Shown here: piece after piece, positions 1 through 64,000 of the stretch
Numbering within the stretch: position 1 is the first letter of the stretch
Layout of the letters: each line of letters begins with the position of its first letter
IMG/VR virus record: IMGVR_UViG_3300030012_002034
Location: 1 to 64,000 of that record
From: a virus
DNA length: 64,000 nucleotides
Reading direction: 5' to 3' (one strand)
Made by a program: the position numbers and the translations under genes
The notes under the pieces: generated by a model
Database searches by the model: none
The model's input: the letters and a program-made list of their open reading frames with translations, nothing else
Told to the model about the DNA's origin: nothing

Positions 1-1346
1 TGTATTCTTTTACCTAATACTACTGACTCATGAAGACTTTTTACAAAATTATATGCTCTGGCTTGATAGTTCATATCTTTACTTTCCATTACATTTAGCA
101 ATTGCTCTTGATCTTCTTTAGAAAGATCTAATGTTTGAACAGAACGCAAAGAGTTTTTAATTGCTTTAATGCTATCAAGTACTTTTGTTTCTTCAAGTAC
201 TTTTCTTATCTCATCATTATTCTTTAATAAGTATCTATTTAATTCTGAGAACTGACCATAAAAATTATTAATAGTATTTTGTAAAGATTCAGGTGTTATA
301 TTTTTAATTTCTTCTAACATCTGAGTATTCTCATCTCTAAACTCTGCAATGTCAAGAGGTGTTAACATACTAGTATCTACAACAAAGTCTCCTTTTAATA
401 GTATATCAGTTAACTCACCAATTGTAGTATCAGTATTTAGCTTTTTTAAGTTTAATTTCTTAGCAAGCTTTCTTATAACTTGTTTAAGAGCAAACAATAG
501 TCCTTTGATAAAACTATTAAAAGACTGATCATCTGACTTAATCTTATTCATTTTATTATCACCGTCTTTTTCAATAGCCCGGATTATAGCTTCTTCTTTA
601 AACCTAGGAGTACCTTCTTCCAACACTCCTGACTTTTTTAATATTTCTATTATACCCTGTCCTGTAACACTAGTTTCCAAGTGAGAATATAATCTATCAA
701 ATAGTTTAGGATTATCTATTTGAATAGCTTTTAAAAATGGATGGGCATACTCATGAAGAACAGTAGCTGCATCAAACTTATCTTTGACAAGAAATACTTT
801 ATTATTAAAGTAAAACCCTGATTGATTATTATAAGGAGTAGAAGTATCTTTAAGTATCTCTCTAGCTTCATCTGAAGTAATTACTTCATTCTCAATACCA
901 AAAGCTTTAGTATATTTATCAGCCAACGCACTTGCTATTTTAGCATCTCTAGTTTTTTTCTGTAGCTCTTCAGTTAATGAAAATGCTTCAAACCTTTGTC
1001 TATCTATCTCATTATCATACTGTTCTGAAAGATCATCAAATAAGTATCTATCTGAGTAAGCAGTCCCTGCTCTTTCCGCATCTTCCATTAACATCTCTCT
1101 AGCTTGAGATTCTTCAATACGTAATTCTTTATCATAGTAAGCATCAATCATTTCTGATGGTACATTAACAGATACCATTGAGCCTATATCAGGATCATTA
1201 AAAAGGTCTAGCACCTTAAATTCCATATCTCTATTAAACTTTCTTACACCAGATAAAGCAGCATTATAGTTTAAGCCATTAAGATACTGACTAGTATTTT
1301 CTATCTCTTTTTGAAGTTCTTTCTTTATTTTTATTCTACAAGGCAT
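1..1346 (-). CDS. Large polyvalent/ejection-type protein, N-terminal part, with zincin-like metallopeptidase motif; runs off the window edge and is absent from the ORF track
   Basis: ATG at 1346 (MPCRIKIKKELQKEIEN...). The parts I translated by hand, including the last codons at the window edge, are open. GFYFNNKVFLV...TVLHEYAHPF (HExxH at 741-755) is followed by EEAIIRAI. It lies 18 nt downstream of the RNAP gene stop. Confidence 0.85.
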   Translation of the reverse strand, partial: MPCRIKIKKELQKEIENTSQYLNGLNYNAALSGVRKFNRDMEFKVLDLFNDPDIGSMVSVNVPSEMIDAYYDKELRIEESQAREMLMEDAERAGTAYSDRYLFDDLSEQYDNEIDRQRFEAFSLTEELQKKTRDAKIASALADKYTKAFGIENEVITSDEAREILKDTSTPYNNQSGFYFNNKVFLVKDKFDAATVLHEYAHPFLKAIQIDNPKLFDRLYSHLETSVTGQGIIEILKKSGVLEEGTPRFKEEAIIRAIEKDGDNKMNKIKSDDQSFNSFIKGLLFALKQVIRKLAKKLNLKKLNTDTTIGELTDILLKGDFVVDTSMLTPLDIAEFRDENTQMLEEIKNITPESLQNTINNFYGQFSELNRYLLKNNDEIRKVLEETKVLDSIKAIKNSLRSVQTLDLSKEDQEQLLNVMESKDMNYQARAYNFVKSLHESVVLGKRI

Positions 1347-1364
1347 TGTTTAAATATAGTTAAA

Positions 1365-4300
1365 TTATGTACATGTTTTACCAGTAAATTTAATAAAAGG
1401 TCCATTACCAACTTGATAACCACCTTGATCAGCATAATATTGAGATGCTAAATCTATAGATATATCAAATCTTGCTTTCTCTTCTTCATTCATTACTCTT
1501 CTTAGTGCTTCATAAGTTGCACGGAATTCCATTTTTAATTTATCAGGTGTAAGTAAATCTTTACCTTCTTTCCAATAAACAGAAATATCATTATTATCTA
1601 TATGATTTTGTTCATGATAAACTAAGAAATCATTTATCTTATCTGTAGTATTTAATATTTTTTTCATATCATCTAATGATATATTAAAATCATCAAACAT
1701 TTTTAATACCTGTTTCTTTTGTTCGGATGTAATTCCTTTTTTAGCTCCCGTAAAATATTCAAAGAATTCATCTACAGATTCTACTGGATTTAGTTTAATT
1801 GTTTTTCCGTCAGTACCTGCTAACCTTTTAGTACCGTTTTTATTCTTAAGATTTCTATCTATAGTATAGTTAATTTCTCCTAGAGTTCCTGTCTCACCAG
1901 CTGGTTGAGCATCTTCTTCCACAACATTGGGTATATATCTGTTATAATCCCATAGATCTTTAAGTCTTGCAAACTTAAGTTTAGCAGTAAAGACATCTGT
2001 CCAATTAGCTAACTGAATTACATCACCATCTTTTGTAGTATAATCAAAAGGTTTTTTCTGATTATATTTTTCATAACTAAAAAAGTCAATAGCCTTAGCT
2101 TCTACTCCTTCTATTACTTCTTCAGATTTAGTATAAGTCTTTTGATCTTTACCTACGTAATCAGTAGTTTCTATTCTATATGTTCCTTCAACTTTACCAG
2201 TCTTTTTATTTACAACATCGTAGTTTTCTAACATTACTCTACTAGTACCATCTTTAGCTTGAACAGTTACTGTTCTAAAATTAGAAATTTTATATCCTGC
2301 TGGTGGTAACATATATGTATCTGTTACATAACCTTCTCCTTCAATGTCTCTTAAGAATACAGCATCAGGATAAACTTTTTCAAACTTAGATTTAGTTTCT
2401 GTTCTTGTAAATGGAGATATCCAATCTATATCATGTAAAGGATTTTCTTCAGGTCTTAGTACGGTTCCTTGTTCTGCTAATGCAGTACTACCTGTAAGTA
2501 TAAAACCTTCTTTACTAAGTCTTTTAACTATACTTGAACCAAACTTATCTGTTTCTAAAGCTTGTTCAATTGTTACTAACTTAGTTGGTTTACCATATTC
2601 TCCCGGTTTATATTTATTACCTGTAATTAAATCCACGTTTTGTTGTAAGATATTATTAGTAATAATTCCAATATTTGTATTAATCAATTCAATATTAACA
2701 CCTTCTCTTAATGTTTTAAAGAACTGCTTAACTAATTGTGCTATCTTACCTAATAGTGATTTACTATACTCACCTTTACTTTTATTTCTTAGATCTTCAT
2801 TTATAAGTTTACCAACTATTTTAAAATACTTGTCTTTATCTTTTATAGATCTATAATCAGTAGTTCCTGCTAGCTCACGTATAATATCTTTTACTAGTGG
2901 ATTATACTGCATCATGTATGCAATAAATTCTCCAGCTACATCAGGTAAAGCATCTCTATCTTTTACATATGCAACTTTATTTAAAATATCAGCAAAACCT
3001 ATATCATCAATAGCAAGTTTAGATTTAATTTGATTTATATCTTTAACTTTTATTCCAAAAGATTTTAAGTATGTTTCAAGAACTTTAGATGTATCTTTAC
3101 CTGCTTTCTTAATAGAAGCACCGTCTATATTAACGGGAGTATTTATTACTTCACCTTTAGGCACACTTTGTACTATATCAAAAATACTATCATTATATTC
3201 TTTTAATTCTGCACCTGTTAATACTCCAATGTCTCCCTTACTATTGAGTATGCCTTCTTCTTGTTTTCCAAAGATTCTACTAACAATATTTGGATTTGAT
3301 GTAGCTAAATATTTAGTCATTTCCTCTCCTCGTAAGTTATGTCTAAACCCTCTAGTAGAAACAGTATAACCGCTTCTTTTATATTTATCTCTTACATCTT
3401 TAGGAACAAAATGTATAAAGTCTAATCCTGAATCTACAATAGCAGGAATAGCCTCAGCTAAAAATTGCTTACTGCTTGGAGAAGATGTTACTCTATTTAC
3501 AAATACAGCATTATCATAATCATAATTTCCAAACATATAAGTATCCTTAAATTTATAAACAGAAAGCCTTTTTATAAAGTTTAAGAATTTTTCTTTTGTC
3601 ATTTCTTTACGGCCAGGAACCTTTGTTATTAATGCTACATAATCGTTATAAAGTTTATTTTGAAATGTCACATCATTATTAAAATTAGGAACTAATTCAT
3701 AGATGTTTCTTTTTAATACATTAGAAGCATCTGTTATAGGTGGATTCTCAAACTCTCCTTGTTCTTGAAAATCTATTTCACTATCAAATGATTCTTCTAT
3801 TACAGGTTCTACAGGATTATCAGTTAAATAATTTTGGAAGTTTCTAGATGATAACATTCTATTATAAATATCATTAAGTTCAGCTGTTATACTATAACCA
3901 TCTAAGAAATTTTTATTAGTTGTATCCAAGAAATTTTGACTAGCTGTTTTCATTAAACTTATATAAGCAGATGTATCAATAACATTATTAAAGTTTAATC
4001 TACTAAATCCTTTACCATGTTGGTATATCATGTTTAAAGAAAATAAATTAAATATCTGAGATATATCCTCATTGGTTTGTAGATCTTTTACTTTAGATAT
4101 AGAAACATTAGCTAATTGTTTTATCTCATTATTATATTTATCAGCTAAATCCGGATCATTACTTACAACATCTCTATTATTTAAATCTAGTACCTTTTCA
4201 CTGTTCTCTAATGGTAATGATGCAAGAGATAAGTTATCAGCTATTTCAAAATATTTATCTAAACCAAATTGGTTAATGGTGTCTAATATTAATTGTGAAT

Positions 4301-7300
4301 AAGAAATATCAGATGTCCCCATAATAAAACTTCTATTATAAGAATTCATTAAACTTCTTTCTGCAATAAATTTAATGTATGCTGTTTTCTTATTTTCTTT
4401 TAAAAACTGCTTGTATCTAAAATTAGTAATCTTACTTTTATCAGAATATTTATTTTTTACAAATACTTCTTTTAGTTTATATTTTACATATGTACCATAG
4501 TCATCAAAAGTTATATTAAAAGCAAATCCTTTTCCTCTACGTTTTTCATATCTATCTTTTAATTTTGTATCGTTAACATATATTATTCCATCTTTTAAAC
4601 TTATTGCTTCTTTATTAGTATCACTTACATTTACAGGTAAATTATTAGAAAACTCAGGATATATTACTATATTTCCTTTAGCATCAGTTTCTCTAGATAA
4701 AAGATTTTGTAGTAAATAATCTGAAATAGCATTAGTAAAAGAAGCTGTAAATACTTCTTCTCCGTCTACTCCTTTTCCAAATCTTGCTTTTAATGCTTTA
4801 TTTTGTCTATAACCCAGTAACTTACCAGTTATAAAACTATTAATATCATTACTAAAGTTCAAATCAAATACCTCTGATGTAATGTCATACATAATATCAT
4901 TTACATTAAAGCCAGATAATATAGATTCCTCAAGAAGTTTTCTTACGGACTCAGGATTTAAATCTCTTCTATCATATATCATTTGAAGTGCAGAGTATTG
5001 TTTATTTACTTGCTGCGCTGTTTTAATAAATGTAGTATCTGGTGTTGAAATAGATTGTATTTCTCTTAGACCTTGAGTTTGTCTTTGAATGTTATAATAC
5101 TGAGCTAGCATAGCTAAAGATTCTTTAGATGTTATATCTTTTTTTAAACCTTTCTCTAGTCTGTCCTGTGTAAGATTTTCTGTTACTCCTAAATCTCTAA
5201 ATAATAATTCTGATACAACATTTGGAGATGTTTCTATAGCTTTTGCTAAGTTTCCAACCATCTTAGCTTTAGGATTTGTAGCCTTATTAAATTTATTTAC
5301 CCTAGCTGTAATCTCCATAGCTACTTTAGGGTCTACTATTCTTGATAATACATTTGATAAAGCACGTTGTTCAGCAGAACCTTTTCCAGAAGTAGGATGA
5401 AGGACAGAATATGGACCATTAAGTTTAGCAATCTCTTGTATATATTCCTTAACTAAAGGTTGGTTTAAGAATGTAAATACTGTATCACTAGGTACACCAG
5501 CTTCTATCATATAGTTTAATACATTAATACTTTCTGGAGTAGCTCCTAACGTAAATGTAAAAGGATCTTTAGCTCTATCTAATATAGCATTTAGTAAATG
5601 TGAAAATATTTCTGATATGTTTTCTCCTTCTGTATTATATTTACCAGCTAAAGATATTGCACCATTAGTTGTATTATGATTAAACTTCATAGTAAAGATA
5701 CCAGGCATTTGAAAGTTTATTTGCTTATATATAGGATGCATTTTATTTTTCAATGCTACAATTCCTAGAGTAATAGCACCTACTAGATTTACCTTATGTT
5801 GATATAAGTTATAACCTAATTCTAAAGTTCGTGTAGGACTTATACTCTTATTACCTTTTTGATTGGTTCTTTCTTCATCAAATACATTTTCAAATCTATC
5901 ATAACCTTCTTCTGCTTCTTCAAGAGTTTCTACAGCTCGTTTGACTAAATGAATATTATTTGGTCTAACTAAGTTGACATAGTTATCTTTTAGTAAGAGA
6001 ACATCTTTAATAGATCTTACAAGCTCATTATGAAGAGCATCTTTTTGTCTTCCTAATATTTTTGAAGTTGACTCCTCTCCTTTTTCTATCTCTGCTTGTA
6101 AATCATCTTTACTTAATACTGTTTTAATTAAATTTCCTTGTCTATCTATCTTTGGAAATAATTCAAATAACTTATCAACATCAAAGTCAGATCCTGCTTT
6201 AGCTACAATCTCTGTAGGAACTATAATTTTATTTCCTTCTTGAGGATTTAAGAAATGATAAATTTCAAATATTTCATTTGAGTTTGTAGCATCAATAGGA
6301 ATCCTAGGACCTAGAATAGTTATTGACTCTCTATGGTCTGCTTTATTTAACCATACTTCATCTTTAATCATTTCATTAAGTCTATCAATATTACCTATAG
6401 GTTCTCCATCATTATGTTTGAGATTTAAAAGATTTATAAAATCTCCTTGTAAAGCTATAACTGCTTGAGCAGGTAAAGTTTTTCCTGTCTTAGGATCTAT
6501 TCTATAATATTGTAAACCATTAGTTCCATTCTCTTCTCCTGGACTTAACCATAAATCTTTATCTAATGTAACCGGAGTTTGTATTAAAGGTTCACCATAT
6601 ACTTTTTGTTTAACTAATCTCTTTTGTATTATTCCTAACAAAGCTTTCATTACATCATCTGATTTAGGATGTATAGAAAGATCTATAAACTTTTCACCAC
6701 TTGGTGTAGTATTAATTAACTTTAATAAGTTATAAGGAAGATTCTTCTGCTCCATTTCATTTTGTAACAATCTCATTAAATTAGTCATGTTACCTTTTGA
6801 AATATATTTATCTTGTTCCGCATCATACTTAAAATCTATCTGAGCTAATAACTCATCCTTTAAGATATTGTTATACTTATTAACAGCATTAGTATAGTTT
6901 GATACAGCCTTTCTAGCTTGAGCACTTATGGATCCTCCTCTTTCAAATAATCCATCTAATAATATACCTCTTAACTGAGTAGGAAAAGTTACTTTACCTT
7001 TATACTGGTCATTAACTTTAGTTACCTCCTTTAAGTTTTGCATATAAATAGTGTTAGGAGTAAACATTGTTTCTCCTTCTACTAGATCTTTTATTTCTGT
7101 TTGAGTATTATCAGTATAAATATCATCTGAGTTTGCTTCTTCATTAGAAGATATTCCACCAACTTTATTACCTGATTCAAATGTTACATATTGAATACCT
7201 TCTTTCATCATTTGTTTATGTAACTTCTCTTTTTGTTTTGATGAACTTCCTGGTATAATAGGAGACAATGCAAATTTATGCATAGATGTAACTACCGCTT

Positions 7301-10300
7301 CATTAAAATCTAAGGCTCCATAATGATGTAACTTATATACAGGAAAGTAAGTATTTATTTGTCTTGGGCTAATAGTTTCACCATTAGCTATTCTTTGAAA
7401 CAAATTTTCTTGTTCATTAGTCCACTTGTTCTGTAACTTTTTAAGAGTTCTATATGCATCAAAAGTAATATAACCATGACCGTCAGATTCCTCCATACCT
7501 AAGTAAGTATCTGCATCTGTGTTTACTAACTTATCAATTTCTTTTTGTGATAGTTTAGGAAAGCGTTCTTTATAATCAGCTTCTAAAGCTTTTTTTATTT
7601 CATCTATAAAATCACTATCTTTTTCAGAGTCTTTTATAATAGCTGTATTTAACTTACCTCTATATTGAAAAGGAGCTATACCTTCTTTAGATAGTCTAGA
7701 TGCATAACTTTTTTGATTCCAAACTTCATTAATAAAGTTTATTGCGTTTTGATCATAAAGAAAACCTTCTCCACCAGATTGTCCACCAGGTGTACGCTTT
7801 TGCATATGTTCTTTACTATGATCAAACTGCACCATATTACCATGTAATAAGTGTATAACTTCAAAGTTATGTATCCAGTTATTTATAGTATAAGCTGACA
7901 TTAATGTATTAATAAGTTGCTTCTTAACTTTAGGGTCTGTAGAATTATAATTTTCTACTCCGGATTTTTCTTTAAGACTTTTACTTAGATAAGGAGCTTT
8001 ATTATAATAATTAGTTATATTATTTTTAACCCTATTTTGAATGTACTCCATTATATCAGCTCTAATCTTTTTATTAAGAGCTGATCCTTCATCAGTCATT
8101 AAATAGTTTTCTATTTTTACTGCAGGATCTAATTGTAACTTATATAACTCATTTTTAGTAGAGTCTCTTAAAATATTATCAAATGCAGTAAAGGTGTTAC
8201 CAGCATATCTATTACCTATTGGTCTATTATACCCGGCCAATCTTAAATACAACTCTTTATTTGCATCAAACATTTTTATTCTATCAAACTCAACTGCCAT
8301 TGCAGGAATAAATAGTTTATCAATTGAGTATCTCATACCCTCACTAATACCAGGGTCTTCAGACTCTTGATTAAACATGTCTATATCCACATAAAGATTT
8401 TTATCTGTCCCTTGAGTTTTCATTAAACCTCCTTGAACTTTTAGACCATAAGAAGCTTTCTTATCGGCAGGTCTAGTATTTTCTTTTATACCATTAAGTA
8501 AAAGAGTATGCATATCTTGCGTAAACTTTTCTACATCTGTAAGATCAGAAGTTACTTTACTATTAGTTTTATTATCTTGTATATTAATACCAGATGTAAT
8601 AAAAAGATCAAAAGTTTTATTAGCTCTCTTATCAAAGGTTCCTTCTTTAACTCTATATACAGAGTTTAATAAATGAGATCTTTTAGTAAAAGGATTTATA
8701 TTAGGATTAAGATAAGATAAAAAGTCATACTCTGATTCTTCTTTATTAGAATTAGTTTTTTGCCAAGTATCATTTCTTAAATTACCTAGTTCATTTAATC
8801 CTGCCACAGTCATTGTCATGTTACTATCTAGTACATGAGGGAATATTCTTTCTCCATCAGCTGCAAGTAAACCATAGTTCTTAGATACACTTCCATATTT
8901 AGATTGCAACTTAGCAAGTTCTTTAATAGACCCGCTTTGACTCACTCCTCTTTTAAGATTTTTACTTAATAAAACTCCTGCAGGAATATCATCTACTAAT
9001 GTTTCAACAGGATTTTGTTTAAACTTATATAAGTACTCAAACTGTTTTTCTGTAAGATTATCCCTATACTCAAGTTCATTAAAATCTTTTACTGTCTGAA
9101 ATATAAATGGTATACCAAACTTACTTTCATTTTCTACATTAGTAAGTTCTGTTTTAATCCTTTGTATATCATCTAATTCTATTCCTAATGTATTTAAGAA
9201 TTCATAATAGTCTTCTTCTCTTAATCCTTTTTTATCAAATCTTTTAACTAAAGCATCTAGATTTAACATTGGAGTATTAGTACCTTCTACTATTGAGATG
9301 TATTCATTAGCATTCTTAGTCTTGAACATTCTTTGAAAATCTCTAAGGATCGCATCTGTATCTATATCAGATTCAGTAACTTCTACGTTACCATCTTTAA
9401 ATACACTTAACTGATAATACTTAATTGCAGACTTTTTAAATGTTTGCCAGAAGCTAGCAATTGCATCAAACTCAAACTCATTAGTAGTATTTTCAGGTTT
9501 AGGTAACTTATATTTTATAAGTTGTTTTAATTCAGGAAATTCTTCAGATGCTTTTTCAATTTCTTGATACATCTTCATAGGATTCTTAATACCTGATATT
9601 CTATTAGTAAGTGTTGCCCAAACTCTTTTAAAATCTGCAAGTTCATTAACTCCTAAATAGTTCTTAGATGTATTTCCGTTTGCGTCTACTTTATGAAGAC
9701 TTTTTAAAATGTATATTACTTCTCTTTCAGCCATTTCAACTAATGACTTTTTACCAATCTCTTTTCCAAACTTTTCAGAACTTGGATCATTACTATCTTG
9801 TTCATCTTCTTCTAATGCTTCTTCCTCTAATATATTTTTATTTAATATAGGGAATGTAGAATTATCATAATAGTACTTAAGTGTTCCTTGTTTAGATGTT
9901 GTCCAGTTACCAAGAGCTGTTTCTAAGATTCTTATTTTATTTAATAAGTTTTGCTGATCTCTTGTTATTTCAATCTCAGGAAGTTTGTTCTCTAATATTT
10001 GAAGTTCACCATATTTTTTTGCTCTTGATTTTAAATTACTTGTTTGCTTAATAACTTCTGTAATGTTATTAGCTACAATAATTCCTACAGGATTTTTACC
10101 TGACTTAATATTTTTATGTGTATAAAAATCTGATATGATATCTATACCATAGAAGTTTTCACCAAAAGATCTTTCTCCTCTTTTAATATCAGCATTTAAG
10201 TTTTTAAAAGAATTTACTTGACTTCTAAAAAAGAAATACTTATCAGATGCAGGAGTTCTTTCTCCTGTCTCAGGATCTACTGCTTCTAAAACAGCAACCG

Positions 10301-13300
10301 CATTCTCCTTAATATCTTTCATGCTATCAATAGCATCAAAAGAAGGCATCTTAGTTTCTCTAGCTAACTTGTCTGTATTAGTTTTTAATATTTTTTTTAA
10401 TTTTTCTCTTACTTCCTCTACTACAATTTTTCTATTTTGAGGATTTAAAACTAAATTTAAAGTAGTAGACTTAGAACTTTTCTCCCCGGCCTTTGCCATA
10501 TCTTTTGACAGCTCATCAACAACTTCAGAGAATAAACTATCCATTGTAGATACAATTAGTTTAGAATCAGCATCATTTAATGCATCTTCTCTTCTATTAT
10601 CTACTTGTCTAATACCTCTATTTAATTGAAGAAACTCTGAATTCTTAACTGAAGGAGTATAATCTGCTAATAAGCTAGGGTCAGAACTAGACAAATATAA
10701 CCTAGAGTATAATTCATTAACAGCTGGTATACTCATTACATCTATGTTAGCAGCTTTGCTACTATTCTTAAATGCTTTTCCAAAAAGAGCTTTTAAAAAG
10801 TTTAAGATTTTTCTGAATATAGTATTACGCTTTGGTCTATTCTTTTTTATCTTAGGATTTTTAGCATAGCTTCTAAATTCTTCTGCTAAAATTTCTTCTA
10901 TTTGATAGTTAGAGTAATCTTTATATTTAGCATTACTGTTTCTTACTTCATCATATAAAGCTTTTCTTTGTTCAGGAGTTAAATACAATTGAGAGAATCC
11001 ATGCCAAGCTTCATGATAAATATCAACAGCTGTTCCTTTATCAAATACTTTTATAGTACCTAATGTAGAATCTGATAAAGCAGATGCATTTACAACAAAC
11101 TCTGCAAACTGACCTGAGTTAACTATATCAGTTATTTTTTCTAGACTTATTACTTTACTTAAAGGTGATGTACTCCACCATTTAACAGCATCTTCTATTT
11201 GTTTCTTAGTTACATTGTCAGGATCATAACCTTCTCTTTTTAAACTACTCCAATCTCCTTCCTTTTTAAATCTCTCTAATAATCTACCTGAGCTATTTGT
11301 AACATTTTGATTTGGATTAGGCTCTAAGTTAGAATCTATATTATCTGCTTTATTCTGATTTTCTTTAGATGCAGATTCTTTTCTTTTTTCCTCTTCTATT
11401 TTTTTTAGTTCTTCATCAGTATACCAAGGAACATCATCTTCTGTTTCAAGGATCTCTGTTAAATTTTGAGCATCTACTACTTCTTTTGCTTTAGATAAAC
11501 TTTCATTTAAAGCAGAATATGGATTCTTAAATGCAATAGACATATTATAAAATCCAGGATTAAGAGTATTTAACTTAACATTAATTCTATCTCCTATACT
11601 CATTAGAAATTCTCTAAAGTCCGTAGGTACTAGCTCTCCATCTATTAATCTTAAAAAAGGTTTAGTCTCTTGAACTATTGCTTCATTGTATATACCAACG
11701 GTGGGTCTCCAATTAGCAGGAGCTAAGTTTGTAGAATTATTATTGAGTGATGCATTCTTCCAATAGTAACCTTTTGCTAAAACAGTTTTAACAGCTTTGG
11801 CTGCATTTTCTCTTTGAGCTTTATTACTTAGTTTATCTTTACTTAATTCAATTATAATAGGCTTTTTACCTGATTCATCTATAATCTGAAAAGTACCATC
11901 CGTATTAATTTTATAGTTTCTTTGAGACTTACTTACATTATTATTTAAAAACTGATCAAGAAAAGCTTTTCTTTCAGATTTTGAAAATTTAGGATTAGTT
12001 ACAACCTCTGCTATTTCATTAATTAATTCCTCAGTAAGAATATATCTTTCTAATGCAAAGTTATTTCCATTTAAAGTAATATAAGCAGAACCAGAAAGAT
12101 TTACGTTTCTTGTTTTATTATTAGAAATTTTTATACTTTGTATAACTCTTTTTATATTGTTATCATTATTAGAATTAGTAGAGTTATTTAAAGCTTTTGA
12201 TAATACATCTAAAGATATATCAGGATTTACTAGTTCATCAGACATACCTTCTGTTATTCCTTGTATGTCAACAAGCATTGAATGATTTTTATTTTCCTTT
12301 CCTAAGAATTCTTTTTTAATTTTAGAAAGTATATCAGCTCTCTCATCTAAATATTCTTTTGCTTCTTCAACAGTAATTCCTAATCTTTTAGATAAAGCTT
12401 GAGGAGACATTATTCTTTCTTCTTTACCATAAATATCAGTTATCTTTGTACCGCTTTTATCTGTTCTTACATCTCTTAAAAATTGAAATACTACTTTACC
12501 ATCACTTCTTGATTCTGCATAAGAACCATCTTCAGTAAAGAATACAGGTTGTCCAAACTCATCTGCTATAATAGCAATAACTCTTTCATTAGCTTGAGTT
12601 ACTTCTTTACGTGCATCTCCTCTTTTTAATCTAGCAAAAGATTCTATAGCTTCTTGTTGTACAGATGCTGGTAATAAATCTCTTGTTTGTGAATTTGTAA
12701 CAAATGCATCAAACCTTACAAACTTTAATTTTAAAGTTTTAGTTTGTCCTGATAAATCGGTATAAGAAAAAGCTTGAGGACCAGTTCCTTCAAGTGTGTT
12801 ACTTAACTTTAGATTAGCTAAAGTATTTACTATAGTAGTTTGACTTGGATCTAGTTCTTGTATTTCAAGAGCATTACTGTTAGGCTTTTTTTTAACAAGG
12901 TTCTGTCCTGTAGTAGTTAAAGGATTATCAGACTGTCCTCTAAATATTTCTTTTTTAGGTTCTTTAGCAGGATCTTGTTCAACTAAAACAGGATTATTAT
13001 TATCTTGCTCATTAGTTGCTGCATCAAATAATACTTGTTTAGGATCTACAGAAAAGTTTTTTACAATCAAATCTATGCCTGTATCAGGATTTAAATATTC
13101 TAATGATAATTTTCTTAATTTATTTAAATCTAAATCTTGGCTTAAATCATCTTCAGCTATATATATCATAGATATCATCTTAGGTATAGGTTGAATAAAC
13201 TGAGCTGCTTGTTCTGCAGAACCTGTTTCTTCTTTAACCATATCAAATATATCTTGCATATAAGTATCCGGATCAAAGTTTTTATTTTCAAACATATCTC

Positions 13301-13358
13301 CAGCAATATCTGTATATAAAGCTTTTATTTGCTCATTATCTAGTGCACACTTAATCAT
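1365..13358 (-). CDS. Giant virion-packaged DNA-dependent RNA polymerase (crAss-like, phi14:2 gp66-type) fused to zincin and nucleotidyltransferase-like domains
   Basis: 3997 aa. AKAGSDFDVDKL carries the catalytic DxDxD (6174-6188), preceded by GPRIP and PTEIV. Zincin motifs IYHEAWH (11001-11015) and VYHEQNH occur, plus NTase motifs near the C-terminus. It sits among giant genes after the tail module. Confidence 0.85.
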   Translation of the reverse strand: MIKCALDNEQIKALYTDIAGDMFENKNFDPDTYMQDIFDMVKEETGSAEQAAQFIQPIPKMISMIYIAEDDLSQDLDLNKLRKLSLEYLNPDTGIDLIVKNFSVDPKQVLFDAATNEQDNNNPVLVEQDPAKEPKKEIFRGQSDNPLTTTGQNLVKKKPNSNALEIQELDPSQTTIVNTLANLKLSNTLEGTGPQAFSYTDLSGQTKTLKLKFVRFDAFVTNSQTRDLLPASVQQEAIESFARLKRGDARKEVTQANERVIAIIADEFGQPVFFTEDGSYAESRSDGKVVFQFLRDVRTDKSGTKITDIYGKEERIMSPQALSKRLGITVEEAKEYLDERADILSKIKKEFLGKENKNHSMLVDIQGITEGMSDELVNPDISLDVLSKALNNSTNSNNDNNIKRVIQSIKISNNKTRNVNLSGSAYITLNGNNFALERYILTEELINEIAEVVTNPKFSKSERKAFLDQFLNNNVSKSQRNYKINTDGTFQIIDESGKKPIIIELSKDKLSNKAQRENAAKAVKTVLAKGYYWKNASLNNNSTNLAPANWRPTVGIYNEAIVQETKPFLRLIDGELVPTDFREFLMSIGDRINVKLNTLNPGFYNMSIAFKNPYSALNESLSKAKEVVDAQNLTEILETEDDVPWYTDEELKKIEEEKRKESASKENQNKADNIDSNLEPNPNQNVTNSSGRLLERFKKEGDWSSLKREGYDPDNVTKKQIEDAVKWWSTSPLSKVISLEKITDIVNSGQFAEFVVNASALSDSTLGTIKVFDKGTAVDIYHEAWHGFSQLYLTPEQRKALYDEVRNSNAKYKDYSNYQIEEILAEEFRSYAKNPKIKKNRPKRNTIFRKILNFLKALFGKAFKNSSKAANIDVMSIPAVNELYSRLYLSSSDPSLLADYTPSVKNSEFLQLNRGIRQVDNRREDALNDADSKLIVSTMDSLFSEVVDELSKDMAKAGEKSSKSTTLNLVLNPQNRKIVVEEVREKLKKILKTNTDKLARETKMPSFDAIDSMKDIKENAVAVLEAVDPETGERTPASDKYFFFRSQVNSFKNLNADIKRGERSFGENFYGIDIISDFYTHKNIKSGKNPVGIIVANNITEVIKQTSNLKSRAKKYGELQILENKLPEIEITRDQQNLLNKIRILETALGNWTTSKQGTLKYYYDNSTFPILNKNILEEEALEEDEQDSNDPSSEKFGKEIGKKSLVEMAEREVIYILKSLHKVDANGNTSKNYLGVNELADFKRVWATLTNRISGIKNPMKMYQEIEKASEEFPELKQLIKYKLPKPENTTNEFEFDAIASFWQTFKKSAIKYYQLSVFKDGNVEVTESDIDTDAILRDFQRMFKTKNANEYISIVEGTNTPMLNLDALVKRFDKKGLREEDYYEFLNTLGIELDDIQRIKTELTNVENESKFGIPFIFQTVKDFNELEYRDNLTEKQFEYLYKFKQNPVETLVDDIPAGVLLSKNLKRGVSQSGSIKELAKLQSKYGSVSKNYGLLAADGERIFPHVLDSNMTMTVAGLNELGNLRNDTWQKTNSNKEESEYDFLSYLNPNINPFTKRSHLLNSVYRVKEGTFDKRANKTFDLFITSGINIQDNKTNSKVTSDLTDVEKFTQDMHTLLLNGIKENTRPADKKASYGLKVQGGLMKTQGTDKNLYVDIDMFNQESEDPGISEGMRYSIDKLFIPAMAVEFDRIKMFDANKELYLRLAGYNRPIGNRYAGNTFTAFDNILRDSTKNELYKLQLDPAVKIENYLMTDEGSALNKKIRADIMEYIQNRVKNNITNYYNKAPYLSKSLKEKSGVENYNSTDPKVKKQLINTLMSAYTINNWIHNFEVIHLLHGNMVQFDHSKEHMQKRTPGGQSGGEGFLYDQNAINFINEVWNQKSYASRLSKEGIAPFQYRGKLNTAIIKDSEKDSDFIDEIKKALEADYKERFPKLSQKEIDKLVNTDADTYLGMEESDGHGYITFDAYRTLKKLQNKWTNEQENLFQRIANGETISPRQINTYFPVYKLHHYGALDFNEAVVTSMHKFALSPIIPGSSSKQKEKLHKQMMKEGIQYVTFESGNKVGGISSNEEANSDDIYTDNTQTEIKDLVEGETMFTPNTIYMQNLKEVTKVNDQYKGKVTFPTQLRGILLDGLFERGGSISAQARKAVSNYTNAVNKYNNILKDELLAQIDFKYDAEQDKYISKGNMTNLMRLLQNEMEQKNLPYNLLKLINTTPSGEKFIDLSIHPKSDDVMKALLGIIQKRLVKQKVYGEPLIQTPVTLDKDLWLSPGEENGTNGLQYYRIDPKTGKTLPAQAVIALQGDFINLLNLKHNDGEPIGNIDRLNEMIKDEVWLNKADHRESITILGPRIPIDATNSNEIFEIYHFLNPQEGNKIIVPTEIVAKAGSDFDVDKLFELFPKIDRQGNLIKTVLSKDDLQAEIEKGEESTSKILGRQKDALHNELVRSIKDVLLLKDNYVNLVRPNNIHLVKRAVETLEEAEEGYDRFENVFDEERTNQKGNKSISPTRTLELGYNLYQHKVNLVGAITLGIVALKNKMHPIYKQINFQMPGIFTMKFNHNTTNGAISLAGKYNTEGENISEIFSHLLNAILDRAKDPFTFTLGATPESINVLNYMIEAGVPSDTVFTFLNQPLVKEYIQEIAKLNGPYSVLHPTSGKGSAEQRALSNVLSRIVDPKVAMEITARVNKFNKATNPKAKMVGNLAKAIETSPNVVSELLFRDLGVTENLTQDRLEKGLKKDITSKESLAMLAQYYNIQRQTQGLREIQSISTPDTTFIKTAQQVNKQYSALQMIYDRRDLNPESVRKLLEESILSGFNVNDIMYDITSEVFDLNFSNDINSFITGKLLGYRQNKALKARFGKGVDGEEVFTASFTNAISDYLLQNLLSRETDAKGNIVIYPEFSNNLPVNVSDTNKEAISLKDGIIYVNDTKLKDRYEKRRGKGFAFNITFDDYGTYVKYKLKEVFVKNKYSDKSKITNFRYKQFLKENKKTAYIKFIAERSLMNSYNRSFIMGTSDISYSQLILDTINQFGLDKYFEIADNLSLASLPLENSEKVLDLNNRDVVSNDPDLADKYNNEIKQLANVSISKVKDLQTNEDISQIFNLFSLNMIYQHGKGFSRLNFNNVIDTSAYISLMKTASQNFLDTTNKNFLDGYSITAELNDIYNRMLSSRNFQNYLTDNPVEPVIEESFDSEIDFQEQGEFENPPITDASNVLKRNIYELVPNFNNDVTFQNKLYNDYVALITKVPGRKEMTKEKFLNFIKRLSVYKFKDTYMFGNYDYDNAVFVNRVTSSPSSKQFLAEAIPAIVDSGLDFIHFVPKDVRDKYKRSGYTVSTRGFRHNLRGEEMTKYLATSNPNIVSRIFGKQEEGILNSKGDIGVLTGAELKEYNDSIFDIVQSVPKGEVINTPVNIDGASIKKAGKDTSKVLETYLKSFGIKVKDINQIKSKLAIDDIGFADILNKVAYVKDRDALPDVAGEFIAYMMQYNPLVKDIIRELAGTTDYRSIKDKDKYFKIVGKLINEDLRNKSKGEYSKSLLGKIAQLVKQFFKTLREGVNIELINTNIGIITNNILQQNVDLITGNKYKPGEYGKPTKLVTIEQALETDKFGSSIVKRLSKEGFILTGSTALAEQGTVLRPEENPLHDIDWISPFTRTETKSKFEKVYPDAVFLRDIEGEGYVTDTYMLPPAGYKISNFRTVTVQAKDGTSRVMLENYDVVNKKTGKVEGTYRIETTDYVGKDQKTYTKSEEVIEGVEAKAIDFFSYEKYNQKKPFDYTTKDGDVIQLANWTDVFTAKLKFARLKDLWDYNRYIPNVVEEDAQPAGETGTLGEINYTIDRNLKNKNGTKRLAGTDGKTIKLNPVESVDEFFEYFTGAKKGITSEQKKQVLKMFDDFNISLDDMKKILNTTDKINDFLVYHEQNHIDNNDISVYWKEGKDLLTPDKLKMEFRATYEALRRVMNEEEKARFDISIDLASQYYADQGGYQVGNGPFIKFTGKTCT

Positions 13359-16300
13359 TTTCCTCTCTTTTTACACTTTATTAGATCTTTTAAACTACTC
13401 TTTCTTTCTTCTTTATTCTTTTTCTTTGCATCCTCTCTTGCTTTAGTTTGAGATTCAGGATCACCTAGAAAATCTTCACTAACTTTCTTAGATTGTTTAA
13501 CATCTGTTTTTTCCTGTTTAGTCATAGGTTTTGTTTTTTCTACTTCAGTGTTTACTAAAGCTGGTAATGTATAGTTCTTTTCTAGTTCTCCAAATGTAGC
13601 ACTATATTTTTTATTTTTACCATTAATAACTATGTTTAATTCTGCACCATCTTTGGTCATCTTTTCTATAGTCACAGTAGAGTTTGTAAGCTTGTCATAG
13701 TTCCATTTACCTGGGCCTAGTTTTGGTCTTATCTTACCTGTTACAATAAGAGTAGTTCCTTCTTTATAGATCTCACTCTTAGGAATAGCTGGACCGTCTA
13801 GTGTTGTTTCTTCTTTTTTAGTTGATACACTAAGTTCTTTAAATCTTTCTTCAACCAAGGGGAATAAAACTTCTTCTTGAATTTGTATAGGAATGTTACC
13901 GTATTTAGAAGATAGATCTAACATAATGTTAGACAACTCATTAGCTTCTGCTTTAGCAATAGCAGCTTTTGCTTTCTCTACTCTTTTATTAATAGCTTCA
14001 TTCTCACTTAATTCTATTTTAGTAGCTTCAGGATCTTGTTCACCTTTTTTAACTTCAGGTTTAACAGGAGCTTTTTTAGTTTCTTTTTTAGTTTCTACAG
14101 GAGTTTCTTCTTTTTCTGCAGCTACTTGTTTTTCCTTCTCAGCTATTTCTTGCTTAAGTTCTTTTATTCTTGCTTCTATTTGTGGAGTACCTAAGTTCTT
14201 TTCAACTAGTTTTTCTTCATTAGCTAGTGAAGCTTTTAAAGCATCTACCTCTTGTTCTAGTTTAGATTTCTCAGGAGCTTTTTCAGGAGCTTTCTTTTTA
14301 ACTTCTTCTTTAACACCAAGTTTCTTCTTAATAGATTTAAAGTTATCTCTTATATAACTATTAATTAAGTTATTCTTTTGTTGTTGACTGGTAGATTCTT
14401 TATATTGAGTACCATAGTCTTCATCTTGTTGCATCTCTTCAAAGACTTCTTTATAAACTCTAGGAGATAATCTTCTTAAGTTTGTAGCAGTAGGATCATT
14501 TGTAAATCTTCCAATACTAGTTTCTTGATTCTTTTCAAAGTTTTCAACTAATTCTTTTTCAAGAGCTTCATATTTCTTTTCTATCTTAGCAACTTCTTTA
14601 GCATCTCTTTCTATAGTTGTTGTATATCTTATAGCCTTTTCAAAACTATCATCCATCTCATTAACAATCTCTCCAGCTTGGTTAACTAAGTTTCCATTTT
14701 CTTTTCTAAGAGTTACCTTATCTTTTGATTGAGCAATAGTAGCTACTATTCTTTCTCCTTCTAATGCTTTAGATTGTATAGCTCCTATTTTAAAACTTGT
14801 TAAAGGTCTTTCAGGTAGTATAACTTCTACCTCTACTTGTTTTTCTACTCCTTCTAATGCTTCAATTTCTTTTCTTTTTCTTTCTTTAAGCTCATTTATT
14901 TTTTCTTGTAAGAAATCTTTTTCTCCTGCTTCTTCTTCTACAGATAGTTTTTTAAGATCTTTATTTTGAATTAATAAGAAAAGAGCTGCATTATATTCTT
15001 TAGTACCTTTAGTGTATACTTGTTTAGTACTATTTTTAATAAAGTATTCTGGCAACACTCCTTCATCCATAAATAATCTAAATGCTGCAGGCTCCATAAG
15101 TAAATTATACTGAGAATATAATGCATTTAACACTGCATTATTTTCTATATCTGCTATCTGATTATTTACTATATTATCAAAGTATTCTTTTTTATTTTCA
15201 TAAACCCTGGTCATCCACTCTTCATTTCTCTCAACATGATTTAAGAAACCTTTAGGGTTATGCATAAGATTTACATAATAAGCAAGTACTTGTTTTTCAT
15301 CTTCTAGTTTAGAATAATCAACTACATCTTCAAAAGCTTTTTCTATTTGTTCATCAAATACAATTTCTTTATTACTATCAGCAATAAAATTAATATACTT
15401 AGAGAAAGCTTTTTTGAATTCAAGCGTAACTTTATTATCATTAGTTTCATTTCTTTCTAATACACCTTCCTTCTTTAACTTTGCTATATCTTCTTTGTTT
15501 ACAGGAACATCTTCTACAATCTTACCTTTATCATCATAAACTTTTTTTCTTCCTTCCTCAACTACAATCTTATCTTTCTTAAAATACTTATTAAAAGTTT
15601 CTTTTGCTTTTTGAAACTCTTTTAAAATTTCTATTTTTTCATTATTCTTTTTAACAATCTTTTTAGACTCCTCATCTGTTAGTCCTTCAAGTGAAGAATT
15701 TTCTCCTGTAAGTAAACTTATTTCTGCAACTAATGCATCTTCATCTAGCATTACCTGAACATCATTACTAGTTATGTTCTTTAAAGGTCCTTTTGCAGTT
15801 AGATTATTAGCAATGCTTACCATTCTTTTAGCCACATCATTATAAGATTCACGGTAAAATACAGCTTGTTTTTTAGCTTCTCTCCATGCCATATGTAGCA
15901 TTGCAGCTTGTTTATATTCTTGTGAGTCTGTATCAGGAAATTTACTAAGATCTACAGGATCAGGAAATCTCTCTTCATAGAATTCATAATGTCTTTTAAT
16001 CTCTTTAGCATTATCTATTACTGTATCAATTTTAGACTGATATTCTTCTCCTGTTCCTTTTTCAAAACCAAATGTTTTTTCAAACTCATCTGCTGGAAGT
16101 TCTTTCATTGAATCTAAATGATCAATAAAAATATCAAAAGATCCTTTATCTAAACTCATATTAACCATAGAAATAAGAGCTTCATTTTCAGCATCTCCTT
16201 TTTCTTTAGTAGTACCGTTTTGTTTTACTTGACCTACAGCATTTTGTACAGAGTAGTTAAATAATCTAGAGTCAAATAGTTTTACAGGATCTGCATATAA

Positions 16301-18190
16301 AGCATTCAAACTAGCAGCAGCTTGTTCGCCAAACTGTTTTCTTACTTTTTTGTATTCTTCATATTTTTTCTTATCTCCAAAATATTTATTATATCCTTTA
16401 CTCATTGCAGGTATAGCAGCATTTAATGGTCCTGCAAACATACCCATGAAGAAACCTGATGCAAAAGTTTCAAATCCTTGTTCACCAAGTTGACTAGATA
16501 CAGCATTTTGAAAGTATTGTTTTTTTGTAGCGTAGTCATAAGAACCTTCAGCAAAATGAAATGCTTCTCTATTCTTTTGTTTAAATGAATCTACAAAATA
16601 ATTTTCATAATAATTAGAACTTATCTCTTGAGCAACTTCTTGAAAACCTTCAGTAAAGTTAGCTTTAAAATAACCTAGTCCTCCTTTTATAGATTTTCTA
16701 AGAGGATCCTTAGCAAATGATTTTAAAGTGTTTGTTAGACTATTTTCTGCATATTTAAACTTACCTCCTATACCTCCTTTTTTAGGAGTCCATTTTAAAG
16801 ATCCGTGTTTAAAAGATTTAATGTCATCAATCTTAGATCCTAAGAAACTTCTTATACCACCTTTTGGTCCTGTTATATTTGGGAATACTAATTTATTAGT
16901 ACCAAAAATTAAAGCAGTATTAAATGCCATATTTGAAGTAGCTGCAGTATTAGCTTGTTGAGTAAAGTTCCATTGAACATCATTATCTGGAGTTACTCCA
17001 TTAGCTCTATAGTAATCTTCATAAAGTCTATTATATACTTTATTTTTTGTAAAGCCTCCTTCCAATCTAGATTCTGCAAGAGCCATGTTTACATTTCTTA
17101 CATCTCTATAAAATGCACCTACTGTTTTTGCACCTTTAGCTAAACTAGTTAGATTATCAACTTTATTAAAAGATCTTACAGCATCTATAGTATTTTCAAT
17201 AGGATTAACAAGTCTTCCTACTGAACTCATAGCTCTACCTGTTCTAGTACCATTCCAAAAAGTTTTAGCTCCTTTATATGTGTTTACACTTTTTAATGTA
17301 TTATTAATACCTTTAGCCATATCAACACCGGTTCCAATACCTTTTATAGATTTTAATCTACTTCCAAGTTTTCCTAATACAGCTCCTGTTCCAAGTAAAC
17401 TAGCTCCTCCTGTTGCGGGAGCTAATAATCCAAGAGCAGCTTCTTCTACTAGTGCTTCAGTCATAATACCAGCAGTGTATCCAAAGTTCATCAGTGTATT
17501 ATTAAAGAATGCACCAAGTCCACCTTTAGTTGACTGTCCAATTGCTGCAGCTCTTTCATAAGCTTCAGCATCTTCTGTATCAGGAGAAAAGTCAAATTCA
17601 GTTACTATCTTGTATAAACTTTTAGGACCAGAAACAAAACCTCTAGTAGCTAATGGTAAAAAAGAATTAGACATCATTCTACTAAGATCATCCCAACCTG
17701 TAGTATGTTTATTATATAAAGATTCATTATCACGGAAAGGATGAAATCCTAACTCTTGTATTTTCTCACTTCCATAACCTGCATATCTATCATAGAAAGC
17801 ATCTCCATCAGGTCCATCATTATAAGAATATATCTTACCATATGTATTCCTCTTTTGGATAGTGCTTGTAAGTGCTTGCACTTCTCTTCCTAAATTTTGT
17901 GCATATGCTACTCGTGCTCCATAAGAAGTATCAATATCGTCAGGATCATTTTTAACTTTTTTTACAGGAGGTTGATTAGGAGGGTTACCTACAACCTTTT
18001 GTCTTACTTGTTGCTGAGGTCTATATAAACCTGTTGGTGGAGTAATAGGAATCTCAGATTGAGGATCAATAATATTATCTCCTTCAAATGCTTGATAACT
18101 TGTTGGATCAACATTAGTAGGATTTAGATTGCCGTATTGTGGTCCTAACTCATCAAGTGGACTTACTGGTATGTTTTCTTCCTCTGCCAT
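13355..18190 (-). CDS. Large virion cargo/ejection protein
   Basis: 1611 aa. Gly/Ala-rich hydrophobic stretches (AALGLLAPATGGASLLGTGAVLG; FASGFFMGMFAGPL), an EGFQE motif and a charged coiled-coil C-terminal half. Directly upstream of the RNAP gene. Confidence 0.65.
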   Translation of the reverse strand: MAEEENIPVSPLDELGPQYGNLNPTNVDPTSYQAFEGDNIIDPQSEIPITPPTGLYRPQQQVRQKVVGNPPNQPPVKKVKNDPDDIDTSYGARVAYAQNLGREVQALTSTIQKRNTYGKIYSYNDGPDGDAFYDRYAGYGSEKIQELGFHPFRDNESLYNKHTTGWDDLSRMMSNSFLPLATRGFVSGPKSLYKIVTEFDFSPDTEDAEAYERAAAIGQSTKGGLGAFFNNTLMNFGYTAGIMTEALVEEAALGLLAPATGGASLLGTGAVLGKLGSRLKSIKGIGTGVDMAKGINNTLKSVNTYKGAKTFWNGTRTGRAMSSVGRLVNPIENTIDAVRSFNKVDNLTSLAKGAKTVGAFYRDVRNVNMALAESRLEGGFTKNKVYNRLYEDYYRANGVTPDNDVQWNFTQQANTAATSNMAFNTALIFGTNKLVFPNITGPKGGIRSFLGSKIDDIKSFKHGSLKWTPKKGGIGGKFKYAENSLTNTLKSFAKDPLRKSIKGGLGYFKANFTEGFQEVAQEISSNYYENYFVDSFKQKNREAFHFAEGSYDYATKKQYFQNAVSSQLGEQGFETFASGFFMGMFAGPLNAAIPAMSKGYNKYFGDKKKYEEYKKVRKQFGEQAAASLNALYADPVKLFDSRLFNYSVQNAVGQVKQNGTTKEKGDAENEALISMVNMSLDKGSFDIFIDHLDSMKELPADEFEKTFGFEKGTGEEYQSKIDTVIDNAKEIKRHYEFYEERFPDPVDLSKFPDTDSQEYKQAAMLHMAWREAKKQAVFYRESYNDVAKRMVSIANNLTAKGPLKNITSNDVQVMLDEDALVAEISLLTGENSSLEGLTDEESKKIVKKNNEKIEILKEFQKAKETFNKYFKKDKIVVEEGRKKVYDDKGKIVEDVPVNKEDIAKLKKEGVLERNETNDNKVTLEFKKAFSKYINFIADSNKEIVFDEQIEKAFEDVVDYSKLEDEKQVLAYYVNLMHNPKGFLNHVERNEEWMTRVYENKKEYFDNIVNNQIADIENNAVLNALYSQYNLLMEPAAFRLFMDEGVLPEYFIKNSTKQVYTKGTKEYNAALFLLIQNKDLKKLSVEEEAGEKDFLQEKINELKERKRKEIEALEGVEKQVEVEVILPERPLTSFKIGAIQSKALEGERIVATIAQSKDKVTLRKENGNLVNQAGEIVNEMDDSFEKAIRYTTTIERDAKEVAKIEKKYEALEKELVENFEKNQETSIGRFTNDPTATNLRRLSPRVYKEVFEEMQQDEDYGTQYKESTSQQQKNNLINSYIRDNFKSIKKKLGVKEEVKKKAPEKAPEKSKLEQEVDALKASLANEEKLVEKNLGTPQIEARIKELKQEIAEKEKQVAAEKEETPVETKKETKKAPVKPEVKKGEQDPEATKIELSENEAINKRVEKAKAAIAKAEANELSNIMLDLSSKYGNIPIQIQEEVLFPLVEERFKELSVSTKKEETTLDGPAIPKSEIYKEGTTLIVTGKIRPKLGPGKWNYDKLTNSTVTIEKMTKDGAELNIVINGKNKKYSATFGELEKNYTLPALVNTEVEKTKPMTKQEKTDVKQSKKVSEDFLGDPESQTKAREDAKKKNKEERKSSLKDLIKCKKRGK

Positions 18191-18191
18191 A

Positions 18192-21100
18192 TTATAAGTA
18201 CTTACTTAATTCACCTGCATAAAGACCCTCAGCCATTGATAAACTTTCAACATCAGGAGTCATTCTACTATAAGGACCGGTTTTCAAATTATACAAAGCT
18301 TGTTCACTAGGATTTCTTTCAAATCCTCCTATGCCTCTACTTCTTAATTCTTCTCCTGCTAATAATGATTCACGGTCAGTTAATCTATCTTTTGGATCTC
18401 TTTTACCTGATTCAACATCAACTCTATCAGCCCATTTTACAGGACCTTGATTTGAATATCTATTAGTTATAATAGTTTCTTTCATATCTTCCCAAGTTTC
18501 TATTTGTTGATTATTCCAAGTTGCTTTATCTTTATTAGGAAATAACTTATTAAATACTCTGTTATTTGTCTCTTCTAAGTTTTTCATGTATTGTTCCTGT
18601 TGAACATATACTTGATCCCAATCACCTGAATTATATGTACCAGGTTCAGTTTGAACTTTATATCCTTGATCAGTTAAAACCAGCATGCTTAATTCAGTTG
18701 TATAACTTTTAGTAAGCTTATCATACTTAATATTATAAGATGCATCACCAGGTAGTTCAAATGTTTTACCTTCTGGACCTGCATTTCTAATAGCTATGTC
18801 TATAGCATCTTCTCTAGATCCCACTGCTAGCGCATGATCAAATGTACCTTTAGCACCAGTGATTGAGAAGCCATTTGTTTTTAAACCAGCTGCTACTTCA
18901 GGAGTAAATAGTTTTGTTTCATCTTCTGTTTTACCAGTATTATCATCTATCCATTTTGGATCTAACATAAGTATTGTAGCTTCTTTACCTATTGAACCAT
19001 GAGATACTCCAGAATATTTAATCGTATGACTTAAATTATCTGTTCTTTGTTGAGCAAGATATGCATTAAGAACTCCCGGAGCTATTTTATTAAACGCTTC
19101 TTGTTTTTCTGTCATATCACCATCAAACTCATCAGGATTCCCAAGACCTAGATATGAATAAGATAAAGGCTCAACGCTTTGACTAATATCATTTTGTACT
19201 TGTCTAGTCACTTCTGCCCCATAACCCAATCCTGTTCCAACGTCTATAGCTGTACTAAAGTCACTATGTACTCCTGTACCCTTTGAAGTTACTCCTAAGT
19301 TTTCCATTATTATAGGAGGAACACCTTTACTTCTTTTTTCACTAAATTCTTTCCATTTTTGTGTAACATAATTAAAAGGATTTTCTTTACCAACACCAAG
19401 AGCATCTCCAATGAATCCTGATATGCCATCTCTACCACTTAATCCTTTATATCCAGTGAAATTTTCTATTATTCTACTTCCATAATCAAAAACTTTAGCA
19501 CCAGGAAAAATAGTTTGAGCAACTTCTTGCTGCTTTTCTTCTAAAAGTAATAATGGCGCAATTGAAGTATTAAACATAGGTTCTCCTTTTTTACCCATTC
19601 CAATAGCTTGCATTGAAAGATTATTTAAAGGAATTCCGGCAGCATTCATTTCTTTTATAAATTCATCTTGAGTTCCACGACTTGATGTCTCCCAATCTTT
19701 AACTGTTTGTATGTTATCTTGATGAGCTGAAATATCTGCTTTTTCCTTAAGACTTATCATACTAGCTAAATCAGTATTATTAATATAACCACCTATATTA
19801 TTTTTTAAATCTTTATTTTGTTTTGCATAATTGTCTATTCTTTCATAAAGATTTAAAACTGCTTTACTATTTGATTTAACATATTTATCTTTTTTAAGAT
19901 CAGCAAAAGTTTGTTTAAAATCTCTTCCATCAGTAAGATATTTATAATCTTCAGGACTTTCTGTTTTTATAAATTCTAAGAAGTCCATAGTTTTTTGTTC
20001 TTTCGGCAAAATAATAGAATTAATACCTTTTGCTTGTTGAGCTCGTACAGATTCTGCCGCTTGCTTAATTTCTACAGCATCTATACTATCATCTGTTGTT
20101 CCATCCATACTTGTTGTTTCTGAACTTGCTCCTTTAAACTCTTCTTTTTCTCTTAGAGCAGGCATTCCAAATTCATCTTTATTAACAACCATTTCTATTT
20201 GCTCTGTTGCAGCAGGTAAATCATTATATACATCTTGTGGAGTAACAATAGCATTAGGATCCGTTTTTCTTTTTTCTTCTGTTGCTTGTTGAGCCATTGT
20301 AACTAACCTTGGATCATCTTCATAAACTTTAACACCGTTGACTACTCTGAACTTCTTTTCTACAATATCATTCTCATAAAGACCACTATCTAGTAATGCT
20401 TTATTTTCTAATTTTTTATTAGCTATTGCTTCTTTTCTTGCTTCTTTATTATATTTAATTCGATCATCAGATAGCTTGTCTCTTCTCTTTTGTTCATACA
20501 TTGCTCTTTGGTTGCTAAACTTTCTACTTTGTAAAGCTAAAGCATTTCTAAACTTTTCTGCTTGTAGGGCATAAGGATTAGTTTTTATAGTTTGACTATA
20601 TCCTCTCATTGACTGAATCTGAGCTGCTTCATCTAAATCTTTTCTCATTAACATTTGAGCAACACCCCCATCTACTTTTCTTCTTAATGCATCAACATCA
20701 CCATATGGATTCTCAAACCCTGAAGATGTGGTAGCAGTACTTGAACCATTTTTAAATTGCTCATACTCTTTTTCAATTCTTTGTAAACTTTGACTATTAA
20801 TATCTCTGTTCATCTTAAGATCTTCAAGCATCATTAACTCTTGAGGACTACCTTTCTTAGATTTCATTTTTTCTTCTAAGGCAGCAATCTTATCATTATA
20901 TTTCTGATCTCTATCTTTTAATCCTAAGTAATATTTTTTATTTTGATTCTGAAGTATCTTATAATTATTCTCAAGATATTTCATTTCAGCTGCATTCTTA
21001 TCTCCTCCAAACTGAGCGGCATTACCAAATGCATAATCTTTTCTATTTACATAAGATTGAGTTTTATATACAGCTTGTATTCTAGGATCTTTTCCTAATT

Positions 21101-21761
21101 CATTTTCAAAAAGTTTTTGTAATGGTTCTTTTATTTGTTGACCATTCTTAGTAGTAATTATAAATCTACCATCTTTACTAAACTTTACTGTCTGCGCTTC
21201 TATACCTGCAGCCTTAGCAATCTTTCTTGCTTCTACACTTGCATTAACATATGATGTATAATTAGGAGATCTAAATGTCATTGCCTCTTCAGCTGATGCA
21301 TTTTTAAATTCATCTCTTAGATACTCCATTTCTCTTATACCTGTATTCCACCAAAGTTTTCTTTCTTCTTCACTACCAGAATTCTTTAAATTCTTAGCGG
21401 CATTATATTGATTATTCCAATTTTTAGTATAAGCCATATCCTTCATCAAAGACTTATCTTGATAGAAAGGAGTAAATACTTGTACTGCTTGATCAACATT
21501 TTGTTGTAAGCTAAGATCTAGCCCAGCAACTCTTTGCAGATTAAAACCAATATTTTTAACTAGCTCTTCTTTCTTTTTGATGTTATCATCTCTTGTTAAA
21601 TCAGCATAAAAATATTGACCATAGACTTTATTTAACTGCTTCCAGTTACTATCATACTGATTCTGTTTTGTTTTTAAAACAGTATCATAGAAATTTAAGT
21701 CCGGAGTAAACGGTTGATACTGCGGAATAAAGTCTGTCACACCTTGTAAATACGTTGCCAT
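18192..21761 (-). CDS. Virion cargo/ejection protein
   Basis: 1189 aa, helical N-terminus (YQPFTPDLNFYDTVLKTKQNQYD). Synteny with crAss-like cargo genes. Confidence 0.6.
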   Translation of the reverse strand: MATYLQGVTDFIPQYQPFTPDLNFYDTVLKTKQNQYDSNWKQLNKVYGQYFYADLTRDDNIKKKEELVKNIGFNLQRVAGLDLSLQQNVDQAVQVFTPFYQDKSLMKDMAYTKNWNNQYNAAKNLKNSGSEEERKLWWNTGIREMEYLRDEFKNASAEEAMTFRSPNYTSYVNASVEARKIAKAAGIEAQTVKFSKDGRFIITTKNGQQIKEPLQKLFENELGKDPRIQAVYKTQSYVNRKDYAFGNAAQFGGDKNAAEMKYLENNYKILQNQNKKYYLGLKDRDQKYNDKIAALEEKMKSKKGSPQELMMLEDLKMNRDINSQSLQRIEKEYEQFKNGSSTATTSSGFENPYGDVDALRRKVDGGVAQMLMRKDLDEAAQIQSMRGYSQTIKTNPYALQAEKFRNALALQSRKFSNQRAMYEQKRRDKLSDDRIKYNKEARKEAIANKKLENKALLDSGLYENDIVEKKFRVVNGVKVYEDDPRLVTMAQQATEEKRKTDPNAIVTPQDVYNDLPAATEQIEMVVNKDEFGMPALREKEEFKGASSETTSMDGTTDDSIDAVEIKQAAESVRAQQAKGINSIILPKEQKTMDFLEFIKTESPEDYKYLTDGRDFKQTFADLKKDKYVKSNSKAVLNLYERIDNYAKQNKDLKNNIGGYINNTDLASMISLKEKADISAHQDNIQTVKDWETSSRGTQDEFIKEMNAAGIPLNNLSMQAIGMGKKGEPMFNTSIAPLLLLEEKQQEVAQTIFPGAKVFDYGSRIIENFTGYKGLSGRDGISGFIGDALGVGKENPFNYVTQKWKEFSEKRSKGVPPIIMENLGVTSKGTGVHSDFSTAIDVGTGLGYGAEVTRQVQNDISQSVEPLSYSYLGLGNPDEFDGDMTEKQEAFNKIAPGVLNAYLAQQRTDNLSHTIKYSGVSHGSIGKEATILMLDPKWIDDNTGKTEDETKLFTPEVAAGLKTNGFSITGAKGTFDHALAVGSREDAIDIAIRNAGPEGKTFELPGDASYNIKYDKLTKSYTTELSMLVLTDQGYKVQTEPGTYNSGDWDQVYVQQEQYMKNLEETNNRVFNKLFPNKDKATWNNQQIETWEDMKETIITNRYSNQGPVKWADRVDVESGKRDPKDRLTDRESLLAGEELRSRGIGGFERNPSEQALYNLKTGPYSRMTPDVESLSMAEGLYAGELSKYL

Positions 21762-21781
21762 AGTTAATCTTTTCTTATGTT

Positions 21782-21810
21782 ATAAATATATTAAAATTTT
21801 ATAAGTTTAA
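21782..21810 (-). promoter_or_regulatory. Candidate late-promoter motif (variant)
   Basis: TTAAACT-N13-TATATTTAT upstream of the 1189-aa/1611-aa/RNAP operon. Confidence 0.4.
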
Positions 21811-21824
21811 TAAACATTATAAGT

Positions 21825-24575
21825 TTAATAGTACCATCCTCCTCTTTGCATTTGAGCAACAGGTGGCATCATTTGTCCACCTTGTTCTGCTACTGGTTGT
21901 GGTGGAGGCGGTATTAAATCTTCTTCTCTAATTCCATTTGCTTGCATATAAGGTCTTGCTACCATAGGTATACCTTGAGGAAAACCTTTTGATGATTCTT
22001 GAGCTAAAGCTAAAGCGCCTAGTTTCATGTTATAGTTTTCAATCATTAATTCAGCTGTTCTTCTAGTAATCTTATCTGAATTAGGATCTTCTAATAATGA
22101 TCTGTATTTATTAATATCATATTGTTTAGATAACTCAGCAGGAGTATAAGCAGGTTTTCTACGGCTACCTTTTTTCTTCTTACCTGATTTACCAAACATC
22201 TCTAACACATTAGGATCAGATATTTTCATACCTCCTGTTTTATAATCACTGTATATAAAACTATCATCTGGAAGATTTAATGGTACTCCGCCTTGAGCAT
22301 GTCTAGGGCCTACTATAGTATTATGTTCAGGAAACCCATCACCATTAATATCTCCAAATACTGTTTCTCCACCTTCTGCTTCTAAGTTAGCTTGATCTCT
22401 TGGAATAGCACCTATAGTTCTAGTAGTCTGACTAGAAGAAGGAATGCCTCCAACTTCATAAGCATCTGAATATCCAGGAGGTAATATTTGATTCATGTTA
22501 CTTGTACCAAAAGGCATCTTATGTGCTCCACCATGTTCATAGATTGCACCACCTTGTTGGACATTAAAAAATTGAGAATAAATATTAGGGTTAATACCCG
22601 CTCCTCTATCATTATAAGTATTTCTCATTTTACCTGCTAGTATTTGTCTAGCAGTCTTAGATGCTTCTTCAGATGTCATTCCAGGAAGCCTACCAATTTT
22701 ATTGTATACTTCTGCAAAGTCAGCTTCATAAGTTGGATCAGGTTTTTTAGGTGAAGGAGTAAACTCAAATTTACCACCTACACTTGGATCAAAACTATAA
22801 TCAGGATACATTTGATTCAGTGCATCTGCCTTATATCTATTAGTTAAAGCATTAGCATATTGATCTCTAAGAGCAGTTCTCATTGCTCTTTTAGTATTAT
22901 CAAACTGCTGATTAGCTATAGTAGTTGCATCATATAAACCTTGTTTAATCTTTTGATTAGCAAGAGCTTCTTTATTTCTTATATCAACATTTGCGGCAGC
23001 TTCTTGATTTTGGAAACCAACATTTTGTCTGTTATATTGATCAAGTAAATTTGCTGCATTACCTGCTGCCTTACTTTGAATACCAGATAGTCTAGCTGTT
23101 CCTTGTGGTCCCGCAAATGAAGCTGCTGCTTGAGATGCAATATTAGCTTGTTCTGCGTTAGCTGCTAAAGCTGCTGTAGGATCTACTCTTGCCATACTAA
23201 CTTCTTCAAAGTCAACAGGTGCTGCGTATGGTAAATATTTTTTAACTCCAGCTAAATCACTAGCTATACCAGTAGTCTTAATTGTATCTTGTAAATAAAA
23301 CGGTGCGGGAGCTTTAGGTTGTGCCATAGGTTGTTCTCCTTGACAAACACATTCTTCTTCACCAGTCTGAGGATTCTTTTGTTTAACTGCAGTTGAACCA
23401 TCAGCACAAGGTTGACATTCTTTTACTTCCTCTTTAGCTTCTGCACAAGGTAAACAGTTATTATCTTTATCTCTTTGAGGTGTTGTTCCATCAGGACATT
23501 TAGGACACTCTGAGTAAACAGGTTTAAGATCTAATGTTAAATTAGCTTGTCTTACACCAAACTTGTTTTCTACTTTACTTGTTATACCTTCTCCTGATTC
23601 TCTTTTACCTCTAAGATCTGCAAAAGGCAAACCTGTTAATTCTTCTACTCTTGTTTCAAGAGCTTTAAGTTTATTATAATATTCAGGAGAAGCTTTTTTA
23701 ACTTCTTCTACAGGAATCTGTCCTTTGTATCCTGGATTTTTTTTAGGATCTTTCCAACCTCTTTCTCTAAAACTTTTTGCTTCTGTTTCTCCTCTTCTTT
23801 TAAACTTATAATCAAGCATAAAATTTTGGAGTTCTTCATACTCTTTTTTAAGTTTTAATAGTTCATCATACTCAGATCTTCTCATTTTTTTAGTGACAGG
23901 TTTAGCACCATAATCACCAAAGTATGTTGACTCATCTCCTGTATCTGCAGCAGCTGGATTAACATATCCTGTATATCCTGCAGTTACTTCTACATATTCA
24001 TCAGGATTGTATGTCCCTGTAGATTTAACTTCTCCCTTATCTTGATATTTAGGAACAGTTCCTCCTTTTTGAATAAGTGTGAGATCTTTTGCACCCATCT
24101 TCTGTTCCTCAAATAAACCAGAATTAGGATTGAACCCTCCTCTAAAATCTTGAGTTTGACTAGCATAAAGTTCTTCTGGAGCAGTCATGTTTTCCATAAG
24201 CTCTCTTTCTTGCTTTGCAGCATTCATTCTATCAAAGAAACCTGCTACTCCTCTACCTACTGTATTTGCTTGATTTAAGAAAGATTCTGCATCAAAATTA
24301 AACATGTCCTTTCTCTTAAAGTCTTGAGTAAAAGTTCCTTCTTCTCTTTCATCAGCAAGAGTTGGGATTATCTTAGGAGGCAAAGTTTTCATTTTTGGTA
24401 ATTGTTTATCTATTGGAGAATTAACTCCACCAGCTACTCCACCGCCATCAAATATAAATTTTTGTAATCCTGCATAGTTTACCTTATTAGGTAATGAATA
24501 GTCAGTAGAAGGATATTTTTTTATCCTTACTTTACGTTTGTTACTTGGTAATCTTTTTATTCTAACTCTAGGCAT
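21825..24575 (-). CDS. Cargo protein (crAss cargo protein 1-like) with xxGG motifs
   Basis: 916 aa. ANLEAEGGETV...GPRHAQGGVP...IYSD resembles a motif I recall from crAss-like cargo proteins. It has an Ala/Gln/Asn-rich helical region, a small Cys cluster and several [F/Y/M]xxGG motifs. Confidence 0.6.
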   Translation of the reverse strand: MPRVRIKRLPSNKRKVRIKKYPSTDYSLPNKVNYAGLQKFIFDGGGVAGGVNSPIDKQLPKMKTLPPKIIPTLADEREEGTFTQDFKRKDMFNFDAESFLNQANTVGRGVAGFFDRMNAAKQERELMENMTAPEELYASQTQDFRGGFNPNSGLFEEQKMGAKDLTLIQKGGTVPKYQDKGEVKSTGTYNPDEYVEVTAGYTGYVNPAAADTGDESTYFGDYGAKPVTKKMRRSEYDELLKLKKEYEELQNFMLDYKFKRRGETEAKSFRERGWKDPKKNPGYKGQIPVEEVKKASPEYYNKLKALETRVEELTGLPFADLRGKRESGEGITSKVENKFGVRQANLTLDLKPVYSECPKCPDGTTPQRDKDNNCLPCAEAKEEVKECQPCADGSTAVKQKNPQTGEEECVCQGEQPMAQPKAPAPFYLQDTIKTTGIASDLAGVKKYLPYAAPVDFEEVSMARVDPTAALAANAEQANIASQAAASFAGPQGTARLSGIQSKAAGNAANLLDQYNRQNVGFQNQEAAANVDIRNKEALANQKIKQGLYDATTIANQQFDNTKRAMRTALRDQYANALTNRYKADALNQMYPDYSFDPSVGGKFEFTPSPKKPDPTYEADFAEVYNKIGRLPGMTSEEASKTARQILAGKMRNTYNDRGAGINPNIYSQFFNVQQGGAIYEHGGAHKMPFGTSNMNQILPPGYSDAYEVGGIPSSSQTTRTIGAIPRDQANLEAEGGETVFGDINGDGFPEHNTIVGPRHAQGGVPLNLPDDSFIYSDYKTGGMKISDPNVLEMFGKSGKKKKGSRRKPAYTPAELSKQYDINKYRSLLEDPNSDKITRRTAELMIENYNMKLGALALAQESSKGFPQGIPMVARPYMQANGIREEDLIPPPPQPVAEQGGQMMPPVAQMQRGGWYY

Positions 24576-24585
24576 AATTATAATT

Positions 24586-27500
24586 TTATATATATTCTAC
24601 TACTCCTCCACCCATTACAAACATTCTTATTTCTTCTTCGGTCATTTCAACTTCATCATCAATCATTGGACCTCCATAAGCCATTGATCCAGGAGTACCC
24701 ATAGCTTGAATAAAAGGATTTCCTTCTCCCTCATATATTCCTGTATTATCATCCGTACCCATTGGTCCAACTATTTGATTTTGAAGCATGTTTGCATTAA
24801 AAGGTCTTTCAGGATTTCTATTTTGTAATGTAGGCATACCTGTTCCTGTTGGATTAAATGTTGTAGCATCGCTACCATCCATTAAAACTCTTTGACCACG
24901 ACCTTGTCCCTTTACATTTACAGGAGTTGTAATTCTACCAGGAGAAAAAGCATTATATGATTTACCTGTAGCTGCTGATCCAAAATTTCCTGTTTTACCA
25001 AACTTCATTTTTTGATCAATATCTGCCATAGCAGCATTTCTTTCATCCTCTTGTTCTTTTGCAAATCTAGCTTCATCCTCTTGAAAGTTCATTTCTTCTT
25101 CCTCTCTAAACATTTGTTCCATCTCTGCATCTGTTATAACATCATCTTGAACATTATCAATTGCATTTTGATAATCCAGTTCTTCTTGTCTAGCTATTTC
25201 AGCTTCTTCTGCTTTTTGTTCTCGATATGAAAGCATACCATCTCCTACACCTTTTTTCATAGCTCTTCTTCTATTTCTTTCATATTTATTTTCTGCTCTT
25301 CTCTCTTTTCTGTTAAGTAAGTTATCAGTTTTTCTTTCAGCTCTAGAACGTGTATCTTGTTCTTCTGATGATACTCTATTTCCATCATCATCTACACCAT
25401 ACAACTTAGGAGCACCTGTTCCATATGTAGCAGTCCATCTTTTTGGTCTACCAAATATTCCAGATTTAGTTACATCAATCTTCTGAAGATTAGCTCCCGG
25501 AGGAACCATTCCCATAAATGGAGAACCTGATCTTTTATTATAGATAGGTTGTGCATAAGAACCTGCATAACTAAATGCTGGGTTAGCTGACATAAAGTTT
25601 CCAAATAGGTTACGCCCTCTTCCCATACTAGGATATCTCATACCTCTCATAGAATTCTGATAATTCTGCATTAGTTGTTGTTGCAGCATTTTCATTTGTT
25701 CAGGAGATATTCTTGAATTTGGATTTGGATTAGCTAAATTTGTATTGTTAGAACTAATACGTTGTTGTTCTTTAGCTCTTTGGTCTTGAACTTCTTGAGT
25801 AGGACTCATCATACCTAATGCAGGATCTAATCTAGGATCACCAGCTTGTTGTTGAGTATAATCTACTACTGGTCTTTTAGCATTAGGACCCACATCTGCA
25901 CCACTTACAGTAAACTGAGTAGCGCCAGCTTTTTGATATTCATCTAGTTCACCACCATACTTTTGTTGCATAATTTTTTGTTGAACTGACAAAGGTAATG
26001 CTTTAAAACCAGGATTATCATATGAACCTCCTTCTTTAAATACACCTCTACCTTTTAAGATATCAGCTCTAGTAACTTTACCATCACCTGTTAAATCAGG
26101 AAAGCCTCCTTTTTTGTATATCTCATCAGGATTTAAATCATATGTATCTATCATATATTCAAGTCCTTCATCACCACCAACTCTTTGATAGTATTCCCCT
26201 TTAGTTTCACCTTTAAAAGGTTTTCCTAAACTTTGATTATCATATAAGACTTCTTCTCTTGTATCACCAGGATTTCTTTCATCACCTGTACGTATATTAT
26301 TCATCATCCAATTTTGAAGAGTTTGATCATAAGAGTCTACAGGTTTTCTTGCAGATAAAGGTGACATATACACAGTTGGAATATCATAACTTTCTGAAGA
26401 CCCATCAGAATAGTTAATTAACGTCTTAGCTCCAAATCTATCTCCAGCTTTAAAAGCTGCTTCTGGATTATTTGGATCAGCATAAACTACGTTTAAGTTA
26501 TTATAATCCTCTTCATTATATAACTTCGGTCCTTGTCCTAAATAATTTGTTTCTTTTGTAACTGTTATTCCTCCAGGTTGATAAACATCTTCATCACCGC
26601 CATATACAAATTTATATAAGTCAGGATTAGATGAATCTGTAAAACCTCCTTGTTGAAATCCTGTATTCCATCCGGGATAGTTACTAATATAGTCTAATTC
26701 TTTTTGAGTATAATTTTTAGCTTTAAGTTCTTTTAGATATTCTTCTTTTGTCATTCCTTCATCTATTCTTTTTTGTATACTTCTTTTCCCCTTTCTTCCA
26801 TATTCCGCTACATCTTTCCACCCATCATGCCAAGACTTTATAGCATCTTCTTTTCCAGTAGGATTTACTGGACTATTTCCAACAGATTGAGCACCAGGTA
26901 ATTTCCAATCATCACCACTCCAAGTTTTAGTCATGTCTTCTTCAGAGAATGCTTCCATATATTCATCACCACCTCTACCAGTTCTTGCAAAGTAAGCTTG
27001 TAGAGTTTCTCCTATTACAGGATCATGGCCTGCATAATCAGAAGCCATTCTTCCTTGTTTTTCTATATCAGGAATACCATTTCTCATTTGAATTTCTTTT
27101 TCAGCTTTAGTAGTTGTATTTGCTTTATTGCTTTGAGTTATAAAAGGAACAGTATATTGATAAGGCATTCCCATACTAGATAACATCCCCTGCATCATCA
27201 TCATAGGATTTCCCATCATTCCCATAAGACCGCTGTATGCAGGATCTATTGTCATGCTATATTCTTTTGGATTACCGAAGATACCACTTTTTGTTACATT
27301 AATTTCTGAAACACCCGGCATCATCATACCACGTCTCATCATTTTTCTTATAGGTCTTGTAGCTCTTCTTAACATTCTACGTTGTTTACCTCCACCAAAT
27401 TGTGCACTAGGTACTTCTTCTTGCATGTTTGTCATATCAATTATTTCTTCTCCTATAGGAGGATTATACATTTGTTGTTGTTGTGCCATCATAGCATCAT

Positions 27501-29625
27501 ATTCAGCTTCTAGTCTTTTCTTTTCTTGATCTTTTGCTACATTAGTTTGAGCATAGTTTACAAGAACATTCTTTTGAGCTTCTCTAGTTCCTGTTTCATT
27601 ATTTACATTCCAAGGAGTTGCATTATTTATTTCTTGTCCACCAGCTTCAAAGTTTTTCATTCCTTGTTTAACATATTGTTTTTTAGAAATGACTCCTCCT
27701 CTTCGTGCCATAGTTTCCATAGGTAATGGAGAAGAAGATGGTGTTTGAGAATATCTCTCTAACCATTCTTTATTATATATATTTTCTCTTAATTGTTTTT
27801 CTCCTTCAGGTGAACTGTGTTCTTTCATAATATCCTTTATTCTATAATCAGGCATATCAGGATATAATTCTTTTAATTTTCCTTCTATATCAGTTCCTTC
27901 ATATGAAGCTGGTTTATCCTTCATTAATTCTTCTTCGGCTGGAGTAAGCTTTCTTTTTAAAAATTCTAGCTTAGGTCTTTCAGGAGCAATAATTGGAGAA
28001 AGATATTTATCAGCAGCATAGAAGCCTGCAGGTATCATACCATATTTACCTATACGCCATAATTTTCCACGGGTAGAGAGATCTTTAAAAGGTACACGCT
28101 TACTAGTTTTACCTGTAGAAGTACTTGTAGTTTTACCTGTAGTTGTTCCTACCGTTTCACCTGTCATTTGTTCAAGATAACTAAGATCTTCTATACCATC
28201 CTTTGCAACTTTACTTCCTTTTGGAACTCTACCACGTCTAAAAAAGTTTTTTATACCTTTAGGCATAAAAGGAAATATCATAGCTGTATTTAAAGCTGCC
28301 TTTGTAAGATTAAATTCTGAATCAGTATCTTTAAGTTTATCAGCAACTTGATTACCTAAATCATATAATCCTTCTGCACCAAAAGCTAAAGTTGATGGTC
28401 CAGCAGCCGGACCAACAGCAAAAGGAGTCATAGCAGTTATAGCAGCTAGCGTTTTAGTTTGATCTACAAAATCTCCTGAAGTTCCTCCTAAATAGTCAGG
28501 TAAGTCTTCTTGTTGATAACTAAAATCTCCTGTTGTAAGACCTCTTCCTAAAGCACTAAATGGATTCTTCTTCCATCTATATAATGCTTCTAATCCATCA
28601 TAACTAGCGCCAGGTCCAAAACCACGTCTGTTATTTGGATCTACTTCTGCTAAACCTTCTCTTACATACATACGGGACCAATCAGCTAGACCAATTTTAT
28701 CTGTATCTACTTTTCCATCTGGTGTATGGTACTTATCCCATAACATTTGTTTCCTTTCTAATTTTTGTCTTGCATCTCTAGCTTCAGTTCTATATTGTTT
28801 TCTATTCTTAAAAAAATTTGCTAACTGGTCAAGAGTTAAATTTTTATATTCAGGAAGTCTTTTATATTTTTCTAAAAATTCTTCTTGAGTCATATTAGGA
28901 TTATCCTTTAGTAGGCTTTTAGCTAAATCCGTAAACTGAGCTTCTCTTGCAGCTTGTTTATCTTCTTTAGTAAATTTTTCACTTCCAAAACCAGGTTTAC
29001 GGACATCAATAGTTACTTCCGGAATATTTATAACATCCCCTCCTTCTTGAGAATCAGGAATATCTTCTTCAACAGTTTCTTCTACTACTTCTTCTTCTTG
29101 ATTATCATCCATTGACTCAATCATCTCATCAACTTGATCATCCTCATTAACTCCTTCAGACATTGAAGAGTCTTGATTCATCTCATCAATTAGTAATTGT
29201 TCTTTAGCAGCAGCTGCTTCTTGCTGTTCTTGCTCAAGTCTTTTTCTTTCTGCAAGAGCTTCTTCTCTTTCTATTTCTGCCTGAGCTAAAGCTTTTTCAG
29301 AATCAGCTGAACTTCTTCCTTCAGTTATTCTTTTAATACTTAATTCAATAATAGTCTTAACTAAATTAGGATCCATACCCTGTTTAGTTAATGTTTCAAA
29401 TAACATTTGAGGATCAGCCTGGTCAATATCAAGAGAATCATATACATAATTATACAACTGTTCTTGTTCAGCAGGAGACATTCCTTGTTGTTGCGCACCT
29501 TGCTGAGGAGCCGCTTGTTGAGGAGCGCCACCTGCTTGTGCAAGAAATAAAAAGTTTTTTAAATTACTTCTATACTCTCCTTTGCCGTTTGGATCTTTAT
29601 ATATTCTTACTTTTCTCTTTGCCAT
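24586..29625 (-). CDS. Low-complexity modular virion protein with many xxGG motifs
   Basis: 1679 aa, rich in Q/M/G/E. Short modules are separated by AQAGG, SQEGG, ARRGG, FEAGG, AQFGG, FQQGG, YQPGG, YKKGG, FKEGG, MAYGG and others. Confidence 0.6.
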   Translation of the reverse strand: MAKRKVRIYKDPNGKGEYRSNLKNFLFLAQAGGAPQQAAPQQGAQQQGMSPAEQEQLYNYVYDSLDIDQADPQMLFETLTKQGMDPNLVKTIIELSIKRITEGRSSADSEKALAQAEIEREEALAERKRLEQEQQEAAAAKEQLLIDEMNQDSSMSEGVNEDDQVDEMIESMDDNQEEEVVEETVEEDIPDSQEGGDVINIPEVTIDVRKPGFGSEKFTKEDKQAAREAQFTDLAKSLLKDNPNMTQEEFLEKYKRLPEYKNLTLDQLANFFKNRKQYRTEARDARQKLERKQMLWDKYHTPDGKVDTDKIGLADWSRMYVREGLAEVDPNNRRGFGPGASYDGLEALYRWKKNPFSALGRGLTTGDFSYQQEDLPDYLGGTSGDFVDQTKTLAAITAMTPFAVGPAAGPSTLAFGAEGLYDLGNQVADKLKDTDSEFNLTKAALNTAMIFPFMPKGIKNFFRRGRVPKGSKVAKDGIEDLSYLEQMTGETVGTTTGKTTSTSTGKTSKRVPFKDLSTRGKLWRIGKYGMIPAGFYAADKYLSPIIAPERPKLEFLKRKLTPAEEELMKDKPASYEGTDIEGKLKELYPDMPDYRIKDIMKEHSSPEGEKQLRENIYNKEWLERYSQTPSSSPLPMETMARRGGVISKKQYVKQGMKNFEAGGQEINNATPWNVNNETGTREAQKNVLVNYAQTNVAKDQEKKRLEAEYDAMMAQQQQMYNPPIGEEIIDMTNMQEEVPSAQFGGGKQRRMLRRATRPIRKMMRRGMMMPGVSEINVTKSGIFGNPKEYSMTIDPAYSGLMGMMGNPMMMMQGMLSSMGMPYQYTVPFITQSNKANTTTKAEKEIQMRNGIPDIEKQGRMASDYAGHDPVIGETLQAYFARTGRGGDEYMEAFSEEDMTKTWSGDDWKLPGAQSVGNSPVNPTGKEDAIKSWHDGWKDVAEYGRKGKRSIQKRIDEGMTKEEYLKELKAKNYTQKELDYISNYPGWNTGFQQGGFTDSSNPDLYKFVYGGDEDVYQPGGITVTKETNYLGQGPKLYNEEDYNNLNVVYADPNNPEAAFKAGDRFGAKTLINYSDGSSESYDIPTVYMSPLSARKPVDSYDQTLQNWMMNNIRTGDERNPGDTREEVLYDNQSLGKPFKGETKGEYYQRVGGDEGLEYMIDTYDLNPDEIYKKGGFPDLTGDGKVTRADILKGRGVFKEGGSYDNPGFKALPLSVQQKIMQQKYGGELDEYQKAGATQFTVSGADVGPNAKRPVVDYTQQQAGDPRLDPALGMMSPTQEVQDQRAKEQQRISSNNTNLANPNPNSRISPEQMKMLQQQLMQNYQNSMRGMRYPSMGRGRNLFGNFMSANPAFSYAGSYAQPIYNKRSGSPFMGMVPPGANLQKIDVTKSGIFGRPKRWTATYGTGAPKLYGVDDDGNRVSSEEQDTRSRAERKTDNLLNRKERRAENKYERNRRRAMKKGVGDGMLSYREQKAEEAEIARQEELDYQNAIDNVQDDVITDAEMEQMFREEEEMNFQEDEARFAKEQEDERNAAMADIDQKMKFGKTGNFGSAATGKSYNAFSPGRITTPVNVKGQGRGQRVLMDGSDATTFNPTGTGMPTLQNRNPERPFNANMLQNQIVGPMGTDDNTGIYEGEGNPFIQAMGTPGSMAYGGPMIDDEVEMTEEEIRMFVMGGGVVEYI

Positions 29626-29642
29626 AATTTGGTATATATAAT

Positions 29643-29667
29643 ATTAATATACTAATTTTTAGTTTAA
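29643..29667 (-). promoter_or_regulatory. Candidate late-promoter motif
   Basis: TTAAACT-N9-TATATTAAT upstream of the 1679-aa gene. Confidence 0.5.
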
Positions 29668-29688
29668 TGTTTAAACATATAATGTTTA

Positions 29689-32600
29689 CTACTTTTTCTG
29701 CATAATTGTAAGATACTCTGAGTTTTTAATTGCATTTCGTGTATATGTATCTCTCTTATCTCCACCAGCCCATTCTCTTGGTAAGCTAGTAGATATATCT
29801 GAAACTTTCATTTTCTTACCCTTATTAGGACCTGTTCTATTTTTTCTAGTTTTATAGTAATAAGCTAAAATTGCTGCTGTTGCTTTAGCTGCATTTTTAG
29901 GATCCATAAAGGCTTTATTATTTGTTATCCCAATTGCTGCTAGCTTATCTTTTAATGAACCTTTCTTTCCTGCTTCACGGTATAATTTATCATCCTCCTC
30001 AACCCATTTCCATCTAAATTGTGTAAGACCAACACTTCTATTATTTCCTGTGAATCCCATTTGATATTTAGCTTCATAGTCAGGACTTCCAGATGAACCT
30101 CTTTTAATAACTTTTCTACCTAATCTAAGTGCATTACCTGCAGCACTATGTGTATCTCCAAAGTTACTTTCATTACCAAATATACCAAATGTAATTTTAG
30201 CAATTTCATTATACTCATCACCACTTACGCCCATAACTCTCATAACCTCTTTTTTACTATCTTCTAATGATTTTATAAAAGGTAATACAGTTTCATTATA
30301 TTCTACATTATCATCAATGTCAGTAGAAGTAAACTGATTATCTATAAATCTTTTTTGATCAAACTTAAATTTAATTGGTTTAGCACCAGCAACTCTTTTT
30401 TCTCTAGGTGTTCTATTAACTTTAGCATCACCGCTTTTAAAAATTAATTGACCATCTTCATATACAAATTTATTTTTATTTTCTTTTATGGTCTTTCCTT
30501 TTTCATCTTTATATACTTCAGGTAAAACAAATACTTCAGTTCCTGAACCAATATTATACTCGTTTTTCATTTTGTTTAGATCTGAACATATGCCATTAAT
30601 ACAACCATAACTCATTCTATTATCATCTAGATCTGCATTACCAAATTTATCTCTTCTGCTTATTGGAGCTCTATGAATTGCAGTAGGTATTTTTATACCT
30701 CTATCATTTACCATTGTAAAAGAAGGAGCATTTAAATATTCATATACATTATCAATAGTATATCTACCAGCTCCAGTTTGTTTATTACCAAGATTTCTGT
30801 CTTTTTCTACACTTATTGTTTGCTCATCACCCTTAAACATTCCTGTTCCTACTTCAAATGAATCAATTAGTTTATTGCCTCTATAAAGATGCATTCTTTG
30901 ATGCTCTTTATCTACAATCATATATTGTTTATTAGGATCTTTATTTGCTTGATAATTTATTATAAGATTTGATTGATCCATCTTATTCATATCATTTTTA
31001 TGTTTCTTAAGATCTTTAAAATTTTCATATCCTGAAAAGTCTACTTGTTTAATATTAGTATAAGGACTTTCAGCAAGTTCACTATAAGCATTTTTTAATG
31101 GTGTAAATACATTATTATCAATACCTTTTTTTATTTCTTCATATGTGTTTTTAGCTTGATCCATTTTTCTAGCAAATTCACCTTCAGAAACATCTTCTAT
31201 TACGTCATATCCTGTGGTTTCTTTTTTATATGCTTCTAATACATCAGCAGGTATTTGACTTTCTTTGACTGGTCCAGATTTTATAATTTTATCATATTCA
31301 GCTAATAATTCTTTATCACTTCTTTTTTTAACAGGGGTCATAAAATTTTTCTGACTTTCCATTAATTGTAATTGATCAGCAAGCTCTTGATCTTTAGCAA
31401 TCTGATCTCGTTTGCTAAAGTTCATGCTAAGTCTATTTGATAAGTTTTGAGCATCTTGATCTTCAGCTGGTGTATTATTTTGCTGATTTAATAAATTAAC
31501 TATATCACTTTCAAAGTCACCCGTAAAAGCTGGCAAACCATAGTCTGATGGAGTCTGTTGACTTTTAATTTGTTTTTCAACTTCTTGCCCTATTAATCTT
31601 TCTCTTTCTTTTTCCTCATCACTTCTAAGATCAAATTGTATACCTGCTGTTCTAGGTTTAAAAAATTCTTTAAAATTTTCATCAATAGATTTAGAAGGAT
31701 CATATGCAGAGTTTCTTACAAAAGGCGAATCTATCCTAAGCTTTGTAGGTTTAAAATTTGCCGCCATTTTTGTAAATGCAAATGGACTGTCATCAGGCTT
31801 TCCTAGATTAACATTACTAAATATATTAGATTGTTTAGGATATCTTCTTTCTCTTCTAGTTCTTCTTCTTTCTTGTTGAGCTAGCTTTTCAAATGCTTCA
31901 GAACTTAAATCATCTAAGCTTATTCTTCCTTTACGATATTTATATATTTCTCTATCTTCAGGGGTAACCTCTATTTTAGGTTGATTTAAAAGTGCATTTT
32001 CTTCTTTTGAAAGTTCTTCTCCATATATTTTAGATTTAATTGCAGCTAAAGGTTTACCCTTTGCTGTTACCCAATTATCAGCTCCAGATTTTTTTGTAAA
32101 ATATTTATCACCTTCTTTTTTATAATCCCAACCTCTTTGAGATATAACACTACCATCTTGATATTTAGGTATCTCTTCTACTATATATCCACCAGCTGCG
32201 TATTCTTTAATTTCTTCATCACTTAACTCAGCTTCTATATAGCCACCTTCTTGTAAACCAAACCTATCTCTAAGGCCAGTTCTTCTTCTACCTTTGCCTA
32301 TAATAACTCTAGGTGTTTTATCACGCTTTTGTCTACCATCTTGTTTACCTTCTCTTTCTTGTTGTCTAAGTTCTCTACGAGTATATCCTTCTTCTTCTGG
32401 CCAATTAAATTCTGGAGCCTCTGCAACAAATTGTTGTAGATTTGTAGGAATCACTTGAGGATCTAAAGTTTCCATTTGTGGAATAGTCATATCTTCAAAT
32501 GTAAGTTCTTCTTGAACGGGTGTTCTTCCTGCATAGTCAACATAATCCATTACCTCTTCTTCACTTGCCGCTGGAGTTTTTTTAATTACTTTATTTGGAT

Positions 32601-34173
32601 CAATAATAACTTCAAACTCTGGTTTTTTATAAAATACATTCCATGTTACATATTGATCATCTCCATGACCTGATGCATAATCAGTATCAGTAAAATCAGG
32701 ATTAAAACCATATTTTTTTCCTAAATTATAAATTCTTTTCATATCCGTATCAAGATGTAGCTCTCCTAATTCTTTTGGAGTAGAAACTAATTTTGTACCT
32801 CCTGGATAATTACTACTTAGTCTTTTTCTTGCAAAGTCATATTTATGCGTATATCTATCTGGATCTTTCTTCCAGTTATCATAAGATTTTTTATCTAAAA
32901 ATTTGTATGTTGAATATTCCTTATCTCTTAATAAATTATCATATCTTCTACGACTTGGTTTAGTCCAATCACCCTTACCTCCTTTAGTTATGTATGCTGT
33001 GAAAAAAGGTTCACCTCTAAAGTTTTGTCCTTTATTTATATTTTTTTGTTTTTTATAAAAAGCTTCTCTAGATAAATCATAAAGTTCTTTTCTTTTTAGA
33101 TACTCTTGATATCTAGGATCATTTTTATCTTTAACATATATAGGTCCTCCTGGTCCTGGTTCTCCTCCTTCTTTATAAGGATATTTAAATTTTGGATTAT
33201 TAGGTATGTAATCTTCAAGATCATTAGTATTATGAATTCTACCGTACCATGTATTTTTATAAGCTTTTAAATCTTCATTGATACTACCTTTACCTCTTTC
33301 TATATTTTGATAATACCAGTCTCTTCCTTTATTCATAAGAATTCTTCTCTCATTTTCTGGAAGTTTTCCTATGGTAGATTTATATATATCAGTAAAATCA
33401 CTACCTCTTCTACCAGGCCATTTGTTATCCTTTAATTGATCTCTACCATACTTTCTATAATATTCTTGAATAGCATAAGCTCTTGGATCTTTTCCTGTAT
33501 TATAAATAAAATCTGCAGCCTCACCTTTTTCAATAGGAGTTGGATAATAAATAAGATCAGGACCTATATTTTCCATTACCCAATTTATAGCATCTTCTCT
33601 AGTAGCTCCTGGTTTTAATTTAGGATTTCCGTAGTTGCTTAAACCTGTACCATATTGACTTCCTCTATTATACTCGTAATCCATGATTTTACCAATCTGA
33701 TGTCTTAAAAGTTCCTCATCTGTTTGCCTTCCCGGTTGTGCTTTAGGTAACTCTTCTACTATATAACCTCCTCTTTTATACTCTTCTATTTCTTCATCAG
33801 TAAGTTCTGCTTCTATATAATTTGGAGAACCTCCAAAATTTCTTTTAGGTAACTTTTTTATTTTACCATTATGAGTTCTAGCATATCTAGCTTCATTAGT
33901 TTCCATACTAGGTATTAAAGTTCCTGAATATGTTTTACCCTTAAAGTTCCAAGATACATTACCACCATTACCATACATTGGTATCTCATAAACAGAGTTT
34001 CCAGGAAATTGATATTCTCCACCAGGCATCATCATTTGTCTATTGCCTTTATCATCAATACCCAATACAGGATAATTTACACCCTGCATAGTTATGCGTC
34101 CATTTGCGTTTGGAATTAATGTATTCTCTCCTGGGTAAGCCCATTGACCATATTTACTTTTTTTAAATTTCAT
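29689..34173 (-). CDS. Multidomain virion-associated peptidoglycan-modifying protein (GH108-like + YkuD L,D-transpeptidase + lytic transglycosylase-like)
   Basis: YkuD: YMIVDKEHQRMHLY...TGAGRYTI...AIH...SYGCIN...GTEVFVLP. Lytic transglycosylase-like: GNESNFG...SVGLTQ...DPKNAAKAT. GH108/PG_binding_3-like: DFIYNTG...RDWYYQNI...YKNTWYGRI. Confidence 0.7.
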   Translation of the reverse strand: MKFKKSKYGQWAYPGENTLIPNANGRITMQGVNYPVLGIDDKGNRQMMMPGGEYQFPGNSVYEIPMYGNGGNVSWNFKGKTYSGTLIPSMETNEARYARTHNGKIKKLPKRNFGGSPNYIEAELTDEEIEEYKRGGYIVEELPKAQPGRQTDEELLRHQIGKIMDYEYNRGSQYGTGLSNYGNPKLKPGATREDAINWVMENIGPDLIYYPTPIEKGEAADFIYNTGKDPRAYAIQEYYRKYGRDQLKDNKWPGRRGSDFTDIYKSTIGKLPENERRILMNKGRDWYYQNIERGKGSINEDLKAYKNTWYGRIHNTNDLEDYIPNNPKFKYPYKEGGEPGPGGPIYVKDKNDPRYQEYLKRKELYDLSREAFYKKQKNINKGQNFRGEPFFTAYITKGGKGDWTKPSRRRYDNLLRDKEYSTYKFLDKKSYDNWKKDPDRYTHKYDFARKRLSSNYPGGTKLVSTPKELGELHLDTDMKRIYNLGKKYGFNPDFTDTDYASGHGDDQYVTWNVFYKKPEFEVIIDPNKVIKKTPAASEEEVMDYVDYAGRTPVQEELTFEDMTIPQMETLDPQVIPTNLQQFVAEAPEFNWPEEEGYTRRELRQQEREGKQDGRQKRDKTPRVIIGKGRRRTGLRDRFGLQEGGYIEAELSDEEIKEYAAGGYIVEEIPKYQDGSVISQRGWDYKKEGDKYFTKKSGADNWVTAKGKPLAAIKSKIYGEELSKEENALLNQPKIEVTPEDREIYKYRKGRISLDDLSSEAFEKLAQQERRRTRRERRYPKQSNIFSNVNLGKPDDSPFAFTKMAANFKPTKLRIDSPFVRNSAYDPSKSIDENFKEFFKPRTAGIQFDLRSDEEKERERLIGQEVEKQIKSQQTPSDYGLPAFTGDFESDIVNLLNQQNNTPAEDQDAQNLSNRLSMNFSKRDQIAKDQELADQLQLMESQKNFMTPVKKRSDKELLAEYDKIIKSGPVKESQIPADVLEAYKKETTGYDVIEDVSEGEFARKMDQAKNTYEEIKKGIDNNVFTPLKNAYSELAESPYTNIKQVDFSGYENFKDLKKHKNDMNKMDQSNLIINYQANKDPNKQYMIVDKEHQRMHLYRGNKLIDSFEVGTGMFKGDEQTISVEKDRNLGNKQTGAGRYTIDNVYEYLNAPSFTMVNDRGIKIPTAIHRAPISRRDKFGNADLDDNRMSYGCINGICSDLNKMKNEYNIGSGTEVFVLPEVYKDEKGKTIKENKNKFVYEDGQLIFKSGDAKVNRTPREKRVAGAKPIKFKFDQKRFIDNQFTSTDIDDNVEYNETVLPFIKSLEDSKKEVMRVMGVSGDEYNEIAKITFGIFGNESNFGDTHSAAGNALRLGRKVIKRGSSGSPDYEAKYQMGFTGNNRSVGLTQFRWKWVEEDDKLYREAGKKGSLKDKLAAIGITNNKAFMDPKNAAKATAAILAYYYKTRKNRTGPNKGKKMKVSDISTSLPREWAGGDKRDTYTRNAIKNSEYLTIMQKK

Positions 34174-37100
34174 TACCTTTGAGATAGTTGAGTTTTAGTA
34201 TTAACCATTTTAATAACCATATTAACCGGTCCTGATATATTTCTTTTTAAACTTATAAAGTTAGCATAATGTCTAAATCTTTTACGCTGCTCTCTTGGTT
34301 TTTGATAATCAATATTTATAGGATTAAGCTCTCTTATATATCCATTTGGTTTAGTTATCCATATATGTCTTTCATTATAATTACCATCTAATACAGTACT
34401 TCCTGGTATTACAGGAGCATTTGGAGGATAACCCGCACCTATAGGAAACTCTCCTCTATCTTTAGTAATGTCCCAGAATTGATTAAATCTATATTTCTGT
34501 TCTTCTTTTGAGAATAATATATCATATGAAGGATTAGCCACATTATACTTTGGATAATCTAAAGATAATGGTAAGTCGTTCTTTGGCATTAAGTTTAAAT
34601 TTAATAAACCTGATACTTGTTCTGAATTATAAATCACAGCTTCATCAAAGTTAAAGTCTAATACATGAAACTGATCAAAACAATTAAATTCAGCTCTTTT
34701 ATAACATTCTAATAGATATTCTACACTTTTTAATGTTCCTACATTTTGTCCTGTAGATGCAACTAATTCTATTTCAAAAGGATAATTTCTACCATAATAA
34801 TTACCATAGTCATTACAAACATTATTATGTTTCCATAATTCATTTCTTTTTGTAGTCACCCAAGTATTTTTTCCAGGCATCATTAAATCCGGATGCCAAT
34901 CATGGAAAGAAATAAACATTTTACTTTTAGGATCAAAACTTATGGTCCATGACGCATCATCAAAAATCTCAGGATCTCCAAGTTTAAATTTAGTGGCTCT
35001 TCTATCTTTTATAATAAATACATCTTTTGCAAAATCATAAGTAACTTGCCCAACAAACTCTGACTTAAGCTTATAGTCTTTCTTAGAAAAGTATAAAAGT
35101 AAATTGTCATTATCATATAATGTTTGACAACCAATGCCGCATACTGGATTATTAGTATAAGGATAATCTGGAAAATCTTGTGCTAACTGATAAGGCAGAT
35201 AAGTATCAAACCACCACTTCATTCCATTTTGAGATATTTCATTTAATCCATTAGCATAAGAAAATATCTTACCTTGGTTTTGAGATATATAAAAGAATCC
35301 TGCTGGTGTTGATAATATAGATTTAGAATCTTGACAAGATCCATATTCAAATGGTGCAGCTGCTACAGATATATTTTGAGGCGGTTGAGCAAAAAGTCCT
35401 CCATCTCCAATTGTAAGCTCTGTATTTGCATCAGTAGTAATAGTATCTACTCCTCTATATATTATTGGACTCTGATTATGAAAAGTAATAAACATACCAC
35501 TTTTAGCAAAAGATTTAACACCGCTAATTGCAGCCTTCATATCTTTATAGTTATTAACTAAATATACTTTCCATGCATCTTTATATGAAGCATCCTGTTG
35601 AGGTAAAGAATAAATAATTCTATTTGGGTAAGATTCATAACATAACTTAGCTATATCTGGATCATAGTTTCTATTCTGTAAGTTTCCTTGTGAGAAGTAC
35701 TGAGTCCAAGCTTTTGAAATACTTAATGAATAATCATACAAGTAAGTATTGTCTCTTGTTATAATTTGAGGGTCCATATTAAACATACTTCTATAATCAG
35801 TATATCTATATGGATCATAATGTTTTTCTGCAATATTGTTAGTTGTTTCTCTAAAGTCAACTAATACATCACTTTCTACAAAAAAGTCTCTTATTGAAGA
35901 TGCTGATAAATAAAAGAATGCATCTTTAATAGTGAATAATCCAGGAGGATCTCCTTCCATTTGAGCTGTTGCATAATTATATCTGCTACCAGAATTTTTG
36001 AAATAGTCAAGTTCATAAAAAGCTTTTGGAAATATTCCTGTTCCAGGAGTACTGTTTCCTATAAAGTTAGCAGGCATTAAATTAAATGCTTCATAACTAG
36101 TACTATTAGCCCAGAACCTAGGTTCATGAATCATTTGATATAATTTATAGTTATACTCAAATCCATCAGGTTGACCATATAGCCAATCATAGAAAAAGAA
36201 CATGTTATTCTTTTCTGTATATCTATTTATAAATGTATCTCCTCCAAAAAATACTGGAGTATTAGGTATTATATTTAGATGTAAAGGATTAGGATCATTA
36301 GTACCACATATAGGCCCATTTGGCTGTAATCTAAAGTCTTTTTGTTCACACGGTGTTATTGGTATTTGTTTAATAGAATTTAATTGTCCATATTGATTTT
36401 GTAATCTAAATTTTAAACCTCCGTAATAACTTCCTATAGGTAAACTAAACCCATTTGCTTGAGGATCATCTGTAGTAGGTAATGCTCCACTAGGTGAACC
36501 AGGAGGTGCACCAGTTTGTATTAAAGCTCCTAAAGTAGTTAATGATTTATCTTCATCAATTAAAAGTTTAGGTCCTTCAAACTGATTAGGATGTCCATAA
36601 GGACCTGTTTTAGTTCTTAAAGTTACGTGACTATTTCTTTTAAGATTATTTATTTTATATGATACACTGCCTGATGTATTCTGATATAAAGGCACATCTT
36701 GAAAAGTATTCTTAGTATAGAAGCTATCTTCTATTTTAAATCTAGAAGTACTAGAAGTTTTTACAGCTTCCATATTATCATATAAACCATGACACTTCAT
36801 CTGAAGAGCATATTGTCTAAATGGTGTAAGTGCTCTTATAAGTTTTGCAGTAGTATCAGCACCTTCTGAAAAATAAAATGTTAAATGATTTAAAGCACCT
36901 AAAAATCTACTAGCTGGATCTAAGTATGCAAACTTAGGATACTCAACAGTTTGTAGTTGTTGTAAAGGACTTGCAGCATCTGTTGCAATTAAAGCTAATG
37001 CAGGATCTAAAATAGTAGTTTTAAGCCCACCTACGGCAGTATCAGGTACACCTGAAACAACAGCTGTAATAGCATCTGTTAAAAATCCAGTACCAGAATT

Positions 37101-39485
37101 ATAATAAGTATCTAAACCAACGTTATATGCTAATACAGCAGCTTTAAGAGCTTGATTACCTAAACCACCAGCAGCAGCATCTGTTATACCAGGACCTACT
37201 GTTACTTCAGGAGCATTAAAAGTTCTTTTACCAACTAAAGAAATTAAAGCTTCTGCTACTCCTGCTAATATCATAGCAACTGCTGAAAAGTTAGAAAGTA
37301 ATTTTACTTCAGGATGTTGATCAGGATAACAAAACTCTTGTTCAGAAAATCCTTTTATGACTCCATAAAGTTTTAATTCTGTAGTAGATAAATAAGGATT
37401 AGTAAACATTACATCTGGAGAATGAAATGATATTATATCTGATGGAATTTGTTGATGCTTTAATTTATCATCTCCTGGCACCTTAATAAAAGGATCATTA
37501 AACTGATAGTTGTATTGACTACTAGGTGCACCATTATTTATATATGGTATAATAGTATTAAAAGGATAATTAGCATATAGTCCTGTTCTTCCTTTTTTAG
37601 CAGAGCCCTTAAGCTCATAAGTTCTATAATTGTTAATCATTCCTTTTGCAACTATAGATTTATTACCTTCTCTAGAACCTCTCAATATTTCATAACCTAC
37701 TATACCTTCAATATCATTTCCTGCATTATCTTTTGGATAAGCTATATTCTCAAAATATACACCCATCAATCTAATTCTTAAATCATCGGCATTTACACCA
37801 CCTAAAGGATTAGGTTTAAAATGCATAGTCTCATTTAATAAACTATTATCAGGAAACTTATGATGTCTTATAGGTTTACCACATAAATCATTACCAGGAT
37901 CTGATTGATATGTCCAACAGTGACTAGATGAATTCCATATGTTAGGTTTATTATCAGGATATATTTCAGTTGATTCCCAATAACCCATATCTCCAGAAGC
38001 TATAATTTCTCCACCATCATCTAGAGTAGTACTTAAATTTGAATTCAGAGCTCCAGCACTAGCAGTATTATATACTTCATATACTTTTTCTGTAGAATCT
38101 AAAGTTTCTAAATCTTGAATTCCAAGTGTTTCAGAGTATTGCCCAGGTACTCCAGGAATAACAAAATCTCTTGGAGGTCTTCCAGGAATATGATAGGAAG
38201 CAGATTTATCACCTGTATCATAAACCCATCTAATAAAAAATGCATATACCTCATCTCTTAAATAACTGCCTTTATGTCCTCCGTCTACATAGTATGTAGC
38301 AGGATATTCTACAGATGCCCATTTAGCTCTAATTAAATTAGCTAATGGCTGATAATTAAAATCAAACTTTCCAGTAGGAGCTACTCTAAGTAAATAACTA
38401 TTTACTTTCTCCATAGAATTAGATGTCTCATATACAACAGATTGAAGAGGTATATTCTCTTTAGGTACAGATATTAGATCTGATTGTAATAAATCAATTG
38501 TTACTCTAGATGTTTTTGTAGAATAAAACCCTACTTGTTTTGCAGATATTCCTTGATTTATATTTTGAACAACTACTAAAACAAACTCTTCAAAATTTTC
38601 ATCATCAGCAGTAATTTCAATTTCTAAAGAATTTTTAGAATCATCTTCATGCCATAAGGGTTGAGTATTACTAGGTGAAAAATAATCTGTTACTTTTTGA
38701 CCTTTAATTGTATATGCTATTACTACAAAGTAAGTTCCATTTCTTAATGTTCCTCCTGATACTCCTGCTTTGATTTTAATACATGGAGTTTTCATCAAAG
38801 GAGCTAGTCTTATTTTTGGACAATCTAATTTATTATCATCTTCAAAAGTTTGACAAGGTGGTGGAGTTATTTGCGCATTTGTATCTTTTTTCCATTGAAC
38901 TCCAGGCCATAAAATTTTAGTAACTCCATTAGTATAATAATTTATATCACTTTGACCAATAAAAGTAAATGTACTGTCTGGCCAAGTTTCAGGATCACCT
39001 ATATTTAAAAACCTATCAGGATTTAATCCATCACACCAATAGACTTGCCAAGTACAATCTTCCATTTCTCTAGCAGCTCCATCAATAAGATATTTTTTAT
39101 CAAACTTTAAACAAGCATCTTGAACAATTGGCCTATAGTTGCATGAATCTTCTTCAAATAAACCTATTTCAGACATAGTTGCTGTGTCAGCCGCATTATG
39201 ACCAACAGTATATATCACCCATTTATCCGCATAAAGATGTACTGTTCCTATAATAAATCTATTAGGATATGTATTACTCATTGTTGCACCAGCAGTAGCA
39301 CAAAATTGATTTGAAGATGCATTAGATATAGTACCTTGATTTCCTTCAATAGTATTATTAGTTGCATTACGAGCATGTGTCCACATACCATTTTGAAGAT
39401 ACGTAAAGTCTGAATCTTTATTAAGACCTTTTACAAAACTGTGAGTTTGTACATTTGAAGTATTAGGAAGTCTTCTCTTTGCCAT
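34173..39485 (-). CDS. Tail stabilisation/muzzle protein (P22 gp10-like, crAss-type)
   Basis: 1770 aa. N-terminal FVKGLNKD...ARNA, SYLRDEVYAFFIRW...SYHIPGR, GGDTFINRY and WTISFD...FISFHDWHP motifs. Follows the ring genes. Confidence 0.8.
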   Translation of the reverse strand: MAKRRLPNTSNVQTHSFVKGLNKDSDFTYLQNGMWTHARNATNNTIEGNQGTISNASSNQFCATAGATMSNTYPNRFIIGTVHLYADKWVIYTVGHNAADTATMSEIGLFEEDSCNYRPIVQDACLKFDKKYLIDGAAREMEDCTWQVYWCDGLNPDRFLNIGDPETWPDSTFTFIGQSDINYYTNGVTKILWPGVQWKKDTNAQITPPPCQTFEDDNKLDCPKIRLAPLMKTPCIKIKAGVSGGTLRNGTYFVVIAYTIKGQKVTDYFSPSNTQPLWHEDDSKNSLEIEITADDENFEEFVLVVVQNINQGISAKQVGFYSTKTSRVTIDLLQSDLISVPKENIPLQSVVYETSNSMEKVNSYLLRVAPTGKFDFNYQPLANLIRAKWASVEYPATYYVDGGHKGSYLRDEVYAFFIRWVYDTGDKSASYHIPGRPPRDFVIPGVPGQYSETLGIQDLETLDSTEKVYEVYNTASAGALNSNLSTTLDDGGEIIASGDMGYWESTEIYPDNKPNIWNSSSHCWTYQSDPGNDLCGKPIRHHKFPDNSLLNETMHFKPNPLGGVNADDLRIRLMGVYFENIAYPKDNAGNDIEGIVGYEILRGSREGNKSIVAKGMINNYRTYELKGSAKKGRTGLYANYPFNTIIPYINNGAPSSQYNYQFNDPFIKVPGDDKLKHQQIPSDIISFHSPDVMFTNPYLSTTELKLYGVIKGFSEQEFCYPDQHPEVKLLSNFSAVAMILAGVAEALISLVGKRTFNAPEVTVGPGITDAAAGGLGNQALKAAVLAYNVGLDTYYNSGTGFLTDAITAVVSGVPDTAVGGLKTTILDPALALIATDAASPLQQLQTVEYPKFAYLDPASRFLGALNHLTFYFSEGADTTAKLIRALTPFRQYALQMKCHGLYDNMEAVKTSSTSRFKIEDSFYTKNTFQDVPLYQNTSGSVSYKINNLKRNSHVTLRTKTGPYGHPNQFEGPKLLIDEDKSLTTLGALIQTGAPPGSPSGALPTTDDPQANGFSLPIGSYYGGLKFRLQNQYGQLNSIKQIPITPCEQKDFRLQPNGPICGTNDPNPLHLNIIPNTPVFFGGDTFINRYTEKNNMFFFYDWLYGQPDGFEYNYKLYQMIHEPRFWANSTSYEAFNLMPANFIGNSTPGTGIFPKAFYELDYFKNSGSRYNYATAQMEGDPPGLFTIKDAFFYLSASSIRDFFVESDVLVDFRETTNNIAEKHYDPYRYTDYRSMFNMDPQIITRDNTYLYDYSLSISKAWTQYFSQGNLQNRNYDPDIAKLCYESYPNRIIYSLPQQDASYKDAWKVYLVNNYKDMKAAISGVKSFAKSGMFITFHNQSPIIYRGVDTITTDANTELTIGDGGLFAQPPQNISVAAAPFEYGSCQDSKSILSTPAGFFYISQNQGKIFSYANGLNEISQNGMKWWFDTYLPYQLAQDFPDYPYTNNPVCGIGCQTLYDNDNLLLYFSKKDYKLKSEFVGQVTYDFAKDVFIIKDRRATKFKLGDPEIFDDASWTISFDPKSKMFISFHDWHPDLMMPGKNTWVTTKRNELWKHNNVCNDYGNYYGRNYPFEIELVASTGQNVGTLKSVEYLLECYKRAEFNCFDQFHVLDFNFDEAVIYNSEQVSGLLNLNLMPKNDLPLSLDYPKYNVANPSYDILFSKEEQKYRFNQFWDITKDRGEFPIGAGYPPNAPVIPGSTVLDGNYNERHIWITKPNGYIRELNPINIDYQKPREQRKRFRHYANFISLKRNISGPVNMVIKMVNTKTQLSQR

Positions 39486-39497
39486 TTGAAATAACTA

Positions 39498-40469
39498 TTA
39501 GCTTTTAAACATATCATAATACTTAGAATACATTGCCTTTCTATTTGCTCTATGTATACTTTCTAGCTCTTTAAAGTTAGGCATATTAACTACACTTAAT
39601 GCATTATTTCTAGCAGGTCTTAATTTCTGCTCTATTAATTGCATTCTTTGAGCTACATCTTCTCCATTAATATATAAGTTTTCTAAAATTCTTGATTTAA
39701 TAGCATATTCATAATATTCATTTAATAAAGGATGATCTGGAACAAGTAAGTTGCCATCATGATCCTCCATTGTTCCTTGGTAATTTAAATATACTTTCCC
39801 TGTATTAAAATTTGTACATAAAAATCCATTTTTAATATAACCTTCATTTGTACTACTAATATATAGATTGGGACATTGAGCTTCAATGTTTCTATTAGGC
39901 TTCATTTTTAAAGGTAAGAAATTTCTAGAAACATATGCATTGCCTCCAGCTACAATTTGTATAAGTTCAAACTTATCATTTTTACAATTTGTAAATACTC
40001 TTGGTTTAATACATGTATCTCCAAATACTCCAATTGATTTGTTTAAATCTACATTAGAAGGCAAACATCCCGCAGCTGTATTTTGACAAGGGTTAGAATT
40101 ACAAGCTGAACAGTTTACAGTAGGAGCAGCACATGGATCTGTAGATGCAGGAGTTTCTGTATAAGGAACTTCTTGTATGTTAGTTCCTCCTATATCGTAA
40201 CCTACAGTTTTAATAAAATCTCCACAAATATATGCTAAATTAAAAGTATCAAAATCATCAGGTAACCTAACTTTTCCATGACATACATCTAGTATAACTT
40301 CTTTAGTTTGATTAATTCTTAACCCAAGATCATAATTTACTTTTCTAGCTATTTTAATTAACTGTTGGGGCTCTATCTTATTTTCTAAGGCAAGTCCTGT
40401 CATATCAACTGAAACATCTTCTATAAGCTGATCATAGGTTCTATATTTAAGTGTATAATTGTGATCCAT
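39498..40469 (-). CDS. Tail ring/tubular protein with a Cys-rich insertion
   Basis: 323 aa. LPDDF and TNFNTGKVYLNYQG...GNLLVPD motifs are typical of crAss tail tubular proteins, and the synteny fits. Confidence 0.7.
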   Translation of the reverse strand: MDHNYTLKYRTYDQLIEDVSVDMTGLALENKIEPQQLIKIARKVNYDLGLRINQTKEVILDVCHGKVRLPDDFDTFNLAYICGDFIKTVGYDIGGTNIQEVPYTETPASTDPCAAPTVNCSACNSNPCQNTAAGCLPSNVDLNKSIGVFGDTCIKPRVFTNCKNDKFELIQIVAGGNAYVSRNFLPLKMKPNRNIEAQCPNLYISSTNEGYIKNGFLCTNFNTGKVYLNYQGTMEDHDGNLLVPDHPLLNEYYEYAIKSRILENLYINGEDVAQRMQLIEQKLRPARNNALSVVNMPNFKELESIHRANRKAMYSKYYDMFKS

Positions 40470-41143
40470 TATCTAAGAACATTTTGATTATCATCTGCAC
40501 CATTTGCTGGTACTTTCATAGTAGTAGTTAATTCTTGTATAACCATTTGCTCTACTTCAGCATACAAATATTCAGGAATACCCATTTGCTCATTTTGTCT
40601 TAAAGAGCATTTAGCAGGATCATCATCACAAAGGAATGGAGCTATACTTCCTTCAAAGGCTCCTTCTATTCTAACCGCATCCCATTCTAAATTTGGAAAA
40701 TATAAATATCCATTTAAAAACCAAAAGTAGAATCTATTATTATATTTAAACGAAGTTAATTTTGTCATTGATGTATAGGTACCGGGATCAGTTCTATATA
40801 ATTCAATTGATCCATCAAGTGAAGAAACTGTTCTAATTACAGGTCCATTTAACCCATCAAGAAATCCAGGCATTTTATATCTAGATCTTTTTATAATACA
40901 TCCTGATTGTATTCCTGCACAAGAAGCTTCTACTTTATCTACTTCTATAAGTTCTACATTTGGAAGAACATTAAATATAGAACTTAGTTTCATAAGTCTA
41001 TTATTAACATCTTCTCTTTTTATTAAAGCTTGTGCATATTTAATAATAGCATAGTAGATAGTTCTATCAGTTAAGAAAGGATCTTCTTTAACTGCTTTAA
41101 GAACATTTCTTACTCTTGATATTACTTGTCCTACCGTGGTCAT
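40469..41143 (-). CDS. Tail ring protein
   Basis: 224 aa with YFWFLNGYLYF...VRIEGAFE. Lies between the IHF-like and tubular genes, as in crAss-like phages. Confidence 0.65.
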   Translation of the reverse strand: MTTVGQVISRVRNVLKAVKEDPFLTDRTIYYAIIKYAQALIKREDVNNRLMKLSSIFNVLPNVELIEVDKVEASCAGIQSGCIIKRSRYKMPGFLDGLNGPVIRTVSSLDGSIELYRTDPGTYTSMTKLTSFKYNNRFYFWFLNGYLYFPNLEWDAVRIEGAFEGSIAPFLCDDDPAKCSLRQNEQMGIPEYLYAEVEQMVIQELTTTMKVPANGADDNQNVLR

Positions 41144-41676
41144 ATATCTTTATTTAATATGTTACTATCATAGAGAGCCCTAACTTTTTTTGTAGGTTCT
41201 ATTTCCATATATATTGGCCAATTATCAGAATACGCTTTGGATACATTTCTTTTAAATCCTCTGCATGCATCTAGTTTCCAATACTCTCTATGTTTAAATT
41301 GATACTTAGGAGCGTAGTTACTATAAAATATTTTAGCAAGCTTTCCATCTGTTTCCCAGTTTTTATTTCTTACTTTTATTCCATATTTAATTGACTTTCC
41401 TAAATCAATATTATTTTCATTATTAGTTTTACAAGTACCAATAAAAATCCATCCTAAACTTTCTGGAAGTTCAACTCCATCTCTATTGTTTATAACTTCC
41501 TGACAAACATATTTATTAAAGCTTTTTATAATTTGATATATCTCAGATGTTTTCTTTTCTTTATACTCCGGATACTTTTTAAAAAATCTTTTATAAAAAT
41601 CATCATTTATTATATGATGTACTTTTTTTCTATATCTTGGCGCTTTTAAGTCAGGTTTATTAAAACTTTTATCCAT
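41140..41676 (-). CDS. HU/IHF-like DNA-binding protein (crAss tail-module type)
   Basis: 178 aa, basic. Helix-helix then GVELPESLGWIFIG, at the conserved position just upstream of the tail ring genes. Confidence 0.6.
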   Translation of the reverse strand: MDKSFNKPDLKAPRYRKKVHHIINDDFYKRFFKKYPEYKEKKTSEIYQIIKSFNKYVCQEVINNRDGVELPESLGWIFIGTCKTNNENNIDLGKSIKYGIKVRNKNWETDGKLAKIFYSNYAPKYQFKHREYWKLDACRGFKRNVSKAYSDNWPIYMEIEPTKKVRALYDSNILNKDI

Positions 41677-41687
41677 GCTACTTATTA

Positions 41688-41716
41688 ATTAATATACTAA
41701 ATTTAAATGAGTTTAA
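41688..41716 (-). promoter_or_regulatory. Candidate late-promoter motif
   Basis: TTAAACT-N13-TATATTAAT just downstream of the terminator and upstream of the IHF-like/tail operon. Confidence 0.5.
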
Positions 41717-41734
41717 CAAGTATAAAGATAACAT

Positions 41735-41769
41735 AAAAAACAAAACCCCCACTTGTGTGAGGGCTTTGT
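41735..41769 (-). terminator. Rho-independent terminator
   Basis: Minus strand ACAAAGCCCUCAC-ACAA-GUGGGGGUUUUGU (13-bp stem with G-U pairs) followed by UUUUU. Confidence 0.85.
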
Positions 41770-41808
41770 CCTTGTTAGTCACAGAACCAACAAAACTGCG
41801 ACATGTCT
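41735..41808 (-). ncRNA. Candidate 3'UTR-derived small RNA: hairpin with loop UUUUGUUGGUU plus terminator
   Basis: Stem GUCGCAG/CUGUGAC (41802-41796 / 41784-41778) encloses an 11-nt loop (41795-41785) complementary to (A)ACCAACA(AAA) motifs at several gene starts. Confidence 0.45.
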
Positions 41809-42360
41809 TTATCCAATTACTATAGCTCTTACTTTATCATAAGTAGAACCACTAGATAATGTTATTGTAATGTCTCCTGTACTACCATTTATAGTAATAT
41901 CAGTTGTAGCTTCAGCTGTCATTCTTTTCCAAGTTGTAGTTCCTGTAGTATAATAATAAACATCTATTGTAAAATCTACTTTATCTTGTACAGGAGTAAG
42001 ACCTCCGTTAGGAATAAAACAACCATCTTTTAAACCATTACAAGCAGTAAGCTCGGCTTGAGTAATAGTTATAGGTGTTCCTGATCCTGATGTTGCTAAT
42101 GAAGCCCACTCTTTAATAAATTTGTTAGTAGTGCTAGAACATATTAATGTTACAATGTTTGTAAGTGCTGTATCAATAAAAGTATTTTGAGGAACTATTG
42201 TATTAGTACCACATGCTAACGCAGAACCTGTGTATCTAGTACATTTAGCATCTACTACTTCTGAACACTGTACTGTTTCAGCACATGCCTCTGGATCTGG
42301 ACAAGGAGCTGGAGATGGTAAAAATTTATCATCACATCCGCATTTTTCACAATTTGTCAT
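41809..42360 (-). CDS. Cys-rich structural protein (fibre/appendage candidate)
   Basis: 183 aa. The N-terminal Cys motif is shared with the 630-aa neighbour, and the C-terminus is beta-rich. Confidence 0.5.
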   Translation of the reverse strand: MTNCEKCGCDDKFLPSPAPCPDPEACAETVQCSEVVDAKCTRYTGSALACGTNTIVPQNTFIDTALTNIVTLICSSTTNKFIKEWASLATSGSGTPITITQAELTACNGLKDGCFIPNGGLTPVQDKVDFTIDVYYYTTGTTTWKRMTAEATTDITINGSTGDITITLSSGSTYDKVRAIVIG

Positions 42361-42378
42361 TTTCTAATTTTTTAATTT

Positions 42379-44271
42379 TTAACAAGTTTTAGATGGTTGA
42401 ATATCTGTAGTACATGGATCTATAAAACAAGTTAATCCATCTAAACTAAATTTAAATCCACCTACTTGATCATGTCTAGATGCATCCAATCCAAATGAAT
42501 AATCTGCATAACCTCCTGCACCATCTGAATGTGTTCCAAATCCTAAACCAGGTCCTGTTGCAATTGTTGAACCATTAGTCCAAGTTGTTGGTGTTGTTCC
42601 GGTAGCTATAAAAGTTACTTTAGTAGCATTGGCTCCTGCACCAACATTACTAAAATTATCACCTGTTTGAAAATTATATATTGTATACATTTGACCAACT
42701 ACAAGAGTACCTGAAGTTTGATAAGAAGGTTCAGTACGTATTGCATTACTATGTAAAGTTCCAATTGGACCTTGATCATAATTAGGAACTGAAGCACTGG
42801 CTACAGCAAATGTTGTTATAAAGTTAGCAGCAGAAGATCCTAAAAGGGGAGCTGAATCTGAAGTATTAGTTTCTAAATTATTTAATGTTTTAAAATATAA
42901 TTTTTTATCTGCTGAAATAGATACTTCCATAAAAGCAGTCATAAGAACTGTACCTGTATCTACAGCTACTTGTCTTGTTGCTACAATATTACCTCCTCCT
43001 AATGTAACAAGATTTTCAAAGTTTGTTCCAGTATTCATGATAGTTGTAGGAACAATAGAATTATTTTCATTAAAATATGCTGTAGTTACACCACTACCAG
43101 TTATAGCACTAACTCCTCCTGTTACACCTAATGCAGTTGCAGATCTTGTTATAGTTCTATAAGTATCTACATTACTCATAGCTTCTATTCCTGAACTACC
43201 TCCATTCATTAAAGGTATAAAAACATCTCCTCTAAAGTGAACTACATTACCAATTCTTCTTGCTTGAGGTTTACCTACAGTTCCACCTTGATGATCAAAA
43301 CCAGATAAGTCTTTCCATCCAGTATCTACTATTTTAGCACTAAGTGTAACACCCATATCGCCATATGTAGCATCTTTAGTTACTGTTAAGTCAATAGTAT
43401 TAGTATCTGTTACTTTAACTTCATATGTAGCTAGAAAATTATAAGTATCACATAAAGCAATCCATATATTATTTATAGCAGATGCCATTGTAGTATTACT
43501 TACATCAGTAATCCAGCTTCCTGCATATTTTGTAATCATATTCTGACCTGATGCAGAAAATAAAGCTAAGTCAGCATCTAATATACATTTTCTAGATATT
43601 GCATCTGTAATTGTAGTATTACCACCTGTTAATGCTCTAAAAGAACAGTAACCATAAGTTGAATCATTAACTAAAGCAGTAAGAATATCAGTTAAGGTGT
43701 GAGATGTTCCTGATGTAACAGTACTACTTAAATCGCAAGCTACTGTAAAACTAGGCATAGTAAAACTAGGAGCTGGAGCATTTTCTAATGCATCAACTCT
43801 AATATCTAAACTGTTAATTTGATTTTGAAGTAAGCTTATATCTGTTATTAATGAACATACTTTTCTAGCAATTAAAGTTACATAATCAGTTAAGTTCATT
43901 GTGGTTTCTTCTCCTGTAATTAAACAAGATTCAATTGTCATAATACAACTATTAGGACAATCACCTGATGAGCTTGATGTAGAATCTGTTGTACTTACAC
44001 TTTCTAAAGCACAAATTCTTTTTATTAATAATTGAATTAATTCCTCAAACTTTGCTGGAGGACATGTAGCTAAACTAAAACAAGAAAGATCATAACTACT
44101 TACTTTTAAAGAAGTCATGATTGTACAAAGCTCAGTAGCTAATTTACTAACAGTATCAGATATAGTATCTCCTGTACATAGATTTATACATGATATATCA
44201 GGCCCAGCCCAAATAACACAGTTGGAGGACTGAGGTGCACAAGGAGAGTTATCAGCATTAATAGGTTTCAT
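42379..44271 (-). CDS. Tail fibre/spike-like protein
   Basis: 630 aa. Cys-rich N-terminus, coiled coil (LLQNQINSLDIRVDALE), DTGWKDL...ARRIGNVVHFRG fibre-tip-like motif, and a Thr/Gly-rich C-terminus. Confidence 0.65.
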   Translation of the reverse strand: MKPINADNSPCAPQSSNCVIWAGPDISCINLCTGDTISDTVSKLATELCTIMTSLKVSSYDLSCFSLATCPPAKFEELIQLLIKRICALESVSTTDSTSSSSGDCPNSCIMTIESCLITGEETTMNLTDYVTLIARKVCSLITDISLLQNQINSLDIRVDALENAPAPSFTMPSFTVACDLSSTVTSGTSHTLTDILTALVNDSTYGYCSFRALTGGNTTITDAISRKCILDADLALFSASGQNMITKYAGSWITDVSNTTMASAINNIWIALCDTYNFLATYEVKVTDTNTIDLTVTKDATYGDMGVTLSAKIVDTGWKDLSGFDHQGGTVGKPQARRIGNVVHFRGDVFIPLMNGGSSGIEAMSNVDTYRTITRSATALGVTGGVSAITGSGVTTAYFNENNSIVPTTIMNTGTNFENLVTLGGGNIVATRQVAVDTGTVLMTAFMEVSISADKKLYFKTLNNLETNTSDSAPLLGSSAANFITTFAVASASVPNYDQGPIGTLHSNAIRTEPSYQTSGTLVVGQMYTIYNFQTGDNFSNVGAGANATKVTFIATGTTPTTWTNGSTIATGPGLGFGTHSDGAGGYADYSFGLDASRHDQVGGFKFSLDGLTCFIDPCTTDIQPSKTC

Positions 44272-44283
44272 AGTCTTTATATT

Positions 44284-44297
44284 TATAATATAGTTAT
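44284..44297 (-). promoter_or_regulatory. Candidate late-promoter motif
   Basis: AACTATATTATA upstream of the 630-aa fibre gene. Confidence 0.4.
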
Positions 44298-44302
44298 AAT
44301 TC

Positions 44303-46144
44303 TCAAGAACTGCAAGTCTTAGGGGTAGAACAATTACACGTTGAACAAGTACTCTGATTACAGCCGCAACTACTAGGTACTGTAGAACATGTATAATTAG
44401 GATCTATTAATGCTTGAAGTTCAATTAATTCTTTTTTAATAGTCCATTTATCAATTTCTTCCGGACAACAACTAGATATACCATATCTTTTTTGTACTAC
44501 AGACTTATAAAGTTGTTCTCCAAAGTTACATGATATCTTTTCATATTTTTCTATTGAACATGCTGGTGTATTATATCCTGGTTTAATTTTCTTAACAGGG
44601 TATACTTGAGCAGGACATGTCCAAGGAGAATCTGCATTTGCTTGAGTACAATTTCCATGAAATAAAGGTAAAGTACCAGTATTCCATCTGATTACACAAT
44701 ACCTTTTACTTCTAGATTTAGCAGCAACAGATTCAGTAGTTTGTAAAATTCCATTACAATCTATATAAGTAAATGTAGCTGCTTCTGTTCCTTCATTATA
44801 TATGGTTGAACATCTACATGCAAAATCTTTTAAACACGTTGCACAATCAGAATATTGTGAATGAAAAGTAACTCCTACAGGATTTACAGGAACACCTGTA
44901 AAGGTAGAAACTGTAAAGCATTTTTCACAATTTTGAAGTTGAATTACCCTACCAACATAAGCTGATAAATCTGTGCTTGTATATGTAATAGGATCAGCAC
45001 CATCACATGATGTTAGTTTATAGTATGTTGTTTTACACTCTTGACATGTGTCAAAACCACCAGCTTGGATAACTACTGTTGTATCACTAGGAGGTGCTAC
45101 ATTTATTTCTTCAACCGTGTAGCATCCGCAAGGATCAGCTAACTCTACTACTTTATTTTTATACTCTGATAAATCCTGAGTAGTATATACTATTTCTTCT
45201 TCATTATCACAAGAAGTTAGTCTGTAAGCTATTGTAGGTTTGCAAGCCTCACAACTAACATAATCAAATCTAACTATAACATCAATTGGACACTCACAAT
45301 CACCAGACTGAATAGCTACAGTATAACATCCAGAATGACCTTCTATAGTAACTACATTACCTAAGTAAGCAAATAAATTCTGTGATTTACTATTTATTAC
45401 AACACCTGTTGTACATTCTGTAAGTTTATAACAAATCTCAGGACACTTACCGTCTATACAAGCCGTACTTGTAGTAATAGTCCCAGAACCATCTGAATCA
45501 AAAACTGGTTTAGTTAAAGCACAAACTTGAACTGGAGCTAATACTCCTGAACGTGCTATATTATCACAACCAACATAACTAATAGTTCCTGTTCCTGTAA
45601 CTGTATAACATTTGCATGTACAAGCACTACAAGCAGAAGCATAAGTTACAGTAGTAGTTACTCCTGAGCATTCATTTGGTGATTCTTGTACAAACCAACA
45701 ATCTGAATTATCATTGATTGTTATAAATGTATTTACATAAGCTGAAAGATCAGTAATTGTAAGAAAGGAATTACCATCACAGTTTGTTAATCTAAAACAA
45801 GGAGTTACACAAGTAGGACATATTGAATAATCAGCATCTAGAGGTTGTTTATCTTCACATGTCATCTTACCAGTATAGCCAAAACTAGTATCTTGTAAGG
45901 CATCAAATGCTAAAACTGTTGCAACATCAGCTTGTTTTGCCTCAACATAATAACACTTGTTATTTTCAAGTGGTTTAGTTGATCCATCAGTAGCTGTATA
46001 ATTAGTAGTAGAACCTTGATATAAATATACAGAATCTGGACCCCAAAAAGGATTCCAACTAGATTTATCTAGTCTTACATTAAATTGAATTGATGGATCA
46101 CAACAATCTGTTAATGTATAATATCTTATGGAGTTTGTTGACAT
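44303..46144 (-). CDS. Cys-rich tandem-repeat structural protein
   Basis: 613 aa with about 5 copies of [YF]xLTxC..DLSxY..C[YFW]xV..CxxC. Confidence 0.6.
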   Translation of the reverse strand: MSTNSIRYYTLTDCCDPSIQFNVRLDKSSWNPFWGPDSVYLYQGSTTNYTATDGSTKPLENNKCYYVEAKQADVATVLAFDALQDTSFGYTGKMTCEDKQPLDADYSICPTCVTPCFRLTNCDGNSFLTITDLSAYVNTFITINDNSDCWFVQESPNECSGVTTTVTYASACSACTCKCYTVTGTGTISYVGCDNIARSGVLAPVQVCALTKPVFDSDGSGTITTSTACIDGKCPEICYKLTECTTGVVINSKSQNLFAYLGNVVTIEGHSGCYTVAIQSGDCECPIDVIVRFDYVSCEACKPTIAYRLTSCDNEEEIVYTTQDLSEYKNKVVELADPCGCYTVEEINVAPPSDTTVVIQAGGFDTCQECKTTYYKLTSCDGADPITYTSTDLSAYVGRVIQLQNCEKCFTVSTFTGVPVNPVGVTFHSQYSDCATCLKDFACRCSTIYNEGTEAATFTYIDCNGILQTTESVAAKSRSKRYCVIRWNTGTLPLFHGNCTQANADSPWTCPAQVYPVKKIKPGYNTPACSIEKYEKISCNFGEQLYKSVVQKRYGISSCCPEEIDKWTIKKELIELQALIDPNYTCSTVPSSCGCNQSTCSTCNCSTPKTCSS

Positions 46145-46150
46145 TTTATA

Positions 46151-46309
46151 TTAAGTTGTTTCCTCTCTTCTTTTAATTGCTTTTAATTTTAAGTCTTCTT
46201 CATATTTAGATGCGCACATATTACATACTTTTGTGCCATCTGAAGCAGTTCTTAATTGACAACTACAATTCATTGTAGCTCCGCAGTTTGGACATCTTGA
46301 CGTTCCCAT
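46151..46309 (-). CDS. Small Cys-rich (Zn-ribbon-like) protein, 52 aa, absent from the ORF track
   Basis: MGTSRCPNCGATMNCSCQLRTASDGTKVCNMCASKYEEDLKLKAIKRREETT. It fills the intergenic gap and has an AACCAACAAA leader. Confidence 0.75.
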   Translation of the reverse strand: MGTSRCPNCGATMNCSCQLRTASDGTKVCNMCASKYEEDLKLKAIKRREETT

Positions 46310-46329
46310 AGTTTGTTGGTTTTATTTAT

Positions 46330-46872
46330 TTAACAATTAGTACAATTCATCTTTCCTAATAACTTACACGCATAATTATATAATGTCATTCCTTTTTGAG
46401 GTTCATGACAATATTCTACTTTAGCTTTTGCTGCTTCAAGATACATTTTAATTAAACGTAATTGCTCCAGTTTTTTCTTTATATCAGCTGGAGGGTCACA
46501 AGCAGATACATCAATATCACACAATATTTTATTATATTTTATTAATGCATCAGTAATTCTTAAATGATTATAAGTAACAAATACTACATCATTTGGTGAT
46601 ACACTATATTTTATAATGTATACTCCATCGGGAAGATTAGCATATTTTTCACCGCAATCTTCTGTCTGTAGGTTTAAATCACAGGCAGTTATAGTTTTAG
46701 TAAAATTTTCTGTAACATTTAACTGTATAGAAAATCCATATCCAGGAACAGTAATATTTAAATGTGTACAGTTTACATCAATTAAACTTGAATAAACACT
46801 TGTATCTACAACTCTCATTATACATGAGTTCATAACTGTAGGCACTTCTAAACTTAATACGTGATTTGCCAT
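46330..46872 (-). CDS. Structural protein (tail hub/adaptor-like)
   Basis: 180 aa with NLPDGVYIIKYSVSP, a motif I recall from crAss-like tail hub genes, and a helical Cys-containing C-terminus. Confidence 0.5.
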   Translation of the reverse strand: MANHVLSLEVPTVMNSCIMRVVDTSVYSSLIDVNCTHLNITVPGYGFSIQLNVTENFTKTITACDLNLQTEDCGEKYANLPDGVYIIKYSVSPNDVVFVTYNHLRITDALIKYNKILCDIDVSACDPPADIKKKLEQLRLIKMYLEAAKAKVEYCHEPQKGMTLYNYACKLLGKMNCTNC

Positions 46873-46883
46873 AATATATATTT

Positions 46884-47240
46884 TTAAAGTTCAAATATAC
46901 CTACTTCTAAAACAGGTGTACCTGACGCAGCATCAGCTTGAAGATCTACTAATGTTGCCCAAGGGAAGAATGCAAATTCTCCAGGACCTAATGTCATATA
47001 ATGATCTCCACCCTCTGATTTTACTAAATTGATATCAATAGTAGAATCTATATTTTTTACATATACAAAAGCTTTTGTATAAGAAGCTGCAGCTACAATA
47101 TTAGAAGCTGTAGTGCTTATTGTAATTCTTTTTAGCTCTACATTTTTCTCAACATTAATAAGATCAGTTATAGTCATGTTAATTACATCAGAAGTAAGAT
47201 CACTACTGGTTAAAACTAATTTTGCATTTAATGTTCCCAT
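46884..47240 (-). CDS. Hypothetical beta-sandwich structural protein
   Basis: 118 aa, beta-rich (AFVYVKNID...LGPGEFAFFPW). Confidence 0.55.
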   Translation of the reverse strand: MGTLNAKLVLTSSDLTSDVINMTITDLINVEKNVELKRITISTTASNIVAAASYTKAFVYVKNIDSTIDINLVKSEGGDHYMTLGPGEFAFFPWATLVDLQADAASGTPVLEVGIFEL

Positions 47241-47251
47241 ATTTTATTTTT

Positions 47252-47292
47252 AAAAAAAAAGGAGAGGAAAGATAACTCTAACCTCTCCCTTT
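47252..47292 (-). terminator. Rho-independent terminator after the 526-aa gene
   Basis: Minus strand GGAGAGG-N14-CCUCUCC followed by U9. Confidence 0.8.
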
Positions 47293-47319
47293 AGGTTTAT
47301 TATTGAATTCAACTAGTGA

Positions 47320-48900
47320 TTACACACAAGGTGGGAATTTTGTTAAAGGTGTACATGCAGCTGTATCACATGTAATTGTTTCCATTTGAACATCACAGTT
47401 TCCACAACCTCCTAACCAAGTATTCATAAAGGTTTGGAAGTCAGTGTGGTTTTCATCACATATAATTTCAACTAAATATTGATCATTATCAAATACTCCA
47501 GTTGGGTTATTATAACGTGGAACAGTATGTAAAATTTGGTAACGTACCCATGTATTTTTACTTCTAATTGATGCTCCTGTATCATCAGTAAGAATATCAT
47601 TTCCTTGAGTTATCTCACGGATTCTGATATCAGTTGCAAAGTGATTTTGACCATAAGATTCTGATAAAATCAAGTCTCTAACCACTGTTTCACCTAGACC
47701 CATTGGAGAAACTGGTGCACATACTTCACTAACACAAATACCAGTGAACTCACATGGATTACCTGTGTAATCTACTTCAGAAACAAAAATCTTAATAGGC
47801 TGATAATCATATCCATCTAAGTATTGGAATGAACAATCTCCAAATTTAGTACTTACGTAGCATCCTTCAATTGTTAATCCTGCACACTCACCTGTAGTGT
47901 GACCAGTAGAAACATAATCTTTCCAGTTACCACCAATTGTAAATCCAGTTGGAGCTACTAAACCTGATGTGTCAACATCATCAGCATACCATAATTTATT
48001 ATCCTCTCCAGTAACAACTATTTGAATAAAGTCTTTCATAATAGGACTTGTAGTAAGTTGTTTAGCCCACTCAATAAATACAAGTGTACTATCTACTGGC
48101 GTAGGATTTGTAGGATCTGGACAACAATCAGTAGACATTTCAACTGTTAAATATGCATTATGTGCAAGAAGATCTAATGCAGGCTCTCCTTTTAGATCTA
48201 CTCTTAAAGAGTAAGTTTCATCACAAAGGAATTCTTGACAACAATCTTTAGATCCTTGTGTCATTGCAGCTGTATAAGTACCATCTATTGAACCAGAAGA
48301 AGGTGTTCCTGCACCTAAGTCAGCTGCAGCAATAGACCAAGTAAGTGTAGTAGCAGGTAAACCATATCCTTGACCAGCAGCAGTAATAGTAACACTAGCA
48401 ACAACACCACCAGCAACTACAACAGTAGCTAAAGCACTATTAGCTCCTGTAGAACCTGTAACTTTAACATTAGTATATGTATTATTTGTTAAGCCGCCAC
48501 CACCATTATCAACAATTGTTAATGCTTGAGTAACTAGTAAACCAACTGTGTCAGGAGTATACCCAACAGCAACAACATGATTTTGTGCAGCACAGTCATC
48601 TATTCTGTAGAATTTGTGCACATATCTAGGGTTAATAAGTTTAGACTTATTAGTTTCTTTATATCCACCGTGGTGAGGTCCTACTTTATCTTTATCATAA
48701 AGTGATCCTGAAACTAATGTTAAGGGACAACAATCAGTTGGTGCTGACCCTATGTCAACAAGATTCCAATTCTTGTCAACAAAACCAAATTCACCTTTAT
48801 CTAAGGTGTTTCCAGTTGTGCCTAAAAGGCCTTTTGCTTTTTCTACAAAGTCCTTGCTACCTAGCATGGTCTTCTTAAAAGCGTGATTAAAATAACTCAT
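47320..48900 (-). CDS. Probable auxiliary capsid/major structural protein
   Basis: 526 aa with its own promoter motif, SD-like site and terminator, suggesting high expression. Position matches the crAss-like auxiliary capsid gene. Confidence 0.5.
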   Translation of the reverse strand: MSYFNHAFKKTMLGSKDFVEKAKGLLGTTGNTLDKGEFGFVDKNWNLVDIGSAPTDCCPLTLVSGSLYDKDKVGPHHGGYKETNKSKLINPRYVHKFYRIDDCAAQNHVVAVGYTPDTVGLLVTQALTIVDNGGGGLTNNTYTNVKVTGSTGANSALATVVVAGGVVASVTITAAGQGYGLPATTLTWSIAAADLGAGTPSSGSIDGTYTAAMTQGSKDCCQEFLCDETYSLRVDLKGEPALDLLAHNAYLTVEMSTDCCPDPTNPTPVDSTLVFIEWAKQLTTSPIMKDFIQIVVTGEDNKLWYADDVDTSGLVAPTGFTIGGNWKDYVSTGHTTGECAGLTIEGCYVSTKFGDCSFQYLDGYDYQPIKIFVSEVDYTGNPCEFTGICVSEVCAPVSPMGLGETVVRDLILSESYGQNHFATDIRIREITQGNDILTDDTGASIRSKNTWVRYQILHTVPRYNNPTGVFDNDQYLVEIICDENHTDFQTFMNTWLGGCGNCDVQMETITCDTAACTPLTKFPPCV

Positions 48901-48959
48901 TTTTTAAATTGCCTCCTATTTTATTCAGAGGACTTTTTTTGTTTATAAATAAATAGATA

Positions 48960-48976
48960 CTATAATATAATAAAAT
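48960..48976 (-). promoter_or_regulatory. Candidate late-promoter motif
   Basis: TTTTATTATATTATAG upstream of the 526-aa gene. Confidence 0.4.
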
Positions 48977-48997
48977 TTAGTATAATATCAAAATAGT

Positions 48998-49696
48998 TTA
49001 ATTATTTCTTTCAGCTGTATCTGTACCTCTTGAGAACTGACTCATAGATTCAATATCTCCAGCTAATACACTAACTGTTTCATCAATAATTAATTCAACT
49101 ATATCATCTTTAAATTCAGATATAACATCTGTAGTAGATTGTACCTGAGTATAAGGATTAGAGCATCCTTTAATTTGAATTTTACGTGGTTGTCTATAAT
49201 AGACAAACTCACTTTTATCAATTTCAAAATCTTGATTAGTAAAAATATTTAGTTTATTTCCTTGTAGAGTAGCAAATGTTTCTGACCATTCAAAGCTTGG
49301 TTGTTTTGATTTATCTCTTAAAAGTAAATTAAGGTTAGCTTCTTCAACTAAGTATACTACCATTCTTCTATTCTCACAACAATCCTTTTTTGCAAAAGCA
49401 TCTACTCTTTTCCATTGTAAATAATCTATAGGAACAGCGGCAGAAAAATGATCAACTTTATCAGTTAATATTAAATTATCAGTTACCAATAAAGCTTGAA
49501 GATCATCTATTCTTCTAGTAGATTGTTCATCACCTTCTTTCATTAAGTTCATACCATGAAGTTGCCTACGGGCCCATTCTACTTGTGCTTTATTAAAAGC
49601 CTCAACAATCATCCAGCATTCTATGTTATCATAGTCATTACTGTCTAATTTATTTAGACGCTGTTTTACTTTAATTGTTATAGTACTATTTAACAT
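48998..49696 (-). CDS. Head-tail ring/connector protein (crAss conserved capsid-module gene)
   Basis: 232 aa with KLDSNDY...AFNKAQ...RRIDDLQAL...YYRQPRKI and an ELIIDETV C-terminus. Confidence 0.65.
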   Translation of the reverse strand: MLNSTITIKVKQRLNKLDSNDYDNIECWMIVEAFNKAQVEWARRQLHGMNLMKEGDEQSTRRIDDLQALLVTDNLILTDKVDHFSAAVPIDYLQWKRVDAFAKKDCCENRRMVVYLVEEANLNLLLRDKSKQPSFEWSETFATLQGNKLNIFTNQDFEIDKSEFVYYRQPRKIQIKGCSNPYTQVQSTTDVISEFKDDIVELIIDETVSVLAGDIESMSQFSRGTDTAERNN

Positions 49697-49905
49697 TACT
49701 TCTTTTTCTTTCTTAATTTACCTAATGTAATTGCAAATCTAGCACGTTGAGCAGTTTTACCTTTACCTTTAGCTTTTTCTCTAAGCCAAGACTTTTTTAT
49801 TTTCTTATTCTTTTTATCATATCCTCCTTCTCTTTTAGCTGTCGCAGTAAGAGAACCTGGTTTCTTAATTGCTTTTTTAATATTTAACTTTTTCTTTTGT
49901 GCCAT
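49696..49905 (-). CDS. Small highly basic protein
   Basis: Likely start ATG 49905 (MAQKKKLNIKKAIKKPGSL...RARFAITLGKLRKKKK). The track start at 49923 overlaps the previous gene. Confidence 0.7.
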   Translation of the reverse strand: MAQKKKLNIKKAIKKPGSLTATAKREGGYDKKNKKIKKSWLREKAKGKGKTAQRARFAITLGKLRKKKK

Positions 49906-49910
49906 TTTTA

Positions 49911-50195
49911 TTAGCATTTCCACCTTCTTCTAGCCTGTCTTATTCTAGAATTAGGATTATTTCTTGTTTTAGCACTACTCCTTTTTAGCTGCCCTAAGCT
50001 TCTAGCACAATATGATTTACGTCTTTTAGCAGCTTTACTACCTTTCTTGACTTTACCCGTTACAGCTGTTTTTAACTTAGATCCGGGATTAGCACGTCTA
50101 TATGCTCTAACTCCCTTTTTAGTCATTCCTGCACCAGATTTAGTCTTACGGTAGTTACCACCTTTACCAATTGTTCTTCTTATTGCTTTAGCCAT
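49911..50195 (-). CDS. Small highly basic protein
   Basis: 94 aa, GMTKKGVRAYRRANPGSKLKTAV...RRKSYCAR...RRWKC. TAATG-coupled to the upstream gene. Confidence 0.8.
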   Translation of the reverse strand: MAKAIRRTIGKGGNYRKTKSGAGMTKKGVRAYRRANPGSKLKTAVTGKVKKGSKAAKRRKSYCARSLGQLKRSSAKTRNNPNSRIRQARRRWKC

Positions 50196-50494
50196 TATTT
50201 CTTCTTTTTAGCATTATGTGCTTTTCTAATAGACTCTTTTCCTCTTTTAAATATAGCAGCTTGTTTAGGCTTTCCTCCATATTTAGATCTTTGTTCACCT
50301 ACAGTTAGTATTTGAATTTTTCTAGCATAAGGTTTTCTAATTCTTTTTACTTTAGCTACTGTAGCTCTTGCATCTGCTTCAGTTGCATATTTTATTTTAA
50401 CAGTATCTTTAGGATTTTCATCTGTATAAAGTCTCCTACTGCTACCTTTAGGTTTCTTACCTGTGCCAACTTTAGGATCTTTTTTCTTAGCCAT
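50195..50494 (-). CDS. Small highly basic protein
   Basis: 99 aa, DPKVGTGKKPKGSSRRLYTDENPKDTV. TAATG-coupled. Confidence 0.8.
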   Translation of the reverse strand: MAKKKDPKVGTGKKPKGSSRRLYTDENPKDTVKIKYATEADARATVAKVKRIRKPYARKIQILTVGEQRSKYGGKPKQAAIFKRGKESIRKAHNAKKKK

Positions 50495-50622
50495 TACTTC
50501 TTTTTCTTAGATGGCTTAGACATACTTTTAAGCATAGCATCAATTCTTGCTGCTTGACCTTTATGCATAGCAGATGCTTTCTTTAACTCTGCAGAAATCT
50601 TTTTTAGTTTTTTAGTATCCAT
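50494..50622 (-). CDS. Small highly basic protein, 42 aa, absent from the ORF track
   Basis: MDTKKLKKISAELKKASAMHKGQAARIDAMLKSMSKPSKKKK. It fills the gap, and its TAA overlaps the next ATG. Confidence 0.75.
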   Translation of the reverse strand: MDTKKLKKISAELKKASAMHKGQAARIDAMLKSMSKPSKKKK

Positions 50623-50624
50623 AA

Positions 50625-50867
50625 TTATCTTTTTTTCTTTTTGTGTAAACCATGTTTAGCATGTTGTTTACCTGCTCTAGTAGCAGCTCTTTTCTTTTTA
50701 TTTGCGGCAGCTAATTTCTTTCTACCTTTTTTAGTACTTTTTAATTTTGCAATAGTTTTAGAAGGAGCATAGACTTCACCAGTTTCAGAAGACTTCTTAC
50801 CAGAAGGAGTTCTCCATTTCTGTTTAGTCCATCTCTTTAAACTTTTTTGTTTCTTAGTTAGTCCCAT
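50625..50867 (-). CDS. Small highly basic protein (DUF5872-like, C-terminal part)
   Basis: 80 aa, QKSLKRWTKQKWRT...GEVYAP. Confidence 0.7.
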   Translation of the reverse strand: MGLTKKQKSLKRWTKQKWRTPSGKKSSETGEVYAPSKTIAKLKSTKKGRKKLAAANKKKRAATRAGKQHAKHGLHKKKKR

Positions 50868-51097
50868 TATCTATATCCTCCTCCTTTAGCTTTATATTGT
50901 TTAGCTAGCATCTGTGCTTTTCTAGCAGACCACTGACCAGGTCTCCCCCCTTTACTGCCCGCTTTAATACGTTCAAATAATCTTTTACGCATACCAGGTT
51001 TAGTATAATTACCAGAAGAATTAACCGTACTCTTCTTTTTTTTAGAAGTGCTCTTTCTCTTAGAAGAAGACCTTTTCAATGTTTTTTTCAATGCCAT
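50867..51097 (-). CDS. Small highly basic protein (DUF5872-like, N-terminal part)
   Basis: 76 aa, NYTKPGMRKRLFERIKAGSKGGRPGQWSARKAQMLAKQYKAKGGGY. Confidence 0.7.
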   Translation of the reverse strand: MALKKTLKRSSSKRKSTSKKKKSTVNSSGNYTKPGMRKRLFERIKAGSKGGRPGQWSARKAQMLAKQYKAKGGGYR

Positions 51098-51099
51098 TT

Positions 51100-52107
51100 T
51101 TAACTATTCCAAAATTTTTCACATTTAGTATTTAAATCACTAAGAATATCCTCATGTAAAGGGTTCTTAAGATACTCAACAACATCACTAACATTTCTGC
51201 CTAGTGCAGCATTTGTATCATTGTGATAAATATAACCATCACTCTTATTAACAATATACTTAAAAAAAACGGAATCTTTAACAATTGCCTTAATTTTTAA
51301 TGTTTCCATATTCATTTTGCATGCATCTAAGAATGAAGTTGCTGCTCTTTCTTTATTACTTTCAATACCTTGACCACTAATATAAATATCCATATTATCA
51401 TAAATAACATCATTTGGAGTATCTTTCTTATATAGTGTACTATGAGTATCTACTACTTTAGCAATATAAAATAACTTACTACTATTCTTATCAAATAATT
51501 TTTGTAGTTCAGAGTATGCTTTGTTTCTTAGTTTCTTATACTCTGTTCTTATCATTGCAGTATCTTCTTCTTTATCTAGATAAAACTTAGGCGGTACTGC
51601 TTGTGATCTTGCATCATCATAACTTTTTGCAACTAAGGAAAATCCTCCTGCTTCTATTGCATGAAACTTAATTCTATCATAAGGGTCTTTTAAATCTAGG
51701 TATACGGGTTCATTACCGCATTTAATTTCAATCTTATTCCAGAATTCAGCGTTATTAGGTTTTAATAAAGTTACTTTATTCCAAAAGTCTTTATCTTCTA
51801 TATCAATAACATTTGATGCTAATTCTTTTTCTAGCTCTGCTACTGTAGTTCTTATTTGTTTTATCTTAGCTTTCTTTGCATCTCCTGTTAATAATTTAAC
51901 TGCAGGTGCAAATTCATTTAATCCGGTAACATATCTTATAATACCGTTTTTTTCAATACATGCTAGTTGTTCCATATGTTTGACACCATCAAACATTGTT
52001 ATTCCATAATCCTCTAATCCCATATTTGAGACAGTAGGGTCAAAGTAAGGTTTAATTCTTACTTGTGTTTTCTTATTTGTTTTTGTAATTACTTGTGTAA
52101 ATGACAT
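51100..52107 (-). CDS. Conserved crAss-like capsid-module protein (gene immediately after MCP)
   Basis: 335 aa with YVTGL, FWN, LDLKDPYD and C-terminal LGRNVSDVVEYLKNP. Synteny supports the call. Confidence 0.65.
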   Translation of the reverse strand: MSFTQVITKTNKKTQVRIKPYFDPTVSNMGLEDYGITMFDGVKHMEQLACIEKNGIIRYVTGLNEFAPAVKLLTGDAKKAKIKQIRTTVAELEKELASNVIDIEDKDFWNKVTLLKPNNAEFWNKIEIKCGNEPVYLDLKDPYDRIKFHAIEAGGFSLVAKSYDDARSQAVPPKFYLDKEEDTAMIRTEYKKLRNKAYSELQKLFDKNSSKLFYIAKVVDTHSTLYKKDTPNDVIYDNMDIYISGQGIESNKERAATSFLDACKMNMETLKIKAIVKDSVFFKYIVNKSDGYIYHNDTNAALGRNVSDVVEYLKNPLHEDILSDLNTKCEKFWNS

Positions 52108-52126
52108 AATGTTGGTTTAAAAAATT

Positions 52127-52167
52127 AAAAAAAAGAAAATGGGGAGCAATGTCTACTCCCCGTTTTC
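52127..52167 (-). terminator. Rho-independent terminator after MCP (possibly bidirectional)
   Basis: Minus strand GAAAACGGGGAGUA-GACAU-UGCUCCCCAUUUUC followed by U8. Confidence 0.85.
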
Positions 52168-52176
52168 ATATATATA

Positions 52177-53793
52177 TTAGAATGATCCGCCAGTGATTGG
52201 GTTACGCATCACAATCTTAAGCACTTTAGTTGGGTCTTTTACCCATACTGCAGGCATTGTTTGTGACATGTATACACGGTAACCGTTAAACTGTCCTGAT
52301 CCTTGGAAGCCTTGAGTTCTTCCTTGATAATCCATAGTTCCATTTTGATAGAACCATTTTAATTGATTATCCCAAGATAATTTCAACATAAAGATGTTGT
52401 CATTAGTATTATCCGTTACATCAAAGATAATGAAAGAATAAGATGATAATGGGAATCCATCAATAATTGGGTTCTCAATGTCATTAGTATGAACATTGTC
52501 AAACGCAGGATTAATTACAAACTTCACGTTTGCTAAGAAAGGAATTACATAAGAAGTATATGCAAATCCAAAGTTAAGGTCCATTCCTTTACCAGTAATT
52601 GCACCTATATCAGCAGCTTGAATAGTAAGACCTGAAGCTACAGCTTCTAATTTAATAGCCTCATTAACCATTCTCATACCACCCATACCTGTTTGTACAA
52701 TTAATTGACGTTGTGGATCTGGTCCAGTAAAGTCAACTTTACCATTGAAGAAATTAAAGATCTCTCCACGGAATAAATCAAGGTTGAAGTTATTCTTGTT
52801 GTATACTCTTTTGAAAGAGTTATCCAACTGTTTCCAAAGACCTACAGATAATCTTACATCATCTGGACCGTCTTGTCTAACTCTACCACCATGACCCCAC
52901 ATTAGGTAAGTCTCAATGTCAGTAGCTACTTTTGTTAAGTGAGCTGCTTCCATATTTGTTAAGAAGCTTCTTGATAAATCTCCGTTATCAAATGCTTTCT
53001 TAACTGCATCTTTACCCATGATTTTAACCATATCTTCCATAGAAGAAACAGAAGGATTAAGATTCTTGTCAAAAGATCTCCAGATCTCTGTAACAGGAAT
53101 AGTACCATCTGCATTCATTCCACCTTTGATCATAAGATCAGCTCTAGAAGAAATAGAATAGTGAACGTGAGCTTCAGCTCCTCCTACATAGTTGTAGAAT
53201 TCACGGAAACCAGTGTTAGTAATGATATCAGAAAATCTCTCTCCATACTCACCTCTTGCAGAACCTTTTCTAAAAAGTTTAGTTCCATTAGCAAGATACT
53301 TGTTGTCTAGAAATTTAGTACTATCATTATTAACTAACTGAACAGTGTAGATGAATCCATCACCAAGAGGTTGTATATCATCTGCTGTAATATAAAGTTC
53401 AGCACCGTTATACTTGTCATAAGTAATGATATCACCGTGACCAAATTCACGTTTGTTAATTTTAATCTTAAAGGTAGTACCATCAATACCTTTAGACGTA
53501 TTGGAAGCTTCAATATCCTCAATGATATAAGGAAGATCCTGATTAACAGGAGTCTGCCATTTATACTCACCACGGGCATTGTCAACCATGATTACATTTT
53601 TACCACCAAAACTAGAAAGTTGATAAAGAGGCATCTCTACTTTTTGAGCCATAGCCCATAGGTCCACTGGACCCATATCCATAGGTTCTGCATCTTGCAA
53701 CATGTTTCTAAGGTGATAGGAATCCAAATGTGACGAAGCCTGATAAGCTGTGTCTCTCATAAAGATCCCATTGTTTAAAACTGGAGTTGCCAT
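52177..53793 (-). CDS. Major capsid protein (crAss-like)
   Basis: 538 aa, following portal and scaffold. EYKW, LMWG, GLWKQL, TGMGG and VWVKDPTK motifs, with a strong terminator downstream. Confidence 0.85.
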   Translation of the reverse strand: MATPVLNNGIFMRDTAYQASSHLDSYHLRNMLQDAEPMDMGPVDLWAMAQKVEMPLYQLSSFGGKNVIMVDNARGEYKWQTPVNQDLPYIIEDIEASNTSKGIDGTTFKIKINKREFGHGDIITYDKYNGAELYITADDIQPLGDGFIYTVQLVNNDSTKFLDNKYLANGTKLFRKGSARGEYGERFSDIITNTGFREFYNYVGGAEAHVHYSISSRADLMIKGGMNADGTIPVTEIWRSFDKNLNPSVSSMEDMVKIMGKDAVKKAFDNGDLSRSFLTNMEAAHLTKVATDIETYLMWGHGGRVRQDGPDDVRLSVGLWKQLDNSFKRVYNKNNFNLDLFRGEIFNFFNGKVDFTGPDPQRQLIVQTGMGGMRMVNEAIKLEAVASGLTIQAADIGAITGKGMDLNFGFAYTSYVIPFLANVKFVINPAFDNVHTNDIENPIIDGFPLSSYSFIIFDVTDNTNDNIFMLKLSWDNQLKWFYQNGTMDYQGRTQGFQGSGQFNGYRVYMSQTMPAVWVKDPTKVLKIVMRNPITGGSF

Positions 53794-53813
53794 TTGTTAT
53801 TATTTATTTGTTA

Positions 53814-55082
53814 TTAAAATCGTTTAAAAAAATTATTTTTGTTTCTAGGAATACTCTTTTTCTTTGTAGTTCTAGAAGTTGTTTTCTTTTCCGGTGTTAC
53901 TGAGGATGTTATCTTTCTTGAAGACTCAGTCTTCAACATCCTTACAGTTTTTTCATTTGCCTTATTACTTCCTTGACTTTGAATCTTACTTCTGTATCCT
54001 TGAGGATCTGCAAGTAACCAAAGTGCTTCCGCAATAAGATCATGTCTTGGTTCTACATATTGGTATTTCTCTAACAAGTGTCCCAATAAATTTGTAGGTT
54101 TACCTGACATAGAAGGGTAACTAGGTTGAACTAAACCTGTGTATAAAAGTCCTTGTGTCTTTTTATCTAGTTTTACCTCTCCTAATTTACCTACAGATAA
54201 TGTATTATAAACATCATCCATATAAGCTCTTGCTGCATCTTCTTGTTGCTTTTTCATTTGCTCTTGTTGAGCTAACTGTCTAGCAACAATTTCTTCTTGC
54301 ATTCTATCTAACTTAGGTTTAAACTGATTAGCTTTCTTTTCTAGCTTTTCAATATCTCTCCATGTATCTATCTCTTCTTGAATTTCTTCAGGAGTTCCAA
54401 AGTTAGTAGCTGTTAAATACTGTCTTGCTATTTCAGCCTGGTGTTGCTCATTAGAAGGATCTAATTGAGTAACCTCTTCAACGTGTGCAAGAGTTCTAAA
54501 TAATCCCTTCATGTCAGTACCCCCATCTGCTACATATTTTGCAGCTATCTGAAGTTCTTGAGGAAGAGAGTTAAAAAATTCTTTAGGTGTATCCTGTCTA
54601 ATTTTTTCTTCTCTTTGTTGAAAGTTAGCTTCAAACAATTCTCTAAAATCTTTTGCTGTATAGTCCTCTATAGGTTTATCATCATCAAAAGGCATTAAAG
54701 AACCTTCTTCAATCATCTTATTAGCTAAGTCTGCAAGACCACTTTTATCCAGTCTACGTCTTCCTTTCCCTTCAGCATCTTCTTCCTGACTAATTAAATC
54801 ATCTAGTTCAGCAATTGCTTCTTCTGTCTGTTCTGCTATTACTTCATCTGAAACAGGTTTTTCTTCTGTTTCAGTTTCTGTTTTTGCAGGCTTGTCAATG
54901 AACTCAGTGTCAAACGGCTTTTCAGTCGCTAAGACATTTGTTGGTTTTTCAGTTTCTTCTTCTTTTGGTAGCATTACATTGCTTGCATCCGGGCTTGCAC
55001 CAAATATACTATCAATATCTACATCTACCTGACCTACCGTTGTAGTATCTTGTGTTTCCACATTAGTGTTTTCTTCACTCAT
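53814..55082 (-). CDS. Scaffold-like acidic capsid assembly protein
   Basis: Acidic N-terminus, coiled coil and basic C-terminus, between portal and MCP. The true start is probably ATG 55082 (MSEENT), because the track's TTG start at 55121 lies inside the promoter motif. Confidence 0.7.
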   Translation of the reverse strand: MSEENTNVETQDTTTVGQVDVDIDSIFGASPDASNVMLPKEEETEKPTNVLATEKPFDTEFIDKPAKTETETEEKPVSDEVIAEQTEEAIAELDDLISQEEDAEGKGRRRLDKSGLADLANKMIEEGSLMPFDDDKPIEDYTAKDFRELFEANFQQREEKIRQDTPKEFFNSLPQELQIAAKYVADGGTDMKGLFRTLAHVEEVTQLDPSNEQHQAEIARQYLTATNFGTPEEIQEEIDTWRDIEKLEKKANQFKPKLDRMQEEIVARQLAQQEQMKKQQEDAARAYMDDVYNTLSVGKLGEVKLDKKTQGLLYTGLVQPSYPSMSGKPTNLLGHLLEKYQYVEPRHDLIAEALWLLADPQGYRSKIQSQGSNKANEKTVRMLKTESSRKITSSVTPEKKTTSRTTKKKSIPRNKNNFFKRF

Positions 55083-55109
55083 TTTTGTTGGTTTTAAATT
55101 ACTGTTACT

Positions 55110-55125
55110 ATTAATATACAAATTA
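55110..55125 (-). promoter_or_regulatory. Candidate phage late-promoter motif TATATTA
   Basis: AATTTGTATATTAAT upstream of the scaffold/MCP operon. The same core recurs in five other gaps. Confidence 0.5.
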
Positions 55126-55182
55126 ACTTTAAAATAAACTTAAGAAATTTAAAAATTTTTGATAAAAATCTGCACTATATAG

Positions 55183-55455
55183 CTATTTTATTTTTTTATA
55201 TAACTTTTCAAGCTCTTTTATATAAAAATTTCTTTCTTCTGATCTTACTAAAGCTATTTCTTTAATAAAGTTTTCTCTCTCTAAATGACATTGTTTTAAA
55301 AATTGTTCTCTTTCTTTATGCCATGTTTCACGTTCTCTTGTTGATCTATCAGATATCTCTTCAATTTTTCTAAGCAGCCACCTCTCTCTTGTAATAGCAT
55401 ATACTACCCAAACACCAAGAACTCCGTATTGTGTAAGTATATCAAAGAATTCCAT
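55183..55455 (-). CDS. Holin-like protein (BhlA/UviB-like)
   Basis: 90 aa, ILTQYGVLGVWVVYAI single hydrophobic helix followed by a charged coiled coil. Confidence 0.45.
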   Translation of the reverse strand: MEFFDILTQYGVLGVWVVYAITRERWLLRKIEEISDRSTRERETWHKEREQFLKQCHLERENFIKEIALVRSEERNFYIKELEKLYKKIK

Positions 55456-58205
55456 TATTTCTCTTTATCTTTTTTAGATTTAGGTTCAGATTTATCAAAT
55501 TGATTTTTATTTTCTCTAGCAATTTGTAATTGAGTTTGTGCTACATCTCTTTGAACTTGTAGTTTTTCTCTTTCAATAGCATTTTTCTGGTTAGCTTGCA
55601 TTTGCCTGTTAGATTCTTTTTGTCTAGCCATTTGAGTTTGAGTTTGATATTGTTCTGTTTTACGTATATCATCCATAGCATCTCTATAGTCACTCATTTG
55701 ATTTTGATTTATATCAGACATAGATCCATAACCCGCAGCTTTTATCTCAGCAATAAGAATATCTTTTTGTCTATCTTTCTCATCTCTACCTTCTTCATAT
55801 TCACGTTTAAGTCTTTCTTCTTCTGCTTTAGCTTGAATTTGTTGCTGTTGCATTTCTTGCTGCTGCTGTTGTTCTTGCTGCTGTTGTTGTCGTTGCTTTT
55901 CTTCAGAAGCTTTCATTACACTATTAAGATCAGCAATAGAATCTGATTGAACAATTTTACCAAGGTCATAAATACTAGCGCCAGTAGTATTGTTAGTCAT
56001 TGCCATTTGCTTAAGTTGCTCAAGCACTGCTCGATGATTAGCATTAGTAGTTGAAAAGATATTTAAATCTCTCATTAACAAATCAGTACCATTTATTTCA
56101 AAATTAACTTTTTCAGCAGCTGTTGTTATATAAGTCAATCTAGCAGATGGTTTAGTTGAATGATAGTACTGAGCTAAATCAGTTCTCATTTGATGAACTC
56201 TTGGCATTAAGTAATCACAATGCTGCATAAAATAAGTTTCTGTTTGAGCATATGATGCACTTACAGCTTGTTCTACTCCTGTTGCTGTAGTTTGTGCTAT
56301 TTGCTGTCCCATTCTTTGAGGGTTAACTCCTACAACATCATAAGCTTGTTGTTTAAAGTGATTACCTAATTGAATTCTAGACATAAGCCTATTAGTCTGA
56401 GATAGATCTAATTTTTGGAAATGCTGAAAGTTTAATGCATTTTCTGTATTTGTAATAGAAGTATCTAAAGGTAACATTTGGAAATCTTTCATAGCCACAT
56501 ACGCCTTAGCTAAATTACCTTTACCCCAATCTTCTCCTAATGAATGCCTAGGTAAAGTATTCTGATCTAACATTATTATAGTTCCTAACTCATCAACAAG
56601 TATATCTGCTATTTGATTATTAACCATATTATATCCTATCTGATATGGTTTCATCATATCTACTAATGAAGTAGATCTAGTATTTCTATCTGAGAATACA
56701 GATCCTTCTACAGGAAGCTTGCATCCATACAAACTAGAATCTCCTTTAAATTGAAACTTAAGAGGACCTATATTATTTTTATCAATACCTAAATAAATAG
56801 GATCTAGTCCTTCAGGGTTATTCATGCCCCAATAACTAGGAATGTTTGGACCAATTTTAACACCGCCCCATACTTCATTAATCCATATCCAATCTATATG
56901 TTCTCCAAATACTAAATTATCTTTAGATTTATTTTTAAATAATCTAGTATCATATTGAGGTTTATCTGTAACTTTATATGCTTCAGTAATTATTTCATTT
57001 ACTACTTCACCATTTTCTTTTATTTTAGTGAGATGTCCTACTTTTCTTTGAGACTTCCAGTATACTGTACAAACTCTAAGCAGGTCATTAGTACCATCTA
57101 CATAATATTCTTCACCTTGTAATAATAATTTTTCTACAATATCATCACCATACATTGCCTGTGAAGAAGCCAATGATCTCCAAGCTAAAGATGGAGGATT
57201 GGCGTTTGCTTCATATGATTTAGTTGCATCATAGTATGTACCATCATTTTGATAACCTGTCATATTATATCCTACTGCTTTCATAGGATACACAGCTTCT
57301 AGTGCTTCTAATTGTTTTTCTGACATAAGATAACCATACTTATCAATTACATCAGCGCCTGTCATCATATCAATTTTACCTACCCAGTTACCTTGAGATA
57401 TATATCTAACATCAGGAGACTTGTGATAAAAAGTAATTAAAGGATTCCATAGTTCTACTTCATAATCATCCTCCATCATTTTCATATGCCAGAATTCTCT
57501 ATCTGTGATAAGCATATCACGGAAAGCTCTTTCTTCTAATTCATCTAGTTTAAATCTTTCTACATCAACCTTATGCTGATGAGAAGCCCATTGCTCTACC
57601 ATAGATCTATAATCTTTTTTAAAGAAAGATTCAATTTCTGGTAATTGCTTCAAAGCATCTGGAGCTAGTTGTTGTTGAGCTTCTTCAGATTCAGGGTCTA
57701 AACCTTGTTCTAATAGTGCAGTACCTATTTTTACTTGAGCATCTTGAAATAAAACTTCTTCAACAGCTTGTCTTTTTTGCTCAAGCATTTCATTATAAGA
57801 ACCTTCATCAACTGCTCTATAAGTAAGTTTAGTTGCTCTTTTAGCAAATTCTGCTACAAGTACATTAACCACATTAGGAATAATAGGATAAAACTTTAGT
57901 TCTAATGCTGTAACATCTTCTTTAGTAAGAATATCAATTATTTCAGCATACTCATTATCTTCCTCAACAATATAATCTGTTTTGTCTATAATACCTTTTG
58001 CAAGTTTATAATTTTTAGAAAGCCTTCTAGCATTTCTTTTAATTTGCTTTAGACCATTCCACTCTAGCCAGTCTATATTCCATGCTGCCCACTCACCATC
58101 TTTATCTTTTGGAGATAAAAACTGTAAAGGTTGTGTTATATTTCCTATTCTATTATGTTCTGCTTTAGCTCCTTTTTTGAGCTGCATTGCGTTGAGGACC
58201 TGCAT
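55455..58205 (-). CDS. Portal protein
   Basis: 916 aa directly after terminase, with YPIIPNVVNVL, WINEVWGG, SLVDMMKPYQ, GVNPQRMGQ and a Gln-rich coiled-coil C-terminus. Confidence 0.9.
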   Translation of the reverse strand: MQVLNAMQLKKGAKAEHNRIGNITQPLQFLSPKDKDGEWAAWNIDWLEWNGLKQIKRNARRLSKNYKLAKGIIDKTDYIVEEDNEYAEIIDILTKEDVTALELKFYPIIPNVVNVLVAEFAKRATKLTYRAVDEGSYNEMLEQKRQAVEEVLFQDAQVKIGTALLEQGLDPESEEAQQQLAPDALKQLPEIESFFKKDYRSMVEQWASHQHKVDVERFKLDELEERAFRDMLITDREFWHMKMMEDDYEVELWNPLITFYHKSPDVRYISQGNWVGKIDMMTGADVIDKYGYLMSEKQLEALEAVYPMKAVGYNMTGYQNDGTYYDATKSYEANANPPSLAWRSLASSQAMYGDDIVEKLLLQGEEYYVDGTNDLLRVCTVYWKSQRKVGHLTKIKENGEVVNEIITEAYKVTDKPQYDTRLFKNKSKDNLVFGEHIDWIWINEVWGGVKIGPNIPSYWGMNNPEGLDPIYLGIDKNNIGPLKFQFKGDSSLYGCKLPVEGSVFSDRNTRSTSLVDMMKPYQIGYNMVNNQIADILVDELGTIIMLDQNTLPRHSLGEDWGKGNLAKAYVAMKDFQMLPLDTSITNTENALNFQHFQKLDLSQTNRLMSRIQLGNHFKQQAYDVVGVNPQRMGQQIAQTTATGVEQAVSASYAQTETYFMQHCDYLMPRVHQMRTDLAQYYHSTKPSARLTYITTAAEKVNFEINGTDLLMRDLNIFSTTNANHRAVLEQLKQMAMTNNTTGASIYDLGKIVQSDSIADLNSVMKASEEKQRQQQQQEQQQQQEMQQQQIQAKAEEERLKREYEEGRDEKDRQKDILIAEIKAAGYGSMSDINQNQMSDYRDAMDDIRKTEQYQTQTQMARQKESNRQMQANQKNAIEREKLQVQRDVAQTQLQIARENKNQFDKSEPKSKKDKEK

Positions 58206-58209
58206 ATTT

Positions 58210-60411
58210 TTATTTTAAATTTTTAAAAGCTGACTTTTTAAAAACTTTGCCGTTAACCATTCTTCCTCTTCCCATATTGCGAAAAGGACTATATTTTAAT
58301 TTAAATAAATTATCTGACTTTTGCAAGTTTTTATTGACATCATCAGTGATAGTTCTTTTATTATAACCTCTATTAGAATTTTGAATTGTCATAAAGGCGA
58401 TTAGTGCTGTAAATGCTATTAAACGGTCAACATTGACTCCAGGTTGATATTCTCTCATTTCTTTTAAAAGCATTGGATCTGGTATTCTTTCTACACCATA
58501 CTTAGTTCTTACTATTGTACCATCTATTTTAGTTTCTACATCTAACTCTTCCCTAAGATATTCAATTGAGTAATTAAGTAAATGTCCTTTAAATAGATTA
58601 CCTGTGTTTCTCCAACCATATTCTTGATATACATTAGTATTAGAACCCAACTCTTTTAGAAATAATATTTGATTTTTAGGTACTAAATACTTTTGCTTTC
58701 TTTGAGATATCATATACTGAATAAATAAAGAAATGTTATTCTCTATTACTGTCCATGCATTATACCATTCTATAATCATCTCAAGTTTCTGATGTGTCTT
58801 CTTTAGATCATTAAATCTACCGCACCAGGCAGCTACAATTTTATCTGGTTCTATATAACTTTCATGTTCTCCATCATTTAATTTAGTTACTTCCACAGGA
58901 GCTTTCATAACATAAATGGAACAAAGAGACTCTGAGGTTGTGGTCTTGCCTGCTGATACAGGGTCAATAGAGGCATAGTAAGTTCCAAACTTAGGATCTT
59001 TTACTGGTCTTTCCCATACTACTAGCGCTCCTTCTTTATTCTCTGATCTCTTAGATATAGGAAACTCTTTTATTGGTTGTTTATTAGTTTCTTTAGCTTT
59101 TATATTAAATTTTTCATCACGGCTAAGTTCCAGTAGTTCATAAGCATATTCTTTTTCTTCTATTCTTTTTAACTGTGCTGCTAAAAGATTAGGAGGAAAT
59201 AAAGACTCTTTTCTGTATGCAAATGCCTCTTCTATATTTCTAGGATGTTGAGATATTCTTAACTGATATTGTTCAGGACTAAGTTCTTTTTTCCATTTTT
59301 CAAATTGATCATTTAAAGCTTCTAATGCTTCTTTAACTTGAGAATTACCATATTTATCTATAAATGGCGGCATAGACCATTGCTCAGGAATAAATAATCC
59401 TGATCTCCCTTCAGTATTTTTTTTATCTATAAGATTAGTTTCTACAGAATAAATATCATTCATTTCAGGATTAAGTATCATATCCTTTAATGGTTCACAC
59501 TGATCTAAGTCTCCTACTGAACCTGCCGCTATAAACACACCAGTTGTAACTAGTCCTGCTCTCATAGCAGGTCTTAGATATTCATATGTAGTATTCATCT
59601 TAGGTGCAATTCCCGCCTCCTCATGAAAGAAGAACTTAACAGGTCCCCCTACTCCAGTTGTAGGATCTTTTTCAAAAGACATACCTTGTATTGTACCTTT
59701 TAATCCTACTTGAGTTTTTCTACCTCCTTTTCTTACTTCAATCTTTTGTTGCCACATCATAACCTTTTCAGGATTCATAGGTCTATACCAGGCTGTATGT
59801 TCATTTAAAAATCCAGCGTATTCATTAAGAAACTTCCAAGATCCTTTTTCATTTATATAATCTTTTAGAGCGGCTCCTACTTTTAGAGTGACACCTTCTT
59901 CAAACCAAAGCTGATTTATAAGTTTAGCCATATGAAAGTAAGAAGATCCAAACTGTCTTTTCTTTAGTATTGCACAATGTCTATAATATATTTCTGCTAG
60001 TATTTCATATAATGCCATATGATATTGAGCATCTCTTAATTTAGGAAATCCAAACTTTTGTGTTTCTTTATCAAATATAGGAAGGAAGTTAAGAAACATA
60101 TAATAGTCTCTTGTAATGTACCAACTATTATCTCCGGATTTTACAATCAGACCTTTTCTACATTTAGCCTTCTCACCATCCCAGTATTTAATAAAATCTT
60201 TTGATTTAAACGGTGCAGTACAGTATACATTTTCTTGAGTAAACTTTACACCTTCTTTAATAAACTCTTCTGATGTTTTATCAAAGTTATATTGACCAGG
60301 TAATTTAAATAAACTAATAAGATATTCTCCAAATTCATCTCTGGAACTAAAAGAAGTTAAAGTAATTTCTCCATCTTCCCATGTAGGTATATCTTCATAT
60401 ATTTTATTCAT
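58210..60411 (-). CDS. terL: Terminase large subunit
   Basis: Walker A-like LKKRQFGSSY, Walker B FFFHEEAG, and RNase H-like nuclease motifs YASIDPV...NVDRLIAF. Confidence 0.92.
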   Translation of the reverse strand: MNKIYEDIPTWEDGEITLTSFSSRDEFGEYLISLFKLPGQYNFDKTSEEFIKEGVKFTQENVYCTAPFKSKDFIKYWDGEKAKCRKGLIVKSGDNSWYITRDYYMFLNFLPIFDKETQKFGFPKLRDAQYHMALYEILAEIYYRHCAILKKRQFGSSYFHMAKLINQLWFEEGVTLKVGAALKDYINEKGSWKFLNEYAGFLNEHTAWYRPMNPEKVMMWQQKIEVRKGGRKTQVGLKGTIQGMSFEKDPTTGVGGPVKFFFHEEAGIAPKMNTTYEYLRPAMRAGLVTTGVFIAAGSVGDLDQCEPLKDMILNPEMNDIYSVETNLIDKKNTEGRSGLFIPEQWSMPPFIDKYGNSQVKEALEALNDQFEKWKKELSPEQYQLRISQHPRNIEEAFAYRKESLFPPNLLAAQLKRIEEKEYAYELLELSRDEKFNIKAKETNKQPIKEFPISKRSENKEGALVVWERPVKDPKFGTYYASIDPVSAGKTTTSESLCSIYVMKAPVEVTKLNDGEHESYIEPDKIVAAWCGRFNDLKKTHQKLEMIIEWYNAWTVIENNISLFIQYMISQRKQKYLVPKNQILFLKELGSNTNVYQEYGWRNTGNLFKGHLLNYSIEYLREELDVETKIDGTIVRTKYGVERIPDPMLLKEMREYQPGVNVDRLIAFTALIAFMTIQNSNRGYNKRTITDDVNKNLQKSDNLFKLKYSPFRNMGRGRMVNGKVFKKSAFKNLK

Positions 60412-60739
60412 AATGTTGTTGGTCCCAAAATTTCTTTAGTAACCTAGAACCACATTCTGTATTTTCTATTTCTCCAAGCAATGATCCAAATATTTTATTT
60501 TCTTTAAGAAGCCTTCTATTTTCTTTTTCTGTTAAATATAGTTCATATTGTATATCTCCAGCATCTTTTCTAATTATTTCAATCTCTTCTTCTAAAAGCT
60601 TATAATCTTTTAAAGATACTGTATTACTTTTTGTTTTTACAGGTTCTTTATTTATTATAGAAATTATAAAGAATAAAATAATAGATACTATAATTCCAAT
60701 AAGAAGTAATACTATTCTTAACTTTATTTGGTTATTCAT
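60404..60739 (-). CDS. Membrane-anchored coiled-coil protein
   Basis: N-terminal transmembrane segment (IVLLLIGIIVSIILFFIISII) followed by a coiled coil. Confidence 0.55.
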   Translation of the reverse strand: MNNQIKLRIVLLLIGIIVSIILFFIISIINKEPVKTKSNTVSLKDYKLLEEEIEIIRKDAGDIQYELYLTEKENRRLLKENKIFGSLLGEIENTECGSRLLKKFWDQQHYE

Positions 60740-61376
60740 CTATATCAGTGTTATCATAGAACATTCTATCTGAATCTTCAGTATGCCATTTTTCAAAGCC
60801 TTCTGCATTATAAAATTCCTTACATACTAAATAGTCAGGTCTTGCTGGAAAAGGTTTAGTTACAAAACTTGGTTCTGTCCATCTAATTCTATTATTAGGC
60901 TGTAAAGCAATTTGTCCATTATCTAATAAAATTATATGATGGCTTTTGTGTTCCATAGGATCTTCTGATAATGTCATGTCAGCATTTAAATTATTACTGC
61001 CCCAATTTATAGTAGAGTGATAAACACCATCATACCACTTTTTATCTTTCATGTATACAGATACAGGAGTATCATATAAATATGATAATTGTACTACAGT
61101 AAAGTTATATGAAAAGCAATTCCATATTTGTAAGTAATCAAATGGTAAATCAGGAGTTGGAGTTTTAGGTTCTGTTAATAGCGCATGTGAAGGAAGCTTA
61201 TCTCTCAGTACACCATTATCAAGTAATACCTGAAACAATGCAACTTGTCCAGGCATACATCTAACGGATATAATTACGCCTTCGCTAAATTCACCATGAC
61301 CTTTCTTGTCTTGATATAAGTATTCATTTCTTAAGAATACTTTCATTGGAAAAAAATTGTGTTCTATGTGTGCCAT
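60732..61376 (-). CDS. Hypothetical phage protein
   Basis: 214 aa intact ORF within the operon. WNCFS and HKSHHII...QPNNRIRW motifs; function unknown. Confidence 0.7.
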   Translation of the reverse strand: MAHIEHNFFPMKVFLRNEYLYQDKKGHGEFSEGVIISVRCMPGQVALFQVLLDNGVLRDKLPSHALLTEPKTPTPDLPFDYLQIWNCFSYNFTVVQLSYLYDTPVSVYMKDKKWYDGVYHSTINWGSNNLNADMTLSEDPMEHKSHHIILLDNGQIALQPNNRIRWTEPSFVTKPFPARPDYLVCKEFYNAEGFEKWHTEDSDRMFYDNTDIDE

Positions 61377-61388
61377 ATTTATTATTAA

Positions 61389-61904
61389 TTAAGAGTCATA
61401 CGCTAGTCCTTGACCACCACGTACTTGACTTTGTTGTTCTTCTTGTAAATCTTTATATGCTCCTTTAAAAGAGGATCTTATTTGCTCAAACTTTGCAGCT
61501 GCATTAACTAATGAATTTATATTACCATCTCTACCATGTTCAATAGGGACAGTCTCCATATATCTTGCTAGTTTATCAAGCATTGTTTTAATACCTTTAT
61601 ATGCTCTAGAAGTAGGAGTGCTATACATTTCTTCACAAAATGCTAATGCATGTCTTACAGCACCATCTTCTGTAGAAAATTCTGCTTCTATTTCTTGAAG
61701 TATTAATTCTTCTTTATCTCTTTCTGGAGTATGAAAAAATGGATTTTCTTCTGGGTTAGGATAAGTCATATAAAATATATACTGATATATCTTTAGATAA
61801 TCATCCGGATAATTATCCATTATTTTCTTTAATGTCTTTAGTGTATAACAATGTTCTGTAGGTACTACAGTATTATTCTCTACATCAAATAATCTTACAA
61901 TCAT
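61389..61904 (-). CDS. Conserved crAss-like protein upstream of terminase (small-terminase candidate)
   Basis: 171 aa, helical, ending VRGGQGLAYDS. The call rests on synteny. Confidence 0.5.
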   Translation of the reverse strand: MIVRLFDVENNTVVPTEHCYTLKTLKKIMDNYPDDYLKIYQYIFYMTYPNPEENPFFHTPERDKEELILQEIEAEFSTEDGAVRHALAFCEEMYSTPTSRAYKGIKTMLDKLARYMETVPIEHGRDGNINSLVNAAAKFEQIRSSFKGAYKDLQEEQQSQVRGGQGLAYDS

Positions 61905-62734
61905 TTTTTAAATTTTGATCTATTATCATATAACCAATGAATTATACTTATTACTTCATCTTTTAAATAATCAACAGGCATTTGTATTATCTCTTTTATA
62001 ACAGGGTCTCCTTCCGGAGTATATTTAGTTATAGGATAACCATATTCATCTTTACCTTCTTCTTCAAATTTAACATGATGTATGTATATCTTTCCTGGTT
62101 TAAGTTTAGGGTTATGCTTTATTATAATATACATATAAATACTGAGCTGTAAAGTATAATGACTAAAATTACAATCATCTAAATGAGATAAGGGTAAAGT
62201 CATTCTTTCTGATTTACCTTCCCAATTTTTAAAAGATTTTGTTTTAATTTCTTTATTTGTTTTATAATCTATTATGTTCACTTTTCCATCAACTACTTCC
62301 ACTAAATCTGCTTGACCACAAACACCTGCAGATTTTAAATATACCATATGTTCAGGATATATACCCGGATCTAATTTTTGAATTGGTGCAATTTTAATTC
62401 CATCTTCTTCTCCTTTAGGAGCAAATACAGGAATAGTAAAGCCATCTCTTTCTATAGAACTAAGACTACAAATATCTTTCTCTCTTTGATCATGATAAAA
62501 AGTTCCTAAAGTCATTGCACGTATAGATTCATTATTCCATATTTCTTGAATCTTTTTAGGTTTAATACCATACCATTTTGAATTCTTTTTTTTAGATACT
62601 TTAATAGCTATCTTTTCTGCATTAAATGGATTTTTAAATTTGGATATAAGAGTAGTTACACTAATCCAATTAATATTTTCATCAGAGCTTATGCTTTTAT
62701 AACTATGATCTTCTGCATTAAATATTATACTCAT
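61901..62734 (-). CDS. PD-(D/E)XK nuclease
   Basis: SVTTLI, GTFYH, PE...GQADLV...IIDYKTNK and YTLQLSIY motifs. Confidence 0.85.
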   Translation of the reverse strand: MSIIFNAEDHSYKSISSDENINWISVTTLISKFKNPFNAEKIAIKVSKKKNSKWYGIKPKKIQEIWNNESIRAMTLGTFYHDQREKDICSLSSIERDGFTIPVFAPKGEEDGIKIAPIQKLDPGIYPEHMVYLKSAGVCGQADLVEVVDGKVNIIDYKTNKEIKTKSFKNWEGKSERMTLPLSHLDDCNFSHYTLQLSIYMYIIIKHNPKLKPGKIYIHHVKFEEEGKDEYGYPITKYTPEGDPVIKEIIQMPVDYLKDEVISIIHWLYDNRSKFKK

Positions 62735-63021
62735 AGCTCATTCAATTTATCTTCTTGCTCTTGTGTCATAACTGCTTTCCATTTATCTAAAGGACAATCA
62801 CTAGATAAAGATCTTAATTTAAACCCTAATGAACAACCACATTCTCCACAACAAGGTTGCGTTCCAGGAACAGCGCATTTATCTCCATTAGATTCACAAA
62901 GTTTACAAATAGCCCATCTTTCTTTTGCAATAGCTTCTACAAACTCATCTCTGAGTACTGCATTTTTTATACCCTCTAAAATCTTTTTTCTATTTTTCCA
63001 AATTTCCTTTAGATTGAACAT
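62731..63021 (-). CDS. Zn-finger protein
   Basis: RWAICKLC...C...CGECGC...CPLDKW. Confidence 0.75.
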   Translation of the reverse strand: MFNLKEIWKNRKKILEGIKNAVLRDEFVEAIAKERWAICKLCESNGDKCAVPGTQPCCGECGCSLGFKLRSLSSDCPLDKWKAVMTQEQEDKLNEL

Positions 63022-63376
63022 CTTTTTTATTTTTAAATTCTTTCTTTTTATTTACTTCTTCATAATGTTTTTCTCTAACACTAAGAAGCTTTTCTAACAA
63101 TGATTCTTTATATTTAAAATATTGAAAACTGTTAAAGGTATAAACATCCTTATTTTTTATAATTTTTTTGCATCTATTAATTTCTTTATTAACAGCTTTA
63201 ATCTTTATATTAAAAACACCTAATCCAGGAGTATTTATTGAAATATGATTAAGCTCTGTTAAAGTTGATCTTAAATCTCTGTAATAAAAATCAATACAGG
63301 CAGAAATAAAATTTTTATTAGCATCTAAATCTTCAGCTATCTCTTTATAAATCTCTTTATATTTTTTAGGTTTCAT
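62990..63376 (-). CDS. HU/IHF-like DNA-binding protein
   Basis: KEIAEDL...IDFYY...INTPGLGVFNIK, matching the HU/IHF pattern. Confidence 0.6.
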   Translation of the reverse strand: MKPKKYKEIYKEIAEDLDANKNFISACIDFYYRDLRSTLTELNHISINTPGLGVFNIKIKAVNKEINRCKKIIKNKDVYTFNSFQYFKYKESLLEKLLSVREKHYEEVNKKKEFKNKKDVQSKGNLEK

Positions 63377-63732
63377 TTAGCTAAAAACTTATAGTCAAGT
63401 AAAATACTTCCATCTGTTTGTATTTTTAATTTTTTATTCAAACTAATAATCTTTTTATTCTTTCTATCTTTTATTACTAGTTTGTTCTTTGCACATTTAT
63501 TAATACAGTTCCTTACTGTTTGTTGCGATTTAAATATTTTATATTCCTCAGCTGCATCATAACAAAAATCAGTAAGTTCAATTGGTCCTGATTCACTTAA
63601 TAATGTTAAACATTCTAATTCAGAATTACTCACCGCTATACTATTTATATAACAGTGAGTTAATATCTGATATTTAATGATATCTTTTTTAGACATCACT
63701 ACACGCTTTTGTACCTGATTTACAATAGCCAT
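63373..63732 (-). CDS. Putative winged-helix DNA-binding protein
   Basis: 119 aa. SNSELECLTLL...SQQTVRNCINKCAKNKLVIK resembles a wHTH pattern. Confidence 0.5.
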   Translation of the reverse strand: MAIVNQVQKRVVMSKKDIIKYQILTHCYINSIAVSNSELECLTLLSESGPIELTDFCYDAAEEYKIFKSQQTVRNCINKCAKNKLVIKDRKNKKIISLNKKLKIQTDGSILLDYKFLAK

Positions 63733-63980
63733 TATTTTTTCTTAAGCGTTCTTTTTTTTGGCTGAGATTTCGTTTGGGGCTCTTCTTCCATTTCTTCAGG
63801 TGGATTCATCATCATTGCAAACTGCATTTGAATCTGAGCTCTTTTAAATCTCACTTCATCTAGCTTCATAAGAGTCTCTTCATATTTGTGTTGAGCATCT
63901 AAATAAGGAATAGATTCAGTGTAAAAGTCTAGCATTTCTTTTTTCTTTTTTGCTAGTTCTTCTGGAGACATTTGCTCCAT
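63732..63980 (-). CDS. Hypothetical protein (true start may lie beyond the window end)
   Basis: 82 aa or more. The frame stays open upstream (EPTEQE-M) to the window edge. Confidence 0.65.
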   Translation of the reverse strand: MEQMSPEELAKKKKEMLDFYTESIPYLDAQHKYEETLMKLDEVRFKRAQIQMQFAMMMNPPEEMEEEPQTKSQPKKRTLKKK

Positions 63981-64000
63981 TTCTTGTTCTGTTGGTTCTG

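Follow-up and report, generated by a model that had tools for sequence, protein, structure and literature searches.

Paired terminal cysteines at the gene junctions of a crAss-type polymerase module and a putative disulfide-linked chain of giant virion proteins

Why should three consecutive giant phage proteins carry cysteine only where the C-terminus of one faces the N-terminus of the next, and could these residues join them into a single chain? The question arises from the window analysed here, a stretch of 64,000 nucleotides (positions 1 to 64,000 of IMG/VR record IMGVR_UViG_3300030012_002034). The source record is a contig of 107,381 bp. Since this contig is circularly permuted with a 98-bp terminal repeat, the last open reading frame wraps round to genome position 102674.

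Cysteine positions in the giant proteins

Four giant open reading frames, all encoded on the minus strand, were considered, and their exact Cys positions were computed:

18192..21761, minus strand: 1189-aa protein, directly upstream of the proposed chain, 0 Cys
13355..18190, minus strand: protein A, 1611 aa, gp67-like, first member of the proposed chain, sole Cys C1606
13373..13375, minus strand: Cys1606 codon of A (TGT), sixth residue from the C-terminus, LIKCKKRGK
13347..13349, minus strand: Cys4 codon of B (TGT), N-terminus MIKC
1365..13358, minus strand: protein B, 3997 aa, virion RNA polymerase fused to extra domains, only C4 and C3996
1371..1373, minus strand: Cys3996 codon of B (TGT), penultimate residue, GKTCT
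1338..1340, minus strand: Cys3 codon of C (TGT), N-terminus MPC
1..1346, minus strand: N-terminal 448 of the 1984 aa of protein C, gp65/gp49-like, sole Cys C3

The remainder of protein C lies at genome 102674-107282, and the stop codon of A overlaps the start codon of B as ATGA at 13355-13358. Together, A, B and C contain 4 Cys in 7592 residues, all located at the A/B and B/C junctions and at most 6 residues away from them. The initial annotation, made by eye, had described a single Cys sixth from the C-terminus of the 1611-aa protein, just two in the 3997-aa protein (residue 4 and the penultimate one), an MPC start in the next giant protein and none in the 1189-aa protein. The computed positions agree on every count, establish C3 as the only Cys across all 1984 aa of protein C, and bear out the general statement that these proteins are Cys-free except at their facing termini. 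The 1189-aa protein, which shares 55% identity with a Cys-free 971-aa protein of the related genome G003, has no terminal Cys and stands outside the linked set.

The scarcity of Cys is pronounced. The rest of the proteins in this genome contain around 1-1.2% Cys, so that about 90 would be expected in 7592 residues. Base composition was ruled out as the cause by the out-of-frame counts of TGY triplets: each giant gene has 0-2 in frame, 7-188 in the other two frames, and 26-87 predicted from base composition. If 4 Cys were placed uniformly, each of the four 6-residue windows facing a junction would receive one with a probability of approximately 9e-12. In four related genomes, facing terminal Cys outside the module amount to about one case per genome, always between proteins that are small and Cys-rich. 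Internal Cys reached a frequency of 0.013% across 62 homologues. The Cys frequency of the A/B/C module is far below the proteome level, as in the Schitoviridae type. Cys is abundant in the tail proteins of this phage, reaching 8.5%.

The polymerase module and its relatives

By homology, the last three genes of the virion operon (A, B and C) are a crAss-type polymerase module. Three features were located in B and C:

6174..6188, minus strand: DFDVD catalytic motif of a two-barrel RNA polymerase, B residues 2391-2395
1923..3728, minus strand: conserved module of about 600 aa in B, residues 3211-3812, GSTAL...HDIDW motif
741..755, minus strand: HEYAH zincin metalloprotease motif of C, residues 198-202

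Protein B matched phi14:2 gp66 (E 2.7e-16) and crAss001 gp50 (E 9e-14) in blastp searches, and the motif at the DFDVD position aligned across G002, G003, G004, G005, gp66 and gp50, so the polymerase identity initially given to the 3997-aa protein stands. Protein A is gp67-like through a transitive link, since it matched G003_2382 (36% identity over 1237 aa), which in turn matched phi14:2 gp67 (E 1.6e-9). Protein C matched crAss001 gp49 (blastp, E 6.5e-5); 28 homologues share its H198, E199 and H202 without exception, and a LysM domain is found in its wrapped part. In the AlphaFold2 model, the N-terminal part of C forms a domain of about 100 aa predicted with confidence (pLDDT 88-96), whose first helix directly follows Cys3, and Foldseek returned no significant match for this N-terminal model, and none to cyanophage A4. 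Residues 3200-3997 of B gave a mediocre model (pLDDT 59.6) with weak Foldseek matches (GNAT-like and nucleotidyltransferase-like). The module of about 600 aa precedes the B/C junction here and follows it in G005-type relatives. A displaced break point in G005 was considered and set aside, because conservation of the N-terminal head of C (G004_1581, G005_2616, gp65) indicates that this module itself switched sides.

The 1770-aa protein upstream is a crassvirus muzzle protein (PF25731, E 5.6e-26), and the polymerase module ends the virion operon behind its gene. Portal, terminase and major head protein were found in the genome using PHROGs. Neither A nor B matched anything in Pfam or PHROGs, B had no match in a PDB sequence search, and a 20 kb megablast together with tblastn of the B C-terminus gave no match among cultured phages. 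The module proteins of phi14:2 and crAss001 have been found in virions by mass spectrometry, and early transcription in these phages is rifampicin-resistant. By analogy with these two phages, for which alone it has been shown, A, B and C are predicted to travel inside the virion and to enter the host.

The comparison of terminal and internal Cys in orthologues, proposed in the initial annotation, gave a consistent pattern, with the terminal-Cys rule followed in about 340 relatives. In the A family, a C-terminal Cys at most 6 residues from the end is the only Cys in 118/120 homologues, and none has an N-terminal one; these 120 proteins (255,745 aa) contain 119 Cys, of which 118 fall among the final 6 residues, where the Cys ends a conserved acidic amphipathic motif. 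In the C family, 113/119 members carry an N-terminal Cys (positions 2-9), and a C-terminal one occurs in no member. Terminal Cys are kept in both families down to about 25% identity. Paired Cys occur at all junctions examined in G001, G002, G003, G004, G005, L006, L008, L010, L012, L040, L041 and L042, as well as in phi14:2 gp67/gp66/gp65 and crAss001 gp47/gp50/gp49; gene neighbours were taken from IMG/VR loci and complete records. The cultured phages obeying the rule are phi14:2, crAss001, DAC15, Fpv1 and Lbo-JY46. In the modules examined, the outer ends of the chain are devoid of Cys (9/9 N-termini and 16/16 C-termini), and N-terminal and C-terminal Cys are equal in number in every complete module. 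The gp055/gp056 junction of IAS virus lies outside the pairing set, the record having N bases there.

Some departures from the pattern were also found. A few relatives have an orphan terminal Cys with no facing partner (the crAssphage ZA 795-aa protein, crAss002 gp30 and Lbo-JY46 XAI97385), and gut crAss phages tolerate several internal Cys. The zero-Cys proteins P0004 and P0015 were rejected as true exceptions, both being N-terminally truncated gene calls.

Cys pairs are coupled to the breaks in the chain, being gone where genes fuse and present where a gene splits. Among A+B fusions, 37/39 have only the C-terminal Cys and none has one at the fusion point; the B+C fusions P0050 (4860 aa) and P0062 (5635 aa) have zero Cys. 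Fusion points are free of Cys in the fused forms, and where the fusion is complete the protein is Cys-free throughout. Conversely, an extra gene split in L041 is accompanied by an extra Cys pair. P0050 also lacks the head domain of C and the last residues of B (about 40).

Proposed disulfides and competing explanations

The initial annotation suggested that facing terminal Cys are partners, joined by disulfide or by a shared metal. The first part is strongly supported by the sequence comparison, including pairing, fusions and splits, which points to the facing Cys as functional partners. A shared metal is unlikely, given a single thiol at each terminus and the lack of a conserved His or Cys in its vicinity. 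We favour putative inter-protein disulfides at A/B and B/C that would give one covalent string, a reading to which we assign a probability of roughly 0.6 in this phage. A, B and C have been purged of Cys, as have other proteins whose ejection by phages takes them through a narrow tail. Once the proteins had docked inside the particle, Cys1606(A)-Cys4(B) and Cys3996(B)-Cys3(C) bonds would form, resulting in a single covalent A-B-C string of about 7600 residues that would copy both the single polypeptide of relatives with fused genes and the N4 polymerase with its beads-on-a-string layout. We infer a role of this chain in ejection: stoichiometry (1:1:1) and order would be fixed, the string would stay unbroken during tail threading or while the polymerase is tethered to envelope-spanning parts, and reduction in the cytoplasm would separate A, B and C. 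Disulfides are present in crAss001 virions, according to the crAss001 structure paper, in whose map the cargo is unresolved. Several considerations count against the disulfide: an oxidant for the bond is not assured, since gut hosts are anaerobic, and the bond could not guide early packaging, since the cytoplasm is reducing. The orphan terminal Cys of a few relatives, the internal Cys of gut crAss phages and the lack of sequence or fold similarity to A4 gp26 or gp27 also weigh against it.

Tentatively, and with less confidence than in the bonds themselves, the terminal Cys pairs may be regarded as reversible stand-ins for peptide bonds. The injected proteins of crAss-like phages and, independently, of at least one cyanopodophage would then be strung into one covalent thread. 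This thread would either be delivered in fixed order or anchor the polymerase, acting as a motor that pulls DNA, to an envelope-spanning channel, and the reducing conditions of the cytoplasm would cut it. The relation of the three polymerase-associated proteins of crAss phages to the N4 polymerase NTD, core and CTD is raised in a 2026 N4 paper; if the stand-in reading is true, they would be the split equivalent of these three parts.

The bonds could instead only staple a pre-formed docking interface in the packed particle, stabilising it outside the cell, and contribute neither to the sequence in which the proteins are ejected nor to the mechanics of the process. We consider this unlikely, even though several observations agree with it: in the view of the A4 authors, their bond stabilises the docking of a C-terminal helix into a cleft of the next protein (PMC12002296), the folded head domain of C begins at Cys3 in the AlphaFold2 model, the tails of the A family form a conserved amphipathic motif ending in Cys, and the Cys-free P0050 fusion is without the head domain and the final residues of B. 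Stapling alone, however, leaves unexplained why the link is always from C- to N-terminus, a few residues from the ends and peptide-bond-like, and why fusion is an accepted substitute for it. Pairing with other partners, either as homodimers (C-to-C and N-to-N) or with a portal, tail or other cargo protein, seems improbable; orphan terminal Cys in some relatives and the Cys-rich tail proteins of this phage would fit, but each new break adds one C-terminal and one N-terminal Cys while fusion removes both, the two kinds are equally numerous in every complete module, and the bond in A4 is heterotypic (PMC12002296).

The probability is also low that the Cys stay reduced and serve another chemistry, such as a bridging metal, acylation, or recognition and processing by the zincin protease that adjoins the junction. 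The zincin domain does lie about 160 residues from Cys3 of C, and the fused polyproteins are presumed to undergo cleavage (bioRxiv 10.1101/2020.03.07.982082). Nevertheless, the single thiol at each terminus is not surrounded by any conserved His, Cys or Asp, strict pairing would go unexplained, and free thiols would meet periplasmic oxidases, which is the explanation given in the literature for the loss of Cys from ejection proteins. Hardly credible is the absence of any function, with termini merely tolerating Cys or TGY codons acting as a nucleotide signal for translational coupling. The compact junctions (an ATGA overlap or a short gap) would suit it, but it is contradicted by the comparative counts, in which terminal Cys are never found at the outer ends. 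A nucleotide signal is ruled out by the junction codons, which are TGT or TGC at positions that vary among relatives, and by the partner genes of crAss001 and DAC15, which lie on opposite strands; selection therefore acts on the protein.

For N4-like phages, the suppression of Cys in ejection proteins has been reported before, and no paper describing a terminal-Cys rule for crAss-like phages was found. How crAss-like phages pack, deliver and order several megadaltons of protein is posed as a question in the crAss001 structure paper, and a Cys pair at every break of a chain otherwise lacking Cys over thousands of residues offers a concrete and cheap test, for which the five cultured phages obeying the rule are suitable. 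The rule is also of use in annotation, as it flags true start codons (e.g., the internal MSC start in crAssphage ZA and crAss002), shows which giant proteins share one chain and tells real gene fissions from sequencing breaks.

Comparison with known systems

The closest layout is that of the pre-ejectosome of cyanophage A4 (Anabaena phage A-4L), in which a disulfide between gp27 Cys1715 and gp26 Cys5 was seen by cryo-EM (PNAS 2025, PMC12002296). When the A4 sequences were checked, the sole Cys of gp27 was found 3 from the C-terminus and the sole Cys of gp26 at residue 5. As in this phage, these are consecutive internal or ejection proteins with a sole Cys near the upstream C-terminus and near the downstream N-terminus. 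In contrast, A4 belongs to the T7-like podophages, has a genome of 41.7 kb and forms a chain that has one link and includes no polymerase, with five copies arranged around the portal. No blastp match to A4 gp26 or gp27 was obtained at E < 0.1, nor a Foldseek match for the N-terminal part of C; as judged from these searches, the resemblance is one of layout and not of ancestry. The A4 paper states no general rule and no link to gene fusion or fission (PMC12002296).

The modules phi14:2 gp67-gp66-gp65 and crAss001 gp47-gp50-gp49 consist of homologous proteins, with a DFDxD polymerase and a zincin-bearing partner, and their terminal-Cys layout is identical. The structure of phi14:2 gp66 has been published (Drobysheva et al. 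2021), and neither cysteines nor any link is mentioned in the papers searched on these modules. The proteins of this phage are much larger than theirs (1611, 3997 and 1984 aa), and B has the extra module of about 600 aa.

A Cys-suppressed ejection operon is known in Schitoviridae (N4 gp50-gp52 and DEV gp71-gp73; PMC11445570, PMC13434306), with passage of the envelope in an unfolded state as the published rationale and a Cys frequency of 0.00075% reported for gp71 homologues. The giant virion polymerase and its partners are almost Cys-free in both cases. N4 has 0 Cys in 4294 aa, and its polymerase is described as beads on a string in the 2026 N4 paper. Nevertheless, the Schitoviridae polymerase is a T7-like enzyme in one polypeptide, with no Cys at all, terminal ones included, whereas this phage has a two-barrel polymerase and a string divided among three genes, with a Cys pair at each break.

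Identity of the phage and cysteine positions

The window comes from a distant crAss-like phage. PHROGs matches were found for the portal, terminase and major head protein, the 1770-aa protein is the crassvirus muzzle protein (PF25731, E 5.6e-26), and the portal shows 22-34% identity to those of Crassvirales, Cellulophaga and Flavobacterium phages and Leptolyngbya phage Lbo-JY46. Proteins A, B and C are the gp67-gp66-gp65 module, whose proteins have been located in phi14:2 and crAss001 virions by mass spectrometry. The virion RNA polymerase B, with its catalytic DFDVD at residues 2391-2395, aligns with phi14:2 gp66 (E 2.7e-16) and crAss001 gp50 (E 9e-14); A is homologous to the 2382-aa protein of the related locus G003 (G003_2382), which in turn matches gp67; and C, containing a LysM domain and the invariant HExxH (HEYAH, residues 198-202), matches crAss001 gp49. 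Seven giant proteins (window 18192-39485, and protein C) lie behind the muzzle gene, comprising 12,870 aa and ~36% of the genome coding length. B includes a conserved ~600-aa module (window 1923-3728, minus strand) with a nucleotidyltransferase-like motif (GSTAL...HDIDW) and a possible GNAT-like subdomain, suggested by weak Foldseek rows only; in some relatives this module is found in the next protein, and in some NADAR, ART or NDK Pfam domains are added.

Cys positions were listed exhaustively from the translation of every ORF in the window:

18192-21761, minus strand: 1189-aa protein, 0 Cys
13355-18190, minus strand: protein A, 1611 aa, sole Cys C1606, sixth from the C-terminus
1365-13358, minus strand: protein B, 3997 aa, only C4 and C3996
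start 1346, minus strand: protein C, N-terminal part, N-terminus MPC

The viral record (107,381 bp), of which the window is the initial 64 kb, is circularly permuted: both ends carry a direct repeat of 98 bp (window 1-98 and genome 107283-107380), and therefore the ORF from 1346, of which the first 448 codons alone lie inside the window, resumes at the far record end. Complete protein C (1984 aa, whole record) has C3 as its sole Cys. Altogether, A, B and C contain 4 Cys in 7592 residues, each at most 6 residues from a junction-facing terminus. This listing agrees with the initial annotation, which had described terminal-only Cys in A and B, the MPC start of C and a Cys-free 1189-aa protein, with codon coordinates that were all correct.

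Terminal cysteines in relatives

The terminal pattern was confirmed to be highly non-random. Cys makes up ~1% of the genome's other proteins, reaching 8.5% in tail proteins; in-frame TGT/TGC number 0-2 in the giant genes, against 7-188 in the two remaining frames and a prediction of 26-87 from base composition; and the observed placement of the four Cys has a probability of ~9e-12 under a uniform distribution. Facing terminal Cys outside the giant block occur about once per genome in four related genomes, always in pairs of small Cys-rich proteins.

Terminal and internal Cys were also compared in orthologues, as the initial annotation had proposed, and a terminal Cys was found in 118/120 A-family and 113/119 C-family proteins.

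Family-wide Cys counts
A family: 120 proteins, 255,745 residues; 119 Cys, 118 in the last 6 residues, 0 N-terminal
C family (50% representatives, >=1400 aa): 119 proteins, 257,122 residues; 165 Cys; Cys at positions 2-9 in 113, C-terminal Cys in 0
Proteins with the 600-aa module: 62 proteins, 198,298 residues; 90 Cys, 65 at most 10 residues from an end, 25 internal (12 in one protein)

Layouts were compared across IMG/VR loci and whole related records.

Layouts in relatives (slash, junction; C-1, C-2 and so on, counted back from the C-terminus; C3, C4 and so on, residue numbers)
G003: 2382 aa (C-1) / 4075 aa (C10, or C5 from a later Met; C-3) / 1953 aa (C3)
G002: 5145 aa (C-3) / 1436 aa (C5)
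G004: 4685 aa (C-2) / 1581 aa (C3)
G005: partial, at least 2789 aa (C-2) / 2616 aa (C4)
phi14:2: gp67 (Cys the last residue) / gp66 (C3, C-2) / gp65 (C3)
crAss001: gp47 (C-3), gp50 (C5, C-9, one internal), gp49 (C5)
DAC15: layout as in crAss001
Fpv1: gp33 (C-2) / gp34 (C3)
Lbo-JY46: 1552 aa (Cys the last residue) / 2748 aa (C4)

The layout is shared by six further loci (L006, L008, L010, L012, L040 and L042). Both crAss001 and DAC15 carry the gp47-type gene on the opposite strand from the gp50/gp49-type genes. The zincin protein of crAssphage ZA and crAss002 ends in C-2, and their RNAP ORFs (L043, MK238400, and L048, MN917146, respectively) contain an internal Met-Ser-Cys 21-32 codons past the annotated start; therefore, the annotation probably places both starts too far upstream, and the Met-Ser-Cys starts agree with the terminal-Cys rule. 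ORFs of the ZA record are annotated stop to stop, with non-ATG starts. The distant relative G002 encodes, upstream of the cargo block, a 1186-aa protein (13539-17099, plus strand) with a Cys-rich N-terminus (MGCGCSKG).

The head-to-tail linkage put forward in the initial annotation was supported in part, with the addition, from sequence comparison, that Cys pairs track gene fission and fusion. The 5145-aa protein of G002 joins gp67-like and gp66-like parts with no Cys at the joint. The sole Cys is C-terminal in 37/39 longer A homologues, the majority of which are A+B fusions whose DFDxD lies around residue 3500. Two proteins, the B+C fusion P0050 (4860 aa) and P0062 (5635 aa, covering the polymerase and C), have 0 Cys. 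Conversely, in L041 the C-type protein is split into a 782-aa part ending in Cys and a 1122-aa part with C4, which places an additional pair at the added break; unsplit homologues have the N-terminal Cys alone. Although the 600-aa module belongs to B here and to C in G005-type phages, the Cys pair stays at the junction. Outer chain ends carry no Cys (0/9 first-protein N-termini, 0/16 last-protein C-termini). Terminal Cys codons are both TGT (38) and TGC (8), at variable positions, and therefore selection acts on the residue.

A putative disulfide-linked string

The best reading of these sequences is that two inter-protein disulfides would join A, B and C into a covalent string within the particle. 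Cys3 of C directly precedes the first helix of a head domain of ~100 aa that is predicted with confidence, and A-family tails present an acidic amphipathic motif followed by the Cys at the end, recalling the docked C-terminal helix of gp27 of cyanopodophage A4. P0050 lacks both the head domain and the last ~40 residues of B, consistent with a docking unit required only in broken chains. The link always runs from C-terminus to N-terminus, a few residues from the ends, and is replaceable by a peptide bond, which suits a thread or a tether. The string could thus serve as a thread for passage through a narrow channel or, alternatively, tether the polymerase to envelope-bound partners, with C on peptidoglycan via LysM; reduction in the cytoplasm would release the linked proteins.

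Nevertheless, a few relatives argue against a disulfide chain, since they have terminal Cys with no facing partner: the crAssphage ZA 795-aa protein (C-2; L043 2737-5124), crAss002 gp30 (C-8; L048 456-2129) and Lbo-JY46 XAI97385 (C5; L050 29334-31358). The several internal Cys of gut crAss phages also speak against it, and oxidant may be scarce in anaerobic habitats. Two thioredoxin-like genes adjoin the polymerase block of crAssphage ZA (L043 28078-29357); tying them to reduction of the proposed disulfides would be pure speculation.

The remaining cargo-block Cys evidently have roles of their own:

29689-34173, minus strand: 1494-aa protein, YkuD L,D-transpeptidase-like domain (residues 1083-1194, E 3.5e-5), two Cys only (1191, 1196)
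21825-24575, minus strand: 916-aa protein, eight Cys, all in four CxxC/CxC pairs (residues 357-411)

Both Cys of the 1494-aa protein fall in a SYGCINGIC stretch at the end of the YkuD domain, likely its catalytic site, suggesting a peptidoglycan-active ejected enzyme, and the pairs in the 916-aa protein look like a small metal-binding knuckle. Outside the cargo block, proteins of the tail region (42379-48900, minus strand) are very rich in Cys, with 52 in 613 aa (8.5%), 11 in 183 aa and 19 in 630 aa, and head proteins of 538 and 435 aa have 0. The tail hubs of crAss001 are disulfide-bonded (PMC10172136).

Comparison with known ejection systems

Cys-purged ejection proteins and the A4-type terminal disulfide are already known. 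Cys suppression in Schitoviridae ejection operons has been explained by transit of the oxidising periplasm (PMC11445570), and we counted 0 Cys in N4 gp50-52. The crAss001 structure paper describes disulfides in tail and portal-vertex proteins, requires partial unfolding of the cargo, regards the ejection order as not understood and is silent on cargo cysteines; the phi14:2 polymerase paper describes fused polyproteins, with cysteines absent from its text. Among the papers searched, none gave the terminal-Cys rule for crAss-like phages. In A4, a head-to-tail disulfide joins gp27 Cys1715 to gp26 Cys5 (PMC12002296), and the A-4L record shows no further Cys in either protein (1717 aa and 1114 aa, respectively). 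In contrast to A4, the chain proposed here would have two links, with the polymerase in the centre, and the pattern follows gene fission and fusion.

Follow-up and report, generated by a model that had tools for sequence, protein, structure and literature searches.

The cargo gene locus

The window, i.e., the whole 64,000-nucleotide stretch of viral DNA analyzed here, contains three large genes whose products are most likely packed into the particle of a marine crAss-like phage and injected (Table 1). A preliminary description of the locus, made without database searches, described these open reading frames (ORFs) correctly; all of them are on the minus strand. They are assigned to the cargo position because they lie directly downstream of the muzzle protein gene; on their other side is the virion RNA-polymerase block, and the same gene order is found in Bacteroides phage crAss001. 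In that phage, gp45 (cargo protein C1; PDB 7QOG and related entries; Bayfield et al. 2023, PMC10172136) and gp46 are virion cargo. For both of these, and for gp040 of Cellulophaga phage phi4:1, a virion location is annotated or has been reported on the basis of mass spectrometry.

Table 1. Cargo genes, their modules, and neighboring features in the window
Feature	Coordinates	Strand	Remarks
Crassvirus muzzle protein gene	34173..39485	-	Pfam PF25731 (crAss_MUZ), E 5.6e-26; 1770-aa ORF
Cargo gene 1	29689..34173	-	1494 aa; first after the muzzle gene
N-terminal beta domain, cargo protein 1 (residues 1-71)	33961..34173	-	AF2 pLDDT ~90 for residues 1-66
Junction tag copy 1, cargo protein 1 (residues 102-152)	33718..33870	-	Profile domain E 9.6e-14
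Junction tag copy 2, cargo protein 1 (residues 637-677)	32143..32265	-	Profile domain E 7.4e-12
YkuD (L,D-transpeptidase-type) module, cargo protein 1 (residues 1083-1194)	30592..30927	-	Pfam PF03734
Cargo gene 2	24586..29625	-	1679 aa
Basic N-terminal leader, cargo protein 2 (KRKVRIYK ... AQAGG)	29527..29625	-	Conserved in orthologues
Mini-module cluster, cargo protein 2 (residues 986-1240)	25906..26670	-	Each module ends in phi-x-x-GG
C-terminal tag, cargo protein 2 (residues 1635-1679)	24589..24723	-	Profile domain E 1.3e-13
Cargo gene 3	21825..24575	-	916 aa
Basic N-terminal leader, cargo protein 3	24426..24575	-	RVRIK/KVRIK strand twice; ends in FDGGGVAGG
HEAWH zincin-type motif, neighboring 3997-aa virion protein	10959..11036	-	Only candidate protease

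Cargo protein 1 combines a conserved N-terminal beta domain with two internal junction tags and lineage-specific modules (YkuD and SLT-like). The N-terminal domain is conserved in 24 related loci (E ≤ 1e-4) and shows a weak fold likeness to a small cupin or beta-sandwich (Z 5.7); its last strand, SVYEIP, continues into the seam MYGNGG. The YkuD match (E 3.5e-5; 24.8 bits against a cut-off of 23.4) represents the sole Pfam domain in this protein, the SLT-like assignment of its C-terminal region is a motif reading only, and modules past residue 100 have matches in the closest relative only. Cargo protein 2 starts with a basic leader that ends in GG and contains 11 copies of the [FYMA]xxGG motif, a mini-module cluster, and a C-terminal tag. 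Its leader, with a mean charge of +4 over residues 2-13, is similar to the N-terminus of crAss001 gp45, and its mini-modules include an EF-hand/dockerin-like loop module and the GFKALPLSVQQKIM module. In cargo protein 3, the basic leader is duplicated and ends in GGG, residues 720-895 form a conserved domain, and the domain order is permuted compared with the orthologues. Charges are about +4 in the leaders of proteins 2 and 3 and -0.7 to -1.6 at the C-termini of proteins 1 and 2 (genome mean, +0.7); this charge complementarity of the termini is only suggestive.

PHROGs contains no family for any of the three cargo proteins, and tblastn searches of 50,697 phage records produced no match to proteins 1 and 2. 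PDB sequence searches with the cargo proteins returned chance-level matches only, with one weak colicin E7-like stretch (E 0.18), and a Foldseek search of the PDB with the model of protein 3 found nothing at E ≤ 0.001 and no fold match to gp45. The PF25725 (crAss_CARG1) family, which represents the portal-bound domain of gp45, had no match at E ≤ 10 in a six-frame search of the whole genome, nor did Pfam scans of the proteins detect it.

Gly-Gly seams and the junction tag

The Gly-Gly seam pattern in the cargo proteins is real. When counted against a shuffled background (1000 shuffles per protein), a check suggested in the preliminary description, [FYMA]xxGG occurs 22 times in the three proteins compared to 5.8 expected occurrences. 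Each of them is enriched: the 1494-, 1679-, and 916-aa proteins contain 6, 11, and 5 copies (1.4, 2.8, and 1.6 expected; P = 0.001, <0.001, and 0.023, respectively), and the narrower [FY]xxGG is found 4, 7, and 4 times (0.6, 1.2, and 0.9 expected). No enrichment was seen in any of the 22 other window ORFs of at least 150 aa, which include the capsid, portal, muzzle, and giant polymerase-block proteins, in line with the earlier remark that the pattern is not evident in the capsid, portal, and RNAP proteins. All 30 pentapeptides listed in the preliminary description could be located, but 5 of them (AQPG, YQDG, YQDKG, YQKAG, and FDGGG) end in G or xG rather than GG, with FDGGG representing a shifted register.

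The motif was defined after inspection and then held in other data sets. It is enriched 3- to 6-fold at the same position in 40 related uncultured phages, whose loci were fetched by their muzzle protein, and is found 801 times, versus 184 expected, in 150 distant tag-bearing proteins. In crAss001 gp45 there are 8 copies (2.6 expected), and the enrichment recurs in gp040 of phage phi4:1. The 904 GG sites show a preference for hydrophobic or aromatic residues at P5 and for Q, K, R, or A at P4. The codons used at the motifs vary in DNA-level comparisons, which rules out a common DNA signal. The seam pattern is widespread and, apparently, previously undescribed.

According to the preliminary description, the motifs bracket discrete modules. 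This is the case for two mini-modules of the 1679-aa protein and for residues 73-107 of the 1494-aa protein, which form a small beta module; the latter had been called Tudor-like, a label for which fold matches are weak (Z 3.6-3.8). The “GH108-like” label for residues 150-335 of protein 1 had no Pfam support even at E ≤ 5 and was rejected. A comparison of cargo protein 2 with its orthologue L001 revealed insertions of 78 and 180 aa exactly at mini-module seams, and the presence or absence of mini-modules varies among homologues P0005-P0011. Comparisons of orthologues yielded 156 long indels. In 69 of these, at least one boundary lies no more than 4 residues from a GG (26 expected), and in 29 both boundaries do (1.3 expected). 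Orthologues gain and lose modules exactly at the motifs, and cassettes move with one seam attached; in L001, the copies of a perfect 18-nt direct repeat encoding QQGGPI border a 92-aa cassette. The view of the cargo proteins as built from cassettes with the motif at module borders is supported, as is the gene specificity of the motif. The frame alone is conserved, and the modules are not.

In AlphaFold (AF2) models, 11 of 14 seams lie either at domain ends or in stretches of pLDDT <50, which make up ~46% of residues (binomial P = 0.014); this result is partly circular because glycine-rich stretches tend to score as disordered anyway. The seam strand at residues 60-65 of cargo protein 1 is the last strand of a confident domain.

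A further constant element is a tag of ~45 residues found between modules and at the C-terminus. It comprises, in this order, phi-x-x-GG, an acidic stretch, an amphipathic helix (L/M)(T/S)xEEIxx(F/Y), G-G/Y, and a short acidic strand. In copy 1 of protein 1, these correspond to RNFGG, an acidic helix, KRGG, the strand YIVEEL, and PKAQPG; AF2 predicts a helix at residues 126-134 and low-confidence linkers at 110-121 and 142-150, its confidence over the tag is only moderate (helix, ~68), and it does not predict the strand. The equivalent of copy 2 forms the C-terminus in most orthologues, and the C-terminal tag of protein 2, from MAYGG to FVMGGGVVEYI, is conserved in distant homologues. Among 99 ORFs taken from the genome, the tag is confined to cargo proteins 1 and 2; in relatives, it is likewise both internal and C-terminal.

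Outside this genome, the tag was detected in at least 1,116 protein clusters (50% identity; E ≤ 1e-3), with 2-4 copies per protein and, in 134 of 149 proteins, a copy no more than 8 residues from the C-terminus. The two starting glycines and a third, internal glycine are invariant in 37 diverse tags. All ten tag clusters that were looked up are unnamed or annotated as “hypothetical protein.” Payloads are diverse: 34 tag-bearing proteins contain SET (9), VanY (4), SLT (2), lysozyme (2+2), YkuD (2), Amidase_2 (1), and ART-PolyVal (1) domains. Judging from these domain assignments, the payload modules include predicted wall-degrading and host-modifying enzymes.

Hinges, cleavage sites, or plain linkers

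At about an even chance, we favor the explanation that the seams and tags form an uncut hinge-and-handle system framing exchangeable injected modules. A cargo (ejection) protein would then consist of exchangeable modules that fold independently, strung together within a constant frame. This frame would have three elements: a conserved N-terminal one (in protein 1 the beta domain, in proteins 2 and 3 a basic, strand-like leader that closes with GG), the seams that mark every module border (acidic, phi-[QKRA]-x-G-G, hydrophobic), and the ~45-residue tag that follows the modules and usually ends the protein. We infer that the seams stay uncut; as flexible hinges, they would let each module unfold and refold separately while the chain threads through the portal and tail, and they would also serve as short-homology sites for cassette gain and loss. 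The tags and leaders would be constant handles that load any payload into the procapsid and hold or order it on a virion part, such as the portal, the tail rings, or neighboring cargo. The preliminary description offered a repeated loading or sorting signal for module addition as one of two options, and the presence of the tag both at protein ends and between modules fits this option better than the polyprotein one.

A more elaborate proposal, which we regard as doubtful, is that tags and leaders constitute an address and coupling code, with the cargo loaded and ejected as a train in gene order. The acidic C-terminal tag might dock on a virion part or, alternatively, pair with the basic leader of the next protein (e.g., KRVRIYK..GG); an enzyme of any kind, once flanked by two tags, could be injected as an effector, and internal junctions would be fused versions of tag/leader contacts. 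In a weaker variant, a virion zincin would cut the train at the seams after ejection.

The preliminary description also proposed that the cargo genes encode polyproteins cut at the diglycines. In its broader form, the seams, or the seam after each tag, would be cut into module-sized pieces by a virion-borne protease (e.g., the zincin-type domain of the giant neighbor) or by the host, either in head maturation or after ejection. We consider such processing unlikely. It would agree with the location of the motif at module borders, with a GG end preceded by Q, K, or R two residues before, as in the diglycine sites of viral and ubiquitin-like proteases, with the propeptide-like leaders at the start of proteins 2 and 3, which are 12-46 residues long and close with GG, and with natural C-termini that fall where the tag, internal in protein 1, ends. 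However, in these same two proteins a motif within the first 12-46 residues has no upstream module to release, the 5-9 conserved C-terminal residues beyond the last GG would have no purpose in a released stub, and the hydrophobic residue is at P5 instead of P4. No suitable protease was found either: in the 91%-complete genome there were no matches to C5, C48, C39, S77, or S78 proteases in searches that covered PF00770 and PF02902 for clan CE, PF03412 for C39 peptidases, and PF03420 and PF04586 for prohead proteases. The HExxH motif is absent from the three cargo proteins and is found only in the 3997-aa virion protein and a 397-aa ORF. The zincin domains, originally put forward as candidates, keep that status: the HEAWH motif lies in the 3997-aa protein, a co-packaged neighbor and putative protease, and speaks for processing. 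A Zincin-like domain is reported in this gene block of crAss-like phages, and cleavage of the fused polymerase-block proteins has been surmised (bioRxiv 10.1101/2020.03.07.982082). Autoprocessing is predicted for polyvalent proteins, and DarA and DdrB of P1 do undergo processing; yet N4 vRNAP, with a peptidase domain of this kind, enters the particle unprocessed (PMC5512222).

Data on crAss001 gp45 bear on both sides of this question. Its published model covers residues 425-552 (PMC10172136), a range that contains A425-F426-G427-G428-W429; judged by this range, the model is continuous across GG427-428, GG434-435, and GG447-448, implying that these three sites are uncut in the virion. A peptide-mass re-analysis of the published crAss001 gel (Shkoporov et al. 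2018, PMC6235969, supplementary file 14) assigned bands 1-9 to gp44, gp50/47, gp49/44, gp20, gp26/22, gp22/25, gp25, and gp23. In bands 1-10 (>300 to ~58 kDa), gp45 was never above chance; the failure to find it at full-length size would be compatible with processing, and full-length gp45 is thus not demonstrated either. Cleavage is reported neither in the crAss001 papers nor in the 2023 review. Because cultured crAss001 and phage phi4:1 carry the short motif, seam cutting is directly testable.

The seams might also be ordinary flexible linkers, devoid of any binding or signaling role, that arose by common descent, duplication of cassettes together with their linkers, and short-homology recombination. 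The 18-nt direct repeat around one cassette, the movement of cassettes with one seam attached, the location of seams in predicted disorder, and the low information content outside GG (0.3-0.5 bit at positions -3 to -1) are all consistent with such a by-product. Nevertheless, variable motif codons leave no common DNA signal, and, as protein sequences, the motif and tag have been retained among relatives whose muzzle proteins are only 26-56% identical, the tag doing so across 1,116 clusters at 50% identity. The three invariant glycines of the tag and its extreme C-terminal placement also argue against this origin, and the aromatic/Met preference three residues before GG would be unneeded in a plain linker. 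On balance, a purely passive origin appears quite improbable.

If the hinge-and-handle reading is correct, the constant peptide frame would bear on how megadaltons of protein are loaded and injected, and it would explain the recruitment of effectors (wall-degrading enzymes, SET methyltransferases, and ADP-ribosyltransferases) into the particle. The tag would also offer a simple sequence-based means of recognizing injected effectors in metagenomes, and, if it is a loading signal, foreign proteins could be packed into phage particles.

Comparison with known systems

Diglycine-cut virion polyproteins are found in adenovirus (cut by adenain, a C5 protease) and African swine fever virus (ASFV; cut by pS273R), and the adenain-type site has the consensus (M/I/L)-x-G-G-x, cut after the second glycine, with the hydrophobic residue at P4. 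The cargo proteins share with these systems the recurrent xxGG at domain borders of virion proteins. In contrast to them, no clan-CE protease was found here and the hydrophobic position is shifted by one; cutting is known there, whereas the gp45 model is described as unbroken across three such sites.

Polymorphic toxins have demarcation motifs, such as VENN in CdiA and PxxxxDPxGL in Rhs proteins, and they too place a short conserved peptide between a constant part and exchangeable payload cassettes. The sequence and the delivery machine are different, and there are many seams per protein here compared to one in the toxins. Capsid-targeting peptides include the CTS of T4 internal proteins, those of the P1 Dar proteins, and the C-terminal cargo-loading peptides of encapsulins. 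As in these cases, a short constant terminal peptide would load varied cargo into an HK97-type shell. However, there is no homology, the present tag is also internal and occurs in several copies, and the T4 CTS is removed by a prohead protease, which is absent here.

A counterpart by position is crAss001 gp45, which also follows the muzzle gene, has a basic N-terminal leader ending in GG, and is virion cargo held in segments on the portal and tail. The cryo-EM segments 214-245 and 425-552 start at or just after motifs and end just before one, and a tag-like stretch is seen at ~556-595, although its match to the tag (E 0.53) is not significant. The motif is undescribed for gp45, and comparisons of gp45 with the proteins of this phage detected no homology by sequence or profile (hhalign probability of 0.1 for its alignment with protein 3).

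Polyvalent proteins (Iyer et al. 2017, PMC5512222) are expected to be released by a built-in peptidase (zincin-like MPTase or other), whereas the three cargo proteins are without one, and no conserved junction peptide is described for polyvalent proteins (the terms “linker,” “glycine,” and “crAss” are absent from that paper). A polyvalent protein is one virion-associated polypeptide with several unrelated effector domains, including peptidoglycan enzymes, and cargo protein 1, encoded next to virion genes, has a YkuD domain (from Pfam) and an SLT-like region (from its motif only). Both groups show extensive domain mosaicism, and the ART-PolyVal domain itself is present in a relative.

Cargo genes and their diglycine motif

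The virus record, of which the window represents the first 64 kb, is 107 kb long (CheckV completeness, 91%). The window has a G+C content of ~30%, and its minus strand holds nearly all late genes. Proteins 1, 2, and 3 are encoded directly after the muzzle protein and are followed by ORFs of 1189, 1611, and 3997 aa (see the table of features). In crAss001, the equivalent position is occupied by the cargo proteins gp45 and gp46 and then by virion RNA-polymerase proteins (PMC10172136); by position, proteins 1 to 3 are crassvirus cargo proteins. PHROGs contains no family for any of them, searches of 50,697 phage records gave no match, and their closest relatives are metagenomic, Tara Oceans assemblies included. 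The sole Pfam domain in the three proteins is YkuD (residues 1083 to 1194 of protein 1). The muzzle protein is 26% identical to those of the nearest cultured phages (a Leptolyngbya phage and Cellulophaga phages phi4:1 and phi17:2).

Features of the cargo locus (window nucleotides unless stated otherwise)
Feature	Position	Length	Remarks
Muzzle protein gene	34173-39485	1770 aa	PF25731 match, E 5.6e-26
Protein 1 gene	29689-34173	1494 aa	directly after muzzle gene
Protein 2 gene	24586-29625	1679 aa	cargo block after muzzle gene
Protein 3 gene	21825-24575	916 aa	cargo block after muzzle gene
3997-aa protein	1365-13358	3997 aa	HEAWH and HEQNH, residues 782 and 3915
ORF with HELLH	genome 92311-93504	397 aa	adjoins 391-aa ORF; replication module
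Protein 3 block		92 aa	between two QQGGP
Protein 2 block		78 aa	between AQ(F)GG/FQQGG
Protein 2 block		180 aa	between YQPGG/FKEGG
Protein 1 block		49 aa	between YGNGG and NFGG
Protein 1 module, replaced			between AQPG and next GG
Protein 3 orthologue with extra module	L001:12448-15468		in related locus L001
Protein 3 helical domain	residues ~440-600		PQGTARLS...NQ
Protein 3 second domain	residues 720-895		EANLEAEGGE
Protein 1 internal tags	residues 102-142 and 637-668		PK(A/Y)QxG after each
Protein 2 mini-module	~26035-26100		residues 1176-1197
Protein 2 internal repeat	residues ~770-800 and ~1385-1420		two copies
Protein 3 Cys-rich stretch	~23337-23507		residues 357-413
Protein 1 colicin-like segment	~32803-33024		residues 384-457

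Every motif listed in the preliminary description was found in proteins 1 to 3, and the proposed enrichment and restriction to cargo genes both held. Compared with 1000 shuffles per protein, [FYMA]xxGG occurs 6, 11, and 5 times in proteins 3, 2, and 1 (expected, 1.4, 2.8, and 1.6) and [FY]xxGG 4, 7, and 4 times (expected, 0.6, 1.2, and 0.9); none of the 22 other large ORFs of the window is enriched. Because the pattern had been defined after inspection, it was also checked on other data. In 40 related IMG/VR loci retrieved via the muzzle protein, a 3- to 6-fold excess of [FYMA]xxGG is likewise seen in the first three post-muzzle genes, and the fourth gene shows no excess. The consensus of 904 GG sites has F/Y/M/H at 3 residues before GG (~3-fold), Q/K/R/A at 2 before (2- to 3-fold), Y/D/E at 1 before, T/V/I/L at 2 after, and acidic residues farther upstream; GG itself is 1.5-fold above expectation in the cargo proteins of related loci. 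The crAss001 protein gp45, which like proteins 2 and 3 starts with a basic leader ending in GG, contains 8 motifs (2.6 expected). Four copies of [FYMH][QKRA]xGG (0.2 expected) are present in phi4:1 gp040, encoded by the second gene downstream of the muzzle homologue of that phage.

Seams at module borders

In the orthologues on IMGVR_UViG_3300030103_003629, which are 66 to 88% identical to the window proteins, large differing blocks are bounded by motifs. Comparison of all orthologue pairs gave 156 distinct indels (15 residues or longer, flanks well aligned), the events being not fully independent. In 69 of these, one boundary or both have a GG no more than 4 residues away (26 expected); both boundaries do in 29 (1.3 expected). 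The blocks and the indel counts bear out module gain and loss at the motifs, hereafter seams. The codons of the motif vary, and there is therefore no common DNA signal. Individual events do exploit short homology at the seam: on either side of the 92-aa extra module of the L001 protein 3 orthologue lies a perfect 18-nt direct repeat, CAACAAGGTGGTCCAATA, which encodes QQGGPI; a single copy is left in the window, as would be expected for a short-homology deletion or insertion. Two conserved domains of protein 3 are in reverse order relative to 19 orthologues (comparison with L004 to L042), the window order being matched by the closest relative only, and the modules of protein 1 past its N-terminal domain are common to it and its own closest relative alone.

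In the prediction for protein 3 (21 sequences; mean pLDDT, 56), 8 of the 9 phi-x-x-GG sites fall in stretches with pLDDT below 50 (47% of its length). Residues 1 to 360 of protein 1 (29 sequences) include a confident beta domain (residues 1 to 66; pLDDT, ~90), whose last strand, SVYEIP, runs on into MYGNGG. Beyond it are a small beta module at 73 to 107 and a short helix (126 to 134) flanked by low-confidence linkers (110 to 121 and 142 to 150). For proteins 1 and 3 pooled, 11 of 14 seams are in low-confidence stretches (binomial p = 0.014), which gives the seam moderate support because glycine-rich stretches get low confidence regardless.

A constant tag and variable payloads

Nearly all orthologues of proteins 1 and 2 share the same ~45-residue C-terminal peptide, or tag. 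It consists of phi-x-x-GG, 4 to 9 mostly acidic residues, a helix (L/M)(T/S)xEEIxx(F/Y), G-G or G-Y, and a short strand, e.g., YIVEEL or ELEYL, before the stop codon; three glycines, the starting GG and an internal G, are invariant in 37 aligned tags. In the window, the tag forms the C-terminus of protein 2 and is found in two internal copies in protein 1, whereas in relatives protein 1 typically has a C-terminal tag and a second one following the N-terminal domain. No tag occurs in any other ORF taken from the genome. A profile search of 1.84 billion cluster representatives retrieved 1,116 proteins at E <= 1e-3 (218 at E <= 1e-10). The best 150 have 2 to 4 copies each, with a copy within 8 residues of the C-terminus in 134 of 149, and contain 801 [FYMA]xxGG motifs (184 expected). 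The source annotation of ten tag proteins gave no name or "hypothetical protein."

Pfam domains between tags in 34 tag-bearing proteins were SET (9), VanY (4), SLT (2), two lysozyme families (2 each), YkuD (2), PG_binding_1 (2), Amidase_2 (1), and ART-PolyVal (1). As these families indicate, the variable parts are predicted enzymes, acting mostly on the cell wall and in part on host proteins. Several SET-matching proteins start with MKKYITKQS.IKGAGKGLFT; SET and ART-PolyVal carriers (among tag-bearing relatives such as P0013, P0018, P0019, P0025, P0026, and P0030) are candidate injected host-modifying effectors.

Other segments were also observed. The mini-module FPDLTGDGKVTRADILKGRGV of protein 2, which has GG on either side and resembles a single EF-hand/dockerin-type calcium loop, is found in the distant homologues P0006 to P0011 and is missing from the closest orthologue. 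The repeat PG(V/A)xxI(N/D)VTKSGIFGxPK(E/R)(Y/W)(S/T)xT of protein 2 is also present in P0006 to P0011. Protein 3, otherwise almost Cys-free, has a stretch CPKCP...CLPC...CQPC...CVC, modeled by AF2 as small hairpins, with at most weak RecR zinc-finger-like matches in Foldseek. A segment of protein 1 shows a weak, nonsignificant likeness to the N-terminal part of colicin E7 DNase (PDB 2ERH, E 0.18).

Possible cleavage or an uncut frame

The preliminary description read these genes as polyproteins cut at diglycines or, alternatively, the motif as a repeated capsid-loading signal. In protease repertoire and site consensus, proteins 1 to 3 do not qualify as diglycine-processed polyproteins, and six-frame searches of the 91%-complete genome revealed no C5 or C48 peptidase of the kind that the former reading called for, nor any C39, S78, or S77 peptidase. 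The hydrophobic position of the seam is P5, as opposed to P4 in adenain sites; five to nine conserved residues extend beyond the last GG at C-termini, and the motif also lies close to the N-termini of proteins 2 and 3. The cryo-EM model of crAss001 gp45 spans residues 425 to 552 (PMC10172136), which contain A425-F426-G427-G428-W429, GG434, and GG447, so that, on the residues reported, the chain runs unbroken over three GG sites, one of them a full seam. Cargo processing is not mentioned in the crAss001 papers or in a 2023 review. That some seams are cut is nonetheless favored by two HExxH motifs in the neighboring 3997-aa virion protein, by the Zincin-like domain that Drobysheva et al. reported in the same gene block, surmising cleavage of fused forms, and by the predicted autoprocessing of polyvalent proteins, among which P1 DarA and DdrB are processed and N4 vRNAP is not (PMC5512222). 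The HExxH-bearing regions of the 3997-aa protein and the 397-aa ORF had no Pfam match in scans. On balance, we consider such cutting unlikely, and a functionless linker legacy, the other explanation of the seams, slightly less likely still.

We also reanalyzed the crAss001 virion gel from its published peak lists (PMC6235969, supplementary file 14, bands 1 to 10). Bands 1 to 9 were assigned to gp44, gp50/47, gp49/44, gp20, gp26/22, gp22/25, gp25, and gp23; gp45 was never above chance in bands 1 to 10, which take in all but the three smallest bands. Bands 1 and 2, at the gel top, were best fitted by the 156-kDa muzzle protein gp44, which suggests SDS-resistant assemblies.

The best-supported account, to which we give about an even chance, is an uncut frame. 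Cassettes are exchanged at the seams, which would be hinges joining independently folding modules that have to get through the narrow portal and tail channel, and the tags and leaders would be constant handles by which any payload could be loaded and held. Cargo might also be chained in gene order, the acidic strand at the C-terminus of one protein pairing with the basic leader of the protein after it. Mean charge is ~+4 for the protein 2 and 3 leaders and -0.7 to -1.6 for the protein 1 and 2 C-termini (genome mean, +0.7).

No description of the seam or the tag was found in the literature on crAss001 cargo (PMC10172136) and polyvalent proteins (PMC5512222) or in the 2023 review. Proteins 1 to 3 are not members of Pfam crAss_CARG1, with which they share the cargo position but not the family. 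The closest known things are the crAss001 cargo protein C1, polyvalent proteins, capsid-targeting peptides, and the demarcation motifs of polymorphic toxins.

Follow-up and report, generated by a model that had tools for sequence, protein, structure and literature searches.

A conserved hairpin at the 3' end of a late operon in crAss-like phages is a candidate antisense regulator of head assembly

The DNA studied here, which we call the window, is a stretch of 64,000 nucleotides corresponding to bases 1-64000 of a 107,381-bp virus record. Its G+C content is 31%. The minus strand carries the late genes, among them terL, a 422-aa gene at the scaffold position, the capsid (MCP) gene, a 335-aa gene, and tail genes with crAss ring protein 2. 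A 916-aa ORF that follows terL (55455-58205) is taken, from its position, to be a putative portal gene. The majority of the leaders are A-rich and carry no Shine-Dalgarno sequence; the 526-aa gene is one of the few late genes whose ATG is preceded by a clear GGAGG box (48901-48925, minus strand). No tRNA or tmRNA genes were found in the window, and the phage shows no sign of lysogeny there. A nucleotide search against cultured phages returned no match, and the nearest cultured phages, by capsid protein, are only 22-29% identical, so that no laboratory system or published RNA-seq data set is applicable. From the positions of terminators, we predict three late transcription units: one running from the scaffold gene to the MCP gene, one from the 335-aa gene to 47.3 kb, and one ending at the hairpin described below. 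On the same grounds, a 52-aa Cys-rich gene would lie in this third unit together with the hairpin.

The end of the third unit is occupied by a small hairpin and a terminator, which follow the stop codon of a late gene and precede the start of the next operon. The features, from the upstream gene to the next operon, are as follows.

41809-42360, minus strand: 183-aa Cys-rich late gene, variable among relatives, whose 3'UTR bears the hairpin
41811-41809, minus strand: stop codon of the 183-aa gene; the stem begins 7 nt after it
41778-41802, minus strand: the whole hairpin, a 7-bp stem with an 11-nt loop
41796-41802, minus strand: 5' arm of the hairpin, 7 nt, making seven pairs of which one is G-U
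41785-41795, minus strand: 11-nt loop, the candidate seed, with its GUUGG core at 41787-41791; unpaired in both the MFE and the centroid structure
41778-41784, minus strand: 3' arm of the hairpin, from the RNAfold structure and from pairing in relatives
41735-41773, minus strand: intrinsic terminator with a 17-pair stem, a 4-nt loop and a U run, from RNAfold and a terminator scan
41690-41700, minus strand: promoter-like box starting the next operon (178-aa gene, ring protein 2), kept in 80 of 80 loci

The 7-bp stem and 11-nt loop that the initial annotation had placed between the stop codon of the 183-aa gene and its terminator are borne out by the coordinates and by RNAfold, and the 13-bp terminator described there is the core of a stem that RNAfold lengthens to 17 pairs. 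When the 91 nt were folded, both the hairpin and the terminator formed and the loop—eight U and three G—stayed open, with a minimum free energy of -33.7 kcal/mol (z = -4.45; 0 of 200 shuffles fold as well). The terminator is the strongest that the terminator scan finds between 41 and 56 kb. Only this second hairpin (41773-41736) has the G+C-rich stem-loop, the U run and the position at an operon end that define an intrinsic terminator, and the loop-bearing hairpin does not itself qualify as one. An Rfam scan of the whole window yielded no family that reaches its gathering score, and a scan for the sigma-70 consensus showed no enrichment and no promoter for the hairpin.

Two features of the surrounding DNA are of interest in their own right. 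The promoter-like box, a T run followed by GTATATTA, is present on the minus strand at 41690-41700, 55112-55122 and 29645-29655; the first two copies precede the 178-aa gene and the scaffold gene, respectively, by 15-40 nt. Among relatives, it is additionally found upstream of the 630-aa gene, and in several of them it stands just 2 nt from the ATG, a spacing that points to late mRNAs with a very short leader or none. The box does not match the usual Bacteroidota -7/-33 promoter consensus. On the other side of the hairpin, the 183-, 630- and 613-aa genes (41809-46144) are Cys-rich and, in relatives, either hypervariable (29-50% identity) or replaced, and the genes flanking this block are 50-98% identical among relatives. 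The block looks like a swappable receptor-binding module, the end of which coincides with the conserved hairpin.

Taking the downstream 178-aa protein as an anchor, we confirmed 185 related loci and fetched the best 80 of them. The hairpin is present in all 77 of these that have an intact region, in each case with a variable gene before it and with the terminator, the promoter-like box and the 178-aa gene after it. Among the 57 distinct sequences, the GUUGG core of the loop is invariant, and every one of the 399 stem cells pairs (399/399), with four of the seven pairs varying. One of these pairs is seen as U-A, U-G and C-G, and the other varying pairs alternate between Watson-Crick and G-U. 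Since a G-U pair corresponds to a C-A mismatch on the opposite strand, the constraint acts on the RNA of the gene strand. A column-shuffle control of this main-family stem gave 8/500, a weak control in that nearly every combination of the observed letters can pair.

About 25 more distant phages, with MCPs 75-79% identical, were also found to bear the hairpin by means of a covariance model and a pattern scan. These lineages have the same loop on at least seven stems that are unrelated to one another in sequence and that nevertheless pair, and a terminator follows the hairpin in every lineage, again with unrelated sequences. In the distant folds a 12-nt loop stays open, and in four lineages the fold of hairpin plus terminator is much more stable than those of shuffled sequences. 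Upstream ORFs have lengths of 81 to 988 aa here, and each ends with a stop codon 6-35 nt before the loop core. In the distant L148 (1509-1575) and L149 (1512-1575), the gene downstream is a 390-450-aa ORF in place of the 178-aa gene. With both neighbours changed in these lineages, the module has kept its place at the operon boundary regardless. In the genome of the window itself, the covariance model detects one copy, and the four whole records scanned (this one and three distant ones) each hold one hairpin. The module thus consists of the loop, a stem of any sequence and a terminator, and it follows a late gene directly; its candidate seed is more conserved than the rest of the RNA, with an invariant core set against four varying pairs of seven in the main family and seven unrelated stems in the distant ones.

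We also considered whether the hairpin might belong to an independent sRNA gene, and rejected this: the promoter-like box seen near the hairpin in some distant types falls within the end of the upstream ORF, and a stop codon 6-35 nt from the loop core leaves no room for a promoter of the hairpin's own. A 17-nt pattern scan of bacterial genomes gave mostly chance matches, only one of which had the full hairpin.

The loop is complementary to sequences in front of several late genes. The initial annotation had listed exact complements at four genes, all of which are found where it placed them, and a longer pairing near the 82-aa gene, which we could find by inspection and which needs bases of the hairpin stem.

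55083-55093, minus strand: leader tag of the scaffold gene, complementary to the loop over 11 of 11 nt; abuts the ATG at 55082; kept before the scaffold gene in 53 related loci
52110-52117, minus strand: leader tag of the 335-aa gene, 8-nt match, between the capsid-gene terminator and the ATG
46312-46321, minus strand: leader tag of the 52-aa Cys-rich gene, 10-nt match, kept in most relatives
60416-60423, minus strand: tag upstream of terL, 8-nt match, inside the upstream gene; among relatives, present only in L003-L005
63986-64000, minus strand: possible 15-nt pairing upstream of the 82-aa gene, by inspection, using bases of the hairpin stem

The tag's 7-mer has 11 gene-strand copies in the entire 107-kb genome, and 5 of them sit 1-9 nt upstream of real start codons. 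The duplexes that the loop can form have energies of -12.4 kcal/mol at the scaffold gene, -11.4 at the 52-aa gene, -11.0 at terL and -9.7 at the 335-aa gene; the next-best duplex among about 110 start regions reaches -7.2 kcal/mol. Of the 165 orders in which the letters of the loop can be arranged, only those that keep the GUUGG core equal the energies of the real loop, and base composition is therefore no explanation for the match. The complementarity between loop and leaders is not a product of chance.

A wider view of the tag came from 59 related IMG/VR loci fetched with the 335-aa protein as the anchor, in which the 335-aa proteins are 51-97% and the MCPs 75-99% identical. The tag has the form of an A run, then CCAAC, then one or more A, and it stands 2-25 nt upstream of the scaffold and 335-aa ATGs in nearly all of these loci. 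It is also found upstream of the 52-aa gene in most relatives, where it sometimes carries a C-to-U change that would still pair through a G-U wobble. In 950 kb of relatives, 149 of the 396 gene-strand copies of ACCAAC lie at most 22 nt upstream of an ORF start, and these start-proximal copies belong mainly to the 335-aa gene (66), the scaffold gene (53) and the 52-aa gene (21), with 7 at terL. When the CCAAC core was counted in the last 32 nt before each ATG, the 86 distinct leaders of the three target genes yielded 87 copies, and 112 distinct leaders from seven other late genes, among them the MCP and portal-position genes, yielded none. All target copies are in the sense orientation and inside leaders.

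This distribution refines the list of five targets proposed at the outset: the tags of the scaffold, 335-aa and 52-aa genes are conserved, the terL tag is confined to the nearest relatives, and the candidate site at the 82-aa gene is probably restricted to the small clade of the window itself.

In the window, a terminator (52133-52161, minus strand) comes immediately after the capsid gene and is followed by the tag and the ATG of the 335-aa gene; expression of this gene therefore has to proceed by read-through or from an unrecognised promoter. Placed after the MCP terminator and before the ATG, and with no promoter box near, the tag is an element of the mRNA leader and not a promoter. The 335-aa protein itself belongs to no Pfam or PHROG family and has no sequence match in the PDB; its AlphaFold model is confident for residues 184-335 only and gives no significant fold match. 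In some relatives, the tag is present in two or three tandem copies. L142, L143 and L144 (from the records of L106, L085 and L113) have such tandem tags, 3-8 nt apart, in both the scaffold and the 335-aa leaders; repeated tags could bind several RNAs or raise the on-rate.

A joint change of loop and tag is seen in the deepest MCP clade, which we refer to as clade B (four records, 100/100 support). Here the loop core reads AUUGG, with G replaced by A, and in all four records the tag is CCAAU in the scaffold leader and in both of its copies before the 335-aa gene, with no CCAAC at all; the 52-aa leader, seen in the complete genome G014, is likewise CCAAU. In the clades with G in the loop, the corresponding tag position holds C and U, in keeping with G-C and G-U pairing, and its non-C letters are U in 17 copies against A in 5 and G in 1, despite the A-richness of the leaders. 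The concerted change in clade B is one evolutionary event. There are also exceptions. A single record, G012, which we call type D and which is sister to a G-loop clade, has acquired an A loop independently and has leaders that keep C, leaving a 7-bp match, so that the two G-to-A loop changes comprise one compensated (clade B) and one uncompensated (G012). In the phages that we call type A, the hairpin is kept and the scaffold and 335-aa leaders carry degenerate tags only. Finally, a one-base loop variant beside the core, seen in L106, L112 and L113, is not compensated in the leaders, though tandem tags are present.

Based on these observations, we propose, with a probability of roughly 60%, that the hairpin and its terminator together constitute a conserved antisense RNA module, located where a late tail-fibre-like operon ends; comparison of genomes thus makes the element a strong candidate for a phage-encoded antisense regulator of head assembly. 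The idea of an antisense loop, put forward from the sequence of the window, gains from the conservation of the loop through stem turnover, from the tag at three genes and from the joint change in clade B, and it loses terL as a target beyond the closest relatives.

Other readings of the same data have to be weighed against this one. The hairpin could be an element for protein binding, processing or 3'-end stability, such as an antitermination site for the adjacent terminator or the operator of an RNA-binding protein of the phage, with the complementarity to the tag being functionless. Hairpins that proteins recognise typically also have loops better conserved than their stems, and the constant position beside a terminator and near a stop codon would suit such a role, as would the type A phages, where the hairpin persists although two of the three genes lack a clear tag, and type D, which keeps it with a mismatched tag. 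We nevertheless regard this reading as unlikely, because it leaves unexplained both the exact complement at the same three genes, absent from the 112 other leaders, and the joint change of loop and tag in clade B. That joint change would be accounted for if loop and tags were instead a double-stranded DNA site for a phage regulator, placed in one orientation at the three starts and inverted at the hairpin, since an altered specificity of the protein would move all sites, the inverted one included. A DNA site, however, gives no reason for the inverted copy to be framed always by a stem that is kept through compensatory changes and through G-U changes that pair on the gene strand only, or for the target copies to be all sense and inside leaders; it also fits poorly with the 335-aa tag, which lies between a terminator and an ATG with no promoter box near. 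The letters themselves follow wobble pairing, a G loop going with C and U tags and the A loop of clade B with U only, and we consider a DNA site less probable again than a protein-bound hairpin.

The least probable of the three, in our judgement, is that the tag is primarily a translation or stability signal for the host ribosome, for protein S1 or for a host RNA, and that the hairpin mimics or competes with it, or resembles it only secondarily. The A/C-rich leaders without Shine-Dalgarno sequences are like those of Bacteroidota-type initiation, tandem tags resemble enhancer repeats, and a related 118-kb contig was binned with a Chitinophagaceae genome, all of which would agree with a host signal. 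Yet such a signal would be expected at all highly expressed late genes and not at three alone, and it has no known host partner; we know of no complement of the leader tag in the 3' tail of Bacteroidota 16S rRNA. Pairing between two RNAs is the sole reading that accounts together for the turnover of the stem, the strand-specific wobble, a tag limited to the leaders of three genes, and the joint change in clade B.

If the antisense reading is right, transcription of the operon would yield an RNA whose 3' end consists of a stable stem presenting the U/G-rich loop, followed by the terminator hairpin, and this RNA would act either as the 3'UTR of the mRNA or after processing to a fragment of about 70 nt. 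Over 8-11 nt, the loop would pair with the A/C-rich tag that the scaffold, 335-aa and 52-aa genes carry in their short leaders, and the pairing would lower initiation and so tune the three proteins relative to the capsid protein. Because the tag falls in the region bound by the 30S subunit and the leaders have no Shine-Dalgarno sequence, the pairing most probably represses initiation; alternatively, it may shield the 5' end of the mRNA or guide its cleavage. We infer that the RNA accumulates, that it pairs with the leaders in the cell, and that its effect is to repress the targets and not to stabilise or activate them. The MCP gene, whose leader has no tag, is situated between two targets, which fits a role in setting the ratios of head-module proteins. 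In its fullest form, for which we see the odds as about even, our proposal is that virulent crAss-like phages of aquatic Bacteroidota would possess a chaperone-independent regulon, in which a 3'UTR hairpin RNA of about 70 nt acts on leader tags (two or three in tandem in some phages) to set the output of the scaffold and two virion genes against that of the capsid.

Base-pairing sRNAs derived from 3'UTRs are well known in enterobacteria, where CpxQ, SroC, DapZ and MicL are of this type. The hairpin resembles them in its position right after a stop codon, in sharing the intrinsic terminator of the mRNA without a promoter of its own, and in having a short conserved seed complementary to the initiation regions of several mRNAs; it thus combines the 3' end of a coding transcript and its terminator with a conserved seed and conserved complementarity to targets, which are among the features by which a 3'UTR-derived sRNA is recognised. 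It differs in being encoded by a virulent crAss-like phage and in being apparently aimed at the phage's own virion genes, in exposing the seed within a hairpin loop where those RNAs use a single-stranded 5' stretch, and in that the probable hosts here lack Hfq; the Rfam scan also revealed no relation to them in sequence. In function, the closest analogue is the scaffolding protein of phage P22, which is autoregulated post-transcriptionally with free scaffolding protein as the effector. There, as we suggest here, synthesis of scaffold is tuned after transcription and apart from the adjacent capsid gene, but the candidate effector in our case is an RNA and not a protein.

The known regulatory RNAs of phages are mostly cis-antisense RNAs of temperate phages or sRNAs directed at host genes. 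The c4 antisense RNA of the temperate phages P1 and P7 controls an antirepressor (Citron and Schuster 1990, as cited in PMC12197685; Rfam C4). Like c4, our candidate would be a trans-acting RNA encoded by the phage, carried on or cut from a phage transcript, with a loop that pairs at phage ribosome-binding regions, and the predicted location of the 52-aa target in the same transcription unit as the hairpin, from terminator positions, recalls the c4 layout. The two differ in that one loop and one motif are involved here versus two in c4, in that the targets here are head-module genes, and in that the window has no match to the Rfam C4 model. The PreS (LPR1) sRNA of lambda, in turn, base-pairs with host genes such as dnaN during lytic growth in an Hfq-based manner (bioRxiv 10.1101/2024.10.31.621285); our candidate would likewise be a phage-encoded base-pairing RNA, unlike PreS in that it appears to be aimed at phage genes and not at host genes.

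In a search of the full-text literature and a 2025 review of phage sRNAs, we found no description of the element and no trans-acting sRNA directed against phage capsid or scaffold genes, in agreement with the initial annotation, which knew of no such account for crAss-like phages; capsid genes are unmentioned in the review PMC12197685. Were the proposal true, the RNA would be the first known trans-acting sRNA that controls the morphogenesis genes of a lytic phage, kept across hundreds of genomes, and phage assembly would gain a further level of control, by an RNA that tunes the scaffold and other head-module proteins. It would do so in crAss-like phages, a group that is among the most abundant and the hardest to work with, and in hosts with neither Hfq nor Shine-Dalgarno-based initiation.

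Two minor points concern the phage family as a whole. The contig binned with Chitinophagaceae (L275; 117,852 bp) is a full-length member of the family that bears the hairpin, and its bin is a freshwater metagenome-assembled genome; the binning is a weak hint at a Bacteroidota host, and the freshwater origin indicates that the family is not exclusively marine. Being small, easily recognised and present once per genome, the hairpin is also a handy marker for this phage family.
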